DNA of 58,302 nucleotides. It comes from a virus (lineage: Duplodnaviria > Caudoviricetes). The translations under genes were made by a program, and so were the position numbers. Position 1 is the stretch's first letter. Each line of letters starts with the position of its first letter. The DNA is taken from IMG/VR virus record IMGVR_UViG_3300024999_000119, positions 1 to 58,302 of that record. The stretch is one strand, 5' to 3'. Positions 1-58,302 of the stretch are shown here, piece after piece. Under the pieces are notes generated by a model. That model was given only the letters and a program-made list of their open reading frames with translations, searched no databases and was not told the origin of the DNA.

Positions 1-175
1 AATCTAATTTCTCTAAGAAATCTTGGAATTGTTTTTCTGTATAATTAACTTTGAGTAATATAGTTTTCTTATTGATATAGTTACCATCTGTATAGTAACT
101 AATATATGCACATTTGATTGTGCTTTTAATTCTTTTATCATTTACAAATAAAAGGAATTCTTCTTTTGCATTCAT
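1..175 (-). CDS. 5' part of a conserved phage hypothetical protein (MNAKEEFL...KCAYI...FLEKLD), cut by the window start
   Basis: AGGAG RBS upstream; ATG at 175; open to position 1 (translated by hand). Confidence 0.75.
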   Translation of the reverse strand, partial: MNAKEEFLLFVNDKRIKSTIKCAYISYYTDGNYINKKTILLKVNYTEKQFQDFLEKLD

Positions 176-196
176 TTCTTTCTCCTTAAAATAAAA

Positions 197-224
197 AGAG
201 CCAATATTCTCATATTGACTCTCT
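197..224 (-). terminator. Probable intrinsic terminator/hairpin
   Basis: Minus strand agagtcaata..tattggctct followed by T tract, downstream of 228..644. Confidence 0.45.
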
Positions 225-227
225 ATG

Positions 228-644
228 TTAAATTGTAATTCTAATTGTTTCATTTGTTGGGATGTTATCTTTAGCAAAGTTATCTAAAGCTATGAATTCT
301 TCAACTAACTTTATAATATTTTGTATCTCTGCCATTGCATTACTTTTTACTTTAGAAGATATTTCTTCTGGGTTGATTGTTAATACTGCAATTTTGTTAT
401 CTTCATAATATTTCTCTTCAGAATAATCTTTGTTTTCATCACTTCGAACCCAAATCTTTTCATTTCTAGAAACTAGAAATGCTAATAATTCATCATTAGG
501 CTCTTTAAACCAAAATATAACAGTAGCATAAAACATTGGTATATATTGGTTACTGTTATCATATACCCATTTATAGGTATATTCTATTTTAGCATTCAAT
601 ATCACATTAAACTTTTCTGCTGTTTCCTTTATCTTCTTTCCCAT
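228..644 (-). CDS. Hypothetical protein
   Basis: ORF track 228..668; GGAG RBS favours ATG at 644 (MGKK). Confidence 0.7.
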   Translation of the reverse strand: MGKKIKETAEKFNVILNAKIEYTYKWVYDNSNQYIPMFYATVIFWFKEPNDELLAFLVSRNEKIWVRSDENKDYSEEKYYEDNKIAVLTINPEEISSKVKSNAMAEIQNIIKLVEEFIALDNFAKDNIPTNETIRITI

Positions 645-645
645 T

Positions 646-831
646 TCATTTCTCCATTTTAAATCCAAAGTGTTCTAACTCTAATTCTGCTTCTTTAGCT
701 AAAAGAGTTCTATAACTATTATTTGGATTAGATTGATTGAATGTTATTATTCTATTCTCTATAGAATTTAAATCTTTCTTTATTCTATTAAGATTGAATT
801 TAATCTTATTAATTCTATTCTTATTTTTCAT
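646..831 (-). CDS. Hypothetical coiled-coil protein
   Basis: 61-aa ORF, collinear with neighbours. Confidence 0.55.
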   Translation of the reverse strand: MKNKNRINKIKFNLNRIKKDLNSIENRIITFNQSNPNNSYRTLLAKEAELELEHFGFKMEK

Positions 832-874
832 TTTTTTAACCTTTATGATTAGATTAAGTGAGGATAAAATAAAA

Positions 875-909
875 AAGCTATATCGTAATTTTATTCACAA
901 TATAGCTTT
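875..909 (-). terminator. Intrinsic terminator after 934..1332
   Basis: aaagctatat...atatagcttt inverted repeat with T tract on the minus strand. Confidence 0.6.
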
Positions 910-933
910 CATTATTTATTATTTAGGAATCTT

Positions 934-1332
934 TTATTTCATTAGACTCAATAAACTATCTAATGTACTAGCATCAATAGCATTATCTACATCAACTCTT
1001 TCACTTATTTTCACTAAATTGATATAGCTTTTCATTTCACTACCATCTGCATTAAACTTTCCAGAATTATTCTTTCCACTAATAACTTGATAACCTTTTG
1101 CTGTTACATAATCACCAGTTCCAGTAAGATCCTTTGTCAATATTTCAATAGCATCTGTTAATTCATGCACATTACTGGCAAGTCTATATCTTGGTTGACT
1201 CAATTGCACAACCTCTCCAGTTTCTTTATTAACATATTCTGACTGAAATTTTAACTTTCTATTTCCTTTTTCTGCTTCTGTTATCATTGCTGATAAAATA
1301 CTCTCAACTTTTGTTTTTAATTCTTGATTCAT
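934..1332 (-). CDS. Hypothetical early protein, paralogue of 2479..2865
   Basis: AGGAG RBS; shares QPRY, YQVI, KFNxDGSEMKSxINLxKISERV with 2479..2865. Confidence 0.85.
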   Translation of the reverse strand: MNQELKTKVESILSAMITEAEKGNRKLKFQSEYVNKETGEVVQLSQPRYRLASNVHELTDAIEILTKDLTGTGDYVTAKGYQVISGKNNSGKFNADGSEMKSYINLVKISERVDVDNAIDASTLDSLLSLMK

Positions 1333-1381
1333 GACTATTTCTCCTATAGATATTATATAAAATTATTTAAGATGCTTGAAT

Positions 1382-1466
1382 CCCAAACACCAAAAAAGGA
1401 CATACCCAAACCAAAAGGAAAAGAAATACCTGAAAGAGGACAACACCAAAAGACAAGAGAAAAAGA
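1382..1466 (-). promoter_or_regulatory. A-depleted leader with TGGGTATGT core, copy 1 (candidate phage-RNAP promoter)
   Basis: 1387-1409 matches 2913-2935 at 21/23; only 3 A in 85 nt of the sense strand. Confidence 0.55.
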
Positions 1467-1776
1467 TAAGTCTGTGTTGTATTGTTTATAATGTCAACTA
1501 ATTTTGATGTGTATGAATAGGTATATGTGTGTGTATGGATAGATGAGAAAGATGAGCTAAATGAGAATATTCGATGTAAAATATCAAATACAATGTATCA
1601 AATACTATATATAGGGAAGAGATAAAAGAGATGTTCTCAGAACCTTAAAGGAAGGGTAAAAAAGATTAGAATATGAGCTAAAAATAAATCTTTTTTTAGG
1701 GTAAAATTAAATTAACTGCACTCTAGGAGAAAGTTATTTTGTAAATACTGCTAATTATGGATAGTTATATCTTAAC

Positions 1777-1805
1777 TTGACTATGTTTATAGTTATTCTT
1801 ATATT
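1777..1805 (+). promoter_or_regulatory. Sigma70-type promoter
   Basis: TTGACT-17 nt-TATATT upstream of RBS and ATG 1857. Confidence 0.65.
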
Positions 1806-1856
1806 ACTGTATAAAAATTGAAATTAAATGTAAACAACTATAAAAGGAGTAAAGTT

Positions 1857-2195
1857 ATGTTAGAATATGCAGGGAAGAAAGGAATGCTAATATATCCAGA
1901 GAATTTATTGAATATTATTGGAGCTAATTTAGATAGTAAGATTACAGCTTTAATGATAATCTTATTGAATTGCGATTCAGATGGTAAAGTTAAAACTAGT
2001 AAAATAAATAGAATTATAAGTGAAACTTTGAGTGTCGATATTGATTATGTATCTAGAATAATTATGACTTTGAATAAAGAAGGTTATTTAGAAAGATTAG
2101 GAAGAGGAAGTTACATAGTTAATCCTTATCTATTTTCTAATAGGAAAAAGAGTATGGAGAACAGATATAACTTTAATGAATTGTTTGAAGAATGA
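1857..2195 (+). CDS. RepL-like winged-helix protein
   Basis: GRGSYIVNPYLF motif after a helix-turn-helix; AAGGAG RBS before ATG 1857. Confidence 0.6.
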   Translation: MLEYAGKKGMLIYPENLLNIIGANLDSKITALMIILLNCDSDGKVKTSKINRIISETLSVDIDYVSRIIMTLNKEGYLERLGRGSYIVNPYLFSNRKKSMENRYNFNELFEE

Positions 2196-2240
2196 TTAGA
2201 TTGAATAGAGTCATATCTAGATGATTAGAGTGGATAGAGT
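2192..2240. repeat. 20-bp direct repeat pair
   Basis: atgattagattgaatagagt (2192-2211) vs atgattagagtggatagagt (2221-2240), 18/20. Confidence 0.7.
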
Positions 2241-2267
2241 TTGTACAATATATAACTGTAATAAATA

Positions 2268-2294
2268 AAAAAAGAGAATATTTCTATTCTCTTT
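2268..2294. terminator. Bidirectional terminator between convergent genes
   Basis: aaagagaata-tttc-tattctcttt hairpin. Confidence 0.7.
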
Positions 2295-2298
2295 AATA

Positions 2299-2421
2299 TT
2301 ATTCTATAGTACAATCACATCCCTTATTAGCATATTTCTTTGCCAATGTTAATGCAGTCCATTCTGATATACCTATCATTCTCATAATAAGCATACCTTT
2401 AAAGTATATTTTAATACTCAT
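2299..2421 (-). CDS. Small hypothetical protein (40 aa)
   Basis: MSIKIYFKG...CDCTIE with AAGGA RBS; below ORF-track cutoff. Confidence 0.5.
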   Translation of the reverse strand: MSIKIYFKGMLIMRMIGISEWTALTLAKKYANKGCDCTIE

Positions 2422-2451
2422 TTTAGTATTCCTTAGTTTGATTAAATGAAT

Positions 2452-2473
2452 ATGCTCCCAATTAAGGGAGCAT
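2452..2473 (-). terminator. Hairpin after 2479..2865
   Basis: atgctccc-aattaa-gggagcat. Confidence 0.5.
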
Positions 2474-2478
2474 TATAA

Positions 2479-2865
2479 TTATTGCATTAGTTTAGCTAAT
2501 TCATCTAAATCAGTATCACTAACAACAGAATCTGCATTAACTCTTTCGCTAATCTTTATTAGATTAATAAAAGACTTCATTTCAGACCCATCTTCATTAA
2601 ATTTAGCTGAATTGTTTACTGCTTTAATTACTTGGTAATCACCAGCAGTAATGTATATATTAGTACCAGATAATGAATCTGTTAACATACTAATAGCATC
2701 AACCAATATAGCTTGTCTAGTAGCTAAGCCATATCTTGGTTGATTTAAGATTACTTCTTTGCCATTATCATCTATATAAGATAATTGTGGCTTTAATGAT
2801 TTAATCTTTGTTGCTTCAGCTATCATCGCTACTAACAATGACTCAACTTTTTCTTTAAGTTCCAT
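2479..2865 (-). CDS. Hypothetical early protein, paralogue of 934..1332
   Basis: AGGAG RBS; full-length similarity to 934..1332. Confidence 0.85.
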   Translation of the reverse strand: MELKEKVESLLVAMIAEATKIKSLKPQLSYIDDNGKEVILNQPRYGLATRQAILVDAISMLTDSLSGTNIYITAGDYQVIKAVNNSAKFNEDGSEMKSFINLIKISERVNADSVVSDTDLDELAKLMQ

Positions 2866-2912
2866 ATCGAAACTCTCCTATAATAATAAATAATAATGTG
2901 TATGCCTTTCAT

Positions 2913-2975
2913 ACACTAAAAAAGAACATACCCAATTAGATATAAACTACATAATTAAAAGAGGACACCATAAAA
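2913..2975 (-). promoter_or_regulatory. TGGGTATGT leader, copy 2
   Basis: ACATACCCA at 2926-2934 and AAAGAGGACA at 2958-2967 (+), near-identical spacing to copy 1. Confidence 0.55.
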
Positions 2976-3032
2976 GAAGAGGGGGGATAGGGAAGATGAT
3001 GATGATGAGGATATGGAGAACTACTTCCTCAT

Positions 3033-3085
3033 ATTTTGACAATTTTTTTGAAACTATTCTATCTCCTTACATTTTGACAATTTTC
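3033..3085. repeat. 15-bp perfect direct repeat ATTTTGACAATTTTT
   Basis: 3033-3047 and 3071-3085. Confidence 0.8.
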
Positions 3086-3149
3086 TATAAACATTTGCCT
3101 TAAATCATAAAATTTTTTTATAAATTTTTTACAAATATTTAGGGATATA

Positions 3150-3229
3150 CTTCGGTTTTGCCTTCGGGTTTCTTGTTTCTTTTTGGTGTCTTTGCTCTCC
3201 GGTATGGGTATGTTTTTTCTTGCTGTTTT
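3150..3229 (+). promoter_or_regulatory. A-depleted TGGGTATGT leader, copy 3
   Basis: 2 A in 80 nt; TTTGGTGTC at 3182-3190 and TGGGTATGT at 3205-3213; precedes the rightward early arm. Confidence 0.5.
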
Positions 3230-3257
3230 AAATGAATAATAATTAATATGGAGATCT

Positions 3258-3686
3258 ATGAGAGAAATTATTTTTAAGTATCGGAACAAAAAGGAGGGGA
3301 ATGTTAAAGCAAATGAGGAAATGGTATTAAAGAAGTTCGGTTATATATTTAATGGTTCTTTGAAAGAGATATTATTAGTGTTATATGTTAATAGTAAAGG
3401 AGAGATATTTGAATATGAGACTATTGCTACTGGAGGGAGTGGTGAATTAAGTGTATATGTTAGTGATATATTTAGAGGAGCTATATTTAATGGTGCTGAT
3501 GGTATTATATTGGTACATAATCATCCTGCAGGATATTTAGAATTTAGTGAAACTGATTTAAGATTTATGAAATTGTTAATAGAACAGTCTAGTTTATTAG
3601 GTATTACTATAATAGATTCTATGGTAATAGCAGATAATAAGATTATTAGTATAACAGATAGTGCTAAAAAGAAAAAGGAAGAGTAA
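3258..3686 (+). CDS. radC: RadC-like JAB/MPN domain protein
   Basis: N-terminal Glu, ILVHNHPAG, SETD, IIDSMVI. Confidence 0.85.
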   Translation: MREIIFKYRNKKEGNVKANEEMVLKKFGYIFNGSLKEILLVLYVNSKGEIFEYETIATGGSGELSVYVSDIFRGAIFNGADGIILVHNHPAGYLEFSETDLRFMKLLIEQSSLLGITIIDSMVIADNKIISITDSAKKKKEE

Positions 3687-3687
3687 A

Positions 3688-3948
3688 ATGAGTGATTCTG
3701 GATATTATCCAATAGGAGCAGAGAATGATGAACATGCTCCATATAATAAAGAAGATAAAGTGGCAATAAAATGCCCACATTGTTCAAACGATGATTTAGA
3801 AACAATACAAATTAGATGTAGAGTTGAATTGAAAGGTAAATCAGTCAAATTATGGGTTATATTATATAGCTATTTAGATGTTATTGGAGAAGATGAACTT
3901 TATGATGCTGATGAACTGTATTGTTCTAAATGTAATAATTTCTTTTAA
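3688..3948 (+). CDS. Zinc-ribbon hypothetical protein
   Basis: YPIGAENDEHAPYN, CPHC and CSKC. Confidence 0.7.
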   Translation: MSDSGYYPIGAENDEHAPYNKEDKVAIKCPHCSNDDLETIQIRCRVELKGKSVKLWVILYSYLDVIGEDELYDADELYCSKCNNFF

Positions 3949-3958
3949 GGAGAATAGA

Positions 3959-4279
3959 ATGGAAAACTTAACAGATAGAATTAGAATTAAGAAAGAGGAA
4001 ATTGAAGCTAAACAAAAAGAACTTGATAGCTTCCAACCTGATAATATTGATTATGAAGACCAATTTGATGAAATGCTGAATTACTCTTATCCTAAATTAT
4101 TTGGTATGCTACCTTCTCGTATTTTATATGATTGTGATCGTCAAAAATATTATAAGGATCTCAATAATTTTGTTTATTCAATGGATATTAGAGAACATAA
4201 AATGTATATACAACTTGAGAAAGAGTTGGATGATTTAGAAAACGAACTATTTCAATTAGAACTTGAAGGGTTAGGATAA
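3959..4279 (+). CDS. Acidic coiled-coil hypothetical protein
   Basis: AGGAG RBS before ATG 3959. Confidence 0.7.
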   Translation: MENLTDRIRIKKEEIEAKQKELDSFQPDNIDYEDQFDEMLNYSYPKLFGMLPSRILYDCDRQKYYKDLNNFVYSMDIREHKMYIQLEKELDDLENELFQLELEGLG

Positions 4280-4280
4280 T

Positions 4281-4466
4281 ATGGAAGATATAAAATGTCC
4301 TTATTGTGGGAATAGCAGATTATCAAATATGGAAGCTAAGTTATGGGTCAATTTAGGGACATATTCTGCTGATGTTGAAAATTATTTAGATGAAGAAGAA
4401 GAAATATTTTGTATGGAATGTGGTCAAATATTCAAATTAAGAGAAGGAAAACAAAATGAAAATTAA
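4281..4466 (+). CDS. Small zinc-ribbon protein
   Basis: CPYC and CMEC. Confidence 0.7.
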   Translation: MEDIKCPYCGNSRLSNMEAKLWVNLGTYSADVENYLDEEEEIFCMECGQIFKLREGKQNEN

Positions 4467-4977
4467 AAAGATTCATAACCTAAAAGCATATAAGAATATA
4501 GATAAGAACCAAATGCTATTAAAAAGATATAATTATATGCATAAACATGATGAAAATACTGTAGAGATAACTAATGGATTTATAATAGCAAGAATACCAG
4601 CTATTGATGTAGAAGATGAGTTCTATTCACCTAAGGTTAATCATATTGATGTTAGTGATAAAAATGTTATGATATATCCTAAAGTAGATGTAGAAGCTAA
4701 AGAAGTTATGTACCCAAAAACAGATATTGTATTTAAAGATGCTGAAAAAGAACAATTCTTTAGTGTTGGAATAAATGCTAAATATCTATATGAATTAGCT
4801 AATATTTTAGGAGACAATCAAGTTATCTTAACTTTCAATAATGCTGATAATCATATTATTGATGTTAAACCAAAAAGTAATAATGGAGCTTATGGATTAT
4901 TAATGCAATTTAAAATACAAGATCCATTAAATAAATATAAAGAATTGTTAATGGAGAAAAAGGATGGAAAAGTTTAA
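4456..4977 (+). CDS. Protein resembling partial DNA polymerase III beta-clamp domains
   Basis: ITNGFII, YPKTD, VGINAKYLYELA, terminal GLLM pattern. Confidence 0.5.
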   Translation: MKIKKIHNLKAYKNIDKNQMLLKRYNYMHKHDENTVEITNGFIIARIPAIDVEDEFYSPKVNHIDVSDKNVMIYPKVDVEAKEVMYPKTDIVFKDAEKEQFFSVGINAKYLYELANILGDNQVILTFNNADNHIIDVKPKSNNGAYGLLMQFKIQDPLNKYKELLMEKKDGKV

Positions 4978-5161
4978 AGTAACATTCTTAGAAGAAACAT
5001 TAACACTAAAAAGCGTTATTATTAATGCTGATGATCCAAGAGTAGCTGCGAAAATAGTTAAAGATGGTGTCAGAGAACTGACAAGAGAAGAATTAGAAAC
5101 AATGAAAAGTGAACATTTAGTTTATGTTGGTAGAATTATTAAAAGTATAGAAGGAGAATAA
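4964..5161 (+). CDS. Hypothetical protein
   Basis: ORF with RBS, overlapping neighbour. Confidence 0.65.
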   Translation: MEKFKVTFLEETLTLKSVIINADDPRVAAKIVKDGVRELTREELETMKSEHLVYVGRIIKSIEGE

Positions 5162-5162
5162 A

Positions 5163-5909
5163 ATGAATAATGTAGTAGTAGAGAATTTAGTAAATTCTAA
5201 AATTTATGTAAGAAATAATATTAGTTATATGCAACCTAGTAGTATTATAAATCCATTCTTAGATATTCTAGGTTATGGTAAAGAATTTGGTGGTGAAGTA
5301 TTTATTCAAACACAAAATGAAGTAGTTAATCAAAATATTGGTGGAGATGAGAATATTGCATATCCAAGATTCTTGGTTGAGTTAAGAAAAAGTGAAGTTC
5401 TATTTGGAGATGTTCAATATCAAAATACTTTTGGATTATTAGTTGCAATGGATCAACAAAATCCTTTAGTTAAAGTATATACCGGAATGAATGTAAGTGC
5501 ATGTACTAATCTTTGTATATTCAATGCAGAGCATGTATTCCAACAGAATCTAATGGAATCTTTAGATAATACTTTTAATGCTGTTAAAATGTATGCCAAT
5601 AATGAACAGCAAAAAATTGATGATTATAGAAAAACTCATGAAAGATTAGTTAATACTGTAATGAATCAAGAACAATTAAATGAGAGATTAGGCTATCTTC
5701 TAAGAATGGCTAATACTACTAAATTAGGTACTAGTCCAATAGTAGGTGCTGCTAAGTTATTAAGTGATAGAAAATCTGTTTATTTTACTGATAAAGAATC
5801 AACTCTTTATAACCTTTATAATGCTGTTACTCAAGGGATTACAGATAGTGCTGATTTGTTTTATAAGACAGATAAAACATTAGGATTGACTAGATTATTG
5901 CTAAATTAA
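5163..5909 (+). CDS. DUF932/DUF3871-like protein
   Basis: ACTNLCIF and C-terminal TLYNLYNAVT. Confidence 0.6.
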   Translation: MNNVVVENLVNSKIYVRNNISYMQPSSIINPFLDILGYGKEFGGEVFIQTQNEVVNQNIGGDENIAYPRFLVELRKSEVLFGDVQYQNTFGLLVAMDQQNPLVKVYTGMNVSACTNLCIFNAEHVFQQNLMESLDNTFNAVKMYANNEQQKIDDYRKTHERLVNTVMNQEQLNERLGYLLRMANTTKLGTSPIVGAAKLLSDRKSVYFTDKESTLYNLYNAVTQGITDSADLFYKTDKTLGLTRLLLN

Positions 5910-5921
5910 AAGGAGAATAAT

Positions 5922-6155
5922 GTGAAATATAGATTAAGAGTAACAAAAAGAAAGAGTGGCAAATATCTATATGAAGTTTTAGATAATGAAGATAATATCA
6001 TAAGCAAAAGAGAAAGTGAACGTAAATATGTAGCTTGTACGATTGATGGTATAGAGTATTTTGGAAGACTTGATCTAATTGCTAAAAGTAAACATGCATT
6101 AAAAACACCAATAGCTTTTGTTAGAGTAGGAGAATGGAATGAAATTGAAGACTAA
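5922..6155 (+). CDS. Hypothetical protein
   Basis: GTG start with AGGAG RBS. Confidence 0.65.
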   Translation: MKYRLRVTKRKSGKYLYEVLDNEDNIISKRESERKYVACTIDGIEYFGRLDLIAKSKHALKTPIAFVRVGEWNEIED

Positions 6156-6549
6156 AAAACAAGTATTAGAAGAAAATCCTGATTATAAAGTTCTTATTAA
6201 TGCTGTTATAAGTAGAGTAGGGTTAGATTCAATACAAAATATTATAAGTTATGGTATCGAAGGTGGATACAATGGATTTGTTTATTATTCTGATACGCAT
6301 TAATTTGCTATGAGATACAGAAAATATATTGTTCCAATGTTAGAAGAAATGGCAGATTCTCTTGGAGAAGATGTAGTAGGAATGATTAAAGGGTTTGGAG
6401 TGTGTAGACATTCTAGAATGGATAAAAATGAATTAAGAAACCTTTATAAATATTTAGGTTATGCTAAATGCGAACAAGATTCTGTTACAAATGTAATGGC
6501 TTGGTTTGCAGCAGAAGAAGTATGTAGAATGTTTGAAAATTGGGATTAA
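6139..6549 (+). pseudogene. Phage hypothetical gene with an in-frame TAA at 6301-6303
   Basis: ATG 6139 with RBS is in frame with 6310..6549; GGYNGFVYYSDTH*FA...WFAAEEV reads as one protein. Confidence 0.7.
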
Positions 6550-6616
6550 AATAATTGGAAACAGATAAATTTTATGTTGGTTCATAAAATAAAATTGTTT
6601 AATTTAAGGAGATAAA

Positions 6617-6835
6617 ATGAAAGATAATGAAGATATTCGTGAATTAAATTTTAAAATGGAAGAGTTAGTTCTTAATACTTATTCGGTAAAATTACCAAAA
6701 AGCAAATTAGAAATAGCAAAGAAAGCAATAAAAGAAGATCCAGAATCAGTATTTGCATTAGATGAAATAGAATTTGAAATTGAAACAACAGATTATATTG
6801 AGTCTTATTATAACACATTAAAAATAATAGAATAG
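6617..6835 (+). CDS. Hypothetical protein
   Basis: AGGAG RBS. Confidence 0.65.
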   Translation: MKDNEDIRELNFKMEELVLNTYSVKLPKSKLEIAKKAIKEDPESVFALDEIEFEIETTDYIESYYNTLKIIE

Positions 6836-6843
6836 GAGAAGAT

Positions 6844-7623
6844 ATGGCATTGCCAGTATTTGAAGAAGCTGGAAGTGGTAATCCAGAAAGAATATTTTTG
6901 TATTCTCATCCAAAAGTAGGGAAGACTACATTATTAAGTGGATTACCTAATAATTTAATTGTAGATACAGAAAATGGAAGTAATTCTATTCCTGGTATAA
7001 GATATAATTTAATTAAAGAATCTAAAAAGAAAAACAAAACACCACTCATTATGTTCAGAGCATTAGCAAAAGCAATAGCAGCTAAAAATGAAGAGATTAA
7101 TGATTATGCTTATGATTATATATCTATTGATACTGTAACTGGTATGGAAGATTTAGCATTAGAATTAGCAACAGAAAACTTCAAGAAATCAGTCATTGGG
7201 AAACAATATAAAGGCAATAATGTTATTGCTGATATTCCTTCTGGTGGAGGGTATATGTGGTTTAGAGATGCATTTGAAGAATTATATAAACTATATGATG
7301 GATTAAGTCGTTATGGTTTGATATTAACTGGACATGTTAAGCTTACTAGTGTCCCAAGAGAAGGTATTGATGTTGCTGTTACTGATATTAATTTAACCGG
7401 AAAACTAAAAGATTTTATCACTAGAGAAGTTGATGCTATTGGTACATTAGAAAGAAATAAAGATAATCTTAAACAAGTTATGGTTAGCTTTATAACAGAT
7501 ACAAGAAGTTTAGCAATGGGAGCAAGACAAGCCCATATAGCTAATAAGAAATTCGTAATAAGTGAATTACAGGAAGATGGAACTTTCAAATTCTTTTGGG
7601 ATAAGATATATCTTAAAAAATAA
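6844..7623 (+). CDS. Sak4-like/AAA_24 ATPase (recombination)
   Basis: Walker A YSHPKVGKTT, VDTENGS, Walker B ISIDT, LILTGH; adjacent to SSB. Confidence 0.8.
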   Translation: MALPVFEEAGSGNPERIFLYSHPKVGKTTLLSGLPNNLIVDTENGSNSIPGIRYNLIKESKKKNKTPLIMFRALAKAIAAKNEEINDYAYDYISIDTVTGMEDLALELATENFKKSVIGKQYKGNNVIADIPSGGGYMWFRDAFEELYKLYDGLSRYGLILTGHVKLTSVPREGIDVAVTDINLTGKLKDFITREVDAIGTLERNKDNLKQVMVSFITDTRSLAMGARQAHIANKKFVISELQEDGTFKFFWDKIYLKK

Positions 7624-7663
7624 GTTCTATTTATAATTAAATAACAAAAAAAAGGAGAAACAA

Positions 7664-8287
7664 ATGGCTCAATTAATGGATCCAAATGCAACATCATTTG
7701 AAAGTGATGGAATTTTTATTCAAGAAGCAAAAATAACAAATGTAACAAAAGGGAAAGAAGATCCACAATATCCAAAACAAATGAATTATGTATTGGAATT
7801 GGAATTTGAAAAGAAAGCAAAAGAAGGTAGTATAGCAGAAACATATAAAAAGAATATGTATTTAACTGGTAATTTGTTAAAGAATGGTAATATCCCATTA
7901 AATCTAACTAATTTTCTTTATGCTGTTGGAATAGCGAATACAGAGAATTTAGATAAATTAGTAGAAGATTTTAGTACATCTAATATTTCTAAAGAATTGA
8001 AAGAATTATTAATTGGTAAAAAGATTATGACTCTTCAATTTGTAAGTGGTACTTATACATCAGAAAAAGATGGAACAGAAAAACCTTCTTATAAATTCTG
8101 GAATATGCAATGTGAAGGATTTAAATATCCTAATCTATTTTCTACTGAAATAGATAATAAGATTATTAGAGAAGAATTCAAAAAGAAATGTGAAAGTAGT
8201 TACCCACCAAAATATACACCAGAAGTCTTAACTGCTAATACAGAAACAAAGCAAGAAGATACAACCGAAGAAGAAGATTTAATATAA
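7664..8287 (+). CDS. Probable single-stranded DNA-binding protein
   Basis: Follows Sak4-like gene; beta-rich N-terminus; acidic tail TTEEEDLI. Confidence 0.6.
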   Translation: MAQLMDPNATSFESDGIFIQEAKITNVTKGKEDPQYPKQMNYVLELEFEKKAKEGSIAETYKKNMYLTGNLLKNGNIPLNLTNFLYAVGIANTENLDKLVEDFSTSNISKELKELLIGKKIMTLQFVSGTYTSEKDGTEKPSYKFWNMQCEGFKYPNLFSTEIDNKIIREEFKKKCESSYPPKYTPEVLTANTETKQEDTTEEEDLI

Positions 8288-8294
8288 CAATCTT

Positions 8295-8334
8295 AAAGTC
8301 CTTAATTATTGATTTAGTTAAGGACTTTTTATTT
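8295..8334 (+). terminator. Intrinsic terminator
   Basis: aaagtccttaa...ttaaggacttt plus T tract. Confidence 0.7.
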
Positions 8335-8345
8335 AAGGAAATTAT

Positions 8346-8540
8346 ATGAAACAATTAGAAATCCAAGAAGCAATACAAGAAGCTGGGTATAATGTAGTAA
8401 CTTGTGGTGATTGTGGGTGTGTATTCTTCCATGAAATTGGTGAAAAGATATTAGTTTGTCCTCATTGTGATGAAGAACAGGAATGTTCTGATGCTCCCGA
8501 TTTATTTTACCCACAATGGAGTTCAGACATAAATAAATAG
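8346..8540 (+). CDS. Small zinc-ribbon protein
   Basis: CGDCG and CPHC. Confidence 0.7.
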   Translation: MKQLEIQEAIQEAGYNVVTCGDCGCVFFHEIGEKILVCPHCDEEQECSDAPDLFYPQWSSDINK

Positions 8541-8549
8541 AGGAATAAT

Positions 8550-8711
8550 ATGAAAATGCAAGAATGCGATAAATGTGAATTTAAGTATTATCAAGCTAAT
8601 AAATTAATTTGCAGAAAAAAATATAAACCAAGATTTTATTTACCTAAACATCCTTATGATGCTAACTTTGGATATAAATGTAAATGTGATGATTTTAAAG
8701 CGAAGGAATGA
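8550..8711 (+). CDS. Small Cys-rich protein (53 aa)
   Basis: GAGGA RBS; CDKC..C..CKC; ATGA overlap with primase gene. Confidence 0.6.
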   Translation: MKMQECDKCEFKYYQANKLICRKKYKPRFYLPKHPYDANFGYKCKCDDFKAKE

Positions 8712-10519
8712 TGATGGAACAATATATAGAAATTACAAACTTTTTAGATGTTAGAGGAAAGTTTTATCCTACAACTGCATTAAAGAAGTTCATAAAACCT
8801 AATATGGAGACTTATAGAAGTTATTTTATATATGATGAAGTTATAGTACAAAAGATAAAAGAAGGAAAAGAAATAGGTGGAAAAGGTACTACTGGAAAGT
8901 TTTATCTTAATCAAATAGTATTTGATATAGATAGAGGAGATAAAGATTTTATTACTTTATTAAATCAAGTTAAAGATGTTGTTAATATATTGATTAAAGA
9001 ATATGATTTAGAGTCTCAATTTCAGATATGGTTTAGTGGAAGAGGATTTCATATTCATTTGCCTAATATATTTGATTTTCAACCTTCTAATAACCTTCCA
9101 GACATCGTTAGAGCTACTATAGGAGAGATATTTCCTATGGTTGATACTAAACCTATACATAAGAGAGGTCTTATTCGTGTAGGTGGTTCTATGAACGTTA
9201 AATCGAGTCTTTATAAAGTAGCAATAACAGAAGATGAGTTATGGGACTTAACAGAAGAGCAAGTTATAGATTGGAGTAGCAAAAATAGACAAATAGAACT
9301 AATCAAACCAAAAGATTATCCTATATATCCAGATTTAATAATCTATCCTAAAGAGAAAGAAACTATTGGAGTAGAACCATTAGCTTTGACTATGAAGATC
9401 AAACCTAACGATGATGTAACATGTATGCAACGAATATTAGAAAGAGGAGCAGTTGAAGGACATAGACATGATGATGTGCTGTTATTAACATCTTGGATTA
9501 GAAGAAAGAATCTTCCTATCCAAATAGCAATGAGTACAGTAGAATCTTTCGTGAAGGAAAAATCTTCTGAATGGACTAGATTAGTTTATGGTGGATATAA
9601 AAATGAATATTCTTATGGATGTGATAATCCTACATTAAAGAAATATTGTTCACCAAGTTGCATTCATTATCAGCATAAAAACTATTTACCTAAGATATTT
9701 GGGATGCAAAAGATGCAAGAATTGTATTCTGAATCATTAAGAAGTGGATGGAAAGAAAATGCTATAAATATGGCTAATTTCTTTGGTATAACAGATGAAA
9801 AAGGTATGTGGTTAAGACCTGGTCATGTTATTGGTATAGTTGCCGACACAGGAAATTCAAAAAGCGCTCTGATGCAAAACCTTTGTTTAGCTTATAGAGA
9901 TTTTGGAAAGATATTCTATATAAATACAGAAATGCCAGATGATGAATTATGGGAAAGATTCTTGACTATTGATTTAATGATAAATAATGAAGAAGTTAGA
10001 GAAAGAACAATGAATGGAGAAGTATTAGGAGAAGGAATGAACCATATTCAATACTTAGCTATAATACCAAAATATGAAGATTTAAGAAAGAGTATAAGAA
10101 CAATAGCACCAAAGATATTGATAATTGATGTTATTGATGATATTAATTTAAAAGGTGGGAGAGATATTCATAATCAAGAAGATATGTTTGCTGATATTAA
10201 ACAATTATCAAAAGAGTTAAAGATGATTACATTTATGGTACATCACGTGACTAAATCGTCTGTAATGAATGATAATGGTTCTTCTAAGAATGTAACAAAA
10301 CATAGTGGGAAAGGCAGTTCAGCTTTTGAACAGAAATGTGATTTAATGCTTGGTATAAATGGGGATCCAAAAACACCATTTAGAAAAGTAGAGCATTTAA
10401 AAGGAAGAAGTACAAAACCATTTGTTACAAATTATTATGTTGATCCAGATACATTCAAATATGTTATAATTAAAGATAGTCCACCATCAACAAACAATAA
10501 AGCTAAATTAGCTAGATAA
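8708..10519 (+). CDS. AEP primase(-polymerase) fused to SF4 (DnaB-like) helicase
   Basis: VFDID, FSGRGFHIH, LIR; GHRHD PriCT-like; YGC..C..C..C cluster; ADTGNSKS, NTEM, LIIDVID, GKGSSAFEQKCD, KGR. Confidence 0.85.
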   Translation: MMMEQYIEITNFLDVRGKFYPTTALKKFIKPNMETYRSYFIYDEVIVQKIKEGKEIGGKGTTGKFYLNQIVFDIDRGDKDFITLLNQVKDVVNILIKEYDLESQFQIWFSGRGFHIHLPNIFDFQPSNNLPDIVRATIGEIFPMVDTKPIHKRGLIRVGGSMNVKSSLYKVAITEDELWDLTEEQVIDWSSKNRQIELIKPKDYPIYPDLIIYPKEKETIGVEPLALTMKIKPNDDVTCMQRILERGAVEGHRHDDVLLLTSWIRRKNLPIQIAMSTVESFVKEKSSEWTRLVYGGYKNEYSYGCDNPTLKKYCSPSCIHYQHKNYLPKIFGMQKMQELYSESLRSGWKENAINMANFFGITDEKGMWLRPGHVIGIVADTGNSKSALMQNLCLAYRDFGKIFYINTEMPDDELWERFLTIDLMINNEEVRERTMNGEVLGEGMNHIQYLAIIPKYEDLRKSIRTIAPKILIIDVIDDINLKGGRDIHNQEDMFADIKQLSKELKMITFMVHHVTKSSVMNDNGSSKNVTKHSGKGSSAFEQKCDLMLGINGDPKTPFRKVEHLKGRSTKPFVTNYYVDPDTFKYVIIKDSPPSTNNKAKLAR

Positions 10520-10529
10520 AAGGAGAAAA

Positions 10530-10748
10530 ATGAAAAATAAAACATTAACTGTAACAGAAAGAATAGGGAACAAAGAATTAAAGTTTGTTATTATGATAAA
10601 TCCTTCAGATGATTTTCCTTGTGAAGTTTATGAAGCAGAAGCAATAGGTGATAAATTCAGTTTTAACTTTATTGAAGGCTTTTCTCATTTAACAGATGCA
10701 TTCTCTTTTGCTGGTAAAATGAAAATGGATAATAAAAAGAATGGATAA
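10530..10748 (+). CDS. Hypothetical protein
   Basis: AGGAG RBS. Confidence 0.65.
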   Translation: MKNKTLTVTERIGNKELKFVIMINPSDDFPCEVYEAEAIGDKFSFNFIEGFSHLTDAFSFAGKMKMDNKKNG

Positions 10749-11193
10749 TATTGTTGCTGGTATTGATATAGGATTACATGGTAGTTGCTGTATATATCTT
10801 AATGGTAAATATTATGCTTATAAACCTATGGAGTATGTGCAGTTATTTAAACGTTTTGATGGAATACCAATTTCAGTATATATAGAACAAATACATGCAT
10901 TTCCTGGAATGGCTAGTAAAACATTATGGTCAATGGCAGAAGAGTATGGGAGAGTTCTAGGTATAATGGAAACATTAGATATTCCTATTACTTTTGTAAC
11001 TGCACAGAAATGGCAAAGGGATTTAGATTTGCCAAAAAAACAAGATTATACACAGAGAAAAGAAAATCTATTCTTAAAAGCAAAAGAACTATTTCCAAAT
11101 GAACCAGTATTCAAATATAATGCAGATTCTTATCTTATTTGTAGATATGGAATAAAGGATATGGACAATGAAGCTGAAAAGACAAGAAGTTGA
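10741..11193 (+). CDS. RuvC-like Holliday junction resolvase
   Basis: AGIDIG, YIEQ, VTAQKWQ, ADS. Confidence 0.8.
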   Translation: MDNIVAGIDIGLHGSCCIYLNGKYYAYKPMEYVQLFKRFDGIPISVYIEQIHAFPGMASKTLWSMAEEYGRVLGIMETLDIPITFVTAQKWQRDLDLPKKQDYTQRKENLFLKAKELFPNEPVFKYNADSYLICRYGIKDMDNEAEKTRS

Positions 11194-11323
11194 ATATCTT
11201 CAAAGATTAGTTATGAAAGAAATTAATAGTGATAAAATTAAGAGAGGTGATAATGCTTCTCTTAATTATGCTATTGGATTAATAATATTAAATAAGTTGA
11301 AAGGAGAGAATAATGGAAAATAA
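11168..11323 (+). CDS. Small hypothetical protein (51 aa)
   Basis: Fills the gap and overlaps both neighbours. Confidence 0.5.
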   Translation: MKLKRQEVEYLQRLVMKEINSDKIKRGDNASLNYAIGLIILNKLKGENNGK

Positions 11324-11579
11324 AATTGGAAAATTATTAGATTGGATCAAAGAAGAAAAGAAAGATATTATTTCTTGTATTATTGAAAGAGCAATTATGT
11401 ACAATAAAGATGCTTGTGGTCGTGATGCTTGGTTATTTGATAGTTCAATATTAGATGATAATTTTATAGATTGGGGAGAAGAAGATTTAGAGAATCACAA
11501 TTGGGATTTAAGTAGATTAAAAACATTAGAAGAAATACAAATAAAATTATTAAGAACAATATTATTGGAGGATATGTGA
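11313..11579 (+). CDS. Hypothetical protein
   Basis: AGGAG RBS. Confidence 0.65.
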   Translation: MENKIGKLLDWIKEEKKDIISCIIERAIMYNKDACGRDAWLFDSSILDDNFIDWGEEDLENHNWDLSRLKTLEEIQIKLLRTILLEDM

Positions 11580-12130
11580 ACCTATTAAGAAATCAAAGCA
11601 AGAAAGATAGAATATTATCTTTGATAGAATACAATTATGGTGAAATAAGTGAAAATGAAGAAAAACAAATATTAGATTTAGATTCTTTGATTAAAGAAGA
11701 TGTTCAAACTTATGGTTTAATGATAGTTGAAAAAGATTTTGAATCAAGAATGGATAATCTTAAACAGATTAAAAAAGAAATAGATAATCAAATAAAGTAT
11801 TTGGAATCTGAAAAGAATAAGATTAAATATACATTAGCTAAATATTTAGAAGAGTTTGGTTCACAAGAAGTAGAAACTGCAAGTGGTACTAAATTATTAA
11901 AAGTAGGTTATACAGAAAGAAGAAGTATTAATATTGATTTAGTAGAACCTAAGTATGGAAAGTATATCGTTGAATTAGATGCTAGTATATTTAATGAAAT
12001 AATTGATATTCTAAATTCTATGACAACAGATTATGATTTTGAAAGAAAAGTATTGTTAGCTGATTTGCCAGATGATCATAAAGCTATTAGCAAAGAGATG
12101 AATCCACAAATCAAATTAGTTAAAAAATAA
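11576..12130 (+). CDS. Gp157/Gam-like coiled-coil protein
   Basis: Long helical N-half (KKEIDNQIKYLESEKNKIK) then beta-rich tail; replication context. Confidence 0.45.
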   Translation: MNLLRNQSKKDRILSLIEYNYGEISENEEKQILDLDSLIKEDVQTYGLMIVEKDFESRMDNLKQIKKEIDNQIKYLESEKNKIKYTLAKYLEEFGSQEVETASGTKLLKVGYTERRSINIDLVEPKYGKYIVELDASIFNEIIDILNSMTTDYDFERKVLLADLPDDHKAISKEMNPQIKLVKK

Positions 12131-12140
12131 GGAGTGAGAT

Positions 12141-12350
12141 ATGGTAATTGAATTGCCAGTAGTCTATGATGAAGTTGAAGAAAATACAAAAACATTATTT
12201 AGAATACCAGATAATAATTTAGTTAGGATTAATGAAAATGATGAATATCCACAAAAGACTAATTTGTTTATAGGTACAGAAGAGTTTATGTATTTAATAG
12301 ACTTACCTTATGAATTAGTTAGAGAGTTGATAATACAAAGTGACAAATAA
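12141..12350 (+). CDS. Hypothetical protein
   Basis: AGGAG RBS. Confidence 0.65.
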   Translation: MVIELPVVYDEVEENTKTLFRIPDNNLVRINENDEYPQKTNLFIGTEEFMYLIDLPYELVRELIIQSDK

Positions 12351-12447
12351 GCTCTATAAAGCTCTACAATCAATTATAATGTTAAACCTATCTAAATGTA
12401 TATGTAATAGATATTATTTGATTGTAGAGCTTGTTAGACAGCTTAAA
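12351..12447. repeat. Dispersed phased inverted-repeat element, copy A
   Basis: 15-bp perfect IR aagctctacaatcaa (12359-12373) / ttgattgtagagctt (12418-12432). Confidence 0.75.
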
Positions 12448-12458
12448 TAGGAGGATAT

Positions 12459-12782
12459 ATGAAAGATAAAAGAATAAAAAGTTTTATTGGATATTTAATG
12501 GCTATTACCGGATTAGTAATAGCAATATTAACAAATTACACTCAAAGATTTAATAATCCAGATTTATCAGAAACAAGAATATTTTTAGAGAATTTCTTTT
12601 CTTATACTATTGGTATAGTGATGTTCATTGTAGGTATGTGGCTTACAAGAGATGAGAAAACAGACAAGAACAAAACACAATGTAAACATTTGCATACTGT
12701 AGAAATTAGAAGAAGTTATGAGGATAGATATATTAAATTAGTATGCCTGGATTGTGATAAAATAATTTATAAAGATATTTAG
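12459..12782 (+). CDS. Two-TM membrane protein with C-terminal Zn motif
   Basis: Two hydrophobic segments; CKH..CLDC. Confidence 0.65.
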   Translation: MKDKRIKSFIGYLMAITGLVIAILTNYTQRFNNPDLSETRIFLENFFSYTIGIVMFIVGMWLTRDEKTDKNKTQCKHLHTVEIRRSYEDRYIKLVCLDCDKIIYKDI

Positions 12783-12791
12783 GAGTAATCA

Positions 12792-13061
12792 ATGGCACTA
12801 AAAATAACAATAAATGTATTTGATGAAACAGTAAACAATTACACTAATGTTCCTATGGGAGCATATAGTGAAGAAACAAGAAAAGCTAATGTAAGAGCAA
12901 ATAACAAAAGAAAAGAAGAAAATGAAGCTAAAAGATTTCACTATCCAACAGATGGTGATTTCTTTATTCCAAATAAATCATCTTCATATAGAAATGGTGC
13001 ATTTTGGATGACACAAGATTTGAAACCTAATGGAATTTATCCATTAAATAATGAGATGTAA
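12792..13061 (+). CDS. Hypothetical protein
   Basis: AGGAG RBS. Confidence 0.6.
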   Translation: MALKITINVFDETVNNYTNVPMGAYSEETRKANVRANNKRKEENEAKRFHYPTDGDFFIPNKSSSYRNGAFWMTQDLKPNGIYPLNNEM

Positions 13062-13089
13062 TATAATCATAAGAATGAAAGGAGTACAA

Positions 13090-13314
13090 ATGGATGGTAA
13101 GAAATTTGATAGTGCAAAAAGTTTTATAAATACAATGATGGATAATGAGGGTGTAATATTCTATGATAATTATGGCAGACAATGGAAATATGAAAATTAT
13201 AAATTCTATTTTAAGGACATCCCCGAATATGCTATTATGAAAGAAGGATTAGAATGTTTACACTTATTTGGGACGTATATTAACTATGAAGGAGAATTAA
13301 AATGCAAGATTTAA
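13090..13314 (+). CDS. Hypothetical protein
   Basis: AGGAG RBS before ATG 13090. Confidence 0.65.
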   Translation: MDGKKFDSAKSFINTMMDNEGVIFYDNYGRQWKYENYKFYFKDIPEYAIMKEGLECLHLFGTYINYEGELKCKI

Positions 13315-13720
13315 CTAAAATATTAAAAATAGGTGATATAGTGTTTATAGGATTTCTTCAAAAATGGGGTATAGTGGAAAGTATAAATTCAAATAGATTA
13401 GAATATCCTATAATGGTTAGAGTATCAGACTCAGAAATATATACATTTACAATAGAGGGGTATGTCCACCCAATGTCTAAAATTTGCCAACTATACCTAA
13501 AAGAACTAATTTATCCAATATTACATTTCCCAGAACCAAAACCAGAAATTGCAGTTGATACAAAAATGTTGGTTTGGGATTGGGACAAAAAAAGAAAAGA
13601 CATTTTTCACACTTTAATGGAAAGGGAAGATGTTGCTGTTTTGAAAATGGTGGTACATCATTTATCAGTGAAGGTGCTACATATCCTTGGGAATTTTATG
13701 AAATATATGAGGAAAAATAA
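13302..13720 (+). pseudogene. Phage hypothetical gene frameshifted at an A7 run (13587-13593)
   Basis: One extra A gives ...VWDWDKKKKRHFSHF..CFENGGTS..PWEFYEIYEEK ending in a TAATG overlap with the next gene. Confidence 0.65.
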
Positions 13721-13998
13721 TGACAACACAAGAAAAAGCATATAAACATTTCGGAAGAGAATACCAATTAGACAAATTAGAAGAAGAACTAACAGAACTT
13801 CTATTGGCAATAAAATATTATCGAATAAGAAAGATTAAATATAAAGAACTAATATCAGAATTTGCTGATATGTTAATAACAAAAGATTATTTATTTATGG
13901 TTTTAACTGAAGATTTAGGCTATGACTCAAAAGAAGTTGTTGAAGAAGAAATTAAATTTAAGTTAAACAGAACAGAAAAAATATTGGAAAGGAAATAA
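13720..13998 (+). CDS. MazG-like nucleotide pyrophosphohydrolase
   Basis: QLDKLEEELTEL...SEFADM. Confidence 0.7.
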   Translation: MTTQEKAYKHFGREYQLDKLEEELTELLLAIKYYRIRKIKYKELISEFADMLITKDYLFMVLTEDLGYDSKEVVEEEIKFKLNRTEKILERK

Positions 13999-13999
13999 A

Positions 14000-14224
14000 A
14001 TGGAAACTCAAGATTGCATTTATTTCATCAATGGTTATTGTGAAGATGATAATTATATTAAGAATCTTCCAAGTCATAGGACAATGGATGTTCAATGCAG
14101 TTGCAATGGAACTGACGCTTGTAGCAATTACACTACTTTTTTGGAAGAACCACCAACGGAAAAACAAATTGTTGAAGATATTTATAATTCGTTAAGAAAT
14201 TTAAGATTTAAGGAGTTGGAATGA
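14000..14224 (+). CDS. Cys-rich hypothetical protein
   Basis: ORF in operon; ATGA overlap. Confidence 0.6.
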   Translation: METQDCIYFINGYCEDDNYIKNLPSHRTMDVQCSCNGTDACSNYTTFLEEPPTEKQIVEDIYNSLRNLRFKELE

Positions 14225-14544
14225 GTATAACAGAACAAACAGAGTATGAGATTAGAATAAAGAATTTTATTGCTAAAAGTGCAATGGAAGCCTTTAGAAG
14301 CAAAACAAAATTATCTGAATTGCCATTAAGATTAGAGCAAGGTAGCAGCACACACCATCCAGATAAAAAAGGTGGAATGACTACGCATAACATTGTTTTA
14401 TGGTGCAAGTTTTTAGATAATGATTGGTTTAGACCTTTTGGGAATTTCAGCAAAACACAAATAATTGGAATGATAGAAATTTGCAGCAATGATAATCAAA
14501 TTGTTTCGTTAATGCGATTATTATCTGCTAAGGAGTTAAAATGA
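14221..14544 (+). CDS. Hypothetical protein
   Basis: RBS; ATGA overlaps. Confidence 0.65.
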   Translation: MSITEQTEYEIRIKNFIAKSAMEAFRSKTKLSELPLRLEQGSSTHHPDKKGGMTTHNIVLWCKFLDNDWFRPFGNFSKTQIIGMIEICSNDNQIVSLMRLLSAKELK

Positions 14545-14963
14545 GCATAACTGATAGAAAACAAATATCCTTTTTAAGTATGATAGCTGGATTTGCTCAA
14601 TTAAGTTATTTTGGAGCTTTATCTGACGAGATAGTTAACATTGCAAGTAAAGGAATAGATACTTACGCTGAATTAACAGTAATGAGCAAAAATGATTTCA
14701 AAAGGATTAAAAAGTTCTTCCAATATGCTGAATCCGAAATAACAAAGTTGCATTACAATACAAGTAATATTATGATGCTAAGTATTGTTTTAGCTATCTG
14801 TTCGGACTTTTTAGATGTTGTTCAAAACAAAACAAAACAAAAGGTTTGGCAAGAATTAGAAACAACTTGCAGAACAAATTTAAGCAAGAATTACAGCAAC
14901 TTTACTGATGAAATAGACAAAGCAGTTAGAGTTGTGGAATTATTAAATAATTGGAGTGAATGA
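14541..14963 (+). CDS. Hypothetical protein
   Basis: RBS; ATGA overlaps. Confidence 0.65.
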   Translation: MSITDRKQISFLSMIAGFAQLSYFGALSDEIVNIASKGIDTYAELTVMSKNDFKRIKKFFQYAESEITKLHYNTSNIMMLSIVLAICSDFLDVVQNKTKQKVWQELETTCRTNLSKNYSNFTDEIDKAVRVVELLNNWSE

Positions 14964-15280
14964 TGGAATTAGAAAAATTAGAAAAATTAGTGGCTATTAG
15001 AGATAAAGCCGAAGCAAAGAAGAATAAGATTGACAACTTATTACAAAAATATAAAAAGTTACAGCAGATAATTTTAGATATAAAGTATTTAATGGGAAAC
15101 GCTGGTGAAATGATATTTACAGGCAGAACTGGAAGGCTATCCGAACCAGAGTTTTTACTAATGGTAAGAATAAATGATGTTGGTGGGTGTGTAGCAATAC
15201 CAGAGTTAATGTTACAATTAGCAGATAAGCGATTGAAAGAACTTGAGGGTGAATTAAATGGTGAGTTACAAAGCAAATAA
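14960..15280 (+). CDS. Hypothetical coiled-coil protein
   Basis: RBS; overlap. Confidence 0.65.
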   Translation: MMELEKLEKLVAIRDKAEAKKNKIDNLLQKYKKLQQIILDIKYLMGNAGEMIFTGRTGRLSEPEFLLMVRINDVGGCVAIPELMLQLADKRLKELEGELNGELQSK

Positions 15281-15285
15281 TTGGA

Positions 15286-16098
15286 GTGAGTGAAATGGAG
15301 AGGAAAGAATTTTTTAAGGCTTTTATTCGAGTTGTAAAATCTATTGCTATTCACAGCGATTATTACGGATTTGACACAGTAGAAGTTATTAGAGAGCCGC
15401 TAATTGAAGCAAAAGATAAAAATGAGGTAAAACAGATATTATTAAAAAAATATCCTCAATTTTTCCAAAATGGGAAGGTTTATGAAAAAGAGACCAAAGA
15501 CCAAGCACAATTTTTTTATGTTGTTATTTTCCCTTTATATCAACACGAAATCGAACTTATAAAAGAAGGCGAATGGAAATGTGATTATTGCGGACATGTC
15601 CACGAAAACAAATATTTATCAAGACCGTTAGCAAGTAGAAAGTTTGTTGGTAAAATATTTTGTGGTAGTGATTACAAAACTGGAAATAATATTGTTTCCG
15701 CACCTGACTGTTATGAACGATGGAAAAAAGAAGTTGCTTTTAAAGATGTTGATTTGCCTGATGATTTGAATTACATAAATGTTGATAGTTTAAATTATAT
15801 ATACAAAATAACTGAAAAATCTACAGATAAAAGCTATATTGGTAAAACGAGAAATGCACCATTTTTTAGGTGGTGGAATCATCTAACTCATTCCAGTAGT
15901 CCTTTTGGAATATATTTAAGACAAACAAAATTAAGTGATTGGACTTTTGAAGTATTAAAAGAGCTTCCAGCAGATATTGCAAATAGCGAAGTATTTAAAA
16001 TTGAATCAGAATACATACAAAAGTTTGATAGTATTAATAATGGCTTTAATTCTTTGATCAGCTATAAAGCTGTTTATGAAATTGTAACTATTGATTAA
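15286..16098 (+). CDS. Zn-finger plus C-terminal GIY-YIG nuclease
   Basis: CDYC..FC..C; YIYKITEKSTDKSYIGKT, RWWNH, IESEYI, GFN. Confidence 0.75.
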   Translation: MSEMERKEFFKAFIRVVKSIAIHSDYYGFDTVEVIREPLIEAKDKNEVKQILLKKYPQFFQNGKVYEKETKDQAQFFYVVIFPLYQHEIELIKEGEWKCDYCGHVHENKYLSRPLASRKFVGKIFCGSDYKTGNNIVSAPDCYERWKKEVAFKDVDLPDDLNYINVDSLNYIYKITEKSTDKSYIGKTRNAPFFRWWNHLTHSSSPFGIYLRQTKLSDWTFEVLKELPADIANSEVFKIESEYIQKFDSINNGFNSLISYKAVYEIVTID

Positions 16099-16124
16099 CC
16101 GATTAAATTTGAAGTGAATAAAAA

Positions 16125-16496
16125 ATGGAAGAAATTAGAATAAAAATACCAATTGGTTTGACAGAAACCCAAGAATTTATAATGATAGCAAACCAATTGG
16201 GGAAACGTCTTTTGCCAGCAAATAATCAAAAACTATTAAATGGTTATGAGATAAAAGAGGCAGAGACAAAAATCACAATTATAAGAGAACACATTGAAAA
16301 GCCAATTGTATTATATGAATGTTTTTGTGGAATTCAATTTGGGAAAAGGGTTGGGAAAATATTATATGTTAATTATGGTGGGGTTAAGAAACAAAAAAGA
16401 TATTGTTCCGAGAAATGTAGGCAAGATGTTATAGATATAGCTGGTAAAAGATGTTCTATTAAACCAAATAAATTGAAACCAGCAATATGTTATTAA
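16125..16496 (+). CDS. Zn-finger hypothetical protein
   Basis: CFCG...YCSEKC. Confidence 0.65.
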   Translation: MEEIRIKIPIGLTETQEFIMIANQLGKRLLPANNQKLLNGYEIKEAETKITIIREHIEKPIVLYECFCGIQFGKRVGKILYVNYGGVKKQKRYCSEKCRQDVIDIAGKRCSIKPNKLKPAICY

Positions 16497-16499
16497 AAA

Positions 16500-16830
16500 T
16501 GTATAAAGTGTGGTTTTTAACCCGCAAGCGGTAATTGGATTATAAACTTAAATGAAAGGTAAAGCTATGAAAAAAGAAAAAACTCCCAAGCCGACAAGCG
16601 ACAGCGAAGTCGGTGTTGAAAAACTTGTTAGGTTGCGCTGCGAAAATTGTGGGAAAGATTATGAGATACCAGCAATACCGCAAGAGTGGAGAGATAAAAT
16701 CAGCCATTACAGAAATAAGTATAAATATTGCCCAGAGTGCTTACACAAGAAAATAGAAGAATCATTAAACCATTTACCAGAAATTATAAAAACATTAGCA
16801 GCGTCAACCTAACTACCCACTAAGCTGAAT
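16500..16830 (+). mobile_element. Integron-cassette-like unit with attC-like remnants
   Basis: GTTAGGTTGCGCTGC (16627-16641) complementary to GCAGCGTCAACCTAAC (16798-16813), matching GTTRRRY/RYYYAAC cores. Confidence 0.55.
16552..16812 (+). CDS. Zinc-ribbon protein carried in the cassette-like unit
   Basis: CENCG...YCPEC; stop lies inside ACCTAAC. Confidence 0.7.
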   Translation: MKGKAMKKEKTPKPTSDSEVGVEKLVRLRCENCGKDYEIPAIPQEWRDKISHYRNKYKYCPECLHKKIEESLNHLPEIIKTLAAST

Positions 16831-16846
16831 TAAAAGGAGAAATAAA

Positions 16847-17044
16847 ATGAAAGACAATAAATTAAGAGAATTACTTAATGAGATTGGTATAATTAAAATA
16901 GATTGGTCTGCATTTAGTACACCAATTCAAAAAGGTAATTATTATGAATTAAAGGTTTTAGAAAGAAAAATAGACTTGATTTTAGAACACTTGAACTTAG
17001 ATGTTCAGACTGGTATGACATTAAAAAAGAAAAGGAGTAAATAA
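16847..17044 (+). CDS. Hypothetical protein
   Basis: AGGAG RBS. Confidence 0.65.
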   Translation: MKDNKLRELLNEIGIIKIDWSAFSTPIQKGNYYELKVLERKIDLILEHLNLDVQTGMTLKKKRSK

Positions 17045-17305
17045 ATGAGTATCAAAAAACCAATAATAGTTAAAGTAGATTGGATAGATTCTGCCACCAA
17101 CAATAGTTGGTTAAGCCGACAAGCAATAGATAATTTATTAGAGGATGGTTTAGCTGAATGCCAAACAGTTGGGTTTTTAGTTCATAAAACTAAAAAAATG
17201 GTTAGCATTGCACTTAGTAGAGCAACATCCGATAAATTTGTTCCTTATGCAGATGTTATGTCAATACCAAGAGTATCAATAACAAAAATAAAAGTGTTAA
17301 AATGA
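17045..17305 (+). CDS. Conserved phage hypothetical protein
   Basis: VDWIDS..W..CQTVGFL..IP pattern common in phages. Confidence 0.7.
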   Translation: MSIKKPIIVKVDWIDSATNNSWLSRQAIDNLLEDGLAECQTVGFLVHKTKKMVSIALSRATSDKFVPYADVMSIPRVSITKIKVLK

Positions 17306-17538
17306 AACAAAGGAAAAGTGGATTAGCCTACAAAAAGCATATAGATATTGAACTAATAATAACTGATGCTCAAACAATGAAAATTAAAGATGTTGCTATT
17401 AAGCATAATTGTTCTATTCAGCATGTTTATTGGGTATTAAGAAAAGCTAATATTGATTTAAGAAAGCAGAATGTTGATGTTAAACATTTAGCACCAACAG
17501 AAGAAGAAATTGAAAGATTTTTAGCAGAAAGGAGATAA
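17302..17538 (+). CDS. HTH DNA-binding protein
   Basis: KIKDVAIKHNCSIQHVYWVLRK. Confidence 0.6.
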   Translation: MKQRKSGLAYKKHIDIELIITDAQTMKIKDVAIKHNCSIQHVYWVLRKANIDLRKQNVDVKHLAPTEEEIERFLAERR

Positions 17539-17540
17539 GT

Positions 17541-17969
17541 TTGAAGAATAGAAATTTAGATAATGTAGATGATTGGGGCACACCTAATAAATTTTATGAT
17601 GAACTTAAAAAAGAATTTAATTTTGATTTTGATCCTTGCCCACTCCAGCATAATTTAGCATTATGGGATGGATTAGAAATTGAATGGACGGAACGTAACT
17701 TTATAAATCCACCATATTCAAGAATATTAAAAGAAAAGTTTATCAATAAAGCAGTAGAAGAAAGCAAAAAAGGTAAGCTATGTGTAATGCTATTGCCTGT
17801 TAGCAATAGTACTAAAATATTTCATGAAGTAATTATGCCAAATGCAAATGAGATTAGGTTTGTTAGGGGTAGATTAAAATTCAAAGGTTTTAATACTTTT
17901 GGTCAATTTGTTACCGACAAAGTTGGCATGCATGATAGTATGGTAGTTATTTTTGATGGTCGTATTTAA
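17541..17969 (+). CDS. Phage N6-adenine DNA methyltransferase (Dam-like)
   Basis: DDWGTP, FDFDPC, FINPPYS, LLPV, IRFVRGRLKF. Confidence 0.88.
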   Translation: MKNRNLDNVDDWGTPNKFYDELKKEFNFDFDPCPLQHNLALWDGLEIEWTERNFINPPYSRILKEKFINKAVEESKKGKLCVMLLPVSNSTKIFHEVIMPNANEIRFVRGRLKFKGFNTFGQFVTDKVGMHDSMVVIFDGRI

Positions 17970-17995
17970 ATTATATATTTGAAGGAGATAGATTT

Positions 17996-18284
17996 ATGGA
18001 AATAATAGTAACAACAACAAATTGTAGTAGGGAAGAGCAAGCTGAATTGGCAGAATACTTAGAAGAAAACTGTTGGAGCTGGAAGTTTAAAGAGCCAAAA
18101 AAAAGAAGAAGAAAAAGATTTTAGTGTATTATCAAAAGAAATGAGTATTAAAGTAGTTGATACAATAGTAGAAAATAATGATGATTTAAATTATATTTAT
18201 GAATCATTATTACAAAGTTGGGAAGAGTATTTTATTAATAAAATAAATAAGTTTATAAATACAAAAGGAGAATATAATGTATAA
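17996..18284 (+). pseudogene. Hypothetical gene frameshifted at an A8 run (18097-18104)
   Basis: AGGAG RBS + ATG 17996; removing one A gives an ORF to TAA 18284 overlapping the endolysin start. Confidence 0.55.
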
Positions 18285-18693
18285 TCCAAAATATTTTGAT
18301 GTAAAAGAATTAGTTGACGAAGAAGTATATAATTTATTAGGTGAAAATGCTATTAGGTTATTCGATGAAGATTTGTTAATTGCTGTTGATACTTTAAGAG
18401 AAACATATGGGACTGCTATTATAATAAATAATTGGCATTTAGGAGGTAATTATTCACAAAGAGGATTCAGAAGTAAGAAATCAAAAGTAGGTTCAGAGAA
18501 ATCACAACATAGATTTGGTAGAGCTTTTGATTTAACTATTGTAGGAGTTAGTGCAGATACTGCTAGACAACATATCTTATCTAATAAAGATAAATATTAT
18601 GGTGTTAATAGAATGGAAGATAAAGTAAACTGGTTACATATTGATTCTAAACCAATAGAGCAATCAGAAAGAATACAATTATTTAATCCATAA
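18277..18693 (+). CDS. Endolysin, peptidase M15 family
   Basis: RGFR, SQHRFGRAFD, WLHID zinc motifs. Confidence 0.88.
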   Translation: MYNPKYFDVKELVDEEVYNLLGENAIRLFDEDLLIAVDTLRETYGTAIIINNWHLGGNYSQRGFRSKKSKVGSEKSQHRFGRAFDLTIVGVSADTARQHILSNKDKYYGVNRMEDKVNWLHIDSKPIEQSERIQLFNP

Positions 18694-18702
18694 GAGAACA
18701 AA

Positions 18703-18971
18703 ATGGATATTAAAGAATTACCTATTAAATTTGAACAGGATTCTTATGTTTTTATGCTGATGATGAAAGGAGACTCTTCTTATATATATATTCTAAAGAA
18801 TCTAAAGAATCTAAGTGTCCTATCTATGAGATATTTGAAAGAGTAGTAAACAATTCTATTGTAGAATATCCAAGAACAAAAGACTTTGGTAATTCTGCTT
18901 GGACTACAAAAGAATGGGTTAATGCTGTTGATATTTTATATAGAATAGAAAAAGAGATAAAAGAAAGATAA
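18703..18971 (+). pseudogene. Phage hypothetical gene frameshifted at a (TA)n run (18781-18791)
   Basis: Removing one AT joins MDIKELPIKF.. to ..YEIFE..EYPRTKDFGNSAWT.. Confidence 0.6.
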
Positions 18972-18984
18972 GGATATGCTTTAT

Positions 18985-19075
18985 TTTTAGTTTTAAGGTA
19001 TCTACAATTAATTATTATTTAAAAGACATATAAACTTATAGGTTAAGTATTAAAGTGTCTTAGAAACGATTATAA
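18985..19075. repeat. Dispersed element, copy C
   Basis: tattaaagtgtcttagaa (19048-19065) identical to 57157-57174; core catataaacttat is the reverse complement of the copy-B core. Confidence 0.7.
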
Positions 19076-19083
19076 GGAGAATT

Positions 19084-19257
19084 ATGGAAGATTTATTAAT
19101 TGCTGGAATAGCATTAGTTTCTGTTGTTGTTATTGTAGCATTTATTACGGTAGTAGTAGCTGTAGCATTTGTGTTAAATGATAGCAAAGAAATACAGATT
19201 ACAGATAAGGAGTTAGCAGAAAAAGGATATAATATTTTACATAAAGAAGAATTATAA
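19084..19257 (+). CDS. Small single-TM membrane protein (57 aa)
   Basis: AGGAG RBS; long hydrophobic N-terminus. Confidence 0.65.
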   Translation: MEDLLIAGIALVSVVVIVAFITVVVAVAFVLNDSKEIQITDKELAEKGYNILHKEEL

Positions 19258-19274
19258 CTCCTCCTATAGATAAG

Positions 19275-19310
19275 AAAGAGATGATAGCTTAGGCTGTTGT
19301 CTCTTTTTTT
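19275..19310 (+). terminator. Intrinsic terminator ending the early/middle arm
   Basis: aagagatgatagc-ttag-gctgttgtctctt plus T tract. Confidence 0.8.
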
Positions 19311-19449
19311 ATTTGGAAGTTATAGTTTTTGTATGATAATTGGGATAATAATTAAATAAGGAATCAATAATAAAATTTTATATTAAATGTTTAGAATATA
19401 GCTTATATTCACAATAAACAAAGCAAAAAGTCTTAAATTTTAGAATACC

Positions 19450-19482
19450 TATAGCTATATAGCTATATATGCCGGCATATAT
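19450..19482. repeat. Two overlapping perfect 18-bp palindromes
   Basis: tatagctatatagctata (19450-19467) and atatatgccggcatatat (19465-19482). Confidence 0.8.
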
Positions 19483-19528
19483 GATATACCATACATAAGT
19501 GTTCTAAATATTTTTCTATATAATTTAT

Positions 19529-19557
19529 TTGTATTATTAAATACTATATAGTATATT
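19529..19557 (+). promoter_or_regulatory. Sigma70-type promoter
   Basis: TTGTAT-17 nt-TATATT. Confidence 0.55.
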
Positions 19558-19588
19558 TACATATACAAAATTACTATATGGAGAAATA

Positions 19589-20047
19589 ATGGATAATTTA
19601 AGCATAATCAATACTTCTAGTGGAGAAATTATAGGAAGCTATACACCCAAATTTAGCATGTCGCATATGGAGTTTGTTTTATTTTTTGGTAAAAATTTAG
19701 CTATGCTTGGGAAAGCAAATCCTTCAAAGAAAGAAATTATTCTTGCTAGCATAATTTCAAAAATGGATGGCGATAATGTTGTTTATATTCTTAAAAATTT
19801 TAGAATGGAATTATCGAAAAAACTGGAGATAAATCCTTCTTATGTTGGTCGTGTAGTTGATGAATTAATAGAAAAACAAATTTTATATAAGATAGGGAGA
19901 GGAGTCTATATTGTTAATCCTTATATTTATGGGAAAGGTAATGTCAAAAATATTGCTAAATTGAGATGGGAATTTGAAGCTATATTTAAAAATGATACTG
20001 TCGAAATGACTCATTCTGTAAAACGAACATATAAAGAAAAAGTATAA
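19589..20047 (+). CDS. RepL-like winged-helix protein
   Basis: IGRGVYIVNPYIYGKG after a helix-turn-helix. Confidence 0.7.
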   Translation: MDNLSIINTSSGEIIGSYTPKFSMSHMEFVLFFGKNLAMLGKANPSKKEIILASIISKMDGDNVVYILKNFRMELSKKLEINPSYVGRVVDELIEKQILYKIGRGVYIVNPYIYGKGNVKNIAKLRWEFEAIFKNDTVEMTHSVKRTYKEKV

Positions 20048-20337
20048 TGGCTAAACTTTTCAGATATATCAAACTAAAGAAGAAAAAGAAAGTATTCAGA
20101 TATTGGGATTCTCAATCTCATCGAGGTAATTATAAAAGGTATTTGAAGAGTGAAGATTGGGAAGTGATAAGAAATAAAGTTCTTATAAGAGATAAAAGAA
20201 AGTGTTGTTTTTGTCTTTCTAATAAGAATTTAGAAGTACATCATGAAACTTATAAGAATGTGTTTTATGAAGATTTGGATGATTTAATAACATTATGCCA
20301 TGATTGTCATAGAGCAATACATAAAAAGGAGAAATAG
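20047..20337 (+). CDS. HNH endonuclease
   Basis: RDKRKCCFC, LEVHH, LITLCHDCHRAIH. Confidence 0.85.
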   Translation: MAKLFRYIKLKKKKKVFRYWDSQSHRGNYKRYLKSEDWEVIRNKVLIRDKRKCCFCLSNKNLEVHHETYKNVFYEDLDDLITLCHDCHRAIHKKEK

Positions 20338-20338
20338 A

Positions 20339-20494
20339 ATGGAAAAAAGCAAAGTAAAAATATGGATGATTTGGGACAGTAAGTTTAACAGATCAGTAGC
20401 AGAATCACATAAAGTTATAATGTTAAATCGAATGCTAAAGAATCTACAAGAAAATTCTACAGAAGAAAGATATGAATTAAAGGAGAGAAAGTGA
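20339..20494 (+). CDS. Hypothetical protein
   Basis: AGGAG RBS before ATG 20339. Confidence 0.6.
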   Translation: MEKSKVKIWMIWDSKFNRSVAESHKVIMLNRMLKNLQENSTEERYELKERK

Positions 20495-20700
20495 TACAAT
20501 TTTGTGAAATAATCGTACATGCACCAGAACCATATAAAGGATTCTGTTTTCTTGACACTATTAGTGATGAGATTTGCCACTTTAATGATGAATGGATATT
20601 TGAGAATTTAGGGGATTTCCTTTTGTGGGCTAAGGATAAGCATACATGACTAGATGGTTTAGAGAGATACACTAGTAAAATTACTGAAGAATTTAGATAG
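20491..20700 (+). pseudogene. Small gene with an in-frame TGA at 20647-20649 (or a 52-aa CDS)
   Basis: GTG with AGGAG RBS; frame stays open 16 codons past TGA to TAG 20700. Confidence 0.4.
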
Positions 20701-20737
20701 AGAAGATAATATTAAAATTTAACCTAAAAGGAAAGAT

Positions 20738-20986
20738 ATGAAACCAATTAAAAGTAATAGAACAGCAATAGCAGATTCAATGAATAATCTTGTGCTATTG
20801 CATACTAAACTAATTGATGCAACTAATTTATTGGAAGCATTAAAGTATTATAAAGCAGATGATGAAGTTATTAAGTTTGTTGCTGGTAATGTAGCAAGTT
20901 TATGGAGTACATTTAAATCTGTAACTGGTTCTAAAGATTTAGAAGATGAAATTAAAGAAGAAGTTAAAGATAAGGTAGAGTTGTAA
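20738..20986 (+). CDS. Hypothetical protein
   Basis: RBS; 82 aa. Confidence 0.7.
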   Translation: MKPIKSNRTAIADSMNNLVLLHTKLIDATNLLEALKYYKADDEVIKFVAGNVASLWSTFKSVTGSKDLEDEIKEEVKDKVEL

Positions 20987-21150
20987 TGACAGATAAAGTA
21001 TTAGAAGTATTAGAGATATATGAGAAAATGAAAAGGATTAAGTCTCTTATGGATGAGTTATATGATAGAAGGGCTAATGAAGAATTAAGAGAATATTATG
21101 CAGATATGTATGCAGAATTAGATAAAAGATTTAATACTCTTATAAAATAA
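20986..21150 (+). CDS. Small helical protein (54 aa)
   Basis: TAATG overlap. Confidence 0.55.
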   Translation: MTDKVLEVLEIYEKMKRIKSLMDELYDRRANEELREYYADMYAELDKRFNTLIK

Positions 21151-21182
21151 TTTGCATTATATTATATTTAAATATATGTTTG
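21151..21182 (+). promoter_or_regulatory. Host-RNAP promoter for the portal operon
   Basis: TTTG-20 nt-TATGTTTG (Bacteroidota -33/-7 type); also TTGCAT-17-TATGTT. Confidence 0.6.
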
Positions 21183-21203
21183 CGATAACATAGGAGAATT
21201 AAT

Positions 21204-23189
21204 ATGCCAGTAATTTATAAAGAGATACCAGAAGAGTTGATAGCTAAACGTACTACATGGGGTAGTAATAGAGATAATTGGCTAAATAAAGTAACTTTAG
21301 AAGAAGAATATTATTATAATGATGTTGACAATACAGGAACTAACTTTACCCAAAAACAACTTGACGTTATCATGACAGAGGGGTCTGGTGTTCCTGTCAG
21401 CATCAATCACATATATCCAGCAGTTAATCAAAAATTAGCAATTCTAACACAAACCAAACCAACATTCAAAGTAGTAGCATTAGATGGAAGATCTAAACAG
21501 TATGCAAACATATTAGATAAAGCTGTTAAGAGTATTATGTATCGTTCTGAAGCTGTTGGAGAAGAAGAAGAAACTATTAAGAATATGATGGTTCTTGGGA
21601 TGGGAATAAGTTCTATTTCAGAAACAGATTATCATCAGTTTGGTACATTCGGTATTCAATATGAGAACATTCATCCTTCAATGGTAATCTTAGATTCTAA
21701 TTCTAAGAAGAGAAGTTTGAATGATATGGAAGGGTATTTCATAGAAAAAGAAATAACTCTTTCAGAAGCAGAAGTTAGATATGGCGATATAATAGCTAAA
21801 TTAAATGAGAAGAGAGCATTAGAAGGAGATAATCCATTAGAGATTAAAGACTTTATATCTTCCACATATTTTGGTGCTGTTGGTCAAGGGAAGATTGAAG
21901 AAACAGATTTATATTCTAAAATAGTAGTTTCTGAATATTATGATAAAGTATTTTCTACAATGTATTTTGTTGAAGATATTGAAACTGGAAATATTTTAAG
22001 ATTATTTAAAGAGAATTTAGAGGAAGACCAAGACTTTATTTTAGAAGGAGCAAAGGACAAAGAGAACAATAGATTCATAAGAAGAACTATTATGTTAGGG
22101 AATTATATTGTTGCTGTTGAAATAAAACCAATTAAGGATTTCCAAATTAAAGTTAAATTCTTTGAATGGGGAGGAAGACCTTATCGTTCTTATGGTATGG
22201 TACACTTCACTAAGTCTATGCAAGAAACATTTGATAAAGCTATCCAGACTATGATTGTTAATGGAATGCTAACAAATAATGCAGGTTATATTGGTCCTAA
22301 AGGCTCTATAGCTCCACAGGATGTTCCTAAATGGGAAATGCAAGGTAATAGACCAGGAATATTCAAAGAATATACATTACAGTTAGATGGTAGTGGTCAT
22401 GTAGTTAAACCGGAAAGAGAGCAAATACAGCAACTTTCTAATTTCTATCCTACAATATTACAGATGATGGAGATGGGTATTCAAAAATCAACCGGTATAA
22501 ATGCAGTTGTTACTGGTGATGCTTCAGAAGCTAATGTGGATGTATTCAGTTCTTTGCAGCAATATCAGAATTCAGCTATGCAAAGAATTCAATTAGCTAT
22601 GTCACATATCAATTTAGCTAATCAGCAATTAGGTAATGTTATGATTGATATGTTAATAAATAATTTAGATATAGGACAAAATTATATCTTCTTTGATGAA
22701 AAAGATGTTGTTAATGAATTACAAATATTAAAAGAATCAGCATCAGATTTCAAATTAGGAAGATATGGAGTTCTATCAATAGCATCAGAAGCTATGCCTA
22801 CACAAAGAATGGCTATGAGTACAGAATTAATGAAAATATCTCAAACTACAGCAGATCCAAATGAAAGAAATATATATGTTCAGAAAGCATTTGAATTAGC
22901 AGATATGAGAGGATTTGATGATGTGCAAGAAAAAGTAGATGGTGTTAAGAAGTTGCAATCTCAATTGAATCAAATGCAAGAACAATTAGACAGAGATGCA
23001 GAGTTAATGAAATTATACGAGAATAGAGCAATTAATGCAGAGTATAATGCTAAGTTAGCAGCTAAGCTTGCATGCATAGAATCTAGTATAGATCAAGCAG
23101 AAATAGAAACAAAGAAGGATATTGTTATAGAAAAATTGCAAGAACAGATAAAAGAACTTAAAAATCCCAAGAAAGTTCTTGACAAATAA
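21204..23189 (+). CDS. Portal protein (P22-like podovirus type)
   Basis: 661 aa; INHIYPAV, GMG, YGMVH..Q, TGINAVVTG, C-terminal coiled coil; first gene of the head module. Confidence 0.85.
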   Translation: MPVIYKEIPEELIAKRTTWGSNRDNWLNKVTLEEEYYYNDVDNTGTNFTQKQLDVIMTEGSGVPVSINHIYPAVNQKLAILTQTKPTFKVVALDGRSKQYANILDKAVKSIMYRSEAVGEEEETIKNMMVLGMGISSISETDYHQFGTFGIQYENIHPSMVILDSNSKKRSLNDMEGYFIEKEITLSEAEVRYGDIIAKLNEKRALEGDNPLEIKDFISSTYFGAVGQGKIEETDLYSKIVVSEYYDKVFSTMYFVEDIETGNILRLFKENLEEDQDFILEGAKDKENNRFIRRTIMLGNYIVAVEIKPIKDFQIKVKFFEWGGRPYRSYGMVHFTKSMQETFDKAIQTMIVNGMLTNNAGYIGPKGSIAPQDVPKWEMQGNRPGIFKEYTLQLDGSGHVVKPEREQIQQLSNFYPTILQMMEMGIQKSTGINAVVTGDASEANVDVFSSLQQYQNSAMQRIQLAMSHINLANQQLGNVMIDMLINNLDIGQNYIFFDEKDVVNELQILKESASDFKLGRYGVLSIASEAMPTQRMAMSTELMKISQTTADPNERNIYVQKAFELADMRGFDDVQEKVDGVKKLQSQLNQMQEQLDRDAELMKLYENRAINAEYNAKLAAKLACIESSIDQAEIETKKDIVIEKLQEQIKELKNPKKVLDK

Positions 23190-23207
23190 AAAAATATAAA
23201 CTAAATT
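23179..23207 (+). promoter_or_regulatory. Sigma70-type promoter for scaffold/capsid
   Basis: TTGACA-17 nt-TAAATT. Confidence 0.6.
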
Positions 23208-23219
23208 AAAGGTATCAAA

Positions 23220-24023
23220 ATGGAAGATGAAGAATTTTCTACCGAAACTAATGTATCAACTCCACAATCAAGAGAAGATTTTATGTCTGCTTTTGATGTT
23301 GTAGAAGGTACAAACCAACCAGTAGAGAGTCCAATCCAAGAGCAAGAAGAAAAATCTCTATACGAAGTAGATGAGAGATTTAAAGACTTGCCATATGGAG
23401 AAGCTGCTCTTAGGACTTTGAAATCAAAACACGATAAGTTGTTTTCTCTTAATGAGAAACTAGCCAAAGAACAGGAAGAAAACTCCAAAGCTATGATGTT
23501 CTTGAACGACTTGTTAGAAGATGATGCTACATTAGAAGCATTTTTGAATGAAAGAAAACCGGAACTAATTCAAAAGAAAGACTTCTCTCAAACATTACAA
23601 GAAAAATTAAACAATGAATTTCCAGAGTTTTTGGATTACAAACCATCTAGAGTAGATGCAGATAATAATCCTGGTGGAAAAGAATGGTTGTACTTTAAAA
23701 GATTGGATGAGCTTTATAGTGAACTTAAGACTGGTGGGAATAAACACGTTTCTACTGTAAAAGAGTTGAAAGAGCAAAGACTTAAAGCTAAAGCAGAACA
23801 AGATGCATTAATTGAAAGAGAAATGTTGACTGCACAAAAAGAAATGGGATATTCTGATGAAGATGTCAAATCTTTTTATAAATGGTCACAAAATCTTAAA
23901 TTGGTAGATATGATGAAGATGCATCGATTCGCTGCTAAGACTAATAGGATTCCTAATGTTGGGAACATTCCTGGAAGTCCAATTCAACAAAGTGCAAGAA
24001 GTCAATTCCTTAAAACTCTGTAA
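23220..24023 (+). CDS. Probable scaffolding protein
   Basis: Acidic, helical, between portal and capsid. Confidence 0.6.
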   Translation: MEDEEFSTETNVSTPQSREDFMSAFDVVEGTNQPVESPIQEQEEKSLYEVDERFKDLPYGEAALRTLKSKHDKLFSLNEKLAKEQEENSKAMMFLNDLLEDDATLEAFLNERKPELIQKKDFSQTLQEKLNNEFPEFLDYKPSRVDADNNPGGKEWLYFKRLDELYSELKTGGNKHVSTVKELKEQRLKAKAEQDALIEREMLTAQKEMGYSDEDVKSFYKWSQNLKLVDMMKMHRFAAKTNRIPNVGNIPGSPIQQSARSQFLKTL

Positions 24024-24052
24024 CAACAACAGAAAATTAAAGGAGAAACACA

Positions 24053-25645
24053 ATGTCAGATTTATATAACACAACACCTGGAAGTTATGGTGGTTTCACA
24101 TCACCTGTACCTGGTGGTAGCTCTAGTGCTGGATTCTATCAGCAATCAATGAATTTACCTTATCATCAAGGTCGTTCTATTTTAGCAACAATTCCTGAAT
24201 ATCAAAGAAATCCACTATTATTGGAAAAAGATATTATGTTCAAAGTCTCAGAAGGTCGTCAAAACTTCATGAAAATTATCATGGAAGCTTCTGAATTAAG
24301 TGGGGGTAAAATTGTAAATGATGTACGTTATCGTTTACCTATTGAAATTGATCCATTACAAAGATTGTATATTGCTGCTGGTGCTTATACAGGTACAAGT
24401 AGTTTAACAAATCTTAAAATTAAAAGTAATACCACTAAAATATCTACAGCTATGCCTGGTGGTAATCCAAAACAAGTTGGTGATATTGCTCGTTTAGAAA
24501 AAGACCAATTTGTAATGTTAATGTTCTCTTGGGTTGATCCACGTAGAGGAAACAAACCAGTTGTAGCAACTAATGCAACTCCTTCTGCTCCAGTACCAGA
24601 AATTTGTAAGGTACTTGCAGTTGACTATACTAATGGTACTGTTAAATTATCTCGTAACTGGGCTGGAAGGCAAAGAACAACTACTCCAACTGCACCAGAT
24701 AGTTTTACTGTAACAACAACAGCAACTACTACAGCTAATCAAATTCAAGACAAATATGCTTTCTTGATTCCTATGGCTAAATCTATGAAAGAAGATGAGA
24801 TTGATGCTAAGATTAGAAATTATAGTGGTTCTTGGACTCATGGTGTATTACAACGTCATTTATTAGCTTGGGGAACACAAAAGTTTGCAGAAGTTATTGC
24901 TTCAAACTTAGGTATTCAATCTCCACTTGCTAAGAGCAAAACACAAGCATTAAAAGATTATTATGATCATTGGGAATGGATGGCATTATTCGGTGAAAAG
25001 TCAGAAGAATTTGATTCTGAAACTGGGTATTGGAGTGGTACAACAGATGGTATTTTAGCTAATATTCCTTTATCACATCATATTACAATTAAAGATATTG
25101 ATTGGTCAACAGCAACATTTGATGGTACTACATCTAAAATGGGTAGCTTCCATCCAATCGTATTCAATAAATTGTTGCAAGGAAAAGCATATCATGGTTC
25201 AGGACAAAAAGCATTAGTTTGTGGAGCTGACTTCTATACATCATTCACAACAATGTTAAATTCAATGACACAAGCTATTCCTTCAATCATTTCTGATTGG
25301 AAAGTAGAAGGTAAATCTTTCTCTACTGGTGATGGTCTAACTATCCAAGTTATTCCTTCTGATAAAATGTCTCTTAATGGTTTATCACGTTCTGCTGTAT
25401 TGTATGATAAATCTGCATTCTTGTCAATTGGTTTGAAAGGTTATCCTGGTGCTGATATTGTTGACCAAATCTCTAACGAAAATCCATTAAAGACTAATGG
25501 TTTTATTCATGGAGTTAAAGGTTTCATCGATCTAAATCCAGATGCTCATTGGATGTTTACTTTATTGTCAAGATATGATGCTGGTGGTGTTGATAACACA
25601 ACAGCTTATGATGCTCTTGACCCTTATGGTGAATATTTAGGATAA
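24053..25645 (+). CDS. Major capsid protein (HK97 fold, with large insertion)
   Basis: Position; EWMALFG...TTDGI; biased codon use; followed by a terminator. Confidence 0.75.
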   Translation: MSDLYNTTPGSYGGFTSPVPGGSSSAGFYQQSMNLPYHQGRSILATIPEYQRNPLLLEKDIMFKVSEGRQNFMKIIMEASELSGGKIVNDVRYRLPIEIDPLQRLYIAAGAYTGTSSLTNLKIKSNTTKISTAMPGGNPKQVGDIARLEKDQFVMLMFSWVDPRRGNKPVVATNATPSAPVPEICKVLAVDYTNGTVKLSRNWAGRQRTTTPTAPDSFTVTTTATTTANQIQDKYAFLIPMAKSMKEDEIDAKIRNYSGSWTHGVLQRHLLAWGTQKFAEVIASNLGIQSPLAKSKTQALKDYYDHWEWMALFGEKSEEFDSETGYWSGTTDGILANIPLSHHITIKDIDWSTATFDGTTSKMGSFHPIVFNKLLQGKAYHGSGQKALVCGADFYTSFTTMLNSMTQAIPSIISDWKVEGKSFSTGDGLTIQVIPSDKMSLNGLSRSAVLYDKSAFLSIGLKGYPGADIVDQISNENPLKTNGFIHGVKGFIDLNPDAHWMFTLLSRYDAGGVDNTTAYDALDPYGEYLG

Positions 25646-25658
25646 ATAAATAATTTAT

Positions 25659-25690
25659 AAGAGAGAGAATAAAGCTCTCTCTTTATTTTT
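25659..25690 (+). terminator. Intrinsic terminator after capsid gene
   Basis: aagagagag-aataaag-ctctctctt plus T tract. Confidence 0.75.
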
Positions 25691-25713
25691 AACAAAATTT
25701 TAGGAGAAATAAA

Positions 25714-26220
25714 ATGGCTGATTTAATAGGCAAAGTAAAAAGATATATGAGTGAAGTGAATACTTCAGTAGAAGATTCAATTCTCTCTTATCAAGAAGGT
25801 TTAGCAGCAAGTAAAATAAATACTGCATATACCTTTATTCCTTGTGCAATCGAAGATCCAACAAATGTTGTTGTAACTCCAGTTGTATTAGGAACAGTTT
25901 CTGCAAATGCAGTTGCATTTCCACAAGTAGCAGAAGTAACATCTTTGACAGCTCTAAGTGCAGTTGCTGATTTAGATGCTCATGCAGCTTCTGTAGCTTA
26001 TAATGTTGGCACAGTAGTTAAAGCTACTCCAACTGGTGGTTCATTAGGTGCTTATGTATGCTCAACAGCACATACAAGTACAGCAGGACCAGATTTCGAT
26101 ACTGATATTGCTAATTGGAATTTACTTCCACATACAGCATTCTTGAAGATTGTTCATACTGCTGCTGGTTCAGCAAAAGTAGCTAATTTCCGATACAAAA
26201 TCGAAGGTTATAAAGATTAA
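25714..26220 (+). CDS. Probable capsid decoration protein with CBM5/12-like insert
   Basis: AYNVGTVVK..YVCSTAHTS..P...NW. Confidence 0.55.
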   Translation: MADLIGKVKRYMSEVNTSVEDSILSYQEGLAASKINTAYTFIPCAIEDPTNVVVTPVVLGTVSANAVAFPQVAEVTSLTALSAVADLDAHAASVAYNVGTVVKATPTGGSLGAYVCSTAHTSTAGPDFDTDIANWNLLPHTAFLKIVHTAAGSAKVANFRYKIEGYKD

Positions 26221-26224
26221 TTTA

Positions 26225-26255
26225 TTTAGGGGAGATTATTCTCCCTTAAATTTTA
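26225..26255 (+). terminator. Intrinsic terminator
   Basis: tttaggggaga-ttat-tctcccttaaa plus T tract. Confidence 0.65.
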
Positions 26256-26271
26256 TAGGAGATATAATAAA

Positions 26272-26997
26272 ATGATTGCAGTTAAAGATTTAGATATATC
26301 TTTATCATTAAAACTTGGGGATCCAGTTAGTGGGAATGATGATGGTGAACAATTCAAACAAGAAGGTAGATTAGGTTATCTAATTAGAGGATATGCAAGA
26401 TTAGTTAGAATGCTTTATAAACTTATGCGAAACAATGCCCCACTATTTGCAAAACAAAAAAAATATCATACTCAAATAATTACATCAAGTGTATTTGATT
26501 TAATTATAGATGATGCTATCGTAGTTATAGATACTGTAGATGAGTTATTTGTTAAAGTAGAAAAGAAAGGTTCACTTGTTTATAAAGGTTTAGCTACATA
26601 TATACAACCAGATGGATATATAGCAGTCAGAGAAGGAATCAATGACCATTACATACCTACAATTAATGGCAATGATAGTTCTATCTTTTATACAAAATTA
26701 GATAATAAGATTTATTTATTACCAGTATTAAATAATGTTGAAACTGAAAATCATTATACAGAAATATCTACTGTATTTAAATCTGATGCAGAAAATTTTA
26801 CAATTAATGATAGTCTTGCTATTCCAAATGAATATGTAGATTTGCTTATTTCTTTAGCAGCATCTGAAGGTATGCAAGATATTGCAAGAACTGATAAGGT
26901 CAATCTTTATGCTGGTGATGTAGCTAACCAAATGAGTATTCTCAAGAATTATTCTGATACAATAGAAGCAAAAAGAGGAAGTGACTTAAATGGATAA
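26272..26997 (+). CDS. Head-tail adaptor/ring protein 1
   Basis: Position; AIPNEYVDLLISLAA motif. Confidence 0.6.
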   Translation: MIAVKDLDISLSLKLGDPVSGNDDGEQFKQEGRLGYLIRGYARLVRMLYKLMRNNAPLFAKQKKYHTQIITSSVFDLIIDDAIVVIDTVDELFVKVEKKGSLVYKGLATYIQPDGYIAVREGINDHYIPTINGNDSSIFYTKLDNKIYLLPVLNNVETENHYTEISTVFKSDAENFTINDSLAIPNEYVDLLISLAASEGMQDIARTDKVNLYAGDVANQMSILKNYSDTIEAKRGSDLNG

Positions 26998-27640
26998 GAG
27001 AATAATATCTGAAGTTGCTTTAAGATGTAATGACACTAAATTTACTGATTTTCAAAGTAGTGTTTATGAAAGAGCTTTATTAAGAGCTTCAAGGTCTGTA
27101 GCTAAAAGATACCATCTAATTCAAAGAGAGTCTAATTTTAATATTGATATTCCTATAGGAGAAAATGGAGACGAAGATTCTGTAGTAGAAGAAAAGTCTT
27201 TAATTGATGTTGTTATTAGCTTGCCATCTTTTACATCGGAGTATAAAGTTATTATAAATAATTTAGAATATACTAAAGTAAAAGATATTACAGACGATTA
27301 TCAATATACTCTTTATCGAGATCAGAACAGAATTTATTTTAATTATCAACCAAGAACTAAAAGTGATAGTGTTCATATTAGATATACATCAGATATAAAT
27401 GAAGAAGATTATGATATTGAAGAATTAGAACCTATTATTCCTTCACAATATGAAGAAGAATTAATAAAACTAACGTTAGTTGAAATAGCTAAGTTAGGTA
27501 TAGTTAAATTTAATGAATCTTCTGAAGGTGGTAAATATACAAATGTTCTTAAATTGTATTCTATTGATGAAAGAATATTAGAAAAAGATTTAATTAAAGA
27601 TACAACTTGGGCTGTTATAAGACCAAGATGGAGTGTATAA
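26990..27640 (+). CDS. Head-tail adaptor/ring protein 2
   Basis: IIPSQYEEELIKLTL motif. Confidence 0.6.
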   Translation: MDKRIISEVALRCNDTKFTDFQSSVYERALLRASRSVAKRYHLIQRESNFNIDIPIGENGDEDSVVEEKSLIDVVISLPSFTSEYKVIINNLEYTKVKDITDDYQYTLYRDQNRIYFNYQPRTKSDSVHIRYTSDINEEDYDIEELEPIIPSQYEEELIKLTLVEIAKLGIVKFNESSEGGKYTNVLKLYSIDERILEKDLIKDTTWAVIRPRWSV

Positions 27641-28398
27641 TGGAAGCATCATTAATAAATAATCTATTATCTAAACATCCATATTATTCTAAGTTATCTG
27701 ATTCTGATAGACTAATAGTATTGAATTTAGCTCTATCTAATTATTGGAATGCCTTAGATGAAGTTATATACCCTTCTGTATTAACTGCTGGTAAAGTAGG
27801 TACAAGTGGTGCTATTATAGAATACCCTTCTATTTATAGAATGCCACAAAGATTTTCAGCATCTTTAAGTTTATCTACATATTCCAATATATTGAATCAA
27901 TTAAGCTCTAATGAATATGTAGGTCAATTAGATGATGATAGTAAGAAGATTGTTTTTTCTATTGCTGTTCAAAAGTTAGCTCAAAAGATTCCAAGTTATT
28001 ATTCTGTTGAAAATCATACTGGTGATATTGAATATGATACCGAGAAGTTGATTTCTCCTTTAGAAGTATTATGGTTTAAGTTGCCAATGATTAACCATTA
28101 TGCACCAAGTATTTCTTTATCTTCAACTATTGTGTATGCTTTTAGTAAATTTGTTGATACTATTGCTAACATCACATCTTCAATTGCTTATGTAATAACT
28201 GAAAATTTAGCGTATAATGCGGAAGGAAGCCTACAATCTTCTATCCTATACAATATGCCTATCTTCACTACAAATAGCTCTTACGCAGCTCCTAATAGCG
28301 AAATAAGGTACTTGGTGAGAACATCAGCAGATGAACCAACGGAAATTATAGAAACTTCTATAGCATTAGCAAAAACAACAATAATTTATAGTTTATAG
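27640..28398 (+). CDS. Virion structural protein
   Basis: TAATG overlap; structural module. Confidence 0.55.
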   Translation: MEASLINNLLSKHPYYSKLSDSDRLIVLNLALSNYWNALDEVIYPSVLTAGKVGTSGAIIEYPSIYRMPQRFSASLSLSTYSNILNQLSSNEYVGQLDDDSKKIVFSIAVQKLAQKIPSYYSVENHTGDIEYDTEKLISPLEVLWFKLPMINHYAPSISLSSTIVYAFSKFVDTIANITSSIAYVITENLAYNAEGSLQSSILYNMPIFTTNSSYAAPNSEIRYLVRTSADEPTEIIETSIALAKTTIIYSL

Positions 28399-28422
28399 TT
28401 ATAAAAATTAAAGGAGTCAGAA

Positions 28423-29841
28423 ATGAACCATGCACCAACAATTAAAGTATCACATGAGATTCTAAAGAAAAATAAGGAAATTATTTCTGAATCTTCTGGA
28501 TATAAAGCAGAAATAGAATTAAAAATATCAGATAAAGATGGGAAAATAAAGCAAACAATTACAACTCCATTTAGAAGTTACGTTAGTAATTTCCCTAAGA
28601 TTTTACAATATAGTTTATTGGGAGTAGCTTCTCAACCTATGAATACTGCGAATACATTATTCACAGCTTCTCTTGCCCATACTTTTGTAGTAACCGAAAA
28701 AGATTTAACTGGACTTGCATCTACTCCTTCAAAAAGAGGTATTTGGATAGGTGATATAAATGATACTTCTGGAGTTGGAAATTCTCAAACATCTGGAATA
28801 CAAGATGAATTAAGTTTTAGTGATTTTAATCTTAGAAGACCTTATGAGCAAGGAGACTTGTCTGCAACAAAGGAAATAGATTTTGAAGCTACAACTGTTA
28901 ATATGTATTCAACTAATTCCGATATTCTAGAAGTAAAAAGAAGATTCACTAATGTTGGTCCAGGAAGCATCTATATTGATGAAGTTGGTTTAGTTGGCTC
29001 TGCACCTAGCTCTTCTACTGCGACTACTGCTGGAGCTTTTGTAACGAATACAGTATATCGAATAGCAAGTGCTGGCACTACCAATTTCACACTTATTGGT
29101 GCTACTGATAGCTTACCAGGCACTATTTTTATGGCTACTGGCGCTGGAACTGGAACTGGAACTGCAATTCCATTTGATTCTGTTATGATTGCGAGAGATG
29201 GAGTTTATGATAGTTCTGGTAACGGAGTAGAAGTACCTGAATCCAATATTATCGATTTAACTTATAGATTTGAAATAACTAACTCTTCTGGATTTACTAG
29301 AAACTTCCTTAGGTATCTTGCTGGTGAAATGAGTGGTTCTGCTCCTAGTGTATATTTAAAAGATACTCTTGGTACATCATATAGCTACAATTATAGCTTA
29401 TTAGCAGCGAACAAAAGTCTCATGGCATCTGCAACAGATGTTAATTATGGATTGCTTATTAGTGGTAGTATTACTTCTACTCCAAGTTCTGTACCAACAA
29501 TCAAAACATTGGACTACACTATTGAAAATCAAATTCTAGAAGCTTCTATGGAGCATAGTGCTGTTTCTACAATAGATTTGACTACTGAAGATGGAGCATC
29601 TACTTTTGGTGTTTATAGAGATTTTGAAAATGTTCTTACCACAAATGTTTATGTTAATGCAGTTAATTTAGTAGCACAAATAAACGATACTGTATCAACA
29701 ACAAAGAATTTCTTAATAGGAAAATCTTCTGTTTCTGGAGTTGGTACTGATTATATAACTGTTGCTCCTGGTGAAATATTAAGACTAAGATTTTATCTTT
29801 CATTTCCATTAGGTGATTTAAACCCATTAGCAGCAGAATAA
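28423..29841 (+). CDS. Tail-associated structural protein with internal duplication
   Basis: RRFTNVGPGSIYIDEVGL resembles RDFENVLTTNVYVNAVNL; Ser/Thr/Gly rich. Confidence 0.6.
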   Translation: MNHAPTIKVSHEILKKNKEIISESSGYKAEIELKISDKDGKIKQTITTPFRSYVSNFPKILQYSLLGVASQPMNTANTLFTASLAHTFVVTEKDLTGLASTPSKRGIWIGDINDTSGVGNSQTSGIQDELSFSDFNLRRPYEQGDLSATKEIDFEATTVNMYSTNSDILEVKRRFTNVGPGSIYIDEVGLVGSAPSSSTATTAGAFVTNTVYRIASAGTTNFTLIGATDSLPGTIFMATGAGTGTGTAIPFDSVMIARDGVYDSSGNGVEVPESNIIDLTYRFEITNSSGFTRNFLRYLAGEMSGSAPSVYLKDTLGTSYSYNYSLLAANKSLMASATDVNYGLLISGSITSTPSSVPTIKTLDYTIENQILEASMEHSAVSTIDLTTEDGASTFGVYRDFENVLTTNVYVNAVNLVAQINDTVSTTKNFLIGKSSVSGVGTDYITVAPGEILRLRFYLSFPLGDLNPLAAE

Positions 29842-29851
29842 GGAGAATAAA

Positions 29852-30322
29852 ATGTTAGGAACAATAGTAACTCATTTACCGATATTTGCTCAAGGAGATA
29901 ATGGATATATCGTTGTTGTTGATATGGATGATCTATTTGTCGATAAAGTGAATTCAGTTGAGTTTATGAGAACAACAGATCCAACATTAACTAAAGTTGT
30001 TGAAGGTACTACAATAACATTATTAAATGATATGCTTAATACAACTGATGCAGTTGATGTAGCTTGGGCTTATAGTTCAAGTTTATTATATCTATTTTTT
30101 ACTAATTATTATCCTTATATTGACGAAACAATGTTTATTGCATTTGGAACAAGAACTGGTGTTCCTATAAATAGCTTTGATGATAAAATAGATATTCCAG
30201 AAAAACATTTAGAATTATTCATAAAATATGCTATTAAAGAATCTGCTCAATTATTAGGAAGACAAGTTCCACCTTCTATTGAAGTTGATATTAGAGAATT
30301 GGAGAGTAAGCTAAATGGATAA
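29852..30322 (+). CDS. Adaptor/ring-like protein 3
   Basis: DIPEKHLELFIKYAI motif. Confidence 0.5.
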   Translation: MLGTIVTHLPIFAQGDNGYIVVVDMDDLFVDKVNSVEFMRTTDPTLTKVVEGTTITLLNDMLNTTDAVDVAWAYSSSLLYLFFTNYYPYIDETMFIAFGTRTGVPINSFDDKIDIPEKHLELFIKYAIKESAQLLGRQVPPSIEVDIRELESKLNG

Positions 30323-30431
30323 AATATTAAAGAAGTTTCGTTCATTTGTCAAGAATTATATAATTGCTTTAATATATGATTCTACATTTAAAACTTTTGA
30401 TAAAGAAACAACTACATTTGATGGTAAATAA
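30315..30431 (+). CDS. Small peptide (38 aa)
   Basis: Fills the gap; YDSTFKTFDKETTTFD. Confidence 0.5.
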   Translation: MDKILKKFRSFVKNYIIALIYDSTFKTFDKETTTFDGK

Positions 30432-30443
30432 AAGGAAATTGAA

Positions 30444-30713
30444 ATGGAAAATAAAACAATAACACAACCAGAAGCTAATAGCATAATGCTAGGTAGGGAA
30501 GACTTTGATGAAATCACTGGTGTTGGTACTCCTTCTGCTGGTAGAGTTTATAACGTTTTAGTAAGTGATGTTGATGCTGTATATTCTGCTACATCTGTTA
30601 GTGGAGATAATTTATCAGCAAGAACAAGGACTGCTAACAGTATAAGATTAGGAAGGTTTACAGAAGTTAATGTTACTTCTGGAGTAGTATTAGCATATTA
30701 TGGTGAATCATAA
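30444..30713 (+). CDS. Small structural protein
   Basis: GRFTEVNVTSGVVLAY C-terminus. Confidence 0.65.
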   Translation: MENKTITQPEANSIMLGREDFDEITGVGTPSAGRVYNVLVSDVDAVYSATSVSGDNLSARTRTANSIRLGRFTEVNVTSGVVLAYYGES

Positions 30714-30919
30714 TGTGGGGATTCGGATTTGAGTTTCCTAAGCATTATGGAGTAGTTTCTGCTATGGGTGGTAATACACTTAATTGGCATGATTGGGCTT
30801 GTCCAGTATGGGAAGATGTGGAAATATTGTGGGAAGATGCTTCAATGACATCTTGTGATGTATTTGCTAATAACACAAATGTTTATGAAGATGTTACAAC
30901 TAATTGGGAATTAACTTAG
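30713..30919 (+). CDS. Small Trp-repeat structural peptide
   Basis: WHDWACPVWEDVEILWED..YEDVTTNWE. Confidence 0.6.
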   Translation: MWGFGFEFPKHYGVVSAMGGNTLNWHDWACPVWEDVEILWEDASMTSCDVFANNTNVYEDVTTNWELT

Positions 30920-30928
30920 GAGAATAAA

Positions 30929-32611
30929 ATGAGTACACCTTTAACAGGTCAAAGAATTGATCAAAGCTATGGAGACATAGTACAAGTTTCAAATGCTGGT
31001 TATGGTATAGATGCTACATCTAGAAAAGTATCTAGTGGTTTAGGGACAGATTCAGCATTAGCATTAGGAACAAATATTGTTACAATACAACCCAGTACAA
31101 CAAATGGTTCAGTATTAGAAGTTAAGAATTTAGCTGGTTCTGTATTATTCACAATCAATACATCTACAAATACAATAACTGCTAATAGTGGAGTTAAATT
31201 TGTTGGGGATGGTAGTTTATTAACTTCTGTACCAAGTGTTGGAAGTGGTGGTACTACATCAGAAGTAGCATTAACTTTACAGGCAGACTCAAATAATGGC
31301 GGTACTGCTGGTGAAGATATTATAATGAAAATTGGCACAAAAGTAGTTGGCAGAATACCAAACACTTATGCAGCATCATTACCAAGTGGAGTTGAAGGTA
31401 ATTACTTCTTAAAAACAGTGTCAGATAACTTTGCTCCTCCAGTCGGTGGTGCAATACTTAATGGTAGCACACAGTATTATTCACATGTAGATAATACCAA
31501 TTTGAATTTTGGTACTGGTGATTTTAGTTTGGGGGTGTATTTTAATGTGTATTCTACGTCTTCTGGATTTGGTATGATAGGTTCGTTAACTGATGGAGTT
31601 AGTTTTTATGATTTAAGACTAACATCATTAGGTATTCTATCACTTAATATATATAATTCTGGTACAAAATATACAATTAGTTGTGCATCGGCAATAGAAG
31701 CAAATAAGAATTATCATTTAGTAATAACAAGAGGTACTTCACCTAAATTATATCTAAATGGTGCAGAAATGGCTACTACATTAAATGAGATTAGTGGTAA
31801 AATCTTTACCTTTACGGGTGTTAAGCTATTTGGTGATTCCCCTCACTATGCTTCGTTTAATGGTAAATTCTATTTCTCAAACTTCTACAACTACGCTCTA
31901 ACACAAGCAGAAGTAACTGAAAGATGGAACAACGGACAACCACACTTGTATGTAGAGCCTTATGCTACGAGAGATGCGAGCAATACTGTTCTTACAAGTG
32001 GTACTTTGGTAATTGGTAAAAGATACATCCTAAAAACCTTTGTTTCTGGTGATGACTTTACAAATGTTGCAACTGTTTTAAGTGGTACAATAAATACAAC
32101 TGGTTGTGTATTCATAGCAAAAGCTACAACCCCAACAACTTGGACTAATTCAAGTGAAGTTATGAGCGAAGGCTTGACATTCTCCGCTAACTACCAAGAT
32201 GCTGGTACAAATGGTTGGAAAGTTAAAGTAGGTGGAGTTACAAGTATTATGAATAGTACTGCTTCTCCTATTGCTGCTGGTAAAGGTGCTTATGAAGTTT
32301 ATACAGATGCAAGAGCTTTGATAGCAACAGCAACTCCGACTACTATGTCAATTCCTAAAGGCTATGTAATTAGAGAAATTAGAGCTTTGGGTTCTGCTGG
32401 GTTAACTGCTATTAAAATAGGGACTTCAAGTAGTGGTGAGCAAATTGTTGCTTCAACAACTACAACTGGAACGACTCCTAAAATTCTTACTTTGGCAGCA
32501 ACAGCAAGAGATGCTTATTCAGAATCGGCAGACACTCCTATTTATGTCGAACACACAACTGCTGGTCAAACAATGAATGTAATCTTAATCTTTGAAAGGG
32601 TAGGTGCATAA
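30929..32611 (+). CDS. Tail fibre/receptor-binding protein with LamG (ConA-like) domain
   Basis: FVGDGSLLT fibre motif; NFGTGDFS, YHLVITR, LYLNG, YNYALTQAEV. Confidence 0.75.
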   Translation: MSTPLTGQRIDQSYGDIVQVSNAGYGIDATSRKVSSGLGTDSALALGTNIVTIQPSTTNGSVLEVKNLAGSVLFTINTSTNTITANSGVKFVGDGSLLTSVPSVGSGGTTSEVALTLQADSNNGGTAGEDIIMKIGTKVVGRIPNTYAASLPSGVEGNYFLKTVSDNFAPPVGGAILNGSTQYYSHVDNTNLNFGTGDFSLGVYFNVYSTSSGFGMIGSLTDGVSFYDLRLTSLGILSLNIYNSGTKYTISCASAIEANKNYHLVITRGTSPKLYLNGAEMATTLNEISGKIFTFTGVKLFGDSPHYASFNGKFYFSNFYNYALTQAEVTERWNNGQPHLYVEPYATRDASNTVLTSGTLVIGKRYILKTFVSGDDFTNVATVLSGTINTTGCVFIAKATTPTTWTNSSEVMSEGLTFSANYQDAGTNGWKVKVGGVTSIMNSTASPIAAGKGAYEVYTDARALIATATPTTMSIPKGYVIREIRALGSAGLTAIKIGTSSSGEQIVASTTTTGTTPKILTLAATARDAYSESADTPIYVEHTTAGQTMNVILIFERVGA

Positions 32612-32832
32612 TGGAAATAGTATTAGATAAAGCAATATTACTTGCTGGTGAATTAGCAACAAAAGTAATCATTAAAGAAGTTATGATTGATTCAATAAAT
32701 CAAAAGAACTTGATTTGTGATTTGGTCAAAGTAGATGAAGACGTAGAGTCTGTTTATTATGAAAATGCAGCTTATGTATTAGGTAAACAACCATTTGACT
32801 TAACAGACGAACAAATAGCTGGATTAAACTAA
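32611..32832 (+). CDS. Possible tail fibre chaperone
   Basis: Small acidic ORF coupled to the fibre gene. Confidence 0.45.
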   Translation: MEIVLDKAILLAGELATKVIIKEVMIDSINQKNLICDLVKVDEDVESVYYENAAYVLGKQPFDLTDEQIAGLN

Positions 32833-32859
32833 TTATTATAACAAGATAAAGGAAATAAA

Positions 32860-33171
32860 ATGAAAGATTTAACTGGAACTGGACACAAATATGAACTTCA
32901 ATCGTTTGAAAATGGGAAACCACAAGTACTCCAATTTATAGAAAAAGCACATATTGCAGATGGCTCTATTGAACTAAGAACAGTAAATGATGGTACTACA
33001 AATGAAGAAGTTCTCAAAATGTTAATTGACAGAGCTACTAAATTAAACCAAAAATTTGCGAGTAGAGAAGGCTCTTTGGCTATAACAAAAATGGAAGAAG
33101 CCTTAATGTGGTTTAATAAAAGAACTGAAAATCGTATTGTGAGAAATGTAGAAGGTAAACACACCAATTAA
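32860..33171 (+). CDS. tad1: Tad1-like anti-defence nucleotide sponge
   Basis: H.Y, G..NEEVL..LIDR, SREGSLAITKMEEALMWFNKRTENRIVRNVEG matches the Tad1 C-terminal pattern SRE..A.T..EEALMW.N.R...R..RNV.G. Confidence 0.75.
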   Translation: MKDLTGTGHKYELQSFENGKPQVLQFIEKAHIADGSIELRTVNDGTTNEEVLKMLIDRATKLNQKFASREGSLAITKMEEALMWFNKRTENRIVRNVEGKHTN

Positions 33172-33225
33172 CTATTATTGAATGCTCCCTATCTAACCAA
33201 TAGGGGGTTAATTTTAGGAGCAAAG

Positions 33226-33549
33226 ATGGAAAGTTGCAAAATACACGACAAACAAATTGAAATATTGGAAGAAAAAATGGAAACTGTACAAGAAGATTTG
33301 AAACACATAAGAGAAAATGTTCACACTCTTTTAGGAAGGAGTTCAGATTTTGTTGTAAAAGTTATCAATGGTAAAACAGAAGAAAGATTAGCAAGTGAGT
33401 TAATTGGCGAAATGTATGTTGAAATGAAAACTTTAAGGAAACAAACTCCTAAAAGTATAATGTCAACATTCAGTACATCAATATTACCATTTATAAACAT
33501 ATTAACTTTGATAGGTTTAATAATAACTTTGTTAGAGGTATTACAATGA
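33226..33549 (+). CDS. Coiled-coil protein with C-terminal TM (lysis accessory)
   Basis: AGGAG RBS before 33226; hydrophobic C-terminus; precedes holin. Confidence 0.6.
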   Translation: MESCKIHDKQIEILEEKMETVQEDLKHIRENVHTLLGRSSDFVVKVINGKTEERLASELIGEMYVEMKTLRKQTPKSIMSTFSTSILPFINILTLIGLIITLLEVLQ

Positions 33550-33749
33550 AACAATGGTTCAAAGATTTATTCTCCGAAAATTCAACAGTAAGTTGGATGA
33601 GAGTTATTGGTTTTATTGCAGTTGTATTTGCTATTGTATTTATGATAACTGATATAATTATCAATAATGATATTACATCAATGTGGACTACTTTATTATC
33701 TATTGCAGTTGGTGGTAAGTTAGTTCAAAAATTTGCAGAGAAACAATGA
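33546..33749 (+). CDS. Holin
   Basis: 67 aa, two TM segments, SWMRV, GGKLVQKFAEK. Confidence 0.7.
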   Translation: MKQWFKDLFSENSTVSWMRVIGFIAVVFAIVFMITDIIINNDITSMWTTLLSIAVGGKLVQKFAEKQ

Positions 33750-34270
33750 AGATAGATAGTAAAAATATTTTATATAGTAAAGGAGGTAATGATGAATGTT
33801 ATACTCCAGAATATGCAATTACACCATTGCTTGAATTTTTACCTAAAGATAAACTTTATTGGTTACCTTTTGATAGGATAAATAGCAACTTCTTAAAAGT
33901 GTTAAATGAAAATGGTTATAATTTTATTTTCTCACATTTAGATTATGCTCAAAACTTTTATGAATTTGAACCAAAACAGTGGGATATTCTTTTAAGTAAT
34001 CCACCTTTTACTAATAAAAGAAAAATATTTGAACGAGCTTTATCGTTTAACAAACCATTTGCTTTGTTGATGAGTAATACTTGGTTAAACGATTCAGCTC
34101 CAAAACAATTATTTTATGAAAAAGATTTGCAATTGCTGATGTTTGATAAAAGGATTAAGTATGAAAATGATGGATATACAAACGACAAAATAACATTTAG
34201 TAGTTCATATTATTGTTGGAATTTATTACCAAAACAAATTATAATGAAAAAACTATTAGGTACAAAATGA
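33746..34270 (+). CDS. N6-adenine methyltransferase
   Basis: DECYTP, WLPFD, SNPPF, KPFALL. Confidence 0.75.
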   Translation: MKIDSKNILYSKGGNDECYTPEYAITPLLEFLPKDKLYWLPFDRINSNFLKVLNENGYNFIFSHLDYAQNFYEFEPKQWDILLSNPPFTNKRKIFERALSFNKPFALLMSNTWLNDSAPKQLFYEKDLQLLMFDKRIKYENDGYTNDKITFSSSYYCWNLLPKQIIMKKLLGTK

Positions 34271-34761
34271 AAACAATTAACTACATAATAGGTATTATTG
34301 GAGTTATAGCAATAGCTGTTTCGATTTATTTACAAAAACCAATAAAGCCAATAGTTGAATATATTAAAGGTGATACTGTAACAACAGTTATAAATCAATC
34401 TGTATTTGACTCACTTAAATATAGCTATAAAGCTGAAATACAAAAGATTAAAAGAAGTAAAATATCTTTTGTGAAAGGTGATACCGATACACTTAAAGAT
34501 ACTGTTTATACAGAATATAAAGCAGGTTTCAATCTTGGCAATTCAGTTCTTGGTACAAGTGGAGATGTTGCTTTGGTTAATGGTAACTTTGAATTTAGTA
34601 ATACTGCTTATCGCTATCCTAAAATCACTAAAACAGTAGTTGATACGTTTATAATAAAAGAAAAAAAATTTAGTAGTGGAATACAAGTAGGTGCTGGATA
34701 TGGTTTGATAAATGGCAAGTTTGATGTGTTTATTGGGTATGGATTCCAGTTAAAATTTTAA
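34267..34761 (+). CDS. Spanin-like lysis protein
   Basis: N-terminal TM; DT-rich linker; C-terminal amphipathic beta hairpin ending in Phe. Confidence 0.5.
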   Translation: MKTINYIIGIIGVIAIAVSIYLQKPIKPIVEYIKGDTVTTVINQSVFDSLKYSYKAEIQKIKRSKISFVKGDTDTLKDTVYTEYKAGFNLGNSVLGTSGDVALVNGNFEFSNTAYRYPKITKTVVDTFIIKEKKFSSGIQVGAGYGLINGKFDVFIGYGFQLKF

Positions 34762-34770
34762 GGGAATACA

Positions 34771-37281
34771 ATGAAAATTAAAATAAATAAATTTCCAGGA
34801 ATTTATTCTAACTTTAACGAAGTAATAAGCAATTCAGAATATGCCAAAATACTCTCTGCAACACCTTCTAAGACACAATTAGAAGCAAAAGGATATAAAG
34901 TATCACCTATCAAGTCTTTATCCGTTATACCTACAAATGCAAGTAATACAATCACGAATACTTCTTCGTTTCCTATTGCTACATCTAATAGTGGAGATTC
35001 TATTGAGGGAGATGCTGATAATCTTCTTTCTAGTAATTATAACAATATATTGTGGTTTTCTGAAATAGCTTTAGATAATGATAAATATGGAGTTTCTCGT
35101 ATTAGAGGAGAATCTTTAGGAGAATATGTTTCTAATTATATTTTCGATTATGAATACTTCTTTGCTATTATTTATATTGCTGATGACAATTACACATATA
35201 TTGATATTATCAATAGCAATGATTTCTCTATAAGAAAAAAGTATTGGTTATCTGGGGAATTTAGAAAAGCTATAAATGAAAAAGGTATATTGTATATCAC
35301 AACCAGCACTCAATCATACCAATTACAGAAAATAGATAGAACAACAAATAGACTTGTAGGACAAAGTTATTTCTATTCAGAGAATGGTATCTATTTAAAT
35401 CCTATCATTCCTTCAACAGATATAGATGCCACTACTTTTACATTAGAGAAAACATCTATTCAATTAGATGGCGAAACAGTTAATGTAACTTTTTCTAATT
35501 ATGAAGAAAAGTTAGCTGATAGAAGACTACAATATGTTTTTGGCAAATATATATATAAATTCAAAAAGTACATATACTCCAATATCAAAAATATTTCTAC
35601 AGATGAAACATATATTACTCTAAGATACACTACTATATATGATATTAAAGTAGCAATTGAAGCTAATAGAGATACTGTAACTGTATATTTTGGTGAAGAT
35701 GATGGCGATTTTAGTTCAGATGCTAAAACTTATAGTATGAAAACTGTACTTGCTGGTGAAACCTATGAAGATCCATTTGATGCTGCTATTGAATTTGCAA
35801 AGTTATTTTTAGCTGAAAGTAAAAATCTAACTACAGCTTTATATAGTTCTACTATTTTCGAAAATACTAATTCTGATATAGTTGTTGATGGTATTGATTA
35901 TGTTACAAAAGATGGTACTCATTTATCTTATCAAGAAATTTTAGATAGAACTATGAATACTTATGAATCTAACATAGCAAAAGAAATAGATGAAAATAAT
36001 ACATTTCCTACTGGTACAAACCAAACTTATTGGTTCTATTCTTATCTATTAGATGATGGTAGTGAAATAGTAATGGATTCTAAATTTGAGATACAACTAT
36101 CTTCTAGTTTATATTATGGGTATAACATTAAAGACTTAGTGTTTCCTACAGAATTATCTACAAGAATAATGTCTTTTAGATTGTATATTAAAAACAAACT
36201 ATTAGATCCATATCAATTAGTATTTGAACATAGTTTCTATGTAAATGATGCTAATAATCAATCTAGATTCTTAACTGGTTTATCTTTAAGTGGTATATAC
36301 TCTTTACAAACTATTGGGACTAATGATCCAATTAAAAATAAATCTTTTTATACACCAATACGAATATTTGAAGATTTTATATTCTCTAATGGTTTAATGA
36401 TTATTGTTAGTGGCACTAATGTACTATATCCTATAATTGCTAATGGTAAATTAACAAAGATATATTACCCAATAAATGTCATTCCAGAAGTAGAAGGTAA
36501 TAATCTTATGAGCATTAATGGTATTCTTGGAGTAAGAAAGAATGATAGAATATCTCTAGTCAATATTACTTCAGAAGATGGATTATTAATATTCAATATC
36601 AAAGATGAAATGGGATTAGTTACAAAAGATGTATATGATATAGTTGAAACTCCAGATGGAGTGATACTACATACTAATGCTGGTATCTATGCAACAGATG
36701 GTCAGAATTTATCATTACTTTCTGAACCAATAAACGACAAAGTTATTAAAGGATTTAATTATTCTAATATATTTCACGATGTATTAGCAAGAACTTTATG
36801 GTACATTAATGATTTAGAAAAGACTGTATTCATTTACTCTTTTGACAATAACTCTTGGTATTCTCCGATAGAATATGATAAATATTTATCTATGTTTGTT
36901 GCTAATGATAATACGAAATATCTATCAACAGCAAATCAGATATATGCAATAGAAGAACAACCTAAAGAGTCTATATTGGTATCTAATATGACTAACTTAG
37001 GAGACAGTGATTTATTGAAGAAAATTTTATATATTGATTTTGATTTTATTGGTGAAATAACCTGGAATAATCCTTTCATTGATGCTGATAAAAGGAAAAT
37101 AGATTCATACTATAGAACTTCTACTGGAGCAATTTCTTATATTGAGAGAATGACAAAAAGAATATATGTTCCTTTATCTGGAAGAAGATTAGGAAATTAC
37201 CATAGTTGGATATTTGAATTGTCTGCTGGTACAATACTATACAATTATGAAGTTACATTTGAAACAGAAGAGAAGAGATAA
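34771..37281 (+). CDS. Tail nozzle/DNA stabilisation protein (P22 gp10/T7 gp12-like)
   Basis: 836 aa; FPG N-terminus; beta-propeller-like repeats (GIYATDGQNLSLLSEPI); NLGDSDLLKK. Confidence 0.65.
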   Translation: MKIKINKFPGIYSNFNEVISNSEYAKILSATPSKTQLEAKGYKVSPIKSLSVIPTNASNTITNTSSFPIATSNSGDSIEGDADNLLSSNYNNILWFSEIALDNDKYGVSRIRGESLGEYVSNYIFDYEYFFAIIYIADDNYTYIDIINSNDFSIRKKYWLSGEFRKAINEKGILYITTSTQSYQLQKIDRTTNRLVGQSYFYSENGIYLNPIIPSTDIDATTFTLEKTSIQLDGETVNVTFSNYEEKLADRRLQYVFGKYIYKFKKYIYSNIKNISTDETYITLRYTTIYDIKVAIEANRDTVTVYFGEDDGDFSSDAKTYSMKTVLAGETYEDPFDAAIEFAKLFLAESKNLTTALYSSTIFENTNSDIVVDGIDYVTKDGTHLSYQEILDRTMNTYESNIAKEIDENNTFPTGTNQTYWFYSYLLDDGSEIVMDSKFEIQLSSSLYYGYNIKDLVFPTELSTRIMSFRLYIKNKLLDPYQLVFEHSFYVNDANNQSRFLTGLSLSGIYSLQTIGTNDPIKNKSFYTPIRIFEDFIFSNGLMIIVSGTNVLYPIIANGKLTKIYYPINVIPEVEGNNLMSINGILGVRKNDRISLVNITSEDGLLIFNIKDEMGLVTKDVYDIVETPDGVILHTNAGIYATDGQNLSLLSEPINDKVIKGFNYSNIFHDVLARTLWYINDLEKTVFIYSFDNNSWYSPIEYDKYLSMFVANDNTKYLSTANQIYAIEEQPKESILVSNMTNLGDSDLLKKILYIDFDFIGEITWNNPFIDADKRKIDSYYRTSTGAISYIERMTKRIYVPLSGRRLGNYHSWIFELSAGTILYNYEVTFETEEKR

Positions 37282-37721
37282 TGCTATTATTTAAACATAA
37301 TGTAGCTAGCACAAAAGAATTTGAGAGATTAGAAAGAAAGATTGATAGAAAAATTAAAGTTATTGAATCTGTAACTGCTAATAGTTCTACAACCAATTCT
37401 ATATCTTCCAATTTAAGCACTCTAGGAAGCTCTACAAGCTCATCAAATGCCATAAGGGTATCAAACGTTAGCTCTTCACCTTATAGTGTCTTAGATAGCG
37501 ATAATGTGATATTATGCAATACAAATACAAAAGATATAACAATCAATTTACCTTTGATATTTGTAGTAAAAGAATTGGTTATAAAAAAGATAAGTGATAA
37601 TTATACTGTTATAGTTAAACCATATTATGGAAATAAAATAGATGAATTAGACTCAGTATCTATAACAGCAAAATCATCTATAAAAATAGTTTCTTATGGG
37701 ACTAATTGGTGGATAATATGA
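37281..37721 (+). CDS. Tail-associated protein
   Basis: DNVILCNT..ITINLP..KK..GTNWWII module. Confidence 0.6.
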   Translation: MLLFKHNVASTKEFERLERKIDRKIKVIESVTANSSTTNSISSNLSTLGSSTSSSNAIRVSNVSSSPYSVLDSDNVILCNTNTKDITINLPLIFVVKELVIKKISDNYTVIVKPYYGNKIDELDSVSITAKSSIKIVSYGTNWWII

Positions 37722-39403
37722 GTTATATAGAAAGACTTCAAATAGGAGAAGTCTCAAATAAGAATTCTACATCTGCTTTATTGAAAGCTAATGGAGTTTT
37801 TACTGGTAAATGGGAAGATGTATCTAATTATAATTCTGTTATAATAGGAATTAAAGTAGATAAGAATAGTGCAACAGATGGACTATCTATCCAATGGAGT
37901 TCTAATGGTACTACTATGTGTGATTCTGATAGTTATACTATACTTGCTAATATAGGAAAAGTATTCACGTTTACACCAGCAAGAAAGTATATTAGAGTTG
38001 TATATACAAATGGTACTGTAGATTTAACTTCTTGTGGTATTCAAACTATATATAAACAAGGTGGTATTAAAGCATCATCACATAGAATTAATGATGCTAT
38101 TGTAGCAGAAGATGATGCAGAATTAGTTAAGTCTGTTTTAACTGGAATGAATGATAAAGGATATTTTGATAATGCAAAGATGTCTAATAAAGGTAATCTA
38201 AAAGTTAGTCTAGATGAATATGGAGATACTCCTTCGATAGATCCATTTGATAGATTAAGAGTATCAACACCATATACAATATTTGATTCTAAACAATTGC
38301 ATGATTCTCAACCTTTATTTTGGGATGAAGAAACAAGTGCAGGACCATCTACACATATTGCTGTTGATGCTTGTACAAGAATGGCAGTTAGTGCTACACC
38401 TGGAGAATATGCTGTTAGACAAACAAAACAAAGATTTAATTATCAACCTGGAAAAGGAAGTCTAATATTATTGACGTATTATGGTGAACAAGTAGATGGC
38501 ATTAGGAAAAGATTAGGTATTTTTGACGGTACAAGTGCAGACTATCTAATACCAAATAATGGGATATTCTTTGAAACAGATGGTACATTATCTTGGAATA
38601 TTTGCAAGAATGGGACTATAACAGAAAGTGTATCTCAATCTAATTGGAATGTAGATAAATTAGATGGTACTGGAGTTAGTGGAGTAACTTATAATGCTAA
38701 TTCAGCTCAAATAGCATTGATAGATTTTGAATGGTTAGGAGTTGGTAGAGTTAGAGTAGGATTTGTTATTGATGGTATAATTAGATATGTACATTATTTT
38801 AATCATGCTAATGATACATCATTTGACAGTGTTTATATGTCAACACCAAACTTACCATTAAGATATTCTATTGAAAATTTAACTGGAGAATATGACGATA
38901 CATTTGATCATATATGTTCAACTGTTATAAGCGAAGGTGGATTAGAAGAAACTGGTATATTGAGAAGTATAGATAATGGTTCAACTCATTTGAATGCTGA
39001 TGTTGTCGGGACTACTTATGCTTTATTAGGAATTAAGTTAAAAGCATTATATAACGATATTACAGTTACACCAAAGAAAATATCATTATTAAGTTTAACT
39101 AATGATGGATTTAAATGGTCATTGAAATTGAATCCTGTAGTTGCTGGTACATTCACATATTCTGATTTAACTTATAGTGCAGTACAATATGCTATTGGAG
39201 TTACTGCTAATACTGTTACTGGTGGATTAGATATAAGTAGTGGTTATGTTAGTGTTGCTAGTGGAGTTACAGAAGATTTAACAACAGCATTAAGAATGGG
39301 AAGTACAATAAGTGGTAGTATCGATAGTTTAGTATTATGTGTTACTCCACTTTCTGCTAATGCTGATATATTAGGAAGTTTAACTTTTAGAGAATTATTA
39401 TAA
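37718..39403 (+). CDS. Virion structural/tail protein
   Basis: DPFDRLRVSTPYTIFDS, YQPGK, DFEWLGVGRVRVGF, NLPLRY. Confidence 0.7.
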   Translation: MSYIERLQIGEVSNKNSTSALLKANGVFTGKWEDVSNYNSVIIGIKVDKNSATDGLSIQWSSNGTTMCDSDSYTILANIGKVFTFTPARKYIRVVYTNGTVDLTSCGIQTIYKQGGIKASSHRINDAIVAEDDAELVKSVLTGMNDKGYFDNAKMSNKGNLKVSLDEYGDTPSIDPFDRLRVSTPYTIFDSKQLHDSQPLFWDEETSAGPSTHIAVDACTRMAVSATPGEYAVRQTKQRFNYQPGKGSLILLTYYGEQVDGIRKRLGIFDGTSADYLIPNNGIFFETDGTLSWNICKNGTITESVSQSNWNVDKLDGTGVSGVTYNANSAQIALIDFEWLGVGRVRVGFVIDGIIRYVHYFNHANDTSFDSVYMSTPNLPLRYSIENLTGEYDDTFDHICSTVISEGGLEETGILRSIDNGSTHLNADVVGTTYALLGIKLKALYNDITVTPKKISLLSLTNDGFKWSLKLNPVVAGTFTYSDLTYSAVQYAIGVTANTVTGGLDISSGYVSVASGVTEDLTTALRMGSTISGSIDSLVLCVTPLSANADILGSLTFRELL

Positions 39404-39412
39404 GAGGAAATT

Positions 39413-40000
39413 ATGTTATCATTGATTGGTACTGGAATAGGATCTGCGTTATCCTATTGGGGTGAGAAGAATAGACAAGTAGAAGAAGAAAGAGCAATAG
39501 AAGCTCAAAGGAAAGCATTAAAAGAAGCTAAATATACTTCTGGTGAAAAAGCTAATATATTAGATAAAGTAGGCGACCAATATAATACTTCTAATCTAAA
39601 TATAATGAATGCTTCTGCATTAGGATTATCTGGTGTATTGAATTCTGATACTCTTAGAGGATTAACTGCATCAAGATTATTGGGCGAAAGAGCTAATAAG
39701 CTATCTGAAACTGAATTATCTATATTAGATGCTAATAAGAAGATAGATACACAAATTGCTGGTTTAGGTAGTGCATCTCCTGTTAATATTGGTAATATAA
39801 TAGGTGGTGGATTAGCTGGATTCCAAGCTGGAGAAGCATTAGATAAATCTGGAGTCTTTAAGAATCTATTCGGTGATTCAAATGCAAAAGTAGGTGCTGA
39901 TGCTATTACAACAGCAACAAATCCAAATCCTCCTTCTTTAACTGGAAATGAATTGGCTAAGTACCAAGAGCAAAAGAAACTATGGCAAGGATGGATATAA
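39413..40000 (+). CDS. Ejection (internal virion) protein, small
   Basis: Gly-rich amphipathic termini plus coiled coil; after the nozzle. Confidence 0.6.
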   Translation: MLSLIGTGIGSALSYWGEKNRQVEEERAIEAQRKALKEAKYTSGEKANILDKVGDQYNTSNLNIMNASALGLSGVLNSDTLRGLTASRLLGERANKLSETELSILDANKKIDTQIAGLGSASPVNIGNIIGGGLAGFQAGEALDKSGVFKNLFGDSNAKVGADAITTATNPNPPSLTGNELAKYQEQKKLWQGWI

Positions 40001-41514
40001 TGGCACAATATACTAATACAGTCTTGCCGGCATTAGCTATGGTTGGAGACTTCTTAACACAAAGAGCTAAAAAGAAAGTAACTTCTGACTTATCCACTAA
40101 TCTTATAAATAGAATACAGGGAGCAATGAGTACAGAAGATTTAGCATTAGCTATGCAAGAAAGCCAACAAAAGTTATATGCTAATACATATATAGATCCT
40201 GAACAACAAGCTAGAGTTGGTCAAGTATTAAACCAAGCTGGTAATTATAAAGAAGTTGTTCTCAATAAAAAGAATATGCAAGATAAAGCTAATAAGCTAT
40301 ATCAAATTCAATATGATGCAGTTAAAGACTCAGAATTTGAATATAATGGTAAATTATTAACTGGTAAAGGAATAGCAGACCAATTAGCTAATATAGCAGA
40401 TCCAGAAATTAAAGTTGCAGCGTTTGTTAATTTAACTGATCCAAAGAATATTGCTAAAACTAATAGAAGCATTACTAATACAGATGGTAAGTACCAACTT
40501 AATGAATCTATTACTGGTAGTAGTGGGAAAGTATTCCAAACTAGTTCTTATGATATAAGCAATTATGGTAATAAACCTTATATTGAAATGAATAAAGAAG
40601 AAGGTTATCAAGAAGGAATAGATAGAAATTTAACAGCAGAAGAAGCTGGATATTTAACTACATCACAAAAAGCAGAAAGAGACAGACTTGCACAAGAAAG
40701 AAGATTAGATAACCAAGAGAGAAATGCTAATCTTCAAACACAAATTATGAGAATGCGAGAAATAAGAGACCAACGATCATTTGATAATGCTAATAAAAAA
40801 GAAGATATAATAAATGTTACTAATAATGAAACTGGCAAACAAGAGCAATTGCTTATTGTTAATAGTGGACAAGTAGATGGTAACTATCAAAGAAAGATTT
40901 ACAAATTTGGTAATGATGGAAGAGCAATAGAAGTAAATCAAAATGAAATTGAAAATAATTATACAGTTAGTTATATACCAACAGCAGATGACAAAGTATA
41001 TGTCCAAAAATACAGTAAAGATATAGACAAAGCATTGGCTAGTATTTCTAATAATGTTGATGTTATTGATTCAGATTGGAGTATGACTGATACAGATACA
41101 GAAAACAAATTCACTGAATTTAGAAAAAACTATCCTGCTCCTACAGCAGCAAATGCTATTCAAATTTATGATATGCTAACAGTTGATGGTACAATTGATA
41201 GAAAATATCTTGTTACAGAAGTAGAAAAGCAATATGAAGGTTTAAAAAAATATTTAATTGCAACAAATCAAATCAATAGAGATGGTAGTGTAAGAACTGT
41301 ATCAACTAAAAAAGAACAATCTAAACCACAACCAAATATTCCAGACTCTCCATTAAAACAAAATACTAATGGTAATAAAGAAATTGATTTAGGATATACT
41401 GTCAAAACTAATCCAGCAAATACTAGTAAAGAAGTTTCTAGTAGTCTTCTTGAATATTTTCCTAAAGCAAAGGATTCTGAATTAACTAAATTAGGTAATA
41501 ATTTTAACCAATAA
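40000..41514 (+). CDS. Ejection (internal virion) protein, medium
   Basis: Q/N/K-rich helical protein before the giant gene. Confidence 0.55.
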   Translation: MAQYTNTVLPALAMVGDFLTQRAKKKVTSDLSTNLINRIQGAMSTEDLALAMQESQQKLYANTYIDPEQQARVGQVLNQAGNYKEVVLNKKNMQDKANKLYQIQYDAVKDSEFEYNGKLLTGKGIADQLANIADPEIKVAAFVNLTDPKNIAKTNRSITNTDGKYQLNESITGSSGKVFQTSSYDISNYGNKPYIEMNKEEGYQEGIDRNLTAEEAGYLTTSQKAERDRLAQERRLDNQERNANLQTQIMRMREIRDQRSFDNANKKEDIINVTNNETGKQEQLLIVNSGQVDGNYQRKIYKFGNDGRAIEVNQNEIENNYTVSYIPTADDKVYVQKYSKDIDKALASISNNVDVIDSDWSMTDTDTENKFTEFRKNYPAPTAANAIQIYDMLTVDGTIDRKYLVTEVEKQYEGLKKYLIATNQINRDGSVRTVSTKKEQSKPQPNIPDSPLKQNTNGNKEIDLGYTVKTNPANTSKEVSSSLLEYFPKAKDSELTKLGNNFNQ

Positions 41515-41526
41515 GGACTAACTCAA

Positions 41527-44500
41527 ATGAGTGATTTAAGAAATGATATTTTTTCTTTATTAAAAGAAAAGAAAGTTTTGAAAAGTGATTATTCTATTGA
41601 TACATTTAAAGAGAAGTTATCTTCATCAGAGAATACTGATTTAATATATGATGTTTTGGGTGGTGGTACAATTCCTAAAGAAGAGTTTTATCATTTAGTT
41701 AATCCAGAATCTAGTCAAGATGCTATTGCACAAAGACACAATACTCCATTAGAAGGAATGAATTGGTTTCTTCAAGCTGCTACTTATATTGGTGATAATG
41801 TTGTTGCTGGTATAGAGAAGGTATCTGGTGCTTCAATTAATCCAGGTTCAGCAGATAGAGCTTCTGATATAAATCAACATTTTGCTATGGCAACTGAAGG
41901 AATGTTTAAGAACTCTTGGGATTATGCTAAAACTGTTGGTTTAACTGTAGTGCGAGATAGTTTTGATAGTCCCTTTACCATATTAGATAAAGCTTTAGGA
42001 ATAGAGAAAAAACAAACAGCTAATAAAGATGAATCAAAAATTATGGTTGAAAAAGAATTAGCTAATTCTTATGAAAACATACATAACACTAATACTAAAA
42101 TTAGAAATGAATATATTGCTACTGGAAAGATAGATCCTAAATCTACTAGTATAATGGCTAGTTTAATGGATTCTGCTCCTGCTACTGTAGCAAGTCTTGC
42201 ATTAAGTTACTTTACAAAGAGTCCTAAAGCTTCTATGGCAATGTTTATGGTTGAAAGTGGTGGTAGAACTGGTGCAGACTTTTATGCTGAAACTGCAAAG
42301 AGAAAAGAAGATGGTTCTTTGATACCAAATACTGGTAATGTTGAACATGGTATCTTTGGTACTCATATAGGTATTATTGCTGGTTTAGTAGAAGGTGGTA
42401 CTGGTTTTGAGCATTATGCTGCTAAATTAGGTACTAAACTTGCTGGTAAACAGATTGCTGAAGCTACTGCTGGTATTACAAAGAATGCAATGCTTAAGAA
42501 GATGGCTTATAATAACTTAAAAGATTATGCATTAAATTCTGTTGGTGAAGGTTTAGAAGAGGTAGTACAAGGTGGATTAGAGCAATGGGGAAAGAACTAT
42601 CTTGATTTAAGAAATGGGTATGATCTCAATCAATTAAAAGATGGGTTCTTACAGGGAGCATTTGGTGGTTTAATATTAGGTGGAGGAATGCAAACTGTAT
42701 CTTTTGCTAGTGACTACAAAAAAACAAAAGCAATACAAGAAACAGTAGAAAAAGTATTAGATAAAAAAGAAAAGTTAAAACAAGCATTAAAGACTGACAA
42801 AAATATATCTCCAGAAGAGAAAAAGAAATTAGAAGATAAACTTAAAGAAGAACAAAGACTCTTAAAGTTGTTATCAGAAGCTTCCCCAGAAGAGTTTGGA
42901 ATGCATGCTAGTAATTTAGTCCATACTGTTACGTCTTCAATGGAGATTATGAAAAGGAATTCTGAAGCATATACTGCTTTTATGCAACATAAAACTAATT
43001 TATATAATGCAGAGATAGAAAAAGGTTATAATGAAAATACTTATACTAATTTAATGGAATCAGAAGAGGAAGGTAGATTAGCAAAGTTATCTGCTGAAAG
43101 TAGCAAAAGATTTAGAACATTAACAGAAAAGTTTAGAGAAGAAAGAAAGAATGATGAAGAGTTTAAGAAACTTAGTGATAAAGAACAGAATGAAGTTATT
43201 AATGCATTAGCACATACACATTTATTAAATGGTACTGATTCTGCTGAATATAAAAAGTTATCTGAAAAAGCTAAAGAATTAAAATCAATTAAAGATAAGA
43301 AACAAGAGAAGAAAGATTTAACTCCAGATGATAAAATTGAGATAATGAAGTTAGGAAAAGAATTGACTAAAATTAGTCAAGAAGCATTTGATTTATTTAA
43401 TCCTATACATCACGAAATGTTATCACAAGGTTTAACAGATGCTAATATTCTTAAATATAGTACAAAAGAAGAGATAGATAATGCTCAACAGCAAATAGAT
43501 GTATATAATGAAAATCAGAAAAGAGTACCTACTATAAAAGAAGATATTAAACCAGAAGTGATGGTTAACAAAACTGTTGATTTATCAAAAGTTTTGGAAA
43601 GTTCTAATCCAAAAGTAAATAAGACTAAACCTGAACTTCAAAAAGAAGCTAAAGATTTAGGTATTGTACCAGAGAAGAAAAACAAAGTAGAATTACAAGA
43701 AGCTATAGATAATAAAAAGAATGAAATTCAATCTAATATTTATAATGCTGGTGATGAAGAACAAATAGTTAACCCAGAGGTTACATCTAATGAAGAAGGG
43801 ACTATTACATTAAGCGATGATCAATTAAACCAATTGCAGAGTTTAATGGATGCAGAAAAGAATAAATCTAATACTAAAATAGATGGTTCTGAATTTGGTG
43901 AAGATGGTGAAGGTAATAAACCTATATCTAAAACAGATAAACCACAAGATGTATTTGAAGAATCTGATTCTGAATTTATTGAAAGAAGAAGACAATATGC
44001 TAGGCAAGAAGTAATTGATGGTAAAGGTATTTATGCTGTTATAGGAGATAATACATACGTTTCTATTGATAATAGATTTACAGTTAACTCTAAGACTGGT
44101 GAATTGATAAAAGATAAAAAGTTATTAGAAGAAATAAAAGCCAAGGGAAAGAGATATGAAGCTAAAGATAAATCAGTAGATACTCAAAATACTTCTTCTG
44201 ATGCTGTTGAAATTATAACAAATATTTTGTCAAAAGAAACATGGAATGAAGCTGCTACTTGTAGTGGAACAGCATGTTATGATGTTAGTGATAAAATTAT
44301 AAGCGTTTTATCTAATAATAACATTAAAGCTGTTAAAATGGATGTTAATGCTCAACAGTTAGATAAAAATGGAAATCCTGCATCTAAAACTGGTGATCAT
44401 AGATTAACAGTTATCGAATATAATGGTGAATTTTATATAGCAGAAATACCACAACCAGCATATTTAACATATGATACTAAAAATGGAACTATTGCTTTTA

Positions 44501-47500
44501 AAAAAGGAATAGAACTGAAATCTCTTAAACCAATAGTTTATCCTTTTTCTGAATGGATAAATAGGAATAAACCTGACAATGTATATTATCCTGAAATAGA
44601 AGGAATAGAAAGAAATATTGAGAACATAAAACAATATATTCCATTGTTAGAAAGAAGAGTGTCCGAAAGATTAGCAGAAGTTCAAAATTCAAATGGGAAA
44701 CTTCCTTTTATAGTTAAAAAATATAATAAAGCTAAAGATGAGCTAGATAGAGCTTTAAATGCTCTACAATCGGATAATACTTCTAACCTTATACAAAGTA
44801 TGGGTAAGGAGGAGAAAGTGTCACTACAAGGCTCTATGGACGTTATATATACTTCTGTAGGTGGTCATTTGATGGAGATTCAAAGTAATCTACATGAATT
44901 GAAAGATGGTGATGTTTTAACAGCAGAAAAACTACCAAATGATATAGGTGCAACAAATATAAAGACTGGACTTGTTTATCCTTATTTTCTAAGAATTGTA
45001 GGACAGAATGGTAAAAATTATGGTGGTATTCCTTTTGGTTCTGTTGCAGATAAAGAAATATCAGATATGATTGACAATGGAAAAGAAGTACAGATACATG
45101 TTGTTAAATCTAAACTTAGTTCTTTTGATTTTACTTATAGTGCTAAAGAATCTATAGTTCCAATAGAAAATCCAATTAGTGATTTGAATTTTAAGACTAT
45201 TGCTGATTATGCTTCATCTTTAGCTGAACTTCAAGATGTCAATCCTAATTTAGTGAATTTAATTAAAACTTCTTTAGGTAATGTTCAAGTTGTTTCTGCT
45301 ACTCCAGAAACTGTTATCAACAGCAATGGTGATTTAATGGGTACTAGAAAAGCATTATTAAGCAAAGATAATGGAGTTTATACTATATATGTTAATATGG
45401 AAAAGACTAATGGCAGAGAAGGTAATTCCATTATACACGAAGGATTACATAAATTCTTGAGAGATTCTTTAGATATAAAAGGGGTAGATAATAAAGGTAA
45501 TAGCACATACAATAAAGAATTTGATTTAGATTTAAGAGCAATGGTTAAAGAGATTGAAAAACAAATATCTAATACTGAATTTTATAGAAAGAATAAAAGT
45601 GATTTAGATAGAATATTTGATTTAAATTCTTTTAGAAGATTAGGGTTAAAAGAAGATCAGATTGCTAATAGACAAGCTGAAGAGTTCTTAGCTCATGTAT
45701 TTTCCGGTACATCTTCTCTTAGAGGTTGGATGGAAAGAACTAGTGTTAATGTTGGAGAGGATTCAGATACATGGTTTGGAGCATTCAAGAGAATATTGTT
45801 AAAGATATTTAAGAAAAGAACAGATAGCTTTACTTATTTGAATTATTTAGAATCTATATTTGATTATAGATTAAATACTAATATAAGTGAAATTATGGGT
45901 GAAGTTAATGAGTCTTTAATGGAAGAAAGTAATGATGATTCTTTAACTGATATAGAAAAGATAAATAAGTCTGCTGAAACATTAGATAATCCACATGTTA
46001 TAGTAGATGCTGTTGGTATGATAGCTCCAAATGAATTAGATGCTATTGCTTATGTACAAACATTATCACAAGGTGAATTTGAATCTCAATTGTTTTCAAA
46101 TGAAGATTGGTTAAAATCATCTTCTTTTAGTTTTGAAAGTGAAATAGAAAATAATCCTGGAAAGAGCCATATAACATTAGATAAGTTTAGAAAACACTTA
46201 GCTGTTAATATGTGGAGAAGAGCTAATTCAATGATGAGAGTTCCTACTATAAGACTTAAAATGCATGGTAAAGGAGAGAAGAGATTCTTAACTGTACAAG
46301 AATTAGGTGTTATACATAAAGATAAGAATAATGTTATTAATTATGGATGGACTGAAAAGAATAAGTTACAAGAAAGAAATAAACAAATAGGTAGAATATT
46401 AGGTCAGAATACTGAATTAGTTTATATAGATGCAGTGGAGTTTTATAATGGTAGTTTTGGTGATGTATCTAAACAAGATAATAAATTATTAGCAGAGAAT
46501 TTATATAATAAAGGATATTTATATCTAGGTAGATTTGCTGATAAGAATACATTTGCTGCTATTAAATTAGAAAACCTAGAAGAAGCTAAAGTTAAATTAG
46601 CACAATTAAATTTATTATATACACAAAAAGCATCACAATGTTTTCAACAATTATTTCAAGAATTCCAAGAAGGTAAAAGCAAATACCCAATTAGTTTAGA
46701 GGAAGTTCAGAAAGTAACTAATACTGCTGGTGATATTACAAATGTTGCTAGAGCTTTAGTTGAAGATTTTAAATTAGGTGCTACTATTGATGAAGATGGT
46801 AATCTTAATTCTGTATTATATAATCCTAATTTTTCTGATACTTTTGATTTAATTAAGATATTCAAAAGAACATTAGATGTTGTTGAACAAACTGCAACTC
46901 CTACAGAAATAGATGAAGCTATAGATAAATTAGATGAAAAGAGTGGCATAGTAGTTAATGGTAAAGGAGAAGTTGATGTTAGAACTGCAATATTTGATGC
47001 CAAGAATAGTAGTGCAAAACAAACTGTTACTATTGGTGATAGAGAGATAGAATTTAATTTAATGGATATATTGATAAATGAATTAGGTACTGAAACTACA
47101 GATGGTGTTGTTATATCAAGAAGAGATGGATTCAATAAGTTTTATAGAGAAATACATGCAGAACTATATGATACTCCAGTTAAAGCTATAATAACTAATA
47201 ATAGTAAAGGAGATTTTTCTACTCCATTTTTAGGTAAGATGGCTATTCATACAACTAATTCAGATGCATTAGAAGCTTGGATGAGAGAAAACAATATAGC
47301 TTTGCTTATGTCTTCTTCTGCTGTTAAAGTCAACTTAGATTTAAACAAGATAAATGATAATGGAGAGAAAGGTTCAATAGGGTATGCTAATAGTGACTTG
47401 TTAGGAATAGCACAAACATTTAATATACCATTAAACAATATTTATCGTCAAGGACAAAAGAAAGGTGTAAAAGATAATGCTAAAGGATTGGCTCAATCAT

Positions 47501-50500
47501 TTACATCTAATTTAACTGTAGGAGAGAATGAGATATTCTTTGATAATGGTGGTATTAAACAATTCATTGATGAATTGCTCTCTTCTTTAGTTGAAAGTTT
47601 TGAAAAGGATATGGGCAATTTAGATGAAACTAAACTAATTAAAGAACTAATTAGACTATCTAGAGAGTCAACTAATCCACTGACTTCATCTCTTGCTAAT
47701 ATTGCTGTTCAATCTGTATTACTTGAAGGAGATATTAATTTAATAAATAAATTAAATGATATTAAAGATGTTGATAATGTTGTTAAACAAGATAACTATT
47801 TAGAAATAACCAAACTATTGAAAAAAAGGGGGATGGAAACATCTGGTATATTCTATTCACCAATGTTTTCTGATTTTGTATCTTCTTATATTAAAGAAAG
47901 TTTATCTAAAATATATACATTCAAAGCTCCAGCTTCTTGGGTTGTATTGTCTCCAGATTTAGGTTTCTTAGAAGAAACTAATATTCAAGGAATATTTGAT
48001 CATATTCAAAAAGAAAAATTTCCATTAAGAAAGTCTATTGATAAATTAAATAATACTATCAAAGAATTAAATGATGAAAAAGAGAAGTTAGCTAGTTATT
48101 TAGATGGTAGTAAATCTGATAAATTCATTTTAGATGCTATAGATGATATAAATGAATCTATTAAGAAGAATGAAGGATGGTTAGAAAAAACTTCCAAAGT
48201 TGAAGATGTTGATAAAATGAATAAAGAAACTTGGAAAGAATTAGAAAAGATTATAGATGTTAAAAATGGTAGATTAAAAGAAGGTTATGGTTTAATATCT
48301 AAAGAATATTATGAGAAGTTTCCAATTCTAAAAAGAATGAATAAAGCGATAGTTACTGCTGTTCCTTCGGATGGTATATCAGCACAACAAGGTGTATATC
48401 TATTTCCTATTGAGACTGGAGATGAAAATATAATTAAATTGAATTCAGAACATACACAATCAAAAGTAGGAAAAGATTTTGATATTGATGTTATGAATAT
48501 ATTGTTTCCAGATGCAAGATATTTTTCTAATGATGCTTTTAATAAATATTTTGATTCTATAAATGGTTCTAATAAGAATTTAGATAAAGTATCAGCAAAG
48601 GTATATGGCAAAGTATTAGGTAAAAAGTTTAAGAATGAAGATGGTAGCATAGATCTAAAAGATTTATATTCTATGAAGACTAGATTAGAGTTTATGCAAA
48701 AGTTATTTGGAGAGAAGAAACAATCAAAAGAAGTTGAAGATTTATTGTTTGGAAGAAAAGTATTCTCTTTGATACATGATTCTTCTCCACTTCTTGATAA
48801 GTTTCAGAAATTGATTGGTATTGCAATCAATATGAGAAAAGTATTAACTATTAAAAGTGAATTAGGAATGCAATCTCAAATTGGTGGTGTAGATGTAGGA
48901 ACTGGTGATATAACACTAGCATATCTTGCATTAATGGTTTACACTAATGATATGGTTGATATTCCTACTAATACTAATGGATTATTCTATTCTTTGACTC
49001 CAGCTAAACTATATGCAAAGATTTATGGTATCTCTAAAGAATCTGCTGAAATAGCTTATGCTGTTGATAATGCGTTATTTAGATATGCTTATCAAATATC
49101 TTCTCAAAGGAATGTAGATTCTTTTACTGATGATTATTCTTTAAGTGATACTATCAAATACATTAAAAATCAAAAGAAGATTAATACTGCAATTAGCAAT
49201 AGTGATTTATCTACTCTTACTTCTTTTGTAATGAAAGAAGTAGCAGAAAGTTTAGATGAAAAACTAACTGCAGAACAAGAGAATTTGGTATATGAATATT
49301 TAGATAATGCTAGATTTTCTAATAGTGTTATGGATTCTGCTGCTCTTAAATCTGTCGAATTAATAGATACATCTATAATAAGAAACTTTGATGTTTCTCC
49401 TAAGCAAAATCAATCTTGGAATAGAGATATTATGTATGCATTCGCTAATAACTCAAAACATATTCCAATAGAAGTTAGAGAAATGATTGCTCTTATTAAT
49501 GAAAAAACTAAGAAATTAGTTGATGAGAAGAGTCCTTATTTAGAAGGATATAATTTCCTTGCATCTGAATTAGTGAAGACTACAGACCAAGAGTATAATG
49601 CTAAAATAGATAGAGCTAAAGCAATAAACACAAAGGTTGAATTAGCTATGCTAACTAGTATAGATGATACATTGGATTGGGCTAGATGGGTAGTAGCAGC
49701 ATATCTTAATCCAGTATCTATGACCAATAATCAATATGCCAATAATAAAGATGGTAAGATAAATGTAATCAAATTGAATATGAAAGCTAATAGATTTGGT
49801 ATTCAACAAGCTCTTCCTGGATTAATGTTAAAAGCTATTAATAGAGAATTAGTACCAAATGAGAATGCTAAAGTAGGACAATCAGTTTCTGTTAGAATTG
49901 ATGGTGTTACTATAAAATTTGAATTAACTAAATACAATAAGATTTCAATAACTTATGAAGGTAAAGCAGTAAAGCATTATTATAGAAATACATTGGAATT
50001 ACAAGAATCTGCTAGAAAAGGTGATAGAATAGCTAATCTTTTATTGACTAAAGCTGATACAGTAGCATTAAAGAATGAATATGCTTTAAGTAATCTAATA
50101 GATTTTAAGAAATCAACTTCTGGTGAAGATAAGTTTGAATTAGCTTCTAATTATTTAAATAAATTGATTAAAGAACGTGCTATCGACAGAGATGGTGCTA
50201 CTTTATTGTTCATATCTTTAGTTGGTGGTACTTCTGAAGGTAGTTCCTTTATGTTCAATTTAGACCATGAAAAAATAAATGAGAATGATTCTCCTACAAA
50301 CAAAACTTTATTGAGATTAGCAGCGAATACAAGATATGGAAGAGACTTCTTACAAGCATTTGCATCTATTTCTACTGAATCATTTAATGATAGTGGAATA
50401 GGAACTTCTACAAGAGTATCTAGGTCAATACAAGAAAGTAATGATATAGAAGTATGGGAAGAAGATGGCAAAATAGATGAAGGTAATAAATATATTGCTG

Positions 50501-53500
50501 ATAATATTACAGTAAATAATTATGAAGATTTAGGAAGTTTTCTTAGAGAAGATTATATATATAATATTATCAGAGATTCAAAAGTATTTATTGATGATGA
50601 TAATCCTTTGTTTTCTGTATTTAATTTTAATACTGGTAATGAAGATGTTCTGACTGCTAATTCTGTATATAACAGCACAATATTTAGACCTATTAAATTT
50701 CCTAAAAATAGAGATAAAGTTAAATTGGAGAATTTGTATCTAACTAAGATGGAAGAAATCAATAAACTTCATAAGAGTATGGAAACAAACCAAATTGTTA
50801 TCAATAGAAACATATCTCTTAGATTAGATGCTGTTATGGATCATCCTAGTGGACTTGTAGCTAAAGCAGTCAACTTTATTACAAAGAGAAGACAACAGAA
50901 AATAGAGAAAGAAACTTTTACAAAGAATGTAATAAGATTAGTGGAAGAGAATCCTTTGAATATTTCTGTTAAAACTACATATAAAAATGGAATGTACAGT
51001 TACACATTTGCTCTAACTAACAGCAAAAAAGAAAGAGTATCTGACATAAATGAATCTGAATTAGAAAATGTTATTGGTAATGAAATAAATAAACTTAAAA
51101 ATCCTAAAGAGTACCATACAATGTTAGCTTCTATTGAATTTATGAAAATGAATGCATTAGAAGTCAGATATAAAACAAATTTATCTGGATTCATTGATAG
51201 GTATGTTAATTCTTATAGGAATTTCTCTCATAGTGAAATAGTAGAATCTATTGCTGAAAAGTATAGAAGAATAGTTTCTGCTAAACCATATAGTTATCCA
51301 CATTATTATACGAAAGAAGCAATATTAGAAGTTCTTAAAAAGAATGTTGATTCTAAGTATAAAAAGAATACTGAAGAAGAGAAAGCTAATTTAGTTAAGA
51401 AATTATTTGATAAATTAACTAGAGTTGGTGAATATTATAATGGTAATGATGTATTTGATAAAGATAAATTGTATATCCAAGATTCATTTGTACCACATCA
51501 ATTAGCATCAAATAAACTGTTTACTTCACTTAAAAGTGATTTAACTTCTTTATATTGGTTAGAATATGAAACAGAAGCTATAAATAGAGGACAAGATAAA
51601 ATAATTGTCAATAGAATGAAACAGCATTTTGCTATGAATGCTGGTTATACTATGTTATCAAAAGAGAATAAATCTATTTCTAAAGTTAAGAAAGATGATA
51701 TGATTAGCTTCTATACTTATGGTCAGAAATCAGATGAAAAAATAAACTTAATAGTAGAAAAGAAAACTGATAATGGAATTTTTGGTAAGATAGATAAAGA
51801 AGTATATCTCAATACTCTTAATATGAAAATCAAATATTATGATATGCTATTAGATAAAGGATATGATGTTATAGTAACTGAAGAATTATTATATTATTAC
51901 AAAGAGTTATATGCTAAAGGAATAATAAACATTCCAAATCCACCAAAATCTGGAAAAGATTTATTATATGCAGTCTCGTCAGGATTAAAGATTGAAGTAT
52001 CAGATGAACAATTATTAGGTAGTTATTTAACATCAAGAATATTTATAAAACAAAGAGATAGCAAAGGTAACTTTATAAATATTAAAGGTGTAGAATCAAC
52101 TAAAAAGAATACTATATGGGATAAATTAGCTACAATATGGTTAACTGCTATGAGTGGTAGTATATTGGGTACAATAGTACCTGCAATAAGCAATTACATT
52201 GATGGTTATTGGTCATTGATGAATACTTTAGGTAAAACTACTATGTTGAAAGCATCATTATATGGTGGTAAGTTATCTGATGTTAATTTAGTTAAAGCTG
52301 CAAAGAATATTATAAATGAACCTACATCTCAAGGTGGATTCAAAGAATATATGGAATTAGCTGATACTCCTATCAATAGTGTGAATATAGAAGATAGAAT
52401 GGAAGTTAAGAAGCTAATTAAAGCTCATGTTATTAGATATGCTCTTCAAGAAGGATTAGTATCTTTATCTTCATTAGAAAGTAAAGATAGAAGAGTGATG
52501 CAACAAATATTAGAGAATGGTGTACAGAGTGCTGATTTTGAAAAAGCATTAGCTATTCTAACTAAGATTACTGGTGTATTAACTAGTCCTTTTGCTAAAG
52601 CTGAACAAACTATAAGATTAAAAGCTGCATATTCATTTGCATTCAAAGCTATTGTATTGGATGGTAAAACTAATTCAAATCAAATTAGAACAGAGATAGA
52701 GAATGGTGTAGCATTGACTCAAGGTTTATATGGTCAATTATATCGTAGAACTCAAGAAAGACATTCTGCTGGTAAAGTTGCAATGCAATTCCATCAATAT
52801 ACAGCATTCCAAAAGATTGTGTTTAAGTCTGATAAAGAGTTAATGAAAGAATTGAATCAAACTTGGGCTAATATATGGAGAGTAGATGGTAAGAGTCCAA
52901 TAGCAGCATTCTTTAAAGGTGGTACAGTCAATGGTGAAATTAATATGGCTAGAACTAGAGCAAGAAGATATGCTTATGATTATACTATAGGTGTTGGATT
53001 GATGACATTGTTTCCAGGAATGAGAGTAGGTAATCCTTTAATAAGAGTATCTATAATGGCATTAAGAATGTTATTAACAGCATTAGTTAATGGTAACGAT
53101 CCAGAGCCTAAAGAAGTTAAATCTTTGTTATTTGCTTTTGTTTCTTTGTTTGCTGGTTTAGGAATTTCTCTTCCTACATTTATGGTTTATAATATTATAA
53201 ATGATGAAGATAATATTGTAGATTTACATCCTAGAGCAACATCAATAATGATGAATATATGGGATATGATTGATAGAGATACAGCTAAAAATAATAGAAG
53301 TGAAATATTGCAATCTAATAAAGATTGGGCTAAAGTTGAGAAATCATTTATATTTGGGTTCAATCTATTTGCAGCCAACTATTTCACTTATGGAACAAAA
53401 GAACAAGAAGATTGGGCTAGAAGGAACATAGTATCTAAAATTACATATCAATTTGAAGATATGCCTAAGAATACTATTTCAACTGTAGGAGAATTTGTTC

Positions 53501-53553
53501 CTATATTGAATCTAATAAATGAAAAAAGAATTGAGAAATATAAAGGATATTAA
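41527..53553 (+). CDS. Giant polyvalent ejection protein with virion two-barrel (crAss-like) RNA polymerase
   Basis: GKDFDID (DFDID at 48475-48489); TDG, PVK, LGK, SSAVKV; HEGLH..EEF zincin; EGLEEVVQ N-terminal ejection motif. Confidence 0.8.
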   Translation: MSDLRNDIFSLLKEKKVLKSDYSIDTFKEKLSSSENTDLIYDVLGGGTIPKEEFYHLVNPESSQDAIAQRHNTPLEGMNWFLQAATYIGDNVVAGIEKVSGASINPGSADRASDINQHFAMATEGMFKNSWDYAKTVGLTVVRDSFDSPFTILDKALGIEKKQTANKDESKIMVEKELANSYENIHNTNTKIRNEYIATGKIDPKSTSIMASLMDSAPATVASLALSYFTKSPKASMAMFMVESGGRTGADFYAETAKRKEDGSLIPNTGNVEHGIFGTHIGIIAGLVEGGTGFEHYAAKLGTKLAGKQIAEATAGITKNAMLKKMAYNNLKDYALNSVGEGLEEVVQGGLEQWGKNYLDLRNGYDLNQLKDGFLQGAFGGLILGGGMQTVSFASDYKKTKAIQETVEKVLDKKEKLKQALKTDKNISPEEKKKLEDKLKEEQRLLKLLSEASPEEFGMHASNLVHTVTSSMEIMKRNSEAYTAFMQHKTNLYNAEIEKGYNENTYTNLMESEEEGRLAKLSAESSKRFRTLTEKFREERKNDEEFKKLSDKEQNEVINALAHTHLLNGTDSAEYKKLSEKAKELKSIKDKKQEKKDLTPDDKIEIMKLGKELTKISQEAFDLFNPIHHEMLSQGLTDANILKYSTKEEIDNAQQQIDVYNENQKRVPTIKEDIKPEVMVNKTVDLSKVLESSNPKVNKTKPELQKEAKDLGIVPEKKNKVELQEAIDNKKNEIQSNIYNAGDEEQIVNPEVTSNEEGTITLSDDQLNQLQSLMDAEKNKSNTKIDGSEFGEDGEGNKPISKTDKPQDVFEESDSEFIERRRQYARQEVIDGKGIYAVIGDNTYVSIDNRFTVNSKTGELIKDKKLLEEIKAKGKRYEAKDKSVDTQNTSSDAVEIITNILSKETWNEAATCSGTACYDVSDKIISVLSNNNIKAVKMDVNAQQLDKNGNPASKTGDHRLTVIEYNGEFYIAEIPQPAYLTYDTKNGTIAFKKGIELKSLKPIVYPFSEWINRNKPDNVYYPEIEGIERNIENIKQYIPLLERRVSERLAEVQNSNGKLPFIVKKYNKAKDELDRALNALQSDNTSNLIQSMGKEEKVSLQGSMDVIYTSVGGHLMEIQSNLHELKDGDVLTAEKLPNDIGATNIKTGLVYPYFLRIVGQNGKNYGGIPFGSVADKEISDMIDNGKEVQIHVVKSKLSSFDFTYSAKESIVPIENPISDLNFKTIADYASSLAELQDVNPNLVNLIKTSLGNVQVVSATPETVINSNGDLMGTRKALLSKDNGVYTIYVNMEKTNGREGNSIIHEGLHKFLRDSLDIKGVDNKGNSTYNKEFDLDLRAMVKEIEKQISNTEFYRKNKSDLDRIFDLNSFRRLGLKEDQIANRQAEEFLAHVFSGTSSLRGWMERTSVNVGEDSDTWFGAFKRILLKIFKKRTDSFTYLNYLESIFDYRLNTNISEIMGEVNESLMEESNDDSLTDIEKINKSAETLDNPHVIVDAVGMIAPNELDAIAYVQTLSQGEFESQLFSNEDWLKSSSFSFESEIENNPGKSHITLDKFRKHLAVNMWRRANSMMRVPTIRLKMHGKGEKRFLTVQELGVIHKDKNNVINYGWTEKNKLQERNKQIGRILGQNTELVYIDAVEFYNGSFGDVSKQDNKLLAENLYNKGYLYLGRFADKNTFAAIKLENLEEAKVKLAQLNLLYTQKASQCFQQLFQEFQEGKSKYPISLEEVQKVTNTAGDITNVARALVEDFKLGATIDEDGNLNSVLYNPNFSDTFDLIKIFKRTLDVVEQTATPTEIDEAIDKLDEKSGIVVNGKGEVDVRTAIFDAKNSSAKQTVTIGDREIEFNLMDILINELGTETTDGVVISRRDGFNKFYREIHAELYDTPVKAIITNNSKGDFSTPFLGKMAIHTTNSDALEAWMRENNIALLMSSSAVKVNLDLNKINDNGEKGSIGYANSDLLGIAQTFNIPLNNIYRQGQKKGVKDNAKGLAQSFTSNLTVGENEIFFDNGGIKQFIDELLSSLVESFEKDMGNLDETKLIKELIRLSRESTNPLTSSLANIAVQSVLLEGDINLINKLNDIKDVDNVVKQDNYLEITKLLKKRGMETSGIFYSPMFSDFVSSYIKESLSKIYTFKAPASWVVLSPDLGFLEETNIQGIFDHIQKEKFPLRKSIDKLNNTIKELNDEKEKLASYLDGSKSDKFILDAIDDINESIKKNEGWLEKTSKVEDVDKMNKETWKELEKIIDVKNGRLKEGYGLISKEYYEKFPILKRMNKAIVTAVPSDGISAQQGVYLFPIETGDENIIKLNSEHTQSKVGKDFDIDVMNILFPDARYFSNDAFNKYFDSINGSNKNLDKVSAKVYGKVLGKKFKNEDGSIDLKDLYSMKTRLEFMQKLFGEKKQSKEVEDLLFGRKVFSLIHDSSPLLDKFQKLIGIAINMRKVLTIKSELGMQSQIGGVDVGTGDITLAYLALMVYTNDMVDIPTNTNGLFYSLTPAKLYAKIYGISKESAEIAYAVDNALFRYAYQISSQRNVDSFTDDYSLSDTIKYIKNQKKINTAISNSDLSTLTSFVMKEVAESLDEKLTAEQENLVYEYLDNARFSNSVMDSAALKSVELIDTSIIRNFDVSPKQNQSWNRDIMYAFANNSKHIPIEVREMIALINEKTKKLVDEKSPYLEGYNFLASELVKTTDQEYNAKIDRAKAINTKVELAMLTSIDDTLDWARWVVAAYLNPVSMTNNQYANNKDGKINVIKLNMKANRFGIQQALPGLMLKAINRELVPNENAKVGQSVSVRIDGVTIKFELTKYNKISITYEGKAVKHYYRNTLELQESARKGDRIANLLLTKADTVALKNEYALSNLIDFKKSTSGEDKFELASNYLNKLIKERAIDRDGATLLFISLVGGTSEGSSFMFNLDHEKINENDSPTNKTLLRLAANTRYGRDFLQAFASISTESFNDSGIGTSTRVSRSIQESNDIEVWEEDGKIDEGNKYIADNITVNNYEDLGSFLREDYIYNIIRDSKVFIDDDNPLFSVFNFNTGNEDVLTANSVYNSTIFRPIKFPKNRDKVKLENLYLTKMEEINKLHKSMETNQIVINRNISLRLDAVMDHPSGLVAKAVNFITKRRQQKIEKETFTKNVIRLVEENPLNISVKTTYKNGMYSYTFALTNSKKERVSDINESELENVIGNEINKLKNPKEYHTMLASIEFMKMNALEVRYKTNLSGFIDRYVNSYRNFSHSEIVESIAEKYRRIVSAKPYSYPHYYTKEAILEVLKKNVDSKYKKNTEEEKANLVKKLFDKLTRVGEYYNGNDVFDKDKLYIQDSFVPHQLASNKLFTSLKSDLTSLYWLEYETEAINRGQDKIIVNRMKQHFAMNAGYTMLSKENKSISKVKKDDMISFYTYGQKSDEKINLIVEKKTDNGIFGKIDKEVYLNTLNMKIKYYDMLLDKGYDVIVTEELLYYYKELYAKGIINIPNPPKSGKDLLYAVSSGLKIEVSDEQLLGSYLTSRIFIKQRDSKGNFINIKGVESTKKNTIWDKLATIWLTAMSGSILGTIVPAISNYIDGYWSLMNTLGKTTMLKASLYGGKLSDVNLVKAAKNIINEPTSQGGFKEYMELADTPINSVNIEDRMEVKKLIKAHVIRYALQEGLVSLSSLESKDRRVMQQILENGVQSADFEKALAILTKITGVLTSPFAKAEQTIRLKAAYSFAFKAIVLDGKTNSNQIRTEIENGVALTQGLYGQLYRRTQERHSAGKVAMQFHQYTAFQKIVFKSDKELMKELNQTWANIWRVDGKSPIAAFFKGGTVNGEINMARTRARRYAYDYTIGVGLMTLFPGMRVGNPLIRVSIMALRMLLTALVNGNDPEPKEVKSLLFAFVSLFAGLGISLPTFMVYNIINDEDNIVDLHPRATSIMMNIWDMIDRDTAKNNRSEILQSNKDWAKVEKSFIFGFNLFAANYFTYGTKEQEDWARRNIVSKITYQFEDMPKNTISTVGEFVPILNLINEKRIEKYKGY
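44741..44850. repeat. Dispersed element, copy D (in frame inside the giant gene)
   Basis: gctctacaatc (44761-44771) equals 12361-12371; tatgggta..gagaaagtgtc as in copy B. Confidence 0.6.
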
Positions 53554-53558
53554 AATAT

Positions 53559-55499
53559 ATGCATTGTTTAAAATGTAATGAAGAAGAAGTTCAAGAAGGT
53601 TTATGCAGAACACATTGGATAGAATCTAAAGAGATAGAGTTTACAGATAATACAGATTGGGATAATCTAGGTATGATTAAATGGTTAGCCTTTATGTTCC
53701 CTGTTCATTTTAGAAATAACTTCTCTAAAGAGCATATAGAAGTATATAAAACATTATTAGAATTATATGATCCAAGATATACGAATAAATTACATAGATT
53801 GAGAGAATTGATTGCTTTCCGTTCATTTGCTAAAAGTAAGATAATTTTTGGATTTATTCTGTATGTATTAGCACATAATAATGTTAAAGTTAAAATTAAA
53901 TCTACAGATGGAATGATTTCAGAAGTAAAAATAGAAGAGAAAACTATTATTATCTTTTCTGAAACTGGTTCTATGGCAGAAGATTTTGTTGTTAATATTA
54001 GAGATGAAATATCTACAAATAAAATGTTCAAATACTTTTATCATTTTGTTGTACAGAATGCAAAAGATTCTGATACCGGTCAATGGACTAGAACAGCATT
54101 TAAGATAAATGGATTGTTTGTATTAGGATTAGGTGCTGGTATGCAAGCTAGAGGTAAAATAAAGGGTGCTTATAGACCAACATTAGTGTTCCACGATGAT
54201 ATTTATTCCGAGAATAACGTATTAACAGAAGATAGAAGATTAAAGATTAAGAATTGGTTTTATAATTCTGCTAATAACTCTGTTGATGATTTGTTGGGTA
54301 AAATATTCTTAGTAGGAACAATAGTTCATGACGATACTGTATTAGTAGAGTGTGAAAAGAGTAGCTCTTGGAAGACTCTTAAATTTTATCCTATGCCTAT
54401 ACATAAATTTAGAGAATTCATTAAACTATATCTAAAAGTCAATTTAGACAAATCTGAATGTATATTACCTTTTGAAGATGAAGAAGAATTTATAAAGATT
54501 AGAAAACAAATAGATTTCTTTAATAAATTAGAAGAAGATCCATCTTGGGAAATAACTTGGAAAGAAAGAGTTGGTTTATATTTATTAGCATCAAAATATA
54601 AAGAAGCAGTTGAAAATCAAGCAATAGCTGGATTCTATCAAGAATATTTCCATTTAACGATACCATCAGAATTAAGAAAGTTTAATGTAGAATATTTTCA
54701 AAAGATTCCTGGTGATTGGCAAATAAAGAATGAATTTGGTTATAATTGGTTTGTATGTGATAAGATGTTTGATCAACCACAAATGATTAATATAGAATTA
54801 GGTGTTGACTTAGCTTCCGGTAAAAAAGAAGGTGATAATGTAGTCATTGCCGTTATAGGTAAAACTTCTAATGGCAAGATATTCATATTAGATATTAAAT
54901 CTGGTAAATTTGCAATGAGAGATAATATGGAGAATGATTCTCCTAATTATGATAGAGTTGATAGGATATTAGAAGATATAACAATGGTTAGAAAGATAGG
55001 ATGGATAGATGAATTATTTAGATTATCTTTAGAATATAATCCAAGAGTTATCAAGATAGGTACTGGTGGAGGATTAGAACCTACAGTAGTTATTGAAACT
55101 AGAAGAGTATTTAATGCTAATGGTAATTATACAAATATTATTCCAAGAGTTCAGACTACAAGTGATGGCAATAAATTTGAAAGAATAGAAAATACATTAT
55201 TACCATTATATGAGACTATGTCTGTATATCATAGAAAAGGGTTAGATTCTTTAGAATATGAATTAGAGTTTTTAAGAAAAGCTAAGAATGATGACCATCC
55301 AGATGCAGTTGAAGTAGCAGTACATAACATTCAAAGACCTTCTCATGTACCGTATACATTATTTACTACTACAAAAGAAACAGTTAAATTACCTACATTA
55401 GGTAAGTATGCAGTTAAAGCAGGAGGAACGTATGATTGGAGAACGAATATGATTGCATGTATGATTAGTTATTCATATCTTTATAATGTATTTTTTTAA
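53559..55499 (+). CDS. terL: Terminase large subunit
   Basis: AFRSFAKS, RPTLVFHDD, VGTIVHDD, FYQEY, GVDLA, NDDHPDA. Confidence 0.9.
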   Translation: MHCLKCNEEEVQEGLCRTHWIESKEIEFTDNTDWDNLGMIKWLAFMFPVHFRNNFSKEHIEVYKTLLELYDPRYTNKLHRLRELIAFRSFAKSKIIFGFILYVLAHNNVKVKIKSTDGMISEVKIEEKTIIIFSETGSMAEDFVVNIRDEISTNKMFKYFYHFVVQNAKDSDTGQWTRTAFKINGLFVLGLGAGMQARGKIKGAYRPTLVFHDDIYSENNVLTEDRRLKIKNWFYNSANNSVDDLLGKIFLVGTIVHDDTVLVECEKSSSWKTLKFYPMPIHKFREFIKLYLKVNLDKSECILPFEDEEEFIKIRKQIDFFNKLEEDPSWEITWKERVGLYLLASKYKEAVENQAIAGFYQEYFHLTIPSELRKFNVEYFQKIPGDWQIKNEFGYNWFVCDKMFDQPQMINIELGVDLASGKKEGDNVVIAVIGKTSNGKIFILDIKSGKFAMRDNMENDSPNYDRVDRILEDITMVRKIGWIDELFRLSLEYNPRVIKIGTGGGLEPTVVIETRRVFNANGNYTNIIPRVQTTSDGNKFERIENTLLPLYETMSVYHRKGLDSLEYELEFLRKAKNDDHPDAVEVAVHNIQRPSHVPYTLFTTTKETVKLPTLGKYAVKAGGTYDWRTNMIACMISYSYLYNVFF

Positions 55500-55513
55500 T
55501 TTATGAGGATGTT

Positions 55514-56035
55514 ATGGATACAGTAGATATACCAGGTTATGAAGGTTATTATAAGATTACTCCAGATGGTTCAGTACATAGTGTTAGAAAAAATAGATGG
55601 TTAAAACCTGGTTTCCGTAACAGAATAAGTAGAAATGGCAAGAAAGGTAATACCGTAAAGCAAGTTCATCTAAGTGTAAAACCTGAAGGTATGAAATGTT
55701 ATAACATAGGAAGATTAGTAGCTCTTTCTTTTATACCAAATCCCAATAATTATCCACAAATAAATCATATAGACGGAGACTCATCTAATAATACGATTGA
55801 GAATATTGAATGGTGTACTCAAAGCCAAAATATTAAACATGCTTATGACAATGAACTTATGACTCCAAATAGAGGTAGAAGAAAGAACTCAAAAAGAGAA
55901 CAAAATATACATTTAACTAAAAATAACAAATATACAGTTGCTGTTACCCATAAATATAAAGTATATTCTCTTGGAACTTACGAAAATATTGGAGATGCAG
56001 TAAAAGCAAGAGATAATTTTATTAATAGTTTATAA
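55514..56035 (+). CDS. NUMOD4-HNH-AP2-like homing endonuclease
   Basis: IPGYEGYYKIT..G.V; QINHIDGDSSNN..ENIEW; LGTYENIGDAVKARD. Confidence 0.85.
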   Translation: MDTVDIPGYEGYYKITPDGSVHSVRKNRWLKPGFRNRISRNGKKGNTVKQVHLSVKPEGMKCYNIGRLVALSFIPNPNNYPQINHIDGDSSNNTIENIEWCTQSQNIKHAYDNELMTPNRGRRKNSKREQNIHLTKNNKYTVAVTHKYKVYSLGTYENIGDAVKARDNFINSL

Positions 56036-56037
56036 AA

Positions 56038-56211
56038 CTAACTCTTCCAACCATGAGTATAATTCACTTTCCAACTTTCACTTTTAGCAAAAGAAGAATA
56101 TAATTCTTTTAATTCTTTTGATTTGCAATTAGGACAAATCTTGTCATCTTTTGGTAACAATAATGTAAACTTATTATCACATTTAATACATTTGAATTCT
56201 TTTAATGGCAT
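56038..56211 (-). CDS. FmdB-like zinc-ribbon protein
   Basis: MPLKEFKCIKCDNKF..CPNCKS..LYS. Confidence 0.75.
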   Translation of the reverse strand: MPLKEFKCIKCDNKFTLLLPKDDKICPNCKSKELKELYSSFAKSESWKVNYTHGWKS

Positions 56212-56281
56212 TCTATTTCCTATTTTTATTGGTAATATAATGTTTTTTTTGTATTTTACCAAAAACAATAATGGAGTTAAT

Positions 56282-57061
56282 ATCAGATACTTTAAATTAA
56301 ATGGTCAATATGAAGGTGATTGGGAAATCTTTGATTCTAGAGAAGAGTTTATAGAAAAGAAAGGTAATTTACCAACATTTATGTGGGAAAGAGAATCTTG
56401 GAAAAGATGTATGGAATTTGAAACTGGTATGTGGATAGAAGCTTCTGACGGTTATATTGTACCGAGTTTAAGGAAATTCTATTCAGAAAAGAAACCATTA
56501 CAAATGATGATAAGAGTTCCTATGGGAACATTTTTCGTTTATGTTAAAAAGAATGGGACATTAGGATGGCAGAAGTTATATGCTCAATATGCTCAACAAG
56601 ATCTATATTCTTTATCACATAAACAAGCTATTCATAGAGACCCACATATTAATAAGAAGAAGGTATTATTTGCTAGTCTAATAAATCAAGGTTTAACTCC
56701 ACACGTTGCTCTTAGAGCTGCTGGTGCTATAACAAATGAAAATAATAAGACTTCAATTAATATACAATTAATGGATTGGTTAACAGATGAAAAGGTGATT
56801 CAAATGATAGTAAAAAATAATACATTCATTGATAAGATAAGAAATGATGAAGAATTCAGTGATGAAGTTATGATTAAATATGTTAAAGAATATATGAATA
56901 ATGTTAGATTAGGATCTAAGAATCATTTAGATTCTATTCCTATTCTTTTAACATTATTAGGGAAGACTCCAGTTAATGTCATCAGCACAAACAATAAGTT
57001 TGAAGGTAATATATCTGAAGCATCATATAATGATATTAAACCACCTTTGTTAGAAGAATAA
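56282..57061 (+). CDS. Possible terminase small subunit; start uncertain
   Basis: Long open frame; KKKVLFASLINQGLTPHVALRAAG HTH-like segment; near terL. Confidence 0.45.
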   Translation: MRYFKLNGQYEGDWEIFDSREEFIEKKGNLPTFMWERESWKRCMEFETGMWIEASDGYIVPSLRKFYSEKKPLQMMIRVPMGTFFVYVKKNGTLGWQKLYAQYAQQDLYSLSHKQAIHRDPHINKKKVLFASLINQGLTPHVALRAAGAITNENNKTSINIQLMDWLTDEKVIQMIVKNNTFIDKIRNDEEFSDEVMIKYVKEYMNNVRLGSKNHLDSIPILLTLLGKTPVNVISTNNKFEGNISEASYNDIKPPLLEE

Positions 57062-57078
57062 CTTCGTTAGAAGAATAA
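57049..57078. repeat. 13-bp direct repeat duplicating the gene end
   Basis: gttagaagaataa at 57049-57061 and 57066-57078. Confidence 0.7.
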
Positions 57079-57089
57079 ATACAATATCC

Positions 57090-57206
57090 TTAAATTCTTC
57101 ATTAGATGAGTTTTAAGACACTTTCTCTTTCTACCCATAAGTTTATATGGATTTTATATTAAAGTGTCTTAGAAGTGAAGATAGATGCCTTAAATGTGAT
57201 TCTGTA
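57090..57206. repeat. Dispersed element, copy B
   Basis: taagacacttt (57114-57124) / aaagtgtctta (57161-57171) IR around ctacccataagtttatatgg. Confidence 0.75.
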
Positions 57207-57237
57207 ATACATATATAGATAAGATATGTTAAAGAAT

Positions 57238-57271
57238 AAAAAAAAAGAAGAGAAATCAATCTCTTCTTTTC
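57238..57271. terminator. Bidirectional terminator where the two arms converge
   Basis: aaaagaagaga-aatcaa-tctcttctttt. Confidence 0.8.
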
Positions 57272-57374
57272 ACTAAGATAAGGTTAAATAAGCGTGGATG
57301 TTATATTTATAGATGCACTACCCACTTTTCCCAACTACGAAAATAATTAATCATTATCAAATTATCGAAATAAT

Positions 57375-57995
57375 TTATATATCTTTCCAAGTTTTATTAT
57401 TTAATACATCAGAAATAATACGTGGTGAGATAGAATAAGCTATTGCTAATTCTTTTTGTTTAATTTCCGGTATAAGTAGTTTTATATTTCTAATTTCATT
57501 AACAAAATCCCAGTTTAATTTTGTGGTTCTTCGGTTTTGACTATTTGTAGCAATAGTAACCCATCTACAATTATCTGGTGTATAATTTTTGTTGTTATCA
57601 ATTCTATCAATTTGTAAACCTTTTTCCCATCCATTTGCTATACTCCAGTTCAAAAAAGTATTTATCGACATATTCCATTCTTCGCAAACCGAAATTCCAC
57701 GTTCACCATAATATTTGTAGTTCTTACTATTTGAATTATTACATCTATCTTTCATCTTGATCCATGTATCATATAATGCATGTTGACGAAAGCCATGTTT
57801 TATACGATTACATCCACAACTGTTTGCTTTCCTAGTTTTGGCATCCGCTATTATAGTTTCAAATTCTTTTCCACAATGACATTTAAATCTTGCTTTTCTT
57901 ACTATCTTGCCAGAATAGATATATGGTTCAATTTCACATAAAAAAGTTAAATTATTGATAATTTGATTTGGTTGGTATTCAATTTTTGCAGGCAT
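57375..57995 (-). CDS. HNH-type homing endonuclease
   Basis: CHCG, SCGC, WIKMKDRC, YGERGISVCEEW, IDRIDNNKNYTPDNCRW; GGAG RBS before MPAK. Confidence 0.85.
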   Translation of the reverse strand: MPAKIEYQPNQIINNLTFLCEIEPYIYSGKIVRKARFKCHCGKEFETIIADAKTRKANSCGCNRIKHGFRQHALYDTWIKMKDRCNNSNSKNYKYYGERGISVCEEWNMSINTFLNWSIANGWEKGLQIDRIDNNKNYTPDNCRWVTIATNSQNRRTTKLNWDFVNEIRNIKLLIPEIKQKELAIAYSISPRIISDVLNNKTWKDI

Positions 57996-58028
57996 GATAA
58001 ACTCCGTATTTATTTGTTCCGTAATATT

Positions 58029-58086
58029 AAAGCAAGAAACGGATTCGGAATATCCGCTTATCGAGTTGCAATCTCTATCTTGCTTT
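58029..58086 (-). ncRNA. Candidate structured 5' leader of the HNH gene
   Basis: 9-bp closing stem aaagcaaga/tcttgcttt enclosing two small hairpins, just downstream of TTGAAA-17-TATATT. Confidence 0.4.
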
Positions 58087-58141
58087 GTAAATATACTAAA
58101 TACATTAACTAATTTCAATTTTATGCTTTTAGCTTACCATC

Positions 58142-58302
58142 TTAAATTAAATCAAATGGAATAACTGGAGTTCTTTTGAACTCCCACCATTCTTTTCCTT
58201 CGGAGAATTCTCTTTCTCCCCAACTTCCATCCCTAAACCATATTATACCTGTAATATGATTAGTAGTATCATAATTATCATAATTATCATATTCATCAAT
58301 TT
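58142..58302 (-). CDS. 3' part of a conserved phage hypothetical protein (..GIIWFRDGSWGERE..EWWEFKRTPVIP)
   Basis: Open to the window end; fits as the C-terminus of 1..175. Confidence 0.7.
   Translation of the reverse strand, partial: IDEYDNYDNYDTTNHITGIIWFRDGSWGEREFSEGKEWWEFKRTPVIPFDLI

Follow-up and report, generated by a model that had tools for sequence, protein, structure and literature searches.

The window, i.e., the whole stretch of DNA that was analyzed (58,302 nt), comes from a groundwater phage and appears to be a complete genome of ∼58 kb. Two leftward early genes, at 934 to 1332 (−) and 2479 to 2865 (−), encode paralogous proteins of 132 and 128 aa, with 71 of 129 residues identical (55%). 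The 132-aa protein belongs to no known family: a homologue search returned only the protein itself, an Atlas search gave an uninformative best score of 0.81, and L004 to L006, considered as relatives, proved to be unrelated fibre-like ORFs with one short peptide in common. Terminator-like hairpins lie 3′ of both genes, at 873 to 910 (−), with a T run, and at 2452 to 2473 (−), so each gene would need its own promoter. The first rightward gene, at 3258 to 3686 (+), encodes a RadC-like JAB domain protein (E = 4e-24). Tandem 34-nt repeats (3021 to 3054 and 3059 to 3092; 79% identical) occupy the divergent region, a block of which is conserved in two related genomes, G001 and L139. Winged-helix proteins are encoded at 1857 to 2195 (RepL, E = 0.0076, a weak match below the cutoff) and at 19589 to 20047 (RepL, E = 1.8e-5, above the cutoff), the latter preceded by a palindrome-rich segment at 19258 to 19588.

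The DNA and capsid protein of the phage had no match among 50,697 phage records, and its large terminase matched 144 records, all at <60% identity (23 to 26% among the 15 matches listed, none of which was a crAss-like phage). The portal is P22-type. No tRNA genes were found in the phage sequence, and Rfam covariance models gave no matches in positions 1 to 5000 at an E value of ≤1 and none in the whole window at the gathering score. Strong Shine-Dalgarno sites in the genome argue against a Bacteroidota host. The sequencing runs listed for positions 1 to 6000 comprised four DNA runs from one groundwater study and no RNA run; three of the four were examined and yielded no useful variants, joints, or ends.

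Each of the three genes is preceded by a copy of a core with a G-rich 5′ part and a T run: copy 1 at 1387 to 1409 (−), TTGGGTATGTCCTTTTTTGGTGT; copy 2 at 2913 to 2935 (−), TTGGGTATGTTCTTTTTTAGTGT; and copy 3 at 3204 to 3226 (+), ATGGGTATGTTTTTTCTTGCTGT. Between the end of the core and the ATG at 1332, 2865, or 3258 the distance is 68, 61, or 45 nt, and the first purine past the T run lies 59, 52, or 36 nt from the ATG, respectively. A preliminary description had reported boxes and T runs 45 to 68 nt ahead of these three start codons, and the scan reproduced its positions. Copies 1 and 2 are identical at 23 of 26 nt (1384 to 1409 versus 2910 to 2935), and copy 3 has four mismatches to their consensus. 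A scan of the window found exact TGGGTATGT only at 1400 to 1408 (−), 2926 to 2934 (−), and 3205 to 3213 (+). When one mismatch was allowed there were 16 matches where 8.96 were expected; it is thus the exact copies alone that are exceptional. The bipartite pattern TGGTGT-N15-45-GGGTATGT matched three times and in none of 100 dinucleotide shuffles, and in the whole record it occurs at the same three sites only. A weight-matrix scan found no fourth core copy, the runner-up scoring 15.3 against null maxima of 10.9 to 17.0 (20 shuffles). The motif is thus as confined as the motif scan proposed in the preliminary description had anticipated. Scanning a sequence collection with TGGGTATGTNNTTTTNTT returned 120 chance matches, each single copy, and nothing related.

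Two simple readings of the core were rejected. As a terminator it would need a hairpin, and one is found at copy 2 only, where a 7-bp hairpin (2898 to 2916) overlaps the 3′ end of the core. As coding sequence it could belong to small TTG-initiated ORFs that overlap copies 1 and 3, but the frame of the motif differs between copies, and at copy 2 stops interrupt all three frames in the stretch from upstream box to core.

Copies 1 and 2 also have upstream boxes, at 1433 to 1448 (−), TGGTGTTGTCCTCTTT, and 2958 to 2970 (−), TGGTGTCCTCTTT. The two copies have in common the 10-nt box that had been noticed earlier and that sequence comparison bore out, AAAGAGGACA on the plus strand and TGTCCTCTTT on the coding strand. 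The distance from box to core is alike in both (23 to 24 nt past TCCTCTTT), while the sequence of the spacer is not conserved. Ahead of copy 3 the only counterpart is TGGTGT at 3184 to 3189 (+), a weak match at a spacing of 21 nt rather than 36 to 40 nt; being short, differently spaced, and inside a T/G-rich tract, it could be due to chance. The location of copies 1 and 2 ahead of paralogous genes might suggest that the elements have no function and are left over from the duplication that gave rise to the paralogs, with a chance match at copy 3. We regard this as most improbable: copies 1 and 2 keep only the two blocks and the ribosome-binding site across a diverged spacer, none of the 100 shuffles contained the bipartite pattern, and relatives have the same layout with other motifs. 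In addition, copy 3 lies on the other strand and ahead of an unrelated gene, an earlier observation to which the RadC-like assignment gives substance.

The cores at copies 1 and 3 lie within tracts that are almost devoid of A on the coding strand. The tract at 1382 to 1466 (−) contains 3 A in 85 nt and spans the core and ∼60 nt upstream, and that at 3150 to 3229 (+) contains 2 A in 80 nt; our recount agrees with the numbers first given for both. The record means per 80-nt window are 31.1 A on the plus strand and, by a matching count, 25.7 on the minus strand. Across the record, 80-nt windows with ≤7 A start only at 3136 to 3158 (+) and 1369 to 1397 (−). Copy 2, with 13 A in 80 nt, is far less A-poor than the other two sites. 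An H-DNA structure was rejected for these tracts, which lack A yet mix T, G, and C and are not homopyrimidine.

These tracts could instead be transcribed as U-rich, A-poor, unstructured 5′ leaders (or leader RNA elements) that make the first phage messages more stable or better translated, in which case the true promoters would lie further upstream, and several observations are in keeping with this. The tract at copy 3 is less stably folded than its shuffles (−14.0 versus −18.8 kcal/mol; z = +1.84), 198 of 200 of which fold at least as well. Folded as single-stranded DNA, the three elements reach 0 to −2.4 kcal/mol and do not surpass their shuffles. Upstream there are long regions free of ORFs (1467 to 1856), weak sigma-70-like sites (9 of 12) occur at 1834 to 1806 (−) and 1783 to 1754 (−), and abundant long noncoding early transcripts are reported for phage phi14:2. 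Nevertheless, we consider the leader explanation unlikely. The tract at copy 1 folds better than its shuffles (z = −2.96), and a structure-poor character is thus not a property that the copies share; nor is copy 2 poor in A (13 of 80). In G001 one motif copy, copy b, abuts the ribosome-binding site and leaves little leader, and no Rfam family matches. A general requirement for leaders without structure would also leave unexplained why a 23-nt sequence is kept within a genome and changed between genomes.

The cores do not resemble sigma-70 promoters either. With sigma-70 geometry (TTGACA-like and TATAAT-like hexamers spaced by 16 to 18 nt), no listed site coincides with any of the three, and sigma-70-like matches in positions 1 to 5000 are fewer than in shuffles (29 versus 39.8 ± 6.2). 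The TTGACA hexamers at 3036 and 3074 are without a partner on the plus strand and are not kept as TTGACA in G001 or L139. The proposal that late genes use host-type promoters was not upheld: TTGACA-17-TAAATT is present at 23179, but sigma-70-like matches numbered 63 versus 82.3 ± 9.0 in shuffles.

The sites might alternatively be operators or activator sites for a phage regulator, or host-polymerase promoters read with an unusual sigma factor, the injected polymerase starting elsewhere or unspecifically. The winged-helix proteins encoded inside and near the early module could bind such sites, and our own reading of the G001 sequence, made without a search, places a MarR-like ORF in its early module. 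The spacing of 23 to 24 nt from box to core is fixed although the spacer sequence is not conserved, which suggests that one protein contacts both elements; motifs private to each genome would fit any phage-encoded DNA binder, and the early transcripts attributed to gp66 of phi14:2 reportedly have no common motif. On the other hand, the core lacks the palindrome or clear direct repeat of typical operators; no sigma-70-type site fits; and no sigma factor was found among the 43 other ORFs scanned. Since only virion-delivered proteins are present as infection starts, some promoter must still lie here. We hold this alternative to be possible but rather doubtful.

A potential reader of the motifs is a giant 4008-aa protein, the gene for which (41527 to 53553 [+]) belongs to the structural module and immediately precedes the large terminase gene. 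The structural model of aa 1600 to 2700 (46324 to 49626 [+]; pLDDT 76.3, pTM 0.75) indicates that the protein contains a two-barrel RNA polymerase core. First, the top Foldseek match of the modeled core is 6vr4_A, phi14:2 gp66 (E = 1.5e-9), which has two double-psi beta-barrels. Second, VIA-align gave Z scores of 17.5 to RDR2 and ∼17 to QDE-1 (identity 9 to 13%), 13.2 to gp66 (root mean square deviation 5.1, 712 residues aligned), 13.3 to the nonvirion polymerases of P74-26 and P23-45, and 10 to P23-45 gp96; the RDR2 and QDE-1 scores exceed that of gp66 over fewer aligned residues. Third, there is a catalytic-type DFDID motif at aa 2317 to 2321 (48475 to 48489 [+]). It hardly varies among 18 aligned family members, with D718, D720, and D722 nearly invariant and K181, R182, K287, K305, and K335 invariant in that alignment. 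DFDxD is the metal-binding motif of this polymerase family, and DFDID is reported for gp66.

Sequence searches with the giant protein returned little. It matched no Pfam or PHROG family, a tblastn search of the phage collection found nothing, and as a single sequence it matched no PDB chain at an E value of ≤1. A six-sequence profile retrieved four weak, unrelated PDB chains (best E = 0.31), gp66 not among them. A regular-expression search of the giant protein found no T7-like motif B (Rx3Kx7YG). The polymerase half of the preliminary proposal is supported by the two-barrel core, DFDID, and the best Foldseek match to gp66; the enzyme is not N4-like. The position of the gene suggests that the protein is packaged in the virion, and its sequence has hydrophobic C-terminal segments.

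The lineage of the giant protein comprises 34 cluster representatives among 1.8 billion proteins and is uncultured; no relatives were found among GenBank phages. Searches with the terminase as a single query found no further relatives, and terminase and portal alignments run against the viral collection retrieved G001 again and nothing else. As the 18-sequence alignment was too diverse for locating the loci of relatives, another alignment was used. In all four relatives examined, the polymerase gene lies between the structural genes and the large terminase, and the polymerases are 27 to 37% identical.

Two of these relatives have private motifs of 19 to 27 nt, T-rich and in two or three copies, at equivalent places. 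In G001, the three copies stand ahead of the first rightward gene and of two genes that run leftward; in L139 a 27-nt motif (25 of 27 nt identical) likewise precedes the first rightward gene, and also a single leftward one. Each motif was defined from its own copies, giving 3 + 3 + 2 sites over the three genomes, and all eight have a T/C run and, after it, a purine 17 to 68 nt before the start codon. No genome's core found copies in the other genomes in an ungapped cross-scan; a likeness by eye (TTGGGTWT common with L139 and GTTCTTT with G001) fails that scan. The preliminary description had proposed conservation in related phages as a check and had counted a lack of the motif in relatives with the polymerase against its case. 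Taken literally, that is the result, as the exact motif is absent from polymerase-bearing relatives, but analogous private motifs occupy the same places. Motifs that are alike within a genome and different between genomes fit a phage-encoded reader, and this pattern of sequence points to such a reader, whichever protein that may be, that would co-evolve with its sites.

A-less tracts are present in all four relatives. The strongest in L139 lies ∼380 nt from the gene, with several sets of direct repeats between, and L141 has a similar tract without a leftward gene; the tract is thus not strictly tied to the motif. Strand-asymmetric T-rich tracts and repeats could mark a replication origin or another DNA-level element, e.g., an unwinding region beside iterons, one copy having been carried along by gene duplication. 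The tandem 34-nt repeats, the block conserved in G001 and L139, the direct repeats of L139, and the presence of A-less tracts in four of four relatives, once without a leftward gene, agree with such an element. However, the orientation of the core and its short distance to the start codon are kept in eight of eight copies, a distance of 1.5 kb separates copy 1 from the repeats, and the palindrome-rich segment upstream of the RepL-like gene is a better candidate. An origin is therefore very unlikely to explain the three elements.

Giant virion polymerases with their own early promoters have a precedent in phage N4, whose virion polymerase of ∼3,500 aa is injected and uses three early promoters that are extruded hairpins with stems of 5 to 7 bp and 3-nt loops. 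The present phage resembles N4 in combining a giant polymerase with few candidate early promoters. In contrast, the N4 enzyme is T7-like rather than two-barrel, and the candidate sites here form no promoter hairpin as single-stranded DNA: folding energies of the six strands are 0 to −2.7 kcal/mol and do not exceed those of shuffles in stability.

One of the closest counterparts of the enzyme is gp66 of the crAss-like phage phi14:2 (PDB 6VR4), likewise a single-chain two-barrel polymerase with DFDID, encoded in the structural module and proposed to transcribe early genes after injection. It differs in several respects: there is no match at the sequence level, even with a profile; the protein described here has nearly double the length (4008 versus 2180 aa); and the capsid, terminase, and whole genome are without a crAss-like match in the phage collection (for the terminase, among the 15 matches listed). 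Moreover, this genome has a common early motif, whereas none was reported upstream of the early transcripts of phi14:2, and gp66 is reported to be active in vitro on denatured DNA only. A precedent for the sites is P23-45, which is reported to have a two-barrel virion polymerase, gp96, fused to the tape measure and a conserved motif at 14 starts mapped by cappable-seq. Both phages have a two-barrel polymerase embedded in a giant protein (a virion protein in P23-45 and putatively so here) and a phage-specific conserved motif upstream of the first genes (AT-rich pre-early promoters in P23-45), and in both cases relatives bearing the polymerase have comparable motifs, described as related in P23-45. 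Unlike gp96, the carrier protein here is not a tape measure; there are three candidate sites, in contrast to 14 with mapped starts; and a scan of the 43 other ORFs turned up no counterpart of the second, nonvirion polymerase of P23-45. Over the two-barrel core, structural Z scores are highest (17 to 17.5) for the RNA-silencing polymerases QDE-1 and RDR2, which are eukaryotic and promoterless, act on single-stranded RNA or DNA, and share only 9 to 13% identity with it.

We favor the explanation that the three motifs are early promoters for an injected polymerase, although we place it somewhat short of an even chance; they are the best candidates so far for start signals of this polymerase class. 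The TGGGTATGT/T-run elements would start three early units, two monocistronic leftward genes and one rightward operon. Their reader would most likely be the two-barrel polymerase within the 4008-aa protein, which would be packaged in the virion and injected along with the DNA. The polymerase would recognize the ∼23-nt core, i.e., its G-rich 5′ part and T run, and start at the first purine past the T run, 36 to 59 nt before the ATG, which would leave room for a ribosome-binding site. The flanking tract, poor in A and in self-complementarity, may keep the region free of structure and may give the enzyme access to a template in single-stranded form, which gp66 requires in vitro. The earlier proposal of an injected polymerase with cognate promoters thus gains from the fold, the confinement of the sites, and the private motifs of relatives, and the promoter role is what we infer from them. 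More tentatively, and at a strength closer to doubt, we postulate a first defined promoter class for injected two-barrel polymerases of the gp66/QDE-1 type: a ∼23-nt core (G-rich head, T run, purine start) in an A-less tract of 80 to 100 nt that keeps the template free of structure and thymine, so that the lone injected enzyme could load on melted DNA and initiate without host factors, with the core co-evolving with the polymerase. Such co-evolution with the polymerase of each phage would explain the lack of a common motif in phi14:2.

The sites bear on start-site selection by the injected two-barrel polymerases that crAss-like and related phages use. If they are operators or leaders instead, the conservation of A-less tracts in the early region still calls for an explanation. 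One polymerase domain and three short candidate sites make a compact, testable pairing, and the motifs and polymerases of the two relatives can serve as natural variants in specificity. Should the promoter explanation hold, in vitro promoter assays would become possible for this class of enzyme, and early genes of metagenomic phages could be found by rule.

The window comprises an entire virus record (58,302 bases), with rightward genes at positions 3258 to 57061 and a short leftward module divided between the two ends (57375-58302 and 1-2865). The related phage genome G001 (59,502 b, with a terminal overlap) is gene-for-gene collinear with the window and has this module unbroken. Alternative assemblies of this DNA place the window's first 6 kb 652 bases inside a contig of 58,291 bases, which begins at a different point, and 9,704 bases inside one of 41,300 bases, which extends 9.7 kb to the left of window position 1. 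Most likely, therefore, the window represents a complete genome that is circularly permuted and interrupted within the leftward module, and the CheckV completeness of 53% is likely an underestimate for a novel lineage. The DNA comes from groundwater metagenomes, and the sequencing runs listed for window 1-6000 include none of RNA. Recognized genes encode a P22-type portal, an SU10-type capsid protein, a virion structural protein, the large terminase, a primase-helicase, a Sak4-like annealing protein, a Holliday-junction resolvase, a Dam methylase, an M15 peptidase, and a RepL-like protein, and strong GGAG ribosome sites are present. A scan of the 43 other ORFs detected no DNA polymerase, sigma factor, or second RNA polymerase. 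There are two homing endonucleases in the window; a GIY-YIG endonuclease is located at 15286-16098, and next after the terminase gene comes an HNH endonuclease gene (55514-56035), in place of a G001-type insert. The G001 terminase (L137:5775-8825 in a second numbering, i.e., G001 25775-28825) has 1016 aa versus 646 aa in the window, and its ∼370-aa insert with LAGLIDADG-like blocks looks like an intein.

A motif preceding early genes, suggested in the preliminary description, is real. The window has three exact occurrences of TGGGTATGT, at 1400-1408(-), 2926-2934(-), and 3205-3213(+) (copies 1, 2, and 3), and the bipartite pattern has three matches in the window versus none in 100 shuffles. 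A weight-matrix scan gave no fourth copy above the null. The cores of copies 1 and 2 have 23 of 26 nt in common and share a second block, GGTGT followed by TGTCCTCTTT, 23 to 24 nt upstream of the core, while the spacer between the two blocks has diverged. The core of copy 3 has 4 mismatches in 23, and its upstream block is reduced to TGGTGT, closer to the core than in copies 1 and 2. In the whole record, 80-nt windows with ≤7 A on the strand read start only at 3136-3158(+) and 1369-1397(-), against means of 31.1 A on the plus strand and 25.7, by the matching count, on the minus strand; copy 2 is not A poor (13/80). The genes downstream are two 55%-identical paralogs, to which no function was assigned, and a RadC-like JAB protein gene. 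A terminator-like hairpin on the minus strand follows the first (873-910) and the second (2452-2473) paralog, and each paralog therefore has its own transcription unit.

Three relatives were compared: G001 (with 63% identity to the window in the terminase and 28% in the polymerase protein), L139 (71% and 27%; polymerase protein 37% identical to that of G001), and L141 (terminase 40% identical), located on a contig that belongs to a MAG labelled Candidatus Goldbacteria. TGGGTATGT is absent from the equivalent place in all three, an outcome that the preliminary description, read literally, had itself counted against its proposal. G001 has a motif of its own, GATYGTTCTTTYAAKTCTAAAG, at 33397(-), 33945(-), and 34285(+), in front of two leftward genes and of the first rightward gene; the pattern was defined from two copies, the third being an independent match with 3 mismatches, and has 0 to 2 matches anywhere in null genomes. 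Similarly, TTGGGTTTATTRTTTAAAAWTCTTTTT (25/27 identical) precedes one leftward gene (14843(-)) and the first rightward gene (15894(+)) of L139. In 8/8 copies, the purine closing a T/C run lies 17 to 68 nt before the start codon, which leaves space for a ribosome site. A resemblance among the three private motifs is seen by eye only (TTGGGTWT is common to the window and L139, and GTTCTTT to the window and G001), and ungapped cross-scans between genomes do not recover it. A reading in which the sites have no function is considered highly improbable. A-less, T-rich tracts occur on the leftward strand in 4/4 genomes, at window 1382-1466, G001 33401-33480, L139 15166-15265 (1 A in 80), and near L141 11972-12050. 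The L139 tract lies ∼380 nt from its gene with direct repeats between, and the L141 tract has no leftward gene; this positioning would suit an origin-type DNA element, which the regular placement of the cores before genes nevertheless makes very unlikely.

Several other readings of the sites were rejected or judged unlikely. A sigma-70 promoter is rejected: no listed site coincides with any core, and within positions 1-5000 sigma-70-like sites are rarer (29) than in shuffles (39.8 ± 6.2). The TTGACA hexamers at 3036 and 3074, cited in the preliminary description as examples of sigma70 sites, have no −10 partner on the plus strand; they lie within a tandem 34-nt repeat and read TTTACC and TCTACC in relatives. 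An N4-type hairpin is not formed: folded as single-stranded DNA, the two strands of all three copies reach 0 to −2.7 kcal/mol and are no more stable than shuffles. Coding is excluded by stops in every frame between the two blocks of copy 2. An unstructured transcribed leader would agree with the RNA folding of copy 3, which is worse than that of 198/200 shuffles, but copy 1 folds better than shuffles (z −2.96) and copy 2 is average; there is no RNA structure common to the three, Rfam gave no match, and we regard a leader as unlikely.

The 4008-aa protein (41527..53553(+)) has no match in Pfam, PHROG, PDB sequences, or GenBank phages but holds GKDFDIDV (aa 2317-2321). An exhaustive search with aa 1600-2700 recovered 34 cluster representatives, most of 3,500 to 4,760 aa, and in an 18-sequence alignment three aspartates are nearly invariant and five upstream basic residues invariant. 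An AlphaFold model of this segment (pLDDT, 76.3; pTM, 0.75) matched in Foldseek, best, gp66, the virion RNA polymerase of the crAss-like phage phi14:2 (6vr4_A; E, 1.5e-9), then QDE-1 and cellular polymerases. VIA-align gave Z scores of 17.5 for RDR2, ∼17 for QDE-1, 13.3 for the P74-26 and P23-45 non-virion polymerases, 10 for P23-45 gp96, and 13.2 over 712 residues for gp66, the longest alignment. On the basis of the DFDID motif and these matches of the model, the protein carries a single-chain two-barrel RNA polymerase of the phage/RNA-silencing clade, rather than an N4-like enzyme; sequence comparison does not demonstrably place it in the gp66 family. The phi14:2 study states that every crAss-like phage has a DFDxD virion protein, DFDID in gp66. 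Virion packaging is inferred from gene position (flanked by structural genes and the terminase gene in each of the four related genomes) and from hydrophobic C-terminal segments. HEGLH (HExxH, zincin-like; 45436-45450, aa 1304-1308), located ∼1000 residues before the polymerase aspartates, is TLxHExxH in the family consensus.

The polymerase half of the earlier proposal of a virion enzyme with cognate promoters is thus upheld by the model, and the promoter half is retained tentatively, at somewhat below even confidence. Likeness of the motif within a genome and difference between genomes points to a phage-encoded reader co-evolving with its sites. In each case the motif faces the leading genes of the two divergent early units, from which host-type promoters appear to be absent; at the start of infection only phage proteins brought by the virion are present, and the one transcription enzyme that the phage seems to encode sits in the structural module. 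Promoters for the injected polymerase are for these reasons the simplest account of the cores. Transcription would begin at the purine that follows the T run, and the A-less tract could, speculatively, hold the region free of structure, to the benefit of an enzyme with gp66's preference for melted DNA. Our caution reflects the absence of the exact motif from polymerase-bearing relatives, the lack of a promoter motif for gp66, a host that may follow other promoter rules, the basis of eight sites in three genomes, and the winged-helix proteins encoded nearby. The last would suit regulator sites; a reading of the cores as such sites, or as promoters for an unknown sigma factor, we consider unlikely but worth keeping in mind.

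Other elements were seen in and beyond the early regions. A ∼95-nt block (window 2976-3092; G001 33990-34080, i.e., L137:13990-14080; L139 15410-15500) is kept in three phages, with far stronger conservation between genomes than TGGGTATGT-type motifs. It consists of a G6-7 run (AGGGGGGATAGG), ∼30 nt, and GAGAAnTAnC-TCTTACATTTT-(G)ACCAAT; its final part forms a tandem repeat (window 3021-3054 and 3059-3092; three copies in G001), and the block could represent iterons, an array of operators, or the true rightward promoter. The L139 interval 14960-15160, which separates the A-less tract from the leftward gene, holds three sets of short direct repeats (AAGTCTGTTATCT three times, TATAGTAGTA-type, and TTAAGTACTTAT three times). 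The 13-mer AAAGTGTCTTAGA is identical in the window, G001 (32296-32308(-)), and L139 (13035-13047(-)). Where the rightward module gives way to the leftward one, two window copies (57113-57173) face each other as an 11-bp inverted repeat; a third (19052-19064), preceded by the same sequence, CATATAAACTTATRGGT, lies 19 nt before the ATG at 19084. AAAGTGTCTTAGA may represent a second class of motif, recognized by a conserved factor. Between copy 1 and a rightward winged-helix gene (1857-2195), the one gene of the leftward module without the motif, are 390 nt without ORFs (1467-1856), in which AATAGGTATA...GATAGATGAGAAAG (about 1524-1560) resembles L139 13058-13095 by eye. The best sigma-70-like site of the early region (1777-1805; TTGACT-17-TATATT, 10/12) precedes this gene. 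A palindrome-rich, ORF-free stretch of 330 nt (19258-19588; e.g., TATATGCCGGCATATA) directly upstream of the RepL-like gene (19589-20047; Pfam E of 1.8e-5, above the cut-off) forms, together with this gene, a candidate replication origin and initiator.

Injected polymerases with cognate early promoters are a known kind of system (N4, P23-45, and the phiKZ group). In P23-45, a two-barrel polymerase is fused to a giant virion protein, a conserved motif lies at 14 mapped starts, and related motifs occur in relatives; this is a precedent for the proposed promoters. New are the lineage, without a GenBank phage relative, the 4,000-aa carrier protein, and the motif with its A-less tracts. The capsid protein had no tblastn match to known phages, and among the terminase matches listed, identity to known phages does not exceed about 26%. 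For gp66, a preference for melted DNA and no promoter motif are reported; the present system would make the question of promoters for gp66-type enzymes testable in vitro.

Follow-up and report, generated by a model that had tools for sequence, protein, structure and literature searches.

Which nucleotides does a two-barrel polymerase accept once it has lost the residue by which such enzymes read the sugar? The question is raised by a giant gene in the window analysed here, i.e., the whole stretch of 58,302 nucleotides (positions 1 to 58,302 of IMG/VR virus record IMGVR_UViG_3300024999_000119, Caudoviricetes). Published work calls the residue in question, the Pro-gate arginine, universally or strictly conserved among two-barrel RNA polymerases (RNAPs) and regards it as their main selector of NTPs over dNTPs (PMC7708050; PMC7862312). 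The preliminary description of the locus had interpreted the site as a two-barrel polymerase without this Arg, which stands, and had gone on to suggest relaxed sugar selectivity, which is plausible, or even DNA synthesis, which is unsupported and unlikely. We consider it probable that the gene encodes a working RNA polymerase, likely delivered by the virion, in which the sugar contacts are rearranged and discrimination against dNTPs is possibly weaker.

A giant open reading frame with a predicted two-barrel core

The features of the locus are given below, with residues numbered on the 4008-aa protein.

41527..53553, + strand: giant ORF (P0001, 4008 aa), with virion genes on one side and the large terminase gene on the other
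45436..45450, + strand: zincin-like motif HEGLH (HExxH) at aa 1304-1308, ahead of the polymerase core
46735..49392, + strand: predicted two-barrel polymerase core, aa 1737-2622 (AF2 model, Foldseek, VIA)
46864..47328, + strand: predicted first barrel (beta-like), with near-invariant K1780, R1781, D1859, G1860, K1886, K1904 and K1934
47962..48252, + strand: predicted helical hairpin of ~97 aa within the second barrel, aa 2146-2242 (DSSP of the model)
48343..48375, + strand: putative Pro-gate (selectivity-motif) strand and loop, K2273-AIVTAVPSDG-2283, in which A2278 replaces Arg and P2280 is invariant
48472..48489, + strand: K2316 (48472-48474) followed by the putative catalytic D2317-F-D2319-I-D2321, with an invariant Asp triad
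53116..53190, + strand: candidate membrane-span-like hydrophobic segment close to the C-terminus, aa 3864-3888 (Kyte-Doolittle scan)

Genes for a P22-like portal, an SU10-like capsid protein, a virion protein and the terminase flank the 4008-aa gene. The terminase matched unrelated phages (Mu-like and others) and not Crassvirales; the capsid protein gave no tblastn match against phages, and no terminal repeats were found in the window. The H, E and H of the HExxH motif are near-invariant in homologue alignment A3.

Direct sequence searches with the giant ORF yielded no PHROG, no Pfam (E <= 1) and no PDB phmmer match; tblastn of aa 2001-3000 against 50,697 phage records found nothing, and a word-indexed search with the giant protein returned only itself. 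The identification of the core comes from structure prediction. For an AlphaFold (AF2) model of aa 1730-2700 (pLDDT 79.2, pTM 0.79), the best Foldseek match was 6vr4_A, the gp66 polymerase of phage phi14:2 (E 2.6e-8), while structure matches by VIA were RDR2 (Z 13.4), QDE-1 (Z 13.3) and 6vr4_A (Z 12.8; 593 aligned, rmsd 4.1, model residues 8..893). PolD was not among the structure matches listed by either program. According to DSSP, the hairpin insert consists of helices 417-513 between strands 407-413 and 525-529 (model numbering). The second barrel was also modelled in isolation (pLDDT 86.6), and the top 13 of 48161 chains in VIA were then largest subunits of multisubunit RNAPs (Z 7.1-9.4). 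The isolated barrel superposes on 5fj8_A with Z 9.2 (rmsd 2.9, 101 aligned) and, with Z 3.9, on residues 927..1030 of the QDE-1 chain, a stretch that includes R962 and the Asp loop. Foldseek found nothing for this barrel at E <= 0.001, and its top 13 rows (best E 3.9e-3) were RNAP largest subunits or their plastid/cyanobacterial equivalents. In the model of aa 1730-2700 two DPBB domains form one catalytic core, and the protein, as modelled, carries a two-barrel polymerase core of the cellular type.

The first barrel aligns with that of the gp66 family by hhalign at E 1.4e-4, with a probability of 52%. The near-invariant K1886, K1904 and K1934 lie within the stretch aligned to the gp66 first barrel and are candidates for the basic b-motif pair (beta K1065/K1073). 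In the second barrel, the acidic a-motif DxDxD (D2317, D2319, D2321) is invariant in alignments A3, A4 and A5; the chance expectation of DFDxD in the 4008-aa protein, from its composition, is 0.04.

The Pro-gate position and the clade-wide loss of its arginine

In the translation of ORF 41527..53553, IVTAVPSDG (aa 2275-2283, nt 48349-48375) stands exactly where it had been reported, 39 residues ahead of DFDID (aa 2317-2321, nt 48475-48489). The distance runs from A2278 (codon gct, 48358-48360) to D2317, and the local motif is A2278-V-P2280 (P2280 at 48364-48366). The comparison sequences cited in the preliminary description agree with the records: E. coli beta' (NC_000913) has R425-A-P427 with D460 35 residues on, and the RIP of crAss-like enzymes corresponds to Y-R1322-I-P in phi14:2 gp66 (NC_021806), followed at the same 39 residues as in the window by D1361FDID. 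Within the gp66 family the spacing from Arg to the first Asp is 39 in 118 of the 119 scorable proteins and 38 in one (P0038 of the 120 was left unscored). Profile-profile alignment places P2280 on gp66 P1324. When the profile of the clade's barrel was compared with the PDB, phage one-chain RNAPs were the only sequence matches (E 0.0074), and ‘tvvPsd...GkDFDiD’ was aligned to ‘FRNPVM...GVDFDGD’ of P23-45 gp96. The Pro-gate strand terminates at or adjoining A2278 in both models (core and isolated barrel). The assignment of A2278 to the position of gp66 R1322, the Arg of gp96 FRNP and beta' R425 is thus supported by sequence and profile alignments and by superposition at the domain level.

Of 33 homologues, mostly 3500-4760 aa long, 29 span the site, and 6 further relatives were added to the set. 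The position of the Arg is occupied by I/V/A/M/L/F/N in 28/29 and 6/6 of these proteins, respectively, and Arg is missing in 35/36 clade sequences; together with the occurrence of an identical 4008-aa protein on 6 contigs, this disposes of the concern that the Ala might be unique to one assembly. The R-x-P selectivity motif has kept its Pro and lost its Arg (A2278 in the window protein): P2280 is invariant or near-invariant, and DFDxD is present in all 29 site-spanning homologues. The residue directly before the first Asp is K/R in 28/29 homologues and in 6/6 of the further ones, while the sole relative that keeps the Arg, fragment P0029, has Glu there. In gp66-like proteins the Arg is kept in 120/120, with Ser directly before the first Asp in 120/120; beta' pairs the Arg with Ala, and P23-45 gp96 pairs it with Val. 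The covariation between Arg loss and Lys/Arg gain is essentially a matter of two clades plus one 273-aa fragment, and represents one or two evolutionary events, not 36 separate ones.

Position -2 relative to the first Asp (beta' N458) is Gly in 34/34 clade rows. The residue after the gate Pro is S in 17, T in 11, G in 3 and L in 3 of these rows; a steric-gate His is found in none of the 34. This tally misread the Pro in P0023, P0026 and L006, where Thr follows the true Pro, and P0005 and P0030, which lie outside it, were read from the alignment instead. The clade retains the gate proline, the Asp triad and the first-barrel lysines; like many other residues of the core, these vary little or not at all among proteins only 21-39% identical, which argues for selection on the active site.

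A word-indexed profile search with alignment A1 added only 3 new proteins, one of which (P0158) is without the motif. Candidate relatives of P0029 in viral contigs were rejected, as the 4 loci represent one unrelated Cys-rich protein that shares ‘EDFDFDKKRV’ by chance. No Arg-less two-barrel clade is described in the literature searched (DFDID; gp66/crAss-like/R1322/Pro-gate).

Relationship to known two-barrel enzymes

The closest overall likeness is to gp66 (phi14:2, 6VR4) and its Crassvirales kin, which are also giant single chains encoded among virion genes, with an exact DFDID and 39 residues between the Pro-gate position and the first Asp. Similarity to gp66 in sequence appears weak. The gp66 family has Y-R-(I/T)-P-N-Q, and K-T-G-S before the Asp, in 120/120 proteins, whereas the clade has x-(V/T)-P-(S/T)-D and G-(K/R); the window protein itself carries TAVPSD and KVGK-DFDID in place of the gp66-invariant YR(I/T)PNQ and KTGS-DFDID. 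It is also nearly twice as long as gp66, in a genome of ~59 kb rather than ~100 kb. Other phage one-chain two-barrel enzymes, P23-45 gp96 (8H2M/8H2N; tape-measure-fused) and the gp64-type non-virion RNAPs (8F5M, 8F72), match at Z 10.5-11.4. Gp96 keeps the Arg (FRNP) and has Val before its Asp motif, in contrast to the clade, which lacks the Arg and has K/R there; the terms R425, arginine, dNTP and ribose are absent from the P23-45 paper.

QDE-1 and RDR2 (7Y7P, 7W82) share the one-chain two-barrel build (Z 13.3-13.4) at ~10% identity. QDE-1 retains the Arg that the clade lacks: R962 bonds the 2'-OH of both the NTP and the 3' end (PMC9508822). Relative to beta'/Rpb1 (RxPxLH, NADFDGD), the second barrel superposes and the gate Pro, the Asp triad and a Thr/Ser after the Pro are shared, but both barrels lie in one chain in the window protein, in which R425 is replaced by Ala, N458 by Gly and A459 by Lys, and Ile takes the place of Gly as fourth residue of the motif. 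The LAPH attributed to archaeal PolD at the equivalent place is found in DP2 as GLAPHT, with RR-NxDGD following; like the clade, PolD has no Pro-gate Arg and has a basic residue before the a-motif (PMC7708050). The clade differs from PolD in the absence of a steric-gate His (S2281 occupies its position) and in an Asp rather than an Asn as first a-motif residue; ahead of that motif, where PolD has two Arg, it has a Gly at -2 and a single K/R at -1.

Explanations for the arginine-less active site

The phi14:2 gp66 protein is packed in the virion, is ejected and transcribes early genes. The window gene belongs to the virion-gene block of a ~59-kb phage, and its product is a giant two-barrel polymerase in one chain, of the crAss-like/QDE-1 kind. 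By analogy, this enzyme would most likely be packed in the particle, be delivered with the DNA and transcribe the early genes; it is on this analogy that we infer template, product and virion packaging for the clade protein. With the Pro-gate Arg (beta' R425, Rpb1 R446, QDE-1 R962, gp66 R1322) swapped clade-wide for a small or hydrophobic residue, RNA would still be made and the contacts to the incoming nucleotide would be redistributed. The best candidate for a redistributed contact is the clade-specific Lys/Arg before the first Asp (K2316), followed by S2281 (Ser/Thr after the Pro) and the trigger loop. The cost may be poorer discrimination against dNTPs, which could be tolerable given NTP pools more than 10-fold larger than those of dNTPs and the absence of a steric gate. 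In PolD, the Arg-Arg before the a-motif is thought to contact the incoming nucleotide, and contact with the phosphate, not the sugar, has been proposed (PMC7708050); R960/R961 are unmentioned in the PolD proofreading paper. A further point against the preferred explanation comes from E. coli, where R425K cuts selectivity 17-fold in binding and 25-fold in incorporation and R425L severely impairs processive transcription (PMC7862312), so that simple loss of the Arg should be costly.

A possible but distinctly less likely explanation is that the loss is uncompensated, i.e., that the RNA polymerase has truly relaxed sugar selectivity and tolerates appreciable dNMP incorporation in short early transcripts. 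Besides the near-complete absence of the Arg in the clade, the bond made by QDE-1 R962 to the 2'-OH and the combination of an invariant Gly at the N458 position with a missing steric gate are in keeping with this. PMC7862312 also bears out the earlier statement that R425 favours NTPs over 2'-dNTPs, presenting the Arg as the major determinant of sugar selectivity in multisubunit RNAPs. Against an uncompensated loss, the clade's K/R at -1 and the conserved Ser/Thr that follows the gate Pro suggest that contacts have been replaced. The minimal two-barrel RNAP YonO strictly uses NTPs (PMC5467207), a comparison that covers NTP use only; reduced active sites can therefore stay selective.

It is improbable that a conserved Arg from another segment reaches the ribose site and leaves the enzyme functionally canonical. 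Near-invariant candidates exist, among them R1781 and R2437; in model numbering, the conserved Arg residues are R13, R52, R708 and R922. However, gp66 has a K-R pair aligned with K1780-R1781, and R1781 is therefore no clade-specific replacement.

A PolD-like shift toward DNA synthesis, serving a phage without its own DNA polymerase gene, is very unlikely. The site does combine two PolD-like traits, in that the Pro-gate Arg is missing and a basic residue precedes the a-motif, and the absence of a DNA polymerase gene, already remarked on in the preliminary description, holds more widely: PolA, PolB, protein-primed PolB and Pol III alpha (PF00476, PF00136, PF03175, PF07733) were found in 0/5 records, comprising the window and 4 related records, one of the five having direct terminal repeats (59502 nt) and one being rated 100% complete, and there was no polymerase family match among the 62 window ORFs. 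This absence is ordinary for a ~59-kb phage with a DnaB-like primase-helicase. The window encodes such a protein together with Sak4-like and RepL-like proteins, in keeping with reliance on the host replisome. Among the 62 ORFs there is likewise no match to a DP1-like (Mre11-like exonuclease, metallophosphatase) partner at E <= 0.001, the giant ORF itself being without a Pfam match. The gene lies amid virion genes, its product joins the polymerase to HExxH and hydrophobic portions in the manner of ejected proteins, and the first a-motif residue is the Asp of RNAPs and not PolD's Asn. The earlier suggestion of DNA synthesis is left unsupported by the Ser/Thr/Gly/Leu found in 34/34 rows where PolD has its His. 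In PolD, H931A abolishes all sugar discrimination (PMC7708050); given this loss and the excess of NTP pools, a gate-less site would mostly take NTPs.

That the polymerase module is catalytically dead, the protein being only a structural or ejection component, is the least credible reading, since the active-site residues vary little or not at all among proteins this divergent, even if an otherwise universally conserved residue is missing and the DFDID loop adopts a non-catalytic conformation in the gp66 crystal (10.1101/2020.03.07.982082).

The clade is a ready-made experiment: a natural and evidently selected Arg-less group with a PolD-like basic residue beside the catalytic Asp. The absence of the Arg may make the choice of nucleotides by this enzyme a testable question. 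There is a very slim chance that the site has converged on that of PolD and uses dNTPs for DNA or mixed polymers (e.g., in priming or copying the ~59-kb genomes), which, if true, would make this the first two-barrel DNA-synthesising enzyme outside Archaea. The clade could show how sugar selection can be rebuilt and by what route an RNAP site might drift toward or away from DNA synthesis, and it defines a new group of ~59-kb phages, outside Crassvirales, that carries a giant polymerase of the crAss type.

A conserved two-barrel active site

The giant ORF of the window (58,302 nt, G+C 29%) encodes a protein with a conserved, evidently selected two-barrel polymerase active site, at the following positions.

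41527..53553 (+): giant ORF, 4008 aa
48349-48375: IVTAVPSDG, aa 2275-2283
48358-48360: A2278, codon gct
48475-48489: DFDID, aa 2317-2321

Composition predicts only 0.04 occurrences of DFDxD in this ORF. The protein has no PHROG match and no Pfam match, even at E <= 1, and phmmer searches of the PDB and tblastn searches of 50,697 phage records were likewise without a match. With aa 1701-2900 as query, exhaustive phmmer searching across 1.84 billion representatives recovered 33 proteins (E <= 0.001), most of them 3500-4760 aa long. D-x-D-x-D is present in all 29 that span the site, the other four being fragments that stop short of it.

An AlphaFold2 model of aa 1730-2700, built on an alignment with 22 of the 33 homologues, had a mean pLDDT of 79.2 and a pTM of 0.79. 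Its top Foldseek match in the PDB is gp66, the virion RNA polymerase of Cellulophaga phage phi14:2 (6vr4_A, E 2.6e-8), followed by QDE-1 and RDR2 (~1e-4) and beta'/Rpb1 chains (~3e-3). VIA-align scored RDR2 at Z 13.4, QDE-1 at 13.3 and 6vr4_A at 12.8 (593 residues aligned, rmsd 4.1; gp66 866..1818 = model 8..893), with P74 gp62 and P32 gp64 at 11.3-11.4 and P23-45 gp96 at 10.5-10.6. A model of the second barrel alone (aa 2222-2366, pLDDT 86.6) was aligned directly, bypassing Foldseek, against all 48,161 PDB representatives; every one of its 13 best matches is a multisubunit RNAP largest subunit or a phage AR9 or PhiKZ equivalent (Z 7.1-9.4). QDE-1 aligns to it at Z 3.9 (chain 927..1030 = model 26..131) over a stretch that includes R962 and the Asp loop.

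Replacement of the Pro-gate arginine

Two-barrel RNA polymerases carry a ribose-sensing Arg two residues before the gate Pro (beta' R425, QDE-1 R962, gp66 R1322). Three agreeing lines, namely spacing, a profile-profile alignment with the gp66 family and a profile match to gp96, place A2278 at this position. A2278 precedes P2280 by two residues and D2317 by 39. E. coli beta' (rpoC, NC_000913) reads N-R425-A-P427 and D460-FDGD, 35 residues apart as the preliminary description had given, and the RIP it named for crAss-like enzymes is present in phi14:2 g066 (NC_021806; Y-R1322-I-P and D1361-FDID), where the spacing of 39 is exactly that of the window. The gp66 family has this spacing in 118 of 119 scorable proteins and 38 in one (P0038 was left out of scoring).

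Aligned by hhalign, the clade profile (giant ORF and relatives) and a 40-sequence gp66-family profile matched at E 1.4e-4 (probability 52%), with the seed in the first barrel; the extended alignment sets clade 'vvPSds..S' opposite 'RIPNQGlSS' and 'NSEyiQt.vGKDFDID' opposite 'YtEItTKTGSDFDID'. Of the polymerases with solved structures, a profile of 25 clade segments of 120 aa matched P23-45 gp96 alone (E 0.0074), aligning 'tvvPsd' with 'FRNPVM' and 'GkDFDiD' with 'GVDFDGD'. In both predicted models, a strand terminates at or beside A2278. By spacing and profile alignments, the earlier proposal that the Arg is missing before DFDID thus stands, with Ala at the position equivalent to gp66 R1322.

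Nor is the Ala confined to one assembly, an identical-cluster protein occurring on 6 contigs (longest 58,437 nt). Among homologues, alignment shows that the Pro-gate Arg was lost across the clade (28/29 homologues and 6/6 further relatives) and that a Lys or Arg was gained before the first catalytic Asp.

Residues two before the Pro; residues directly before the first Asp
29 homologues spanning the site: I, V, A, M, L, F, N in 28, Arg in P0029 only; K or R in 28, Glu in P0029
6 further relatives (P0156, P0157, giant ORFs of related loci L004-L007): I, L, A, V, V, V; K or R in 6/6
gp66 family, best 120 of 1523 matches: Arg in 120/120; Ser in 120/120

The position two before the first Asp (beta' N458) is Gly in both the clade and gp66. 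The sole Arg-keeper, P0029, is a 273-aa fragment that reads 'ARIPS'. It also has a gp66-like 'AAILPE' and a Glu in place of Lys ahead of DFDFD, and may represent an intermediate stage in evolution linking the clade with the gp66 family. One other relative, P0013, has DQDID for DFDID (catalytic-loop Phe to Gln). None of the papers in the collection searched describes the clade, or any crAss-type polymerase that lacks the Arg.

Fused domains and genome content

Other features of the giant ORF and its neighbours are as follows.

45436-45450: HEGLH (HExxH) zincin-like motif, aa 1304-1308; H, E and H nearly invariant in the clade alignment
47962-48252: predicted helical hairpin of ~97 residues, aa 2146-2242, between strands 1 and 2 of the second barrel
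53116-53190: strongly hydrophobic, membrane-span-like segment, aa 3864-3888, near the giant-ORF C-terminus
32860-33168 (+): Acb2/Tad1 hairpin domain ORF, 103 aa (PF24729, E 7.4e-8), among tail genes
37706-39400 (+): virion structural protein (phrog_1645)
15286-16095 (+), 55514-56032 (+), 57375-58115 (-): ORFs resembling GIY-YIG and HNH/NUMOD4 homing endonucleases; two lie just downstream of the large terminase

Conservation of the HExxH motif points to a putative protease domain fused on the N-terminal side of the polymerase core. VIA-align matched the hairpin to coiled coils only (e.g., the dynein stalk). The product of the PF24729 ORF is a putative sponge that would sequester cyclic-nucleotide signals of host defence. 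The phrog_1645 protein shares 34-35% identity over ~410 aa with structural proteins from T4-like cyanophages (S-RIM8, S-RIM12), and the capsid protein of the window had no match in phage records.

No polymerase turned up when 62 ORFs of the window were scanned with Pfam; the scan did identify RadC, an AAA_24/Sak4-like protein, a DnaB-like primase-helicase, Dam, an M15 peptidase, a RepL-like protein, a P22-like portal and an SU10-like capsid protein. Six-frame searches of five records for PF00476, PF00136, PF03175 and PF07733 gave 0/5 each, with positive controls detected, bearing out for these families the earlier remark that a DNA polymerase gene is missing. CheckV rates the window 53% complete, probably too low a value, the phage group being unrepresented. 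The window is probably near-complete, since related records of like size have direct terminal repeats (L004, 59,502 nt) or are rated 100% complete (L005, 59,405 nt). Phages of this size that bring their own helicase-primase and rely on the replisome of the host commonly lack a DNA polymerase gene.

Ribose discrimination and the likely product

The preliminary description had raised DNA synthesis as a speculative outcome. Apart from the clade, PolD, the archaeal family D DNA polymerase, is the one two-barrel enzyme said to be without the Arg (PMC7708050), and it shares two traits with the clade: absence of the Pro-gate Arg and basic character directly before the Asp motif, where the clade has one Lys or Arg and PolD two Arg. 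In characterised Arg-bearing relatives the residue before the Asp is non-basic (beta' Ala, gp66 Ser, gp96 Val). However, the decisive trait of PolD, a steric-gate His931 after the Pro, is not shared. In 34 distinct clade segments the Pro is followed by S (17), T (11), G (3) or L (3), and by His in none; this tally took the wrong Pro in three rows and left out two sequences, for which the alignment decides. The clade polymerase thus has no steric gate, and the reported H931A change in PolD abolishes discrimination altogether (PMC7708050). We consider it very improbable that the clade enzyme is a DNA polymerase.

The giant ORF would instead encode a virion-delivered RNA polymerase, as its gene position, fused HExxH, hydrophobic C-terminal segment and likeness to gp66 suggest. 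The activity of gp66 is reported to require every Asp of DFDID and rNTPs (preprint 10.1101/2020.03.07.982082), and YonO, a minimal two-barrel RNAP, is described as having a strong NTP preference (PMC5467207). QDE-1 R962 is reported to bond to the 2'-OH of both the NTP and the 3' end (PMC9508822). In E. coli RNAP, R425K is reported to lower selectivity 17-fold in the binding step and 25-fold in incorporation, while R425L removes the pause before dGMP incorporation and leaves processive transcription strongly defective (PMC7862312). In the clade, nucleotide contacts may have been taken over by K2316 (directly before D2317), S2281 or the trigger loop, and NTP/dNTP discrimination may be weaker. 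Because there is no steric gate and NTP pools are reported to exceed dNTP pools more than 10-fold (PMC7862312), the product in the cell would be mostly RNA.
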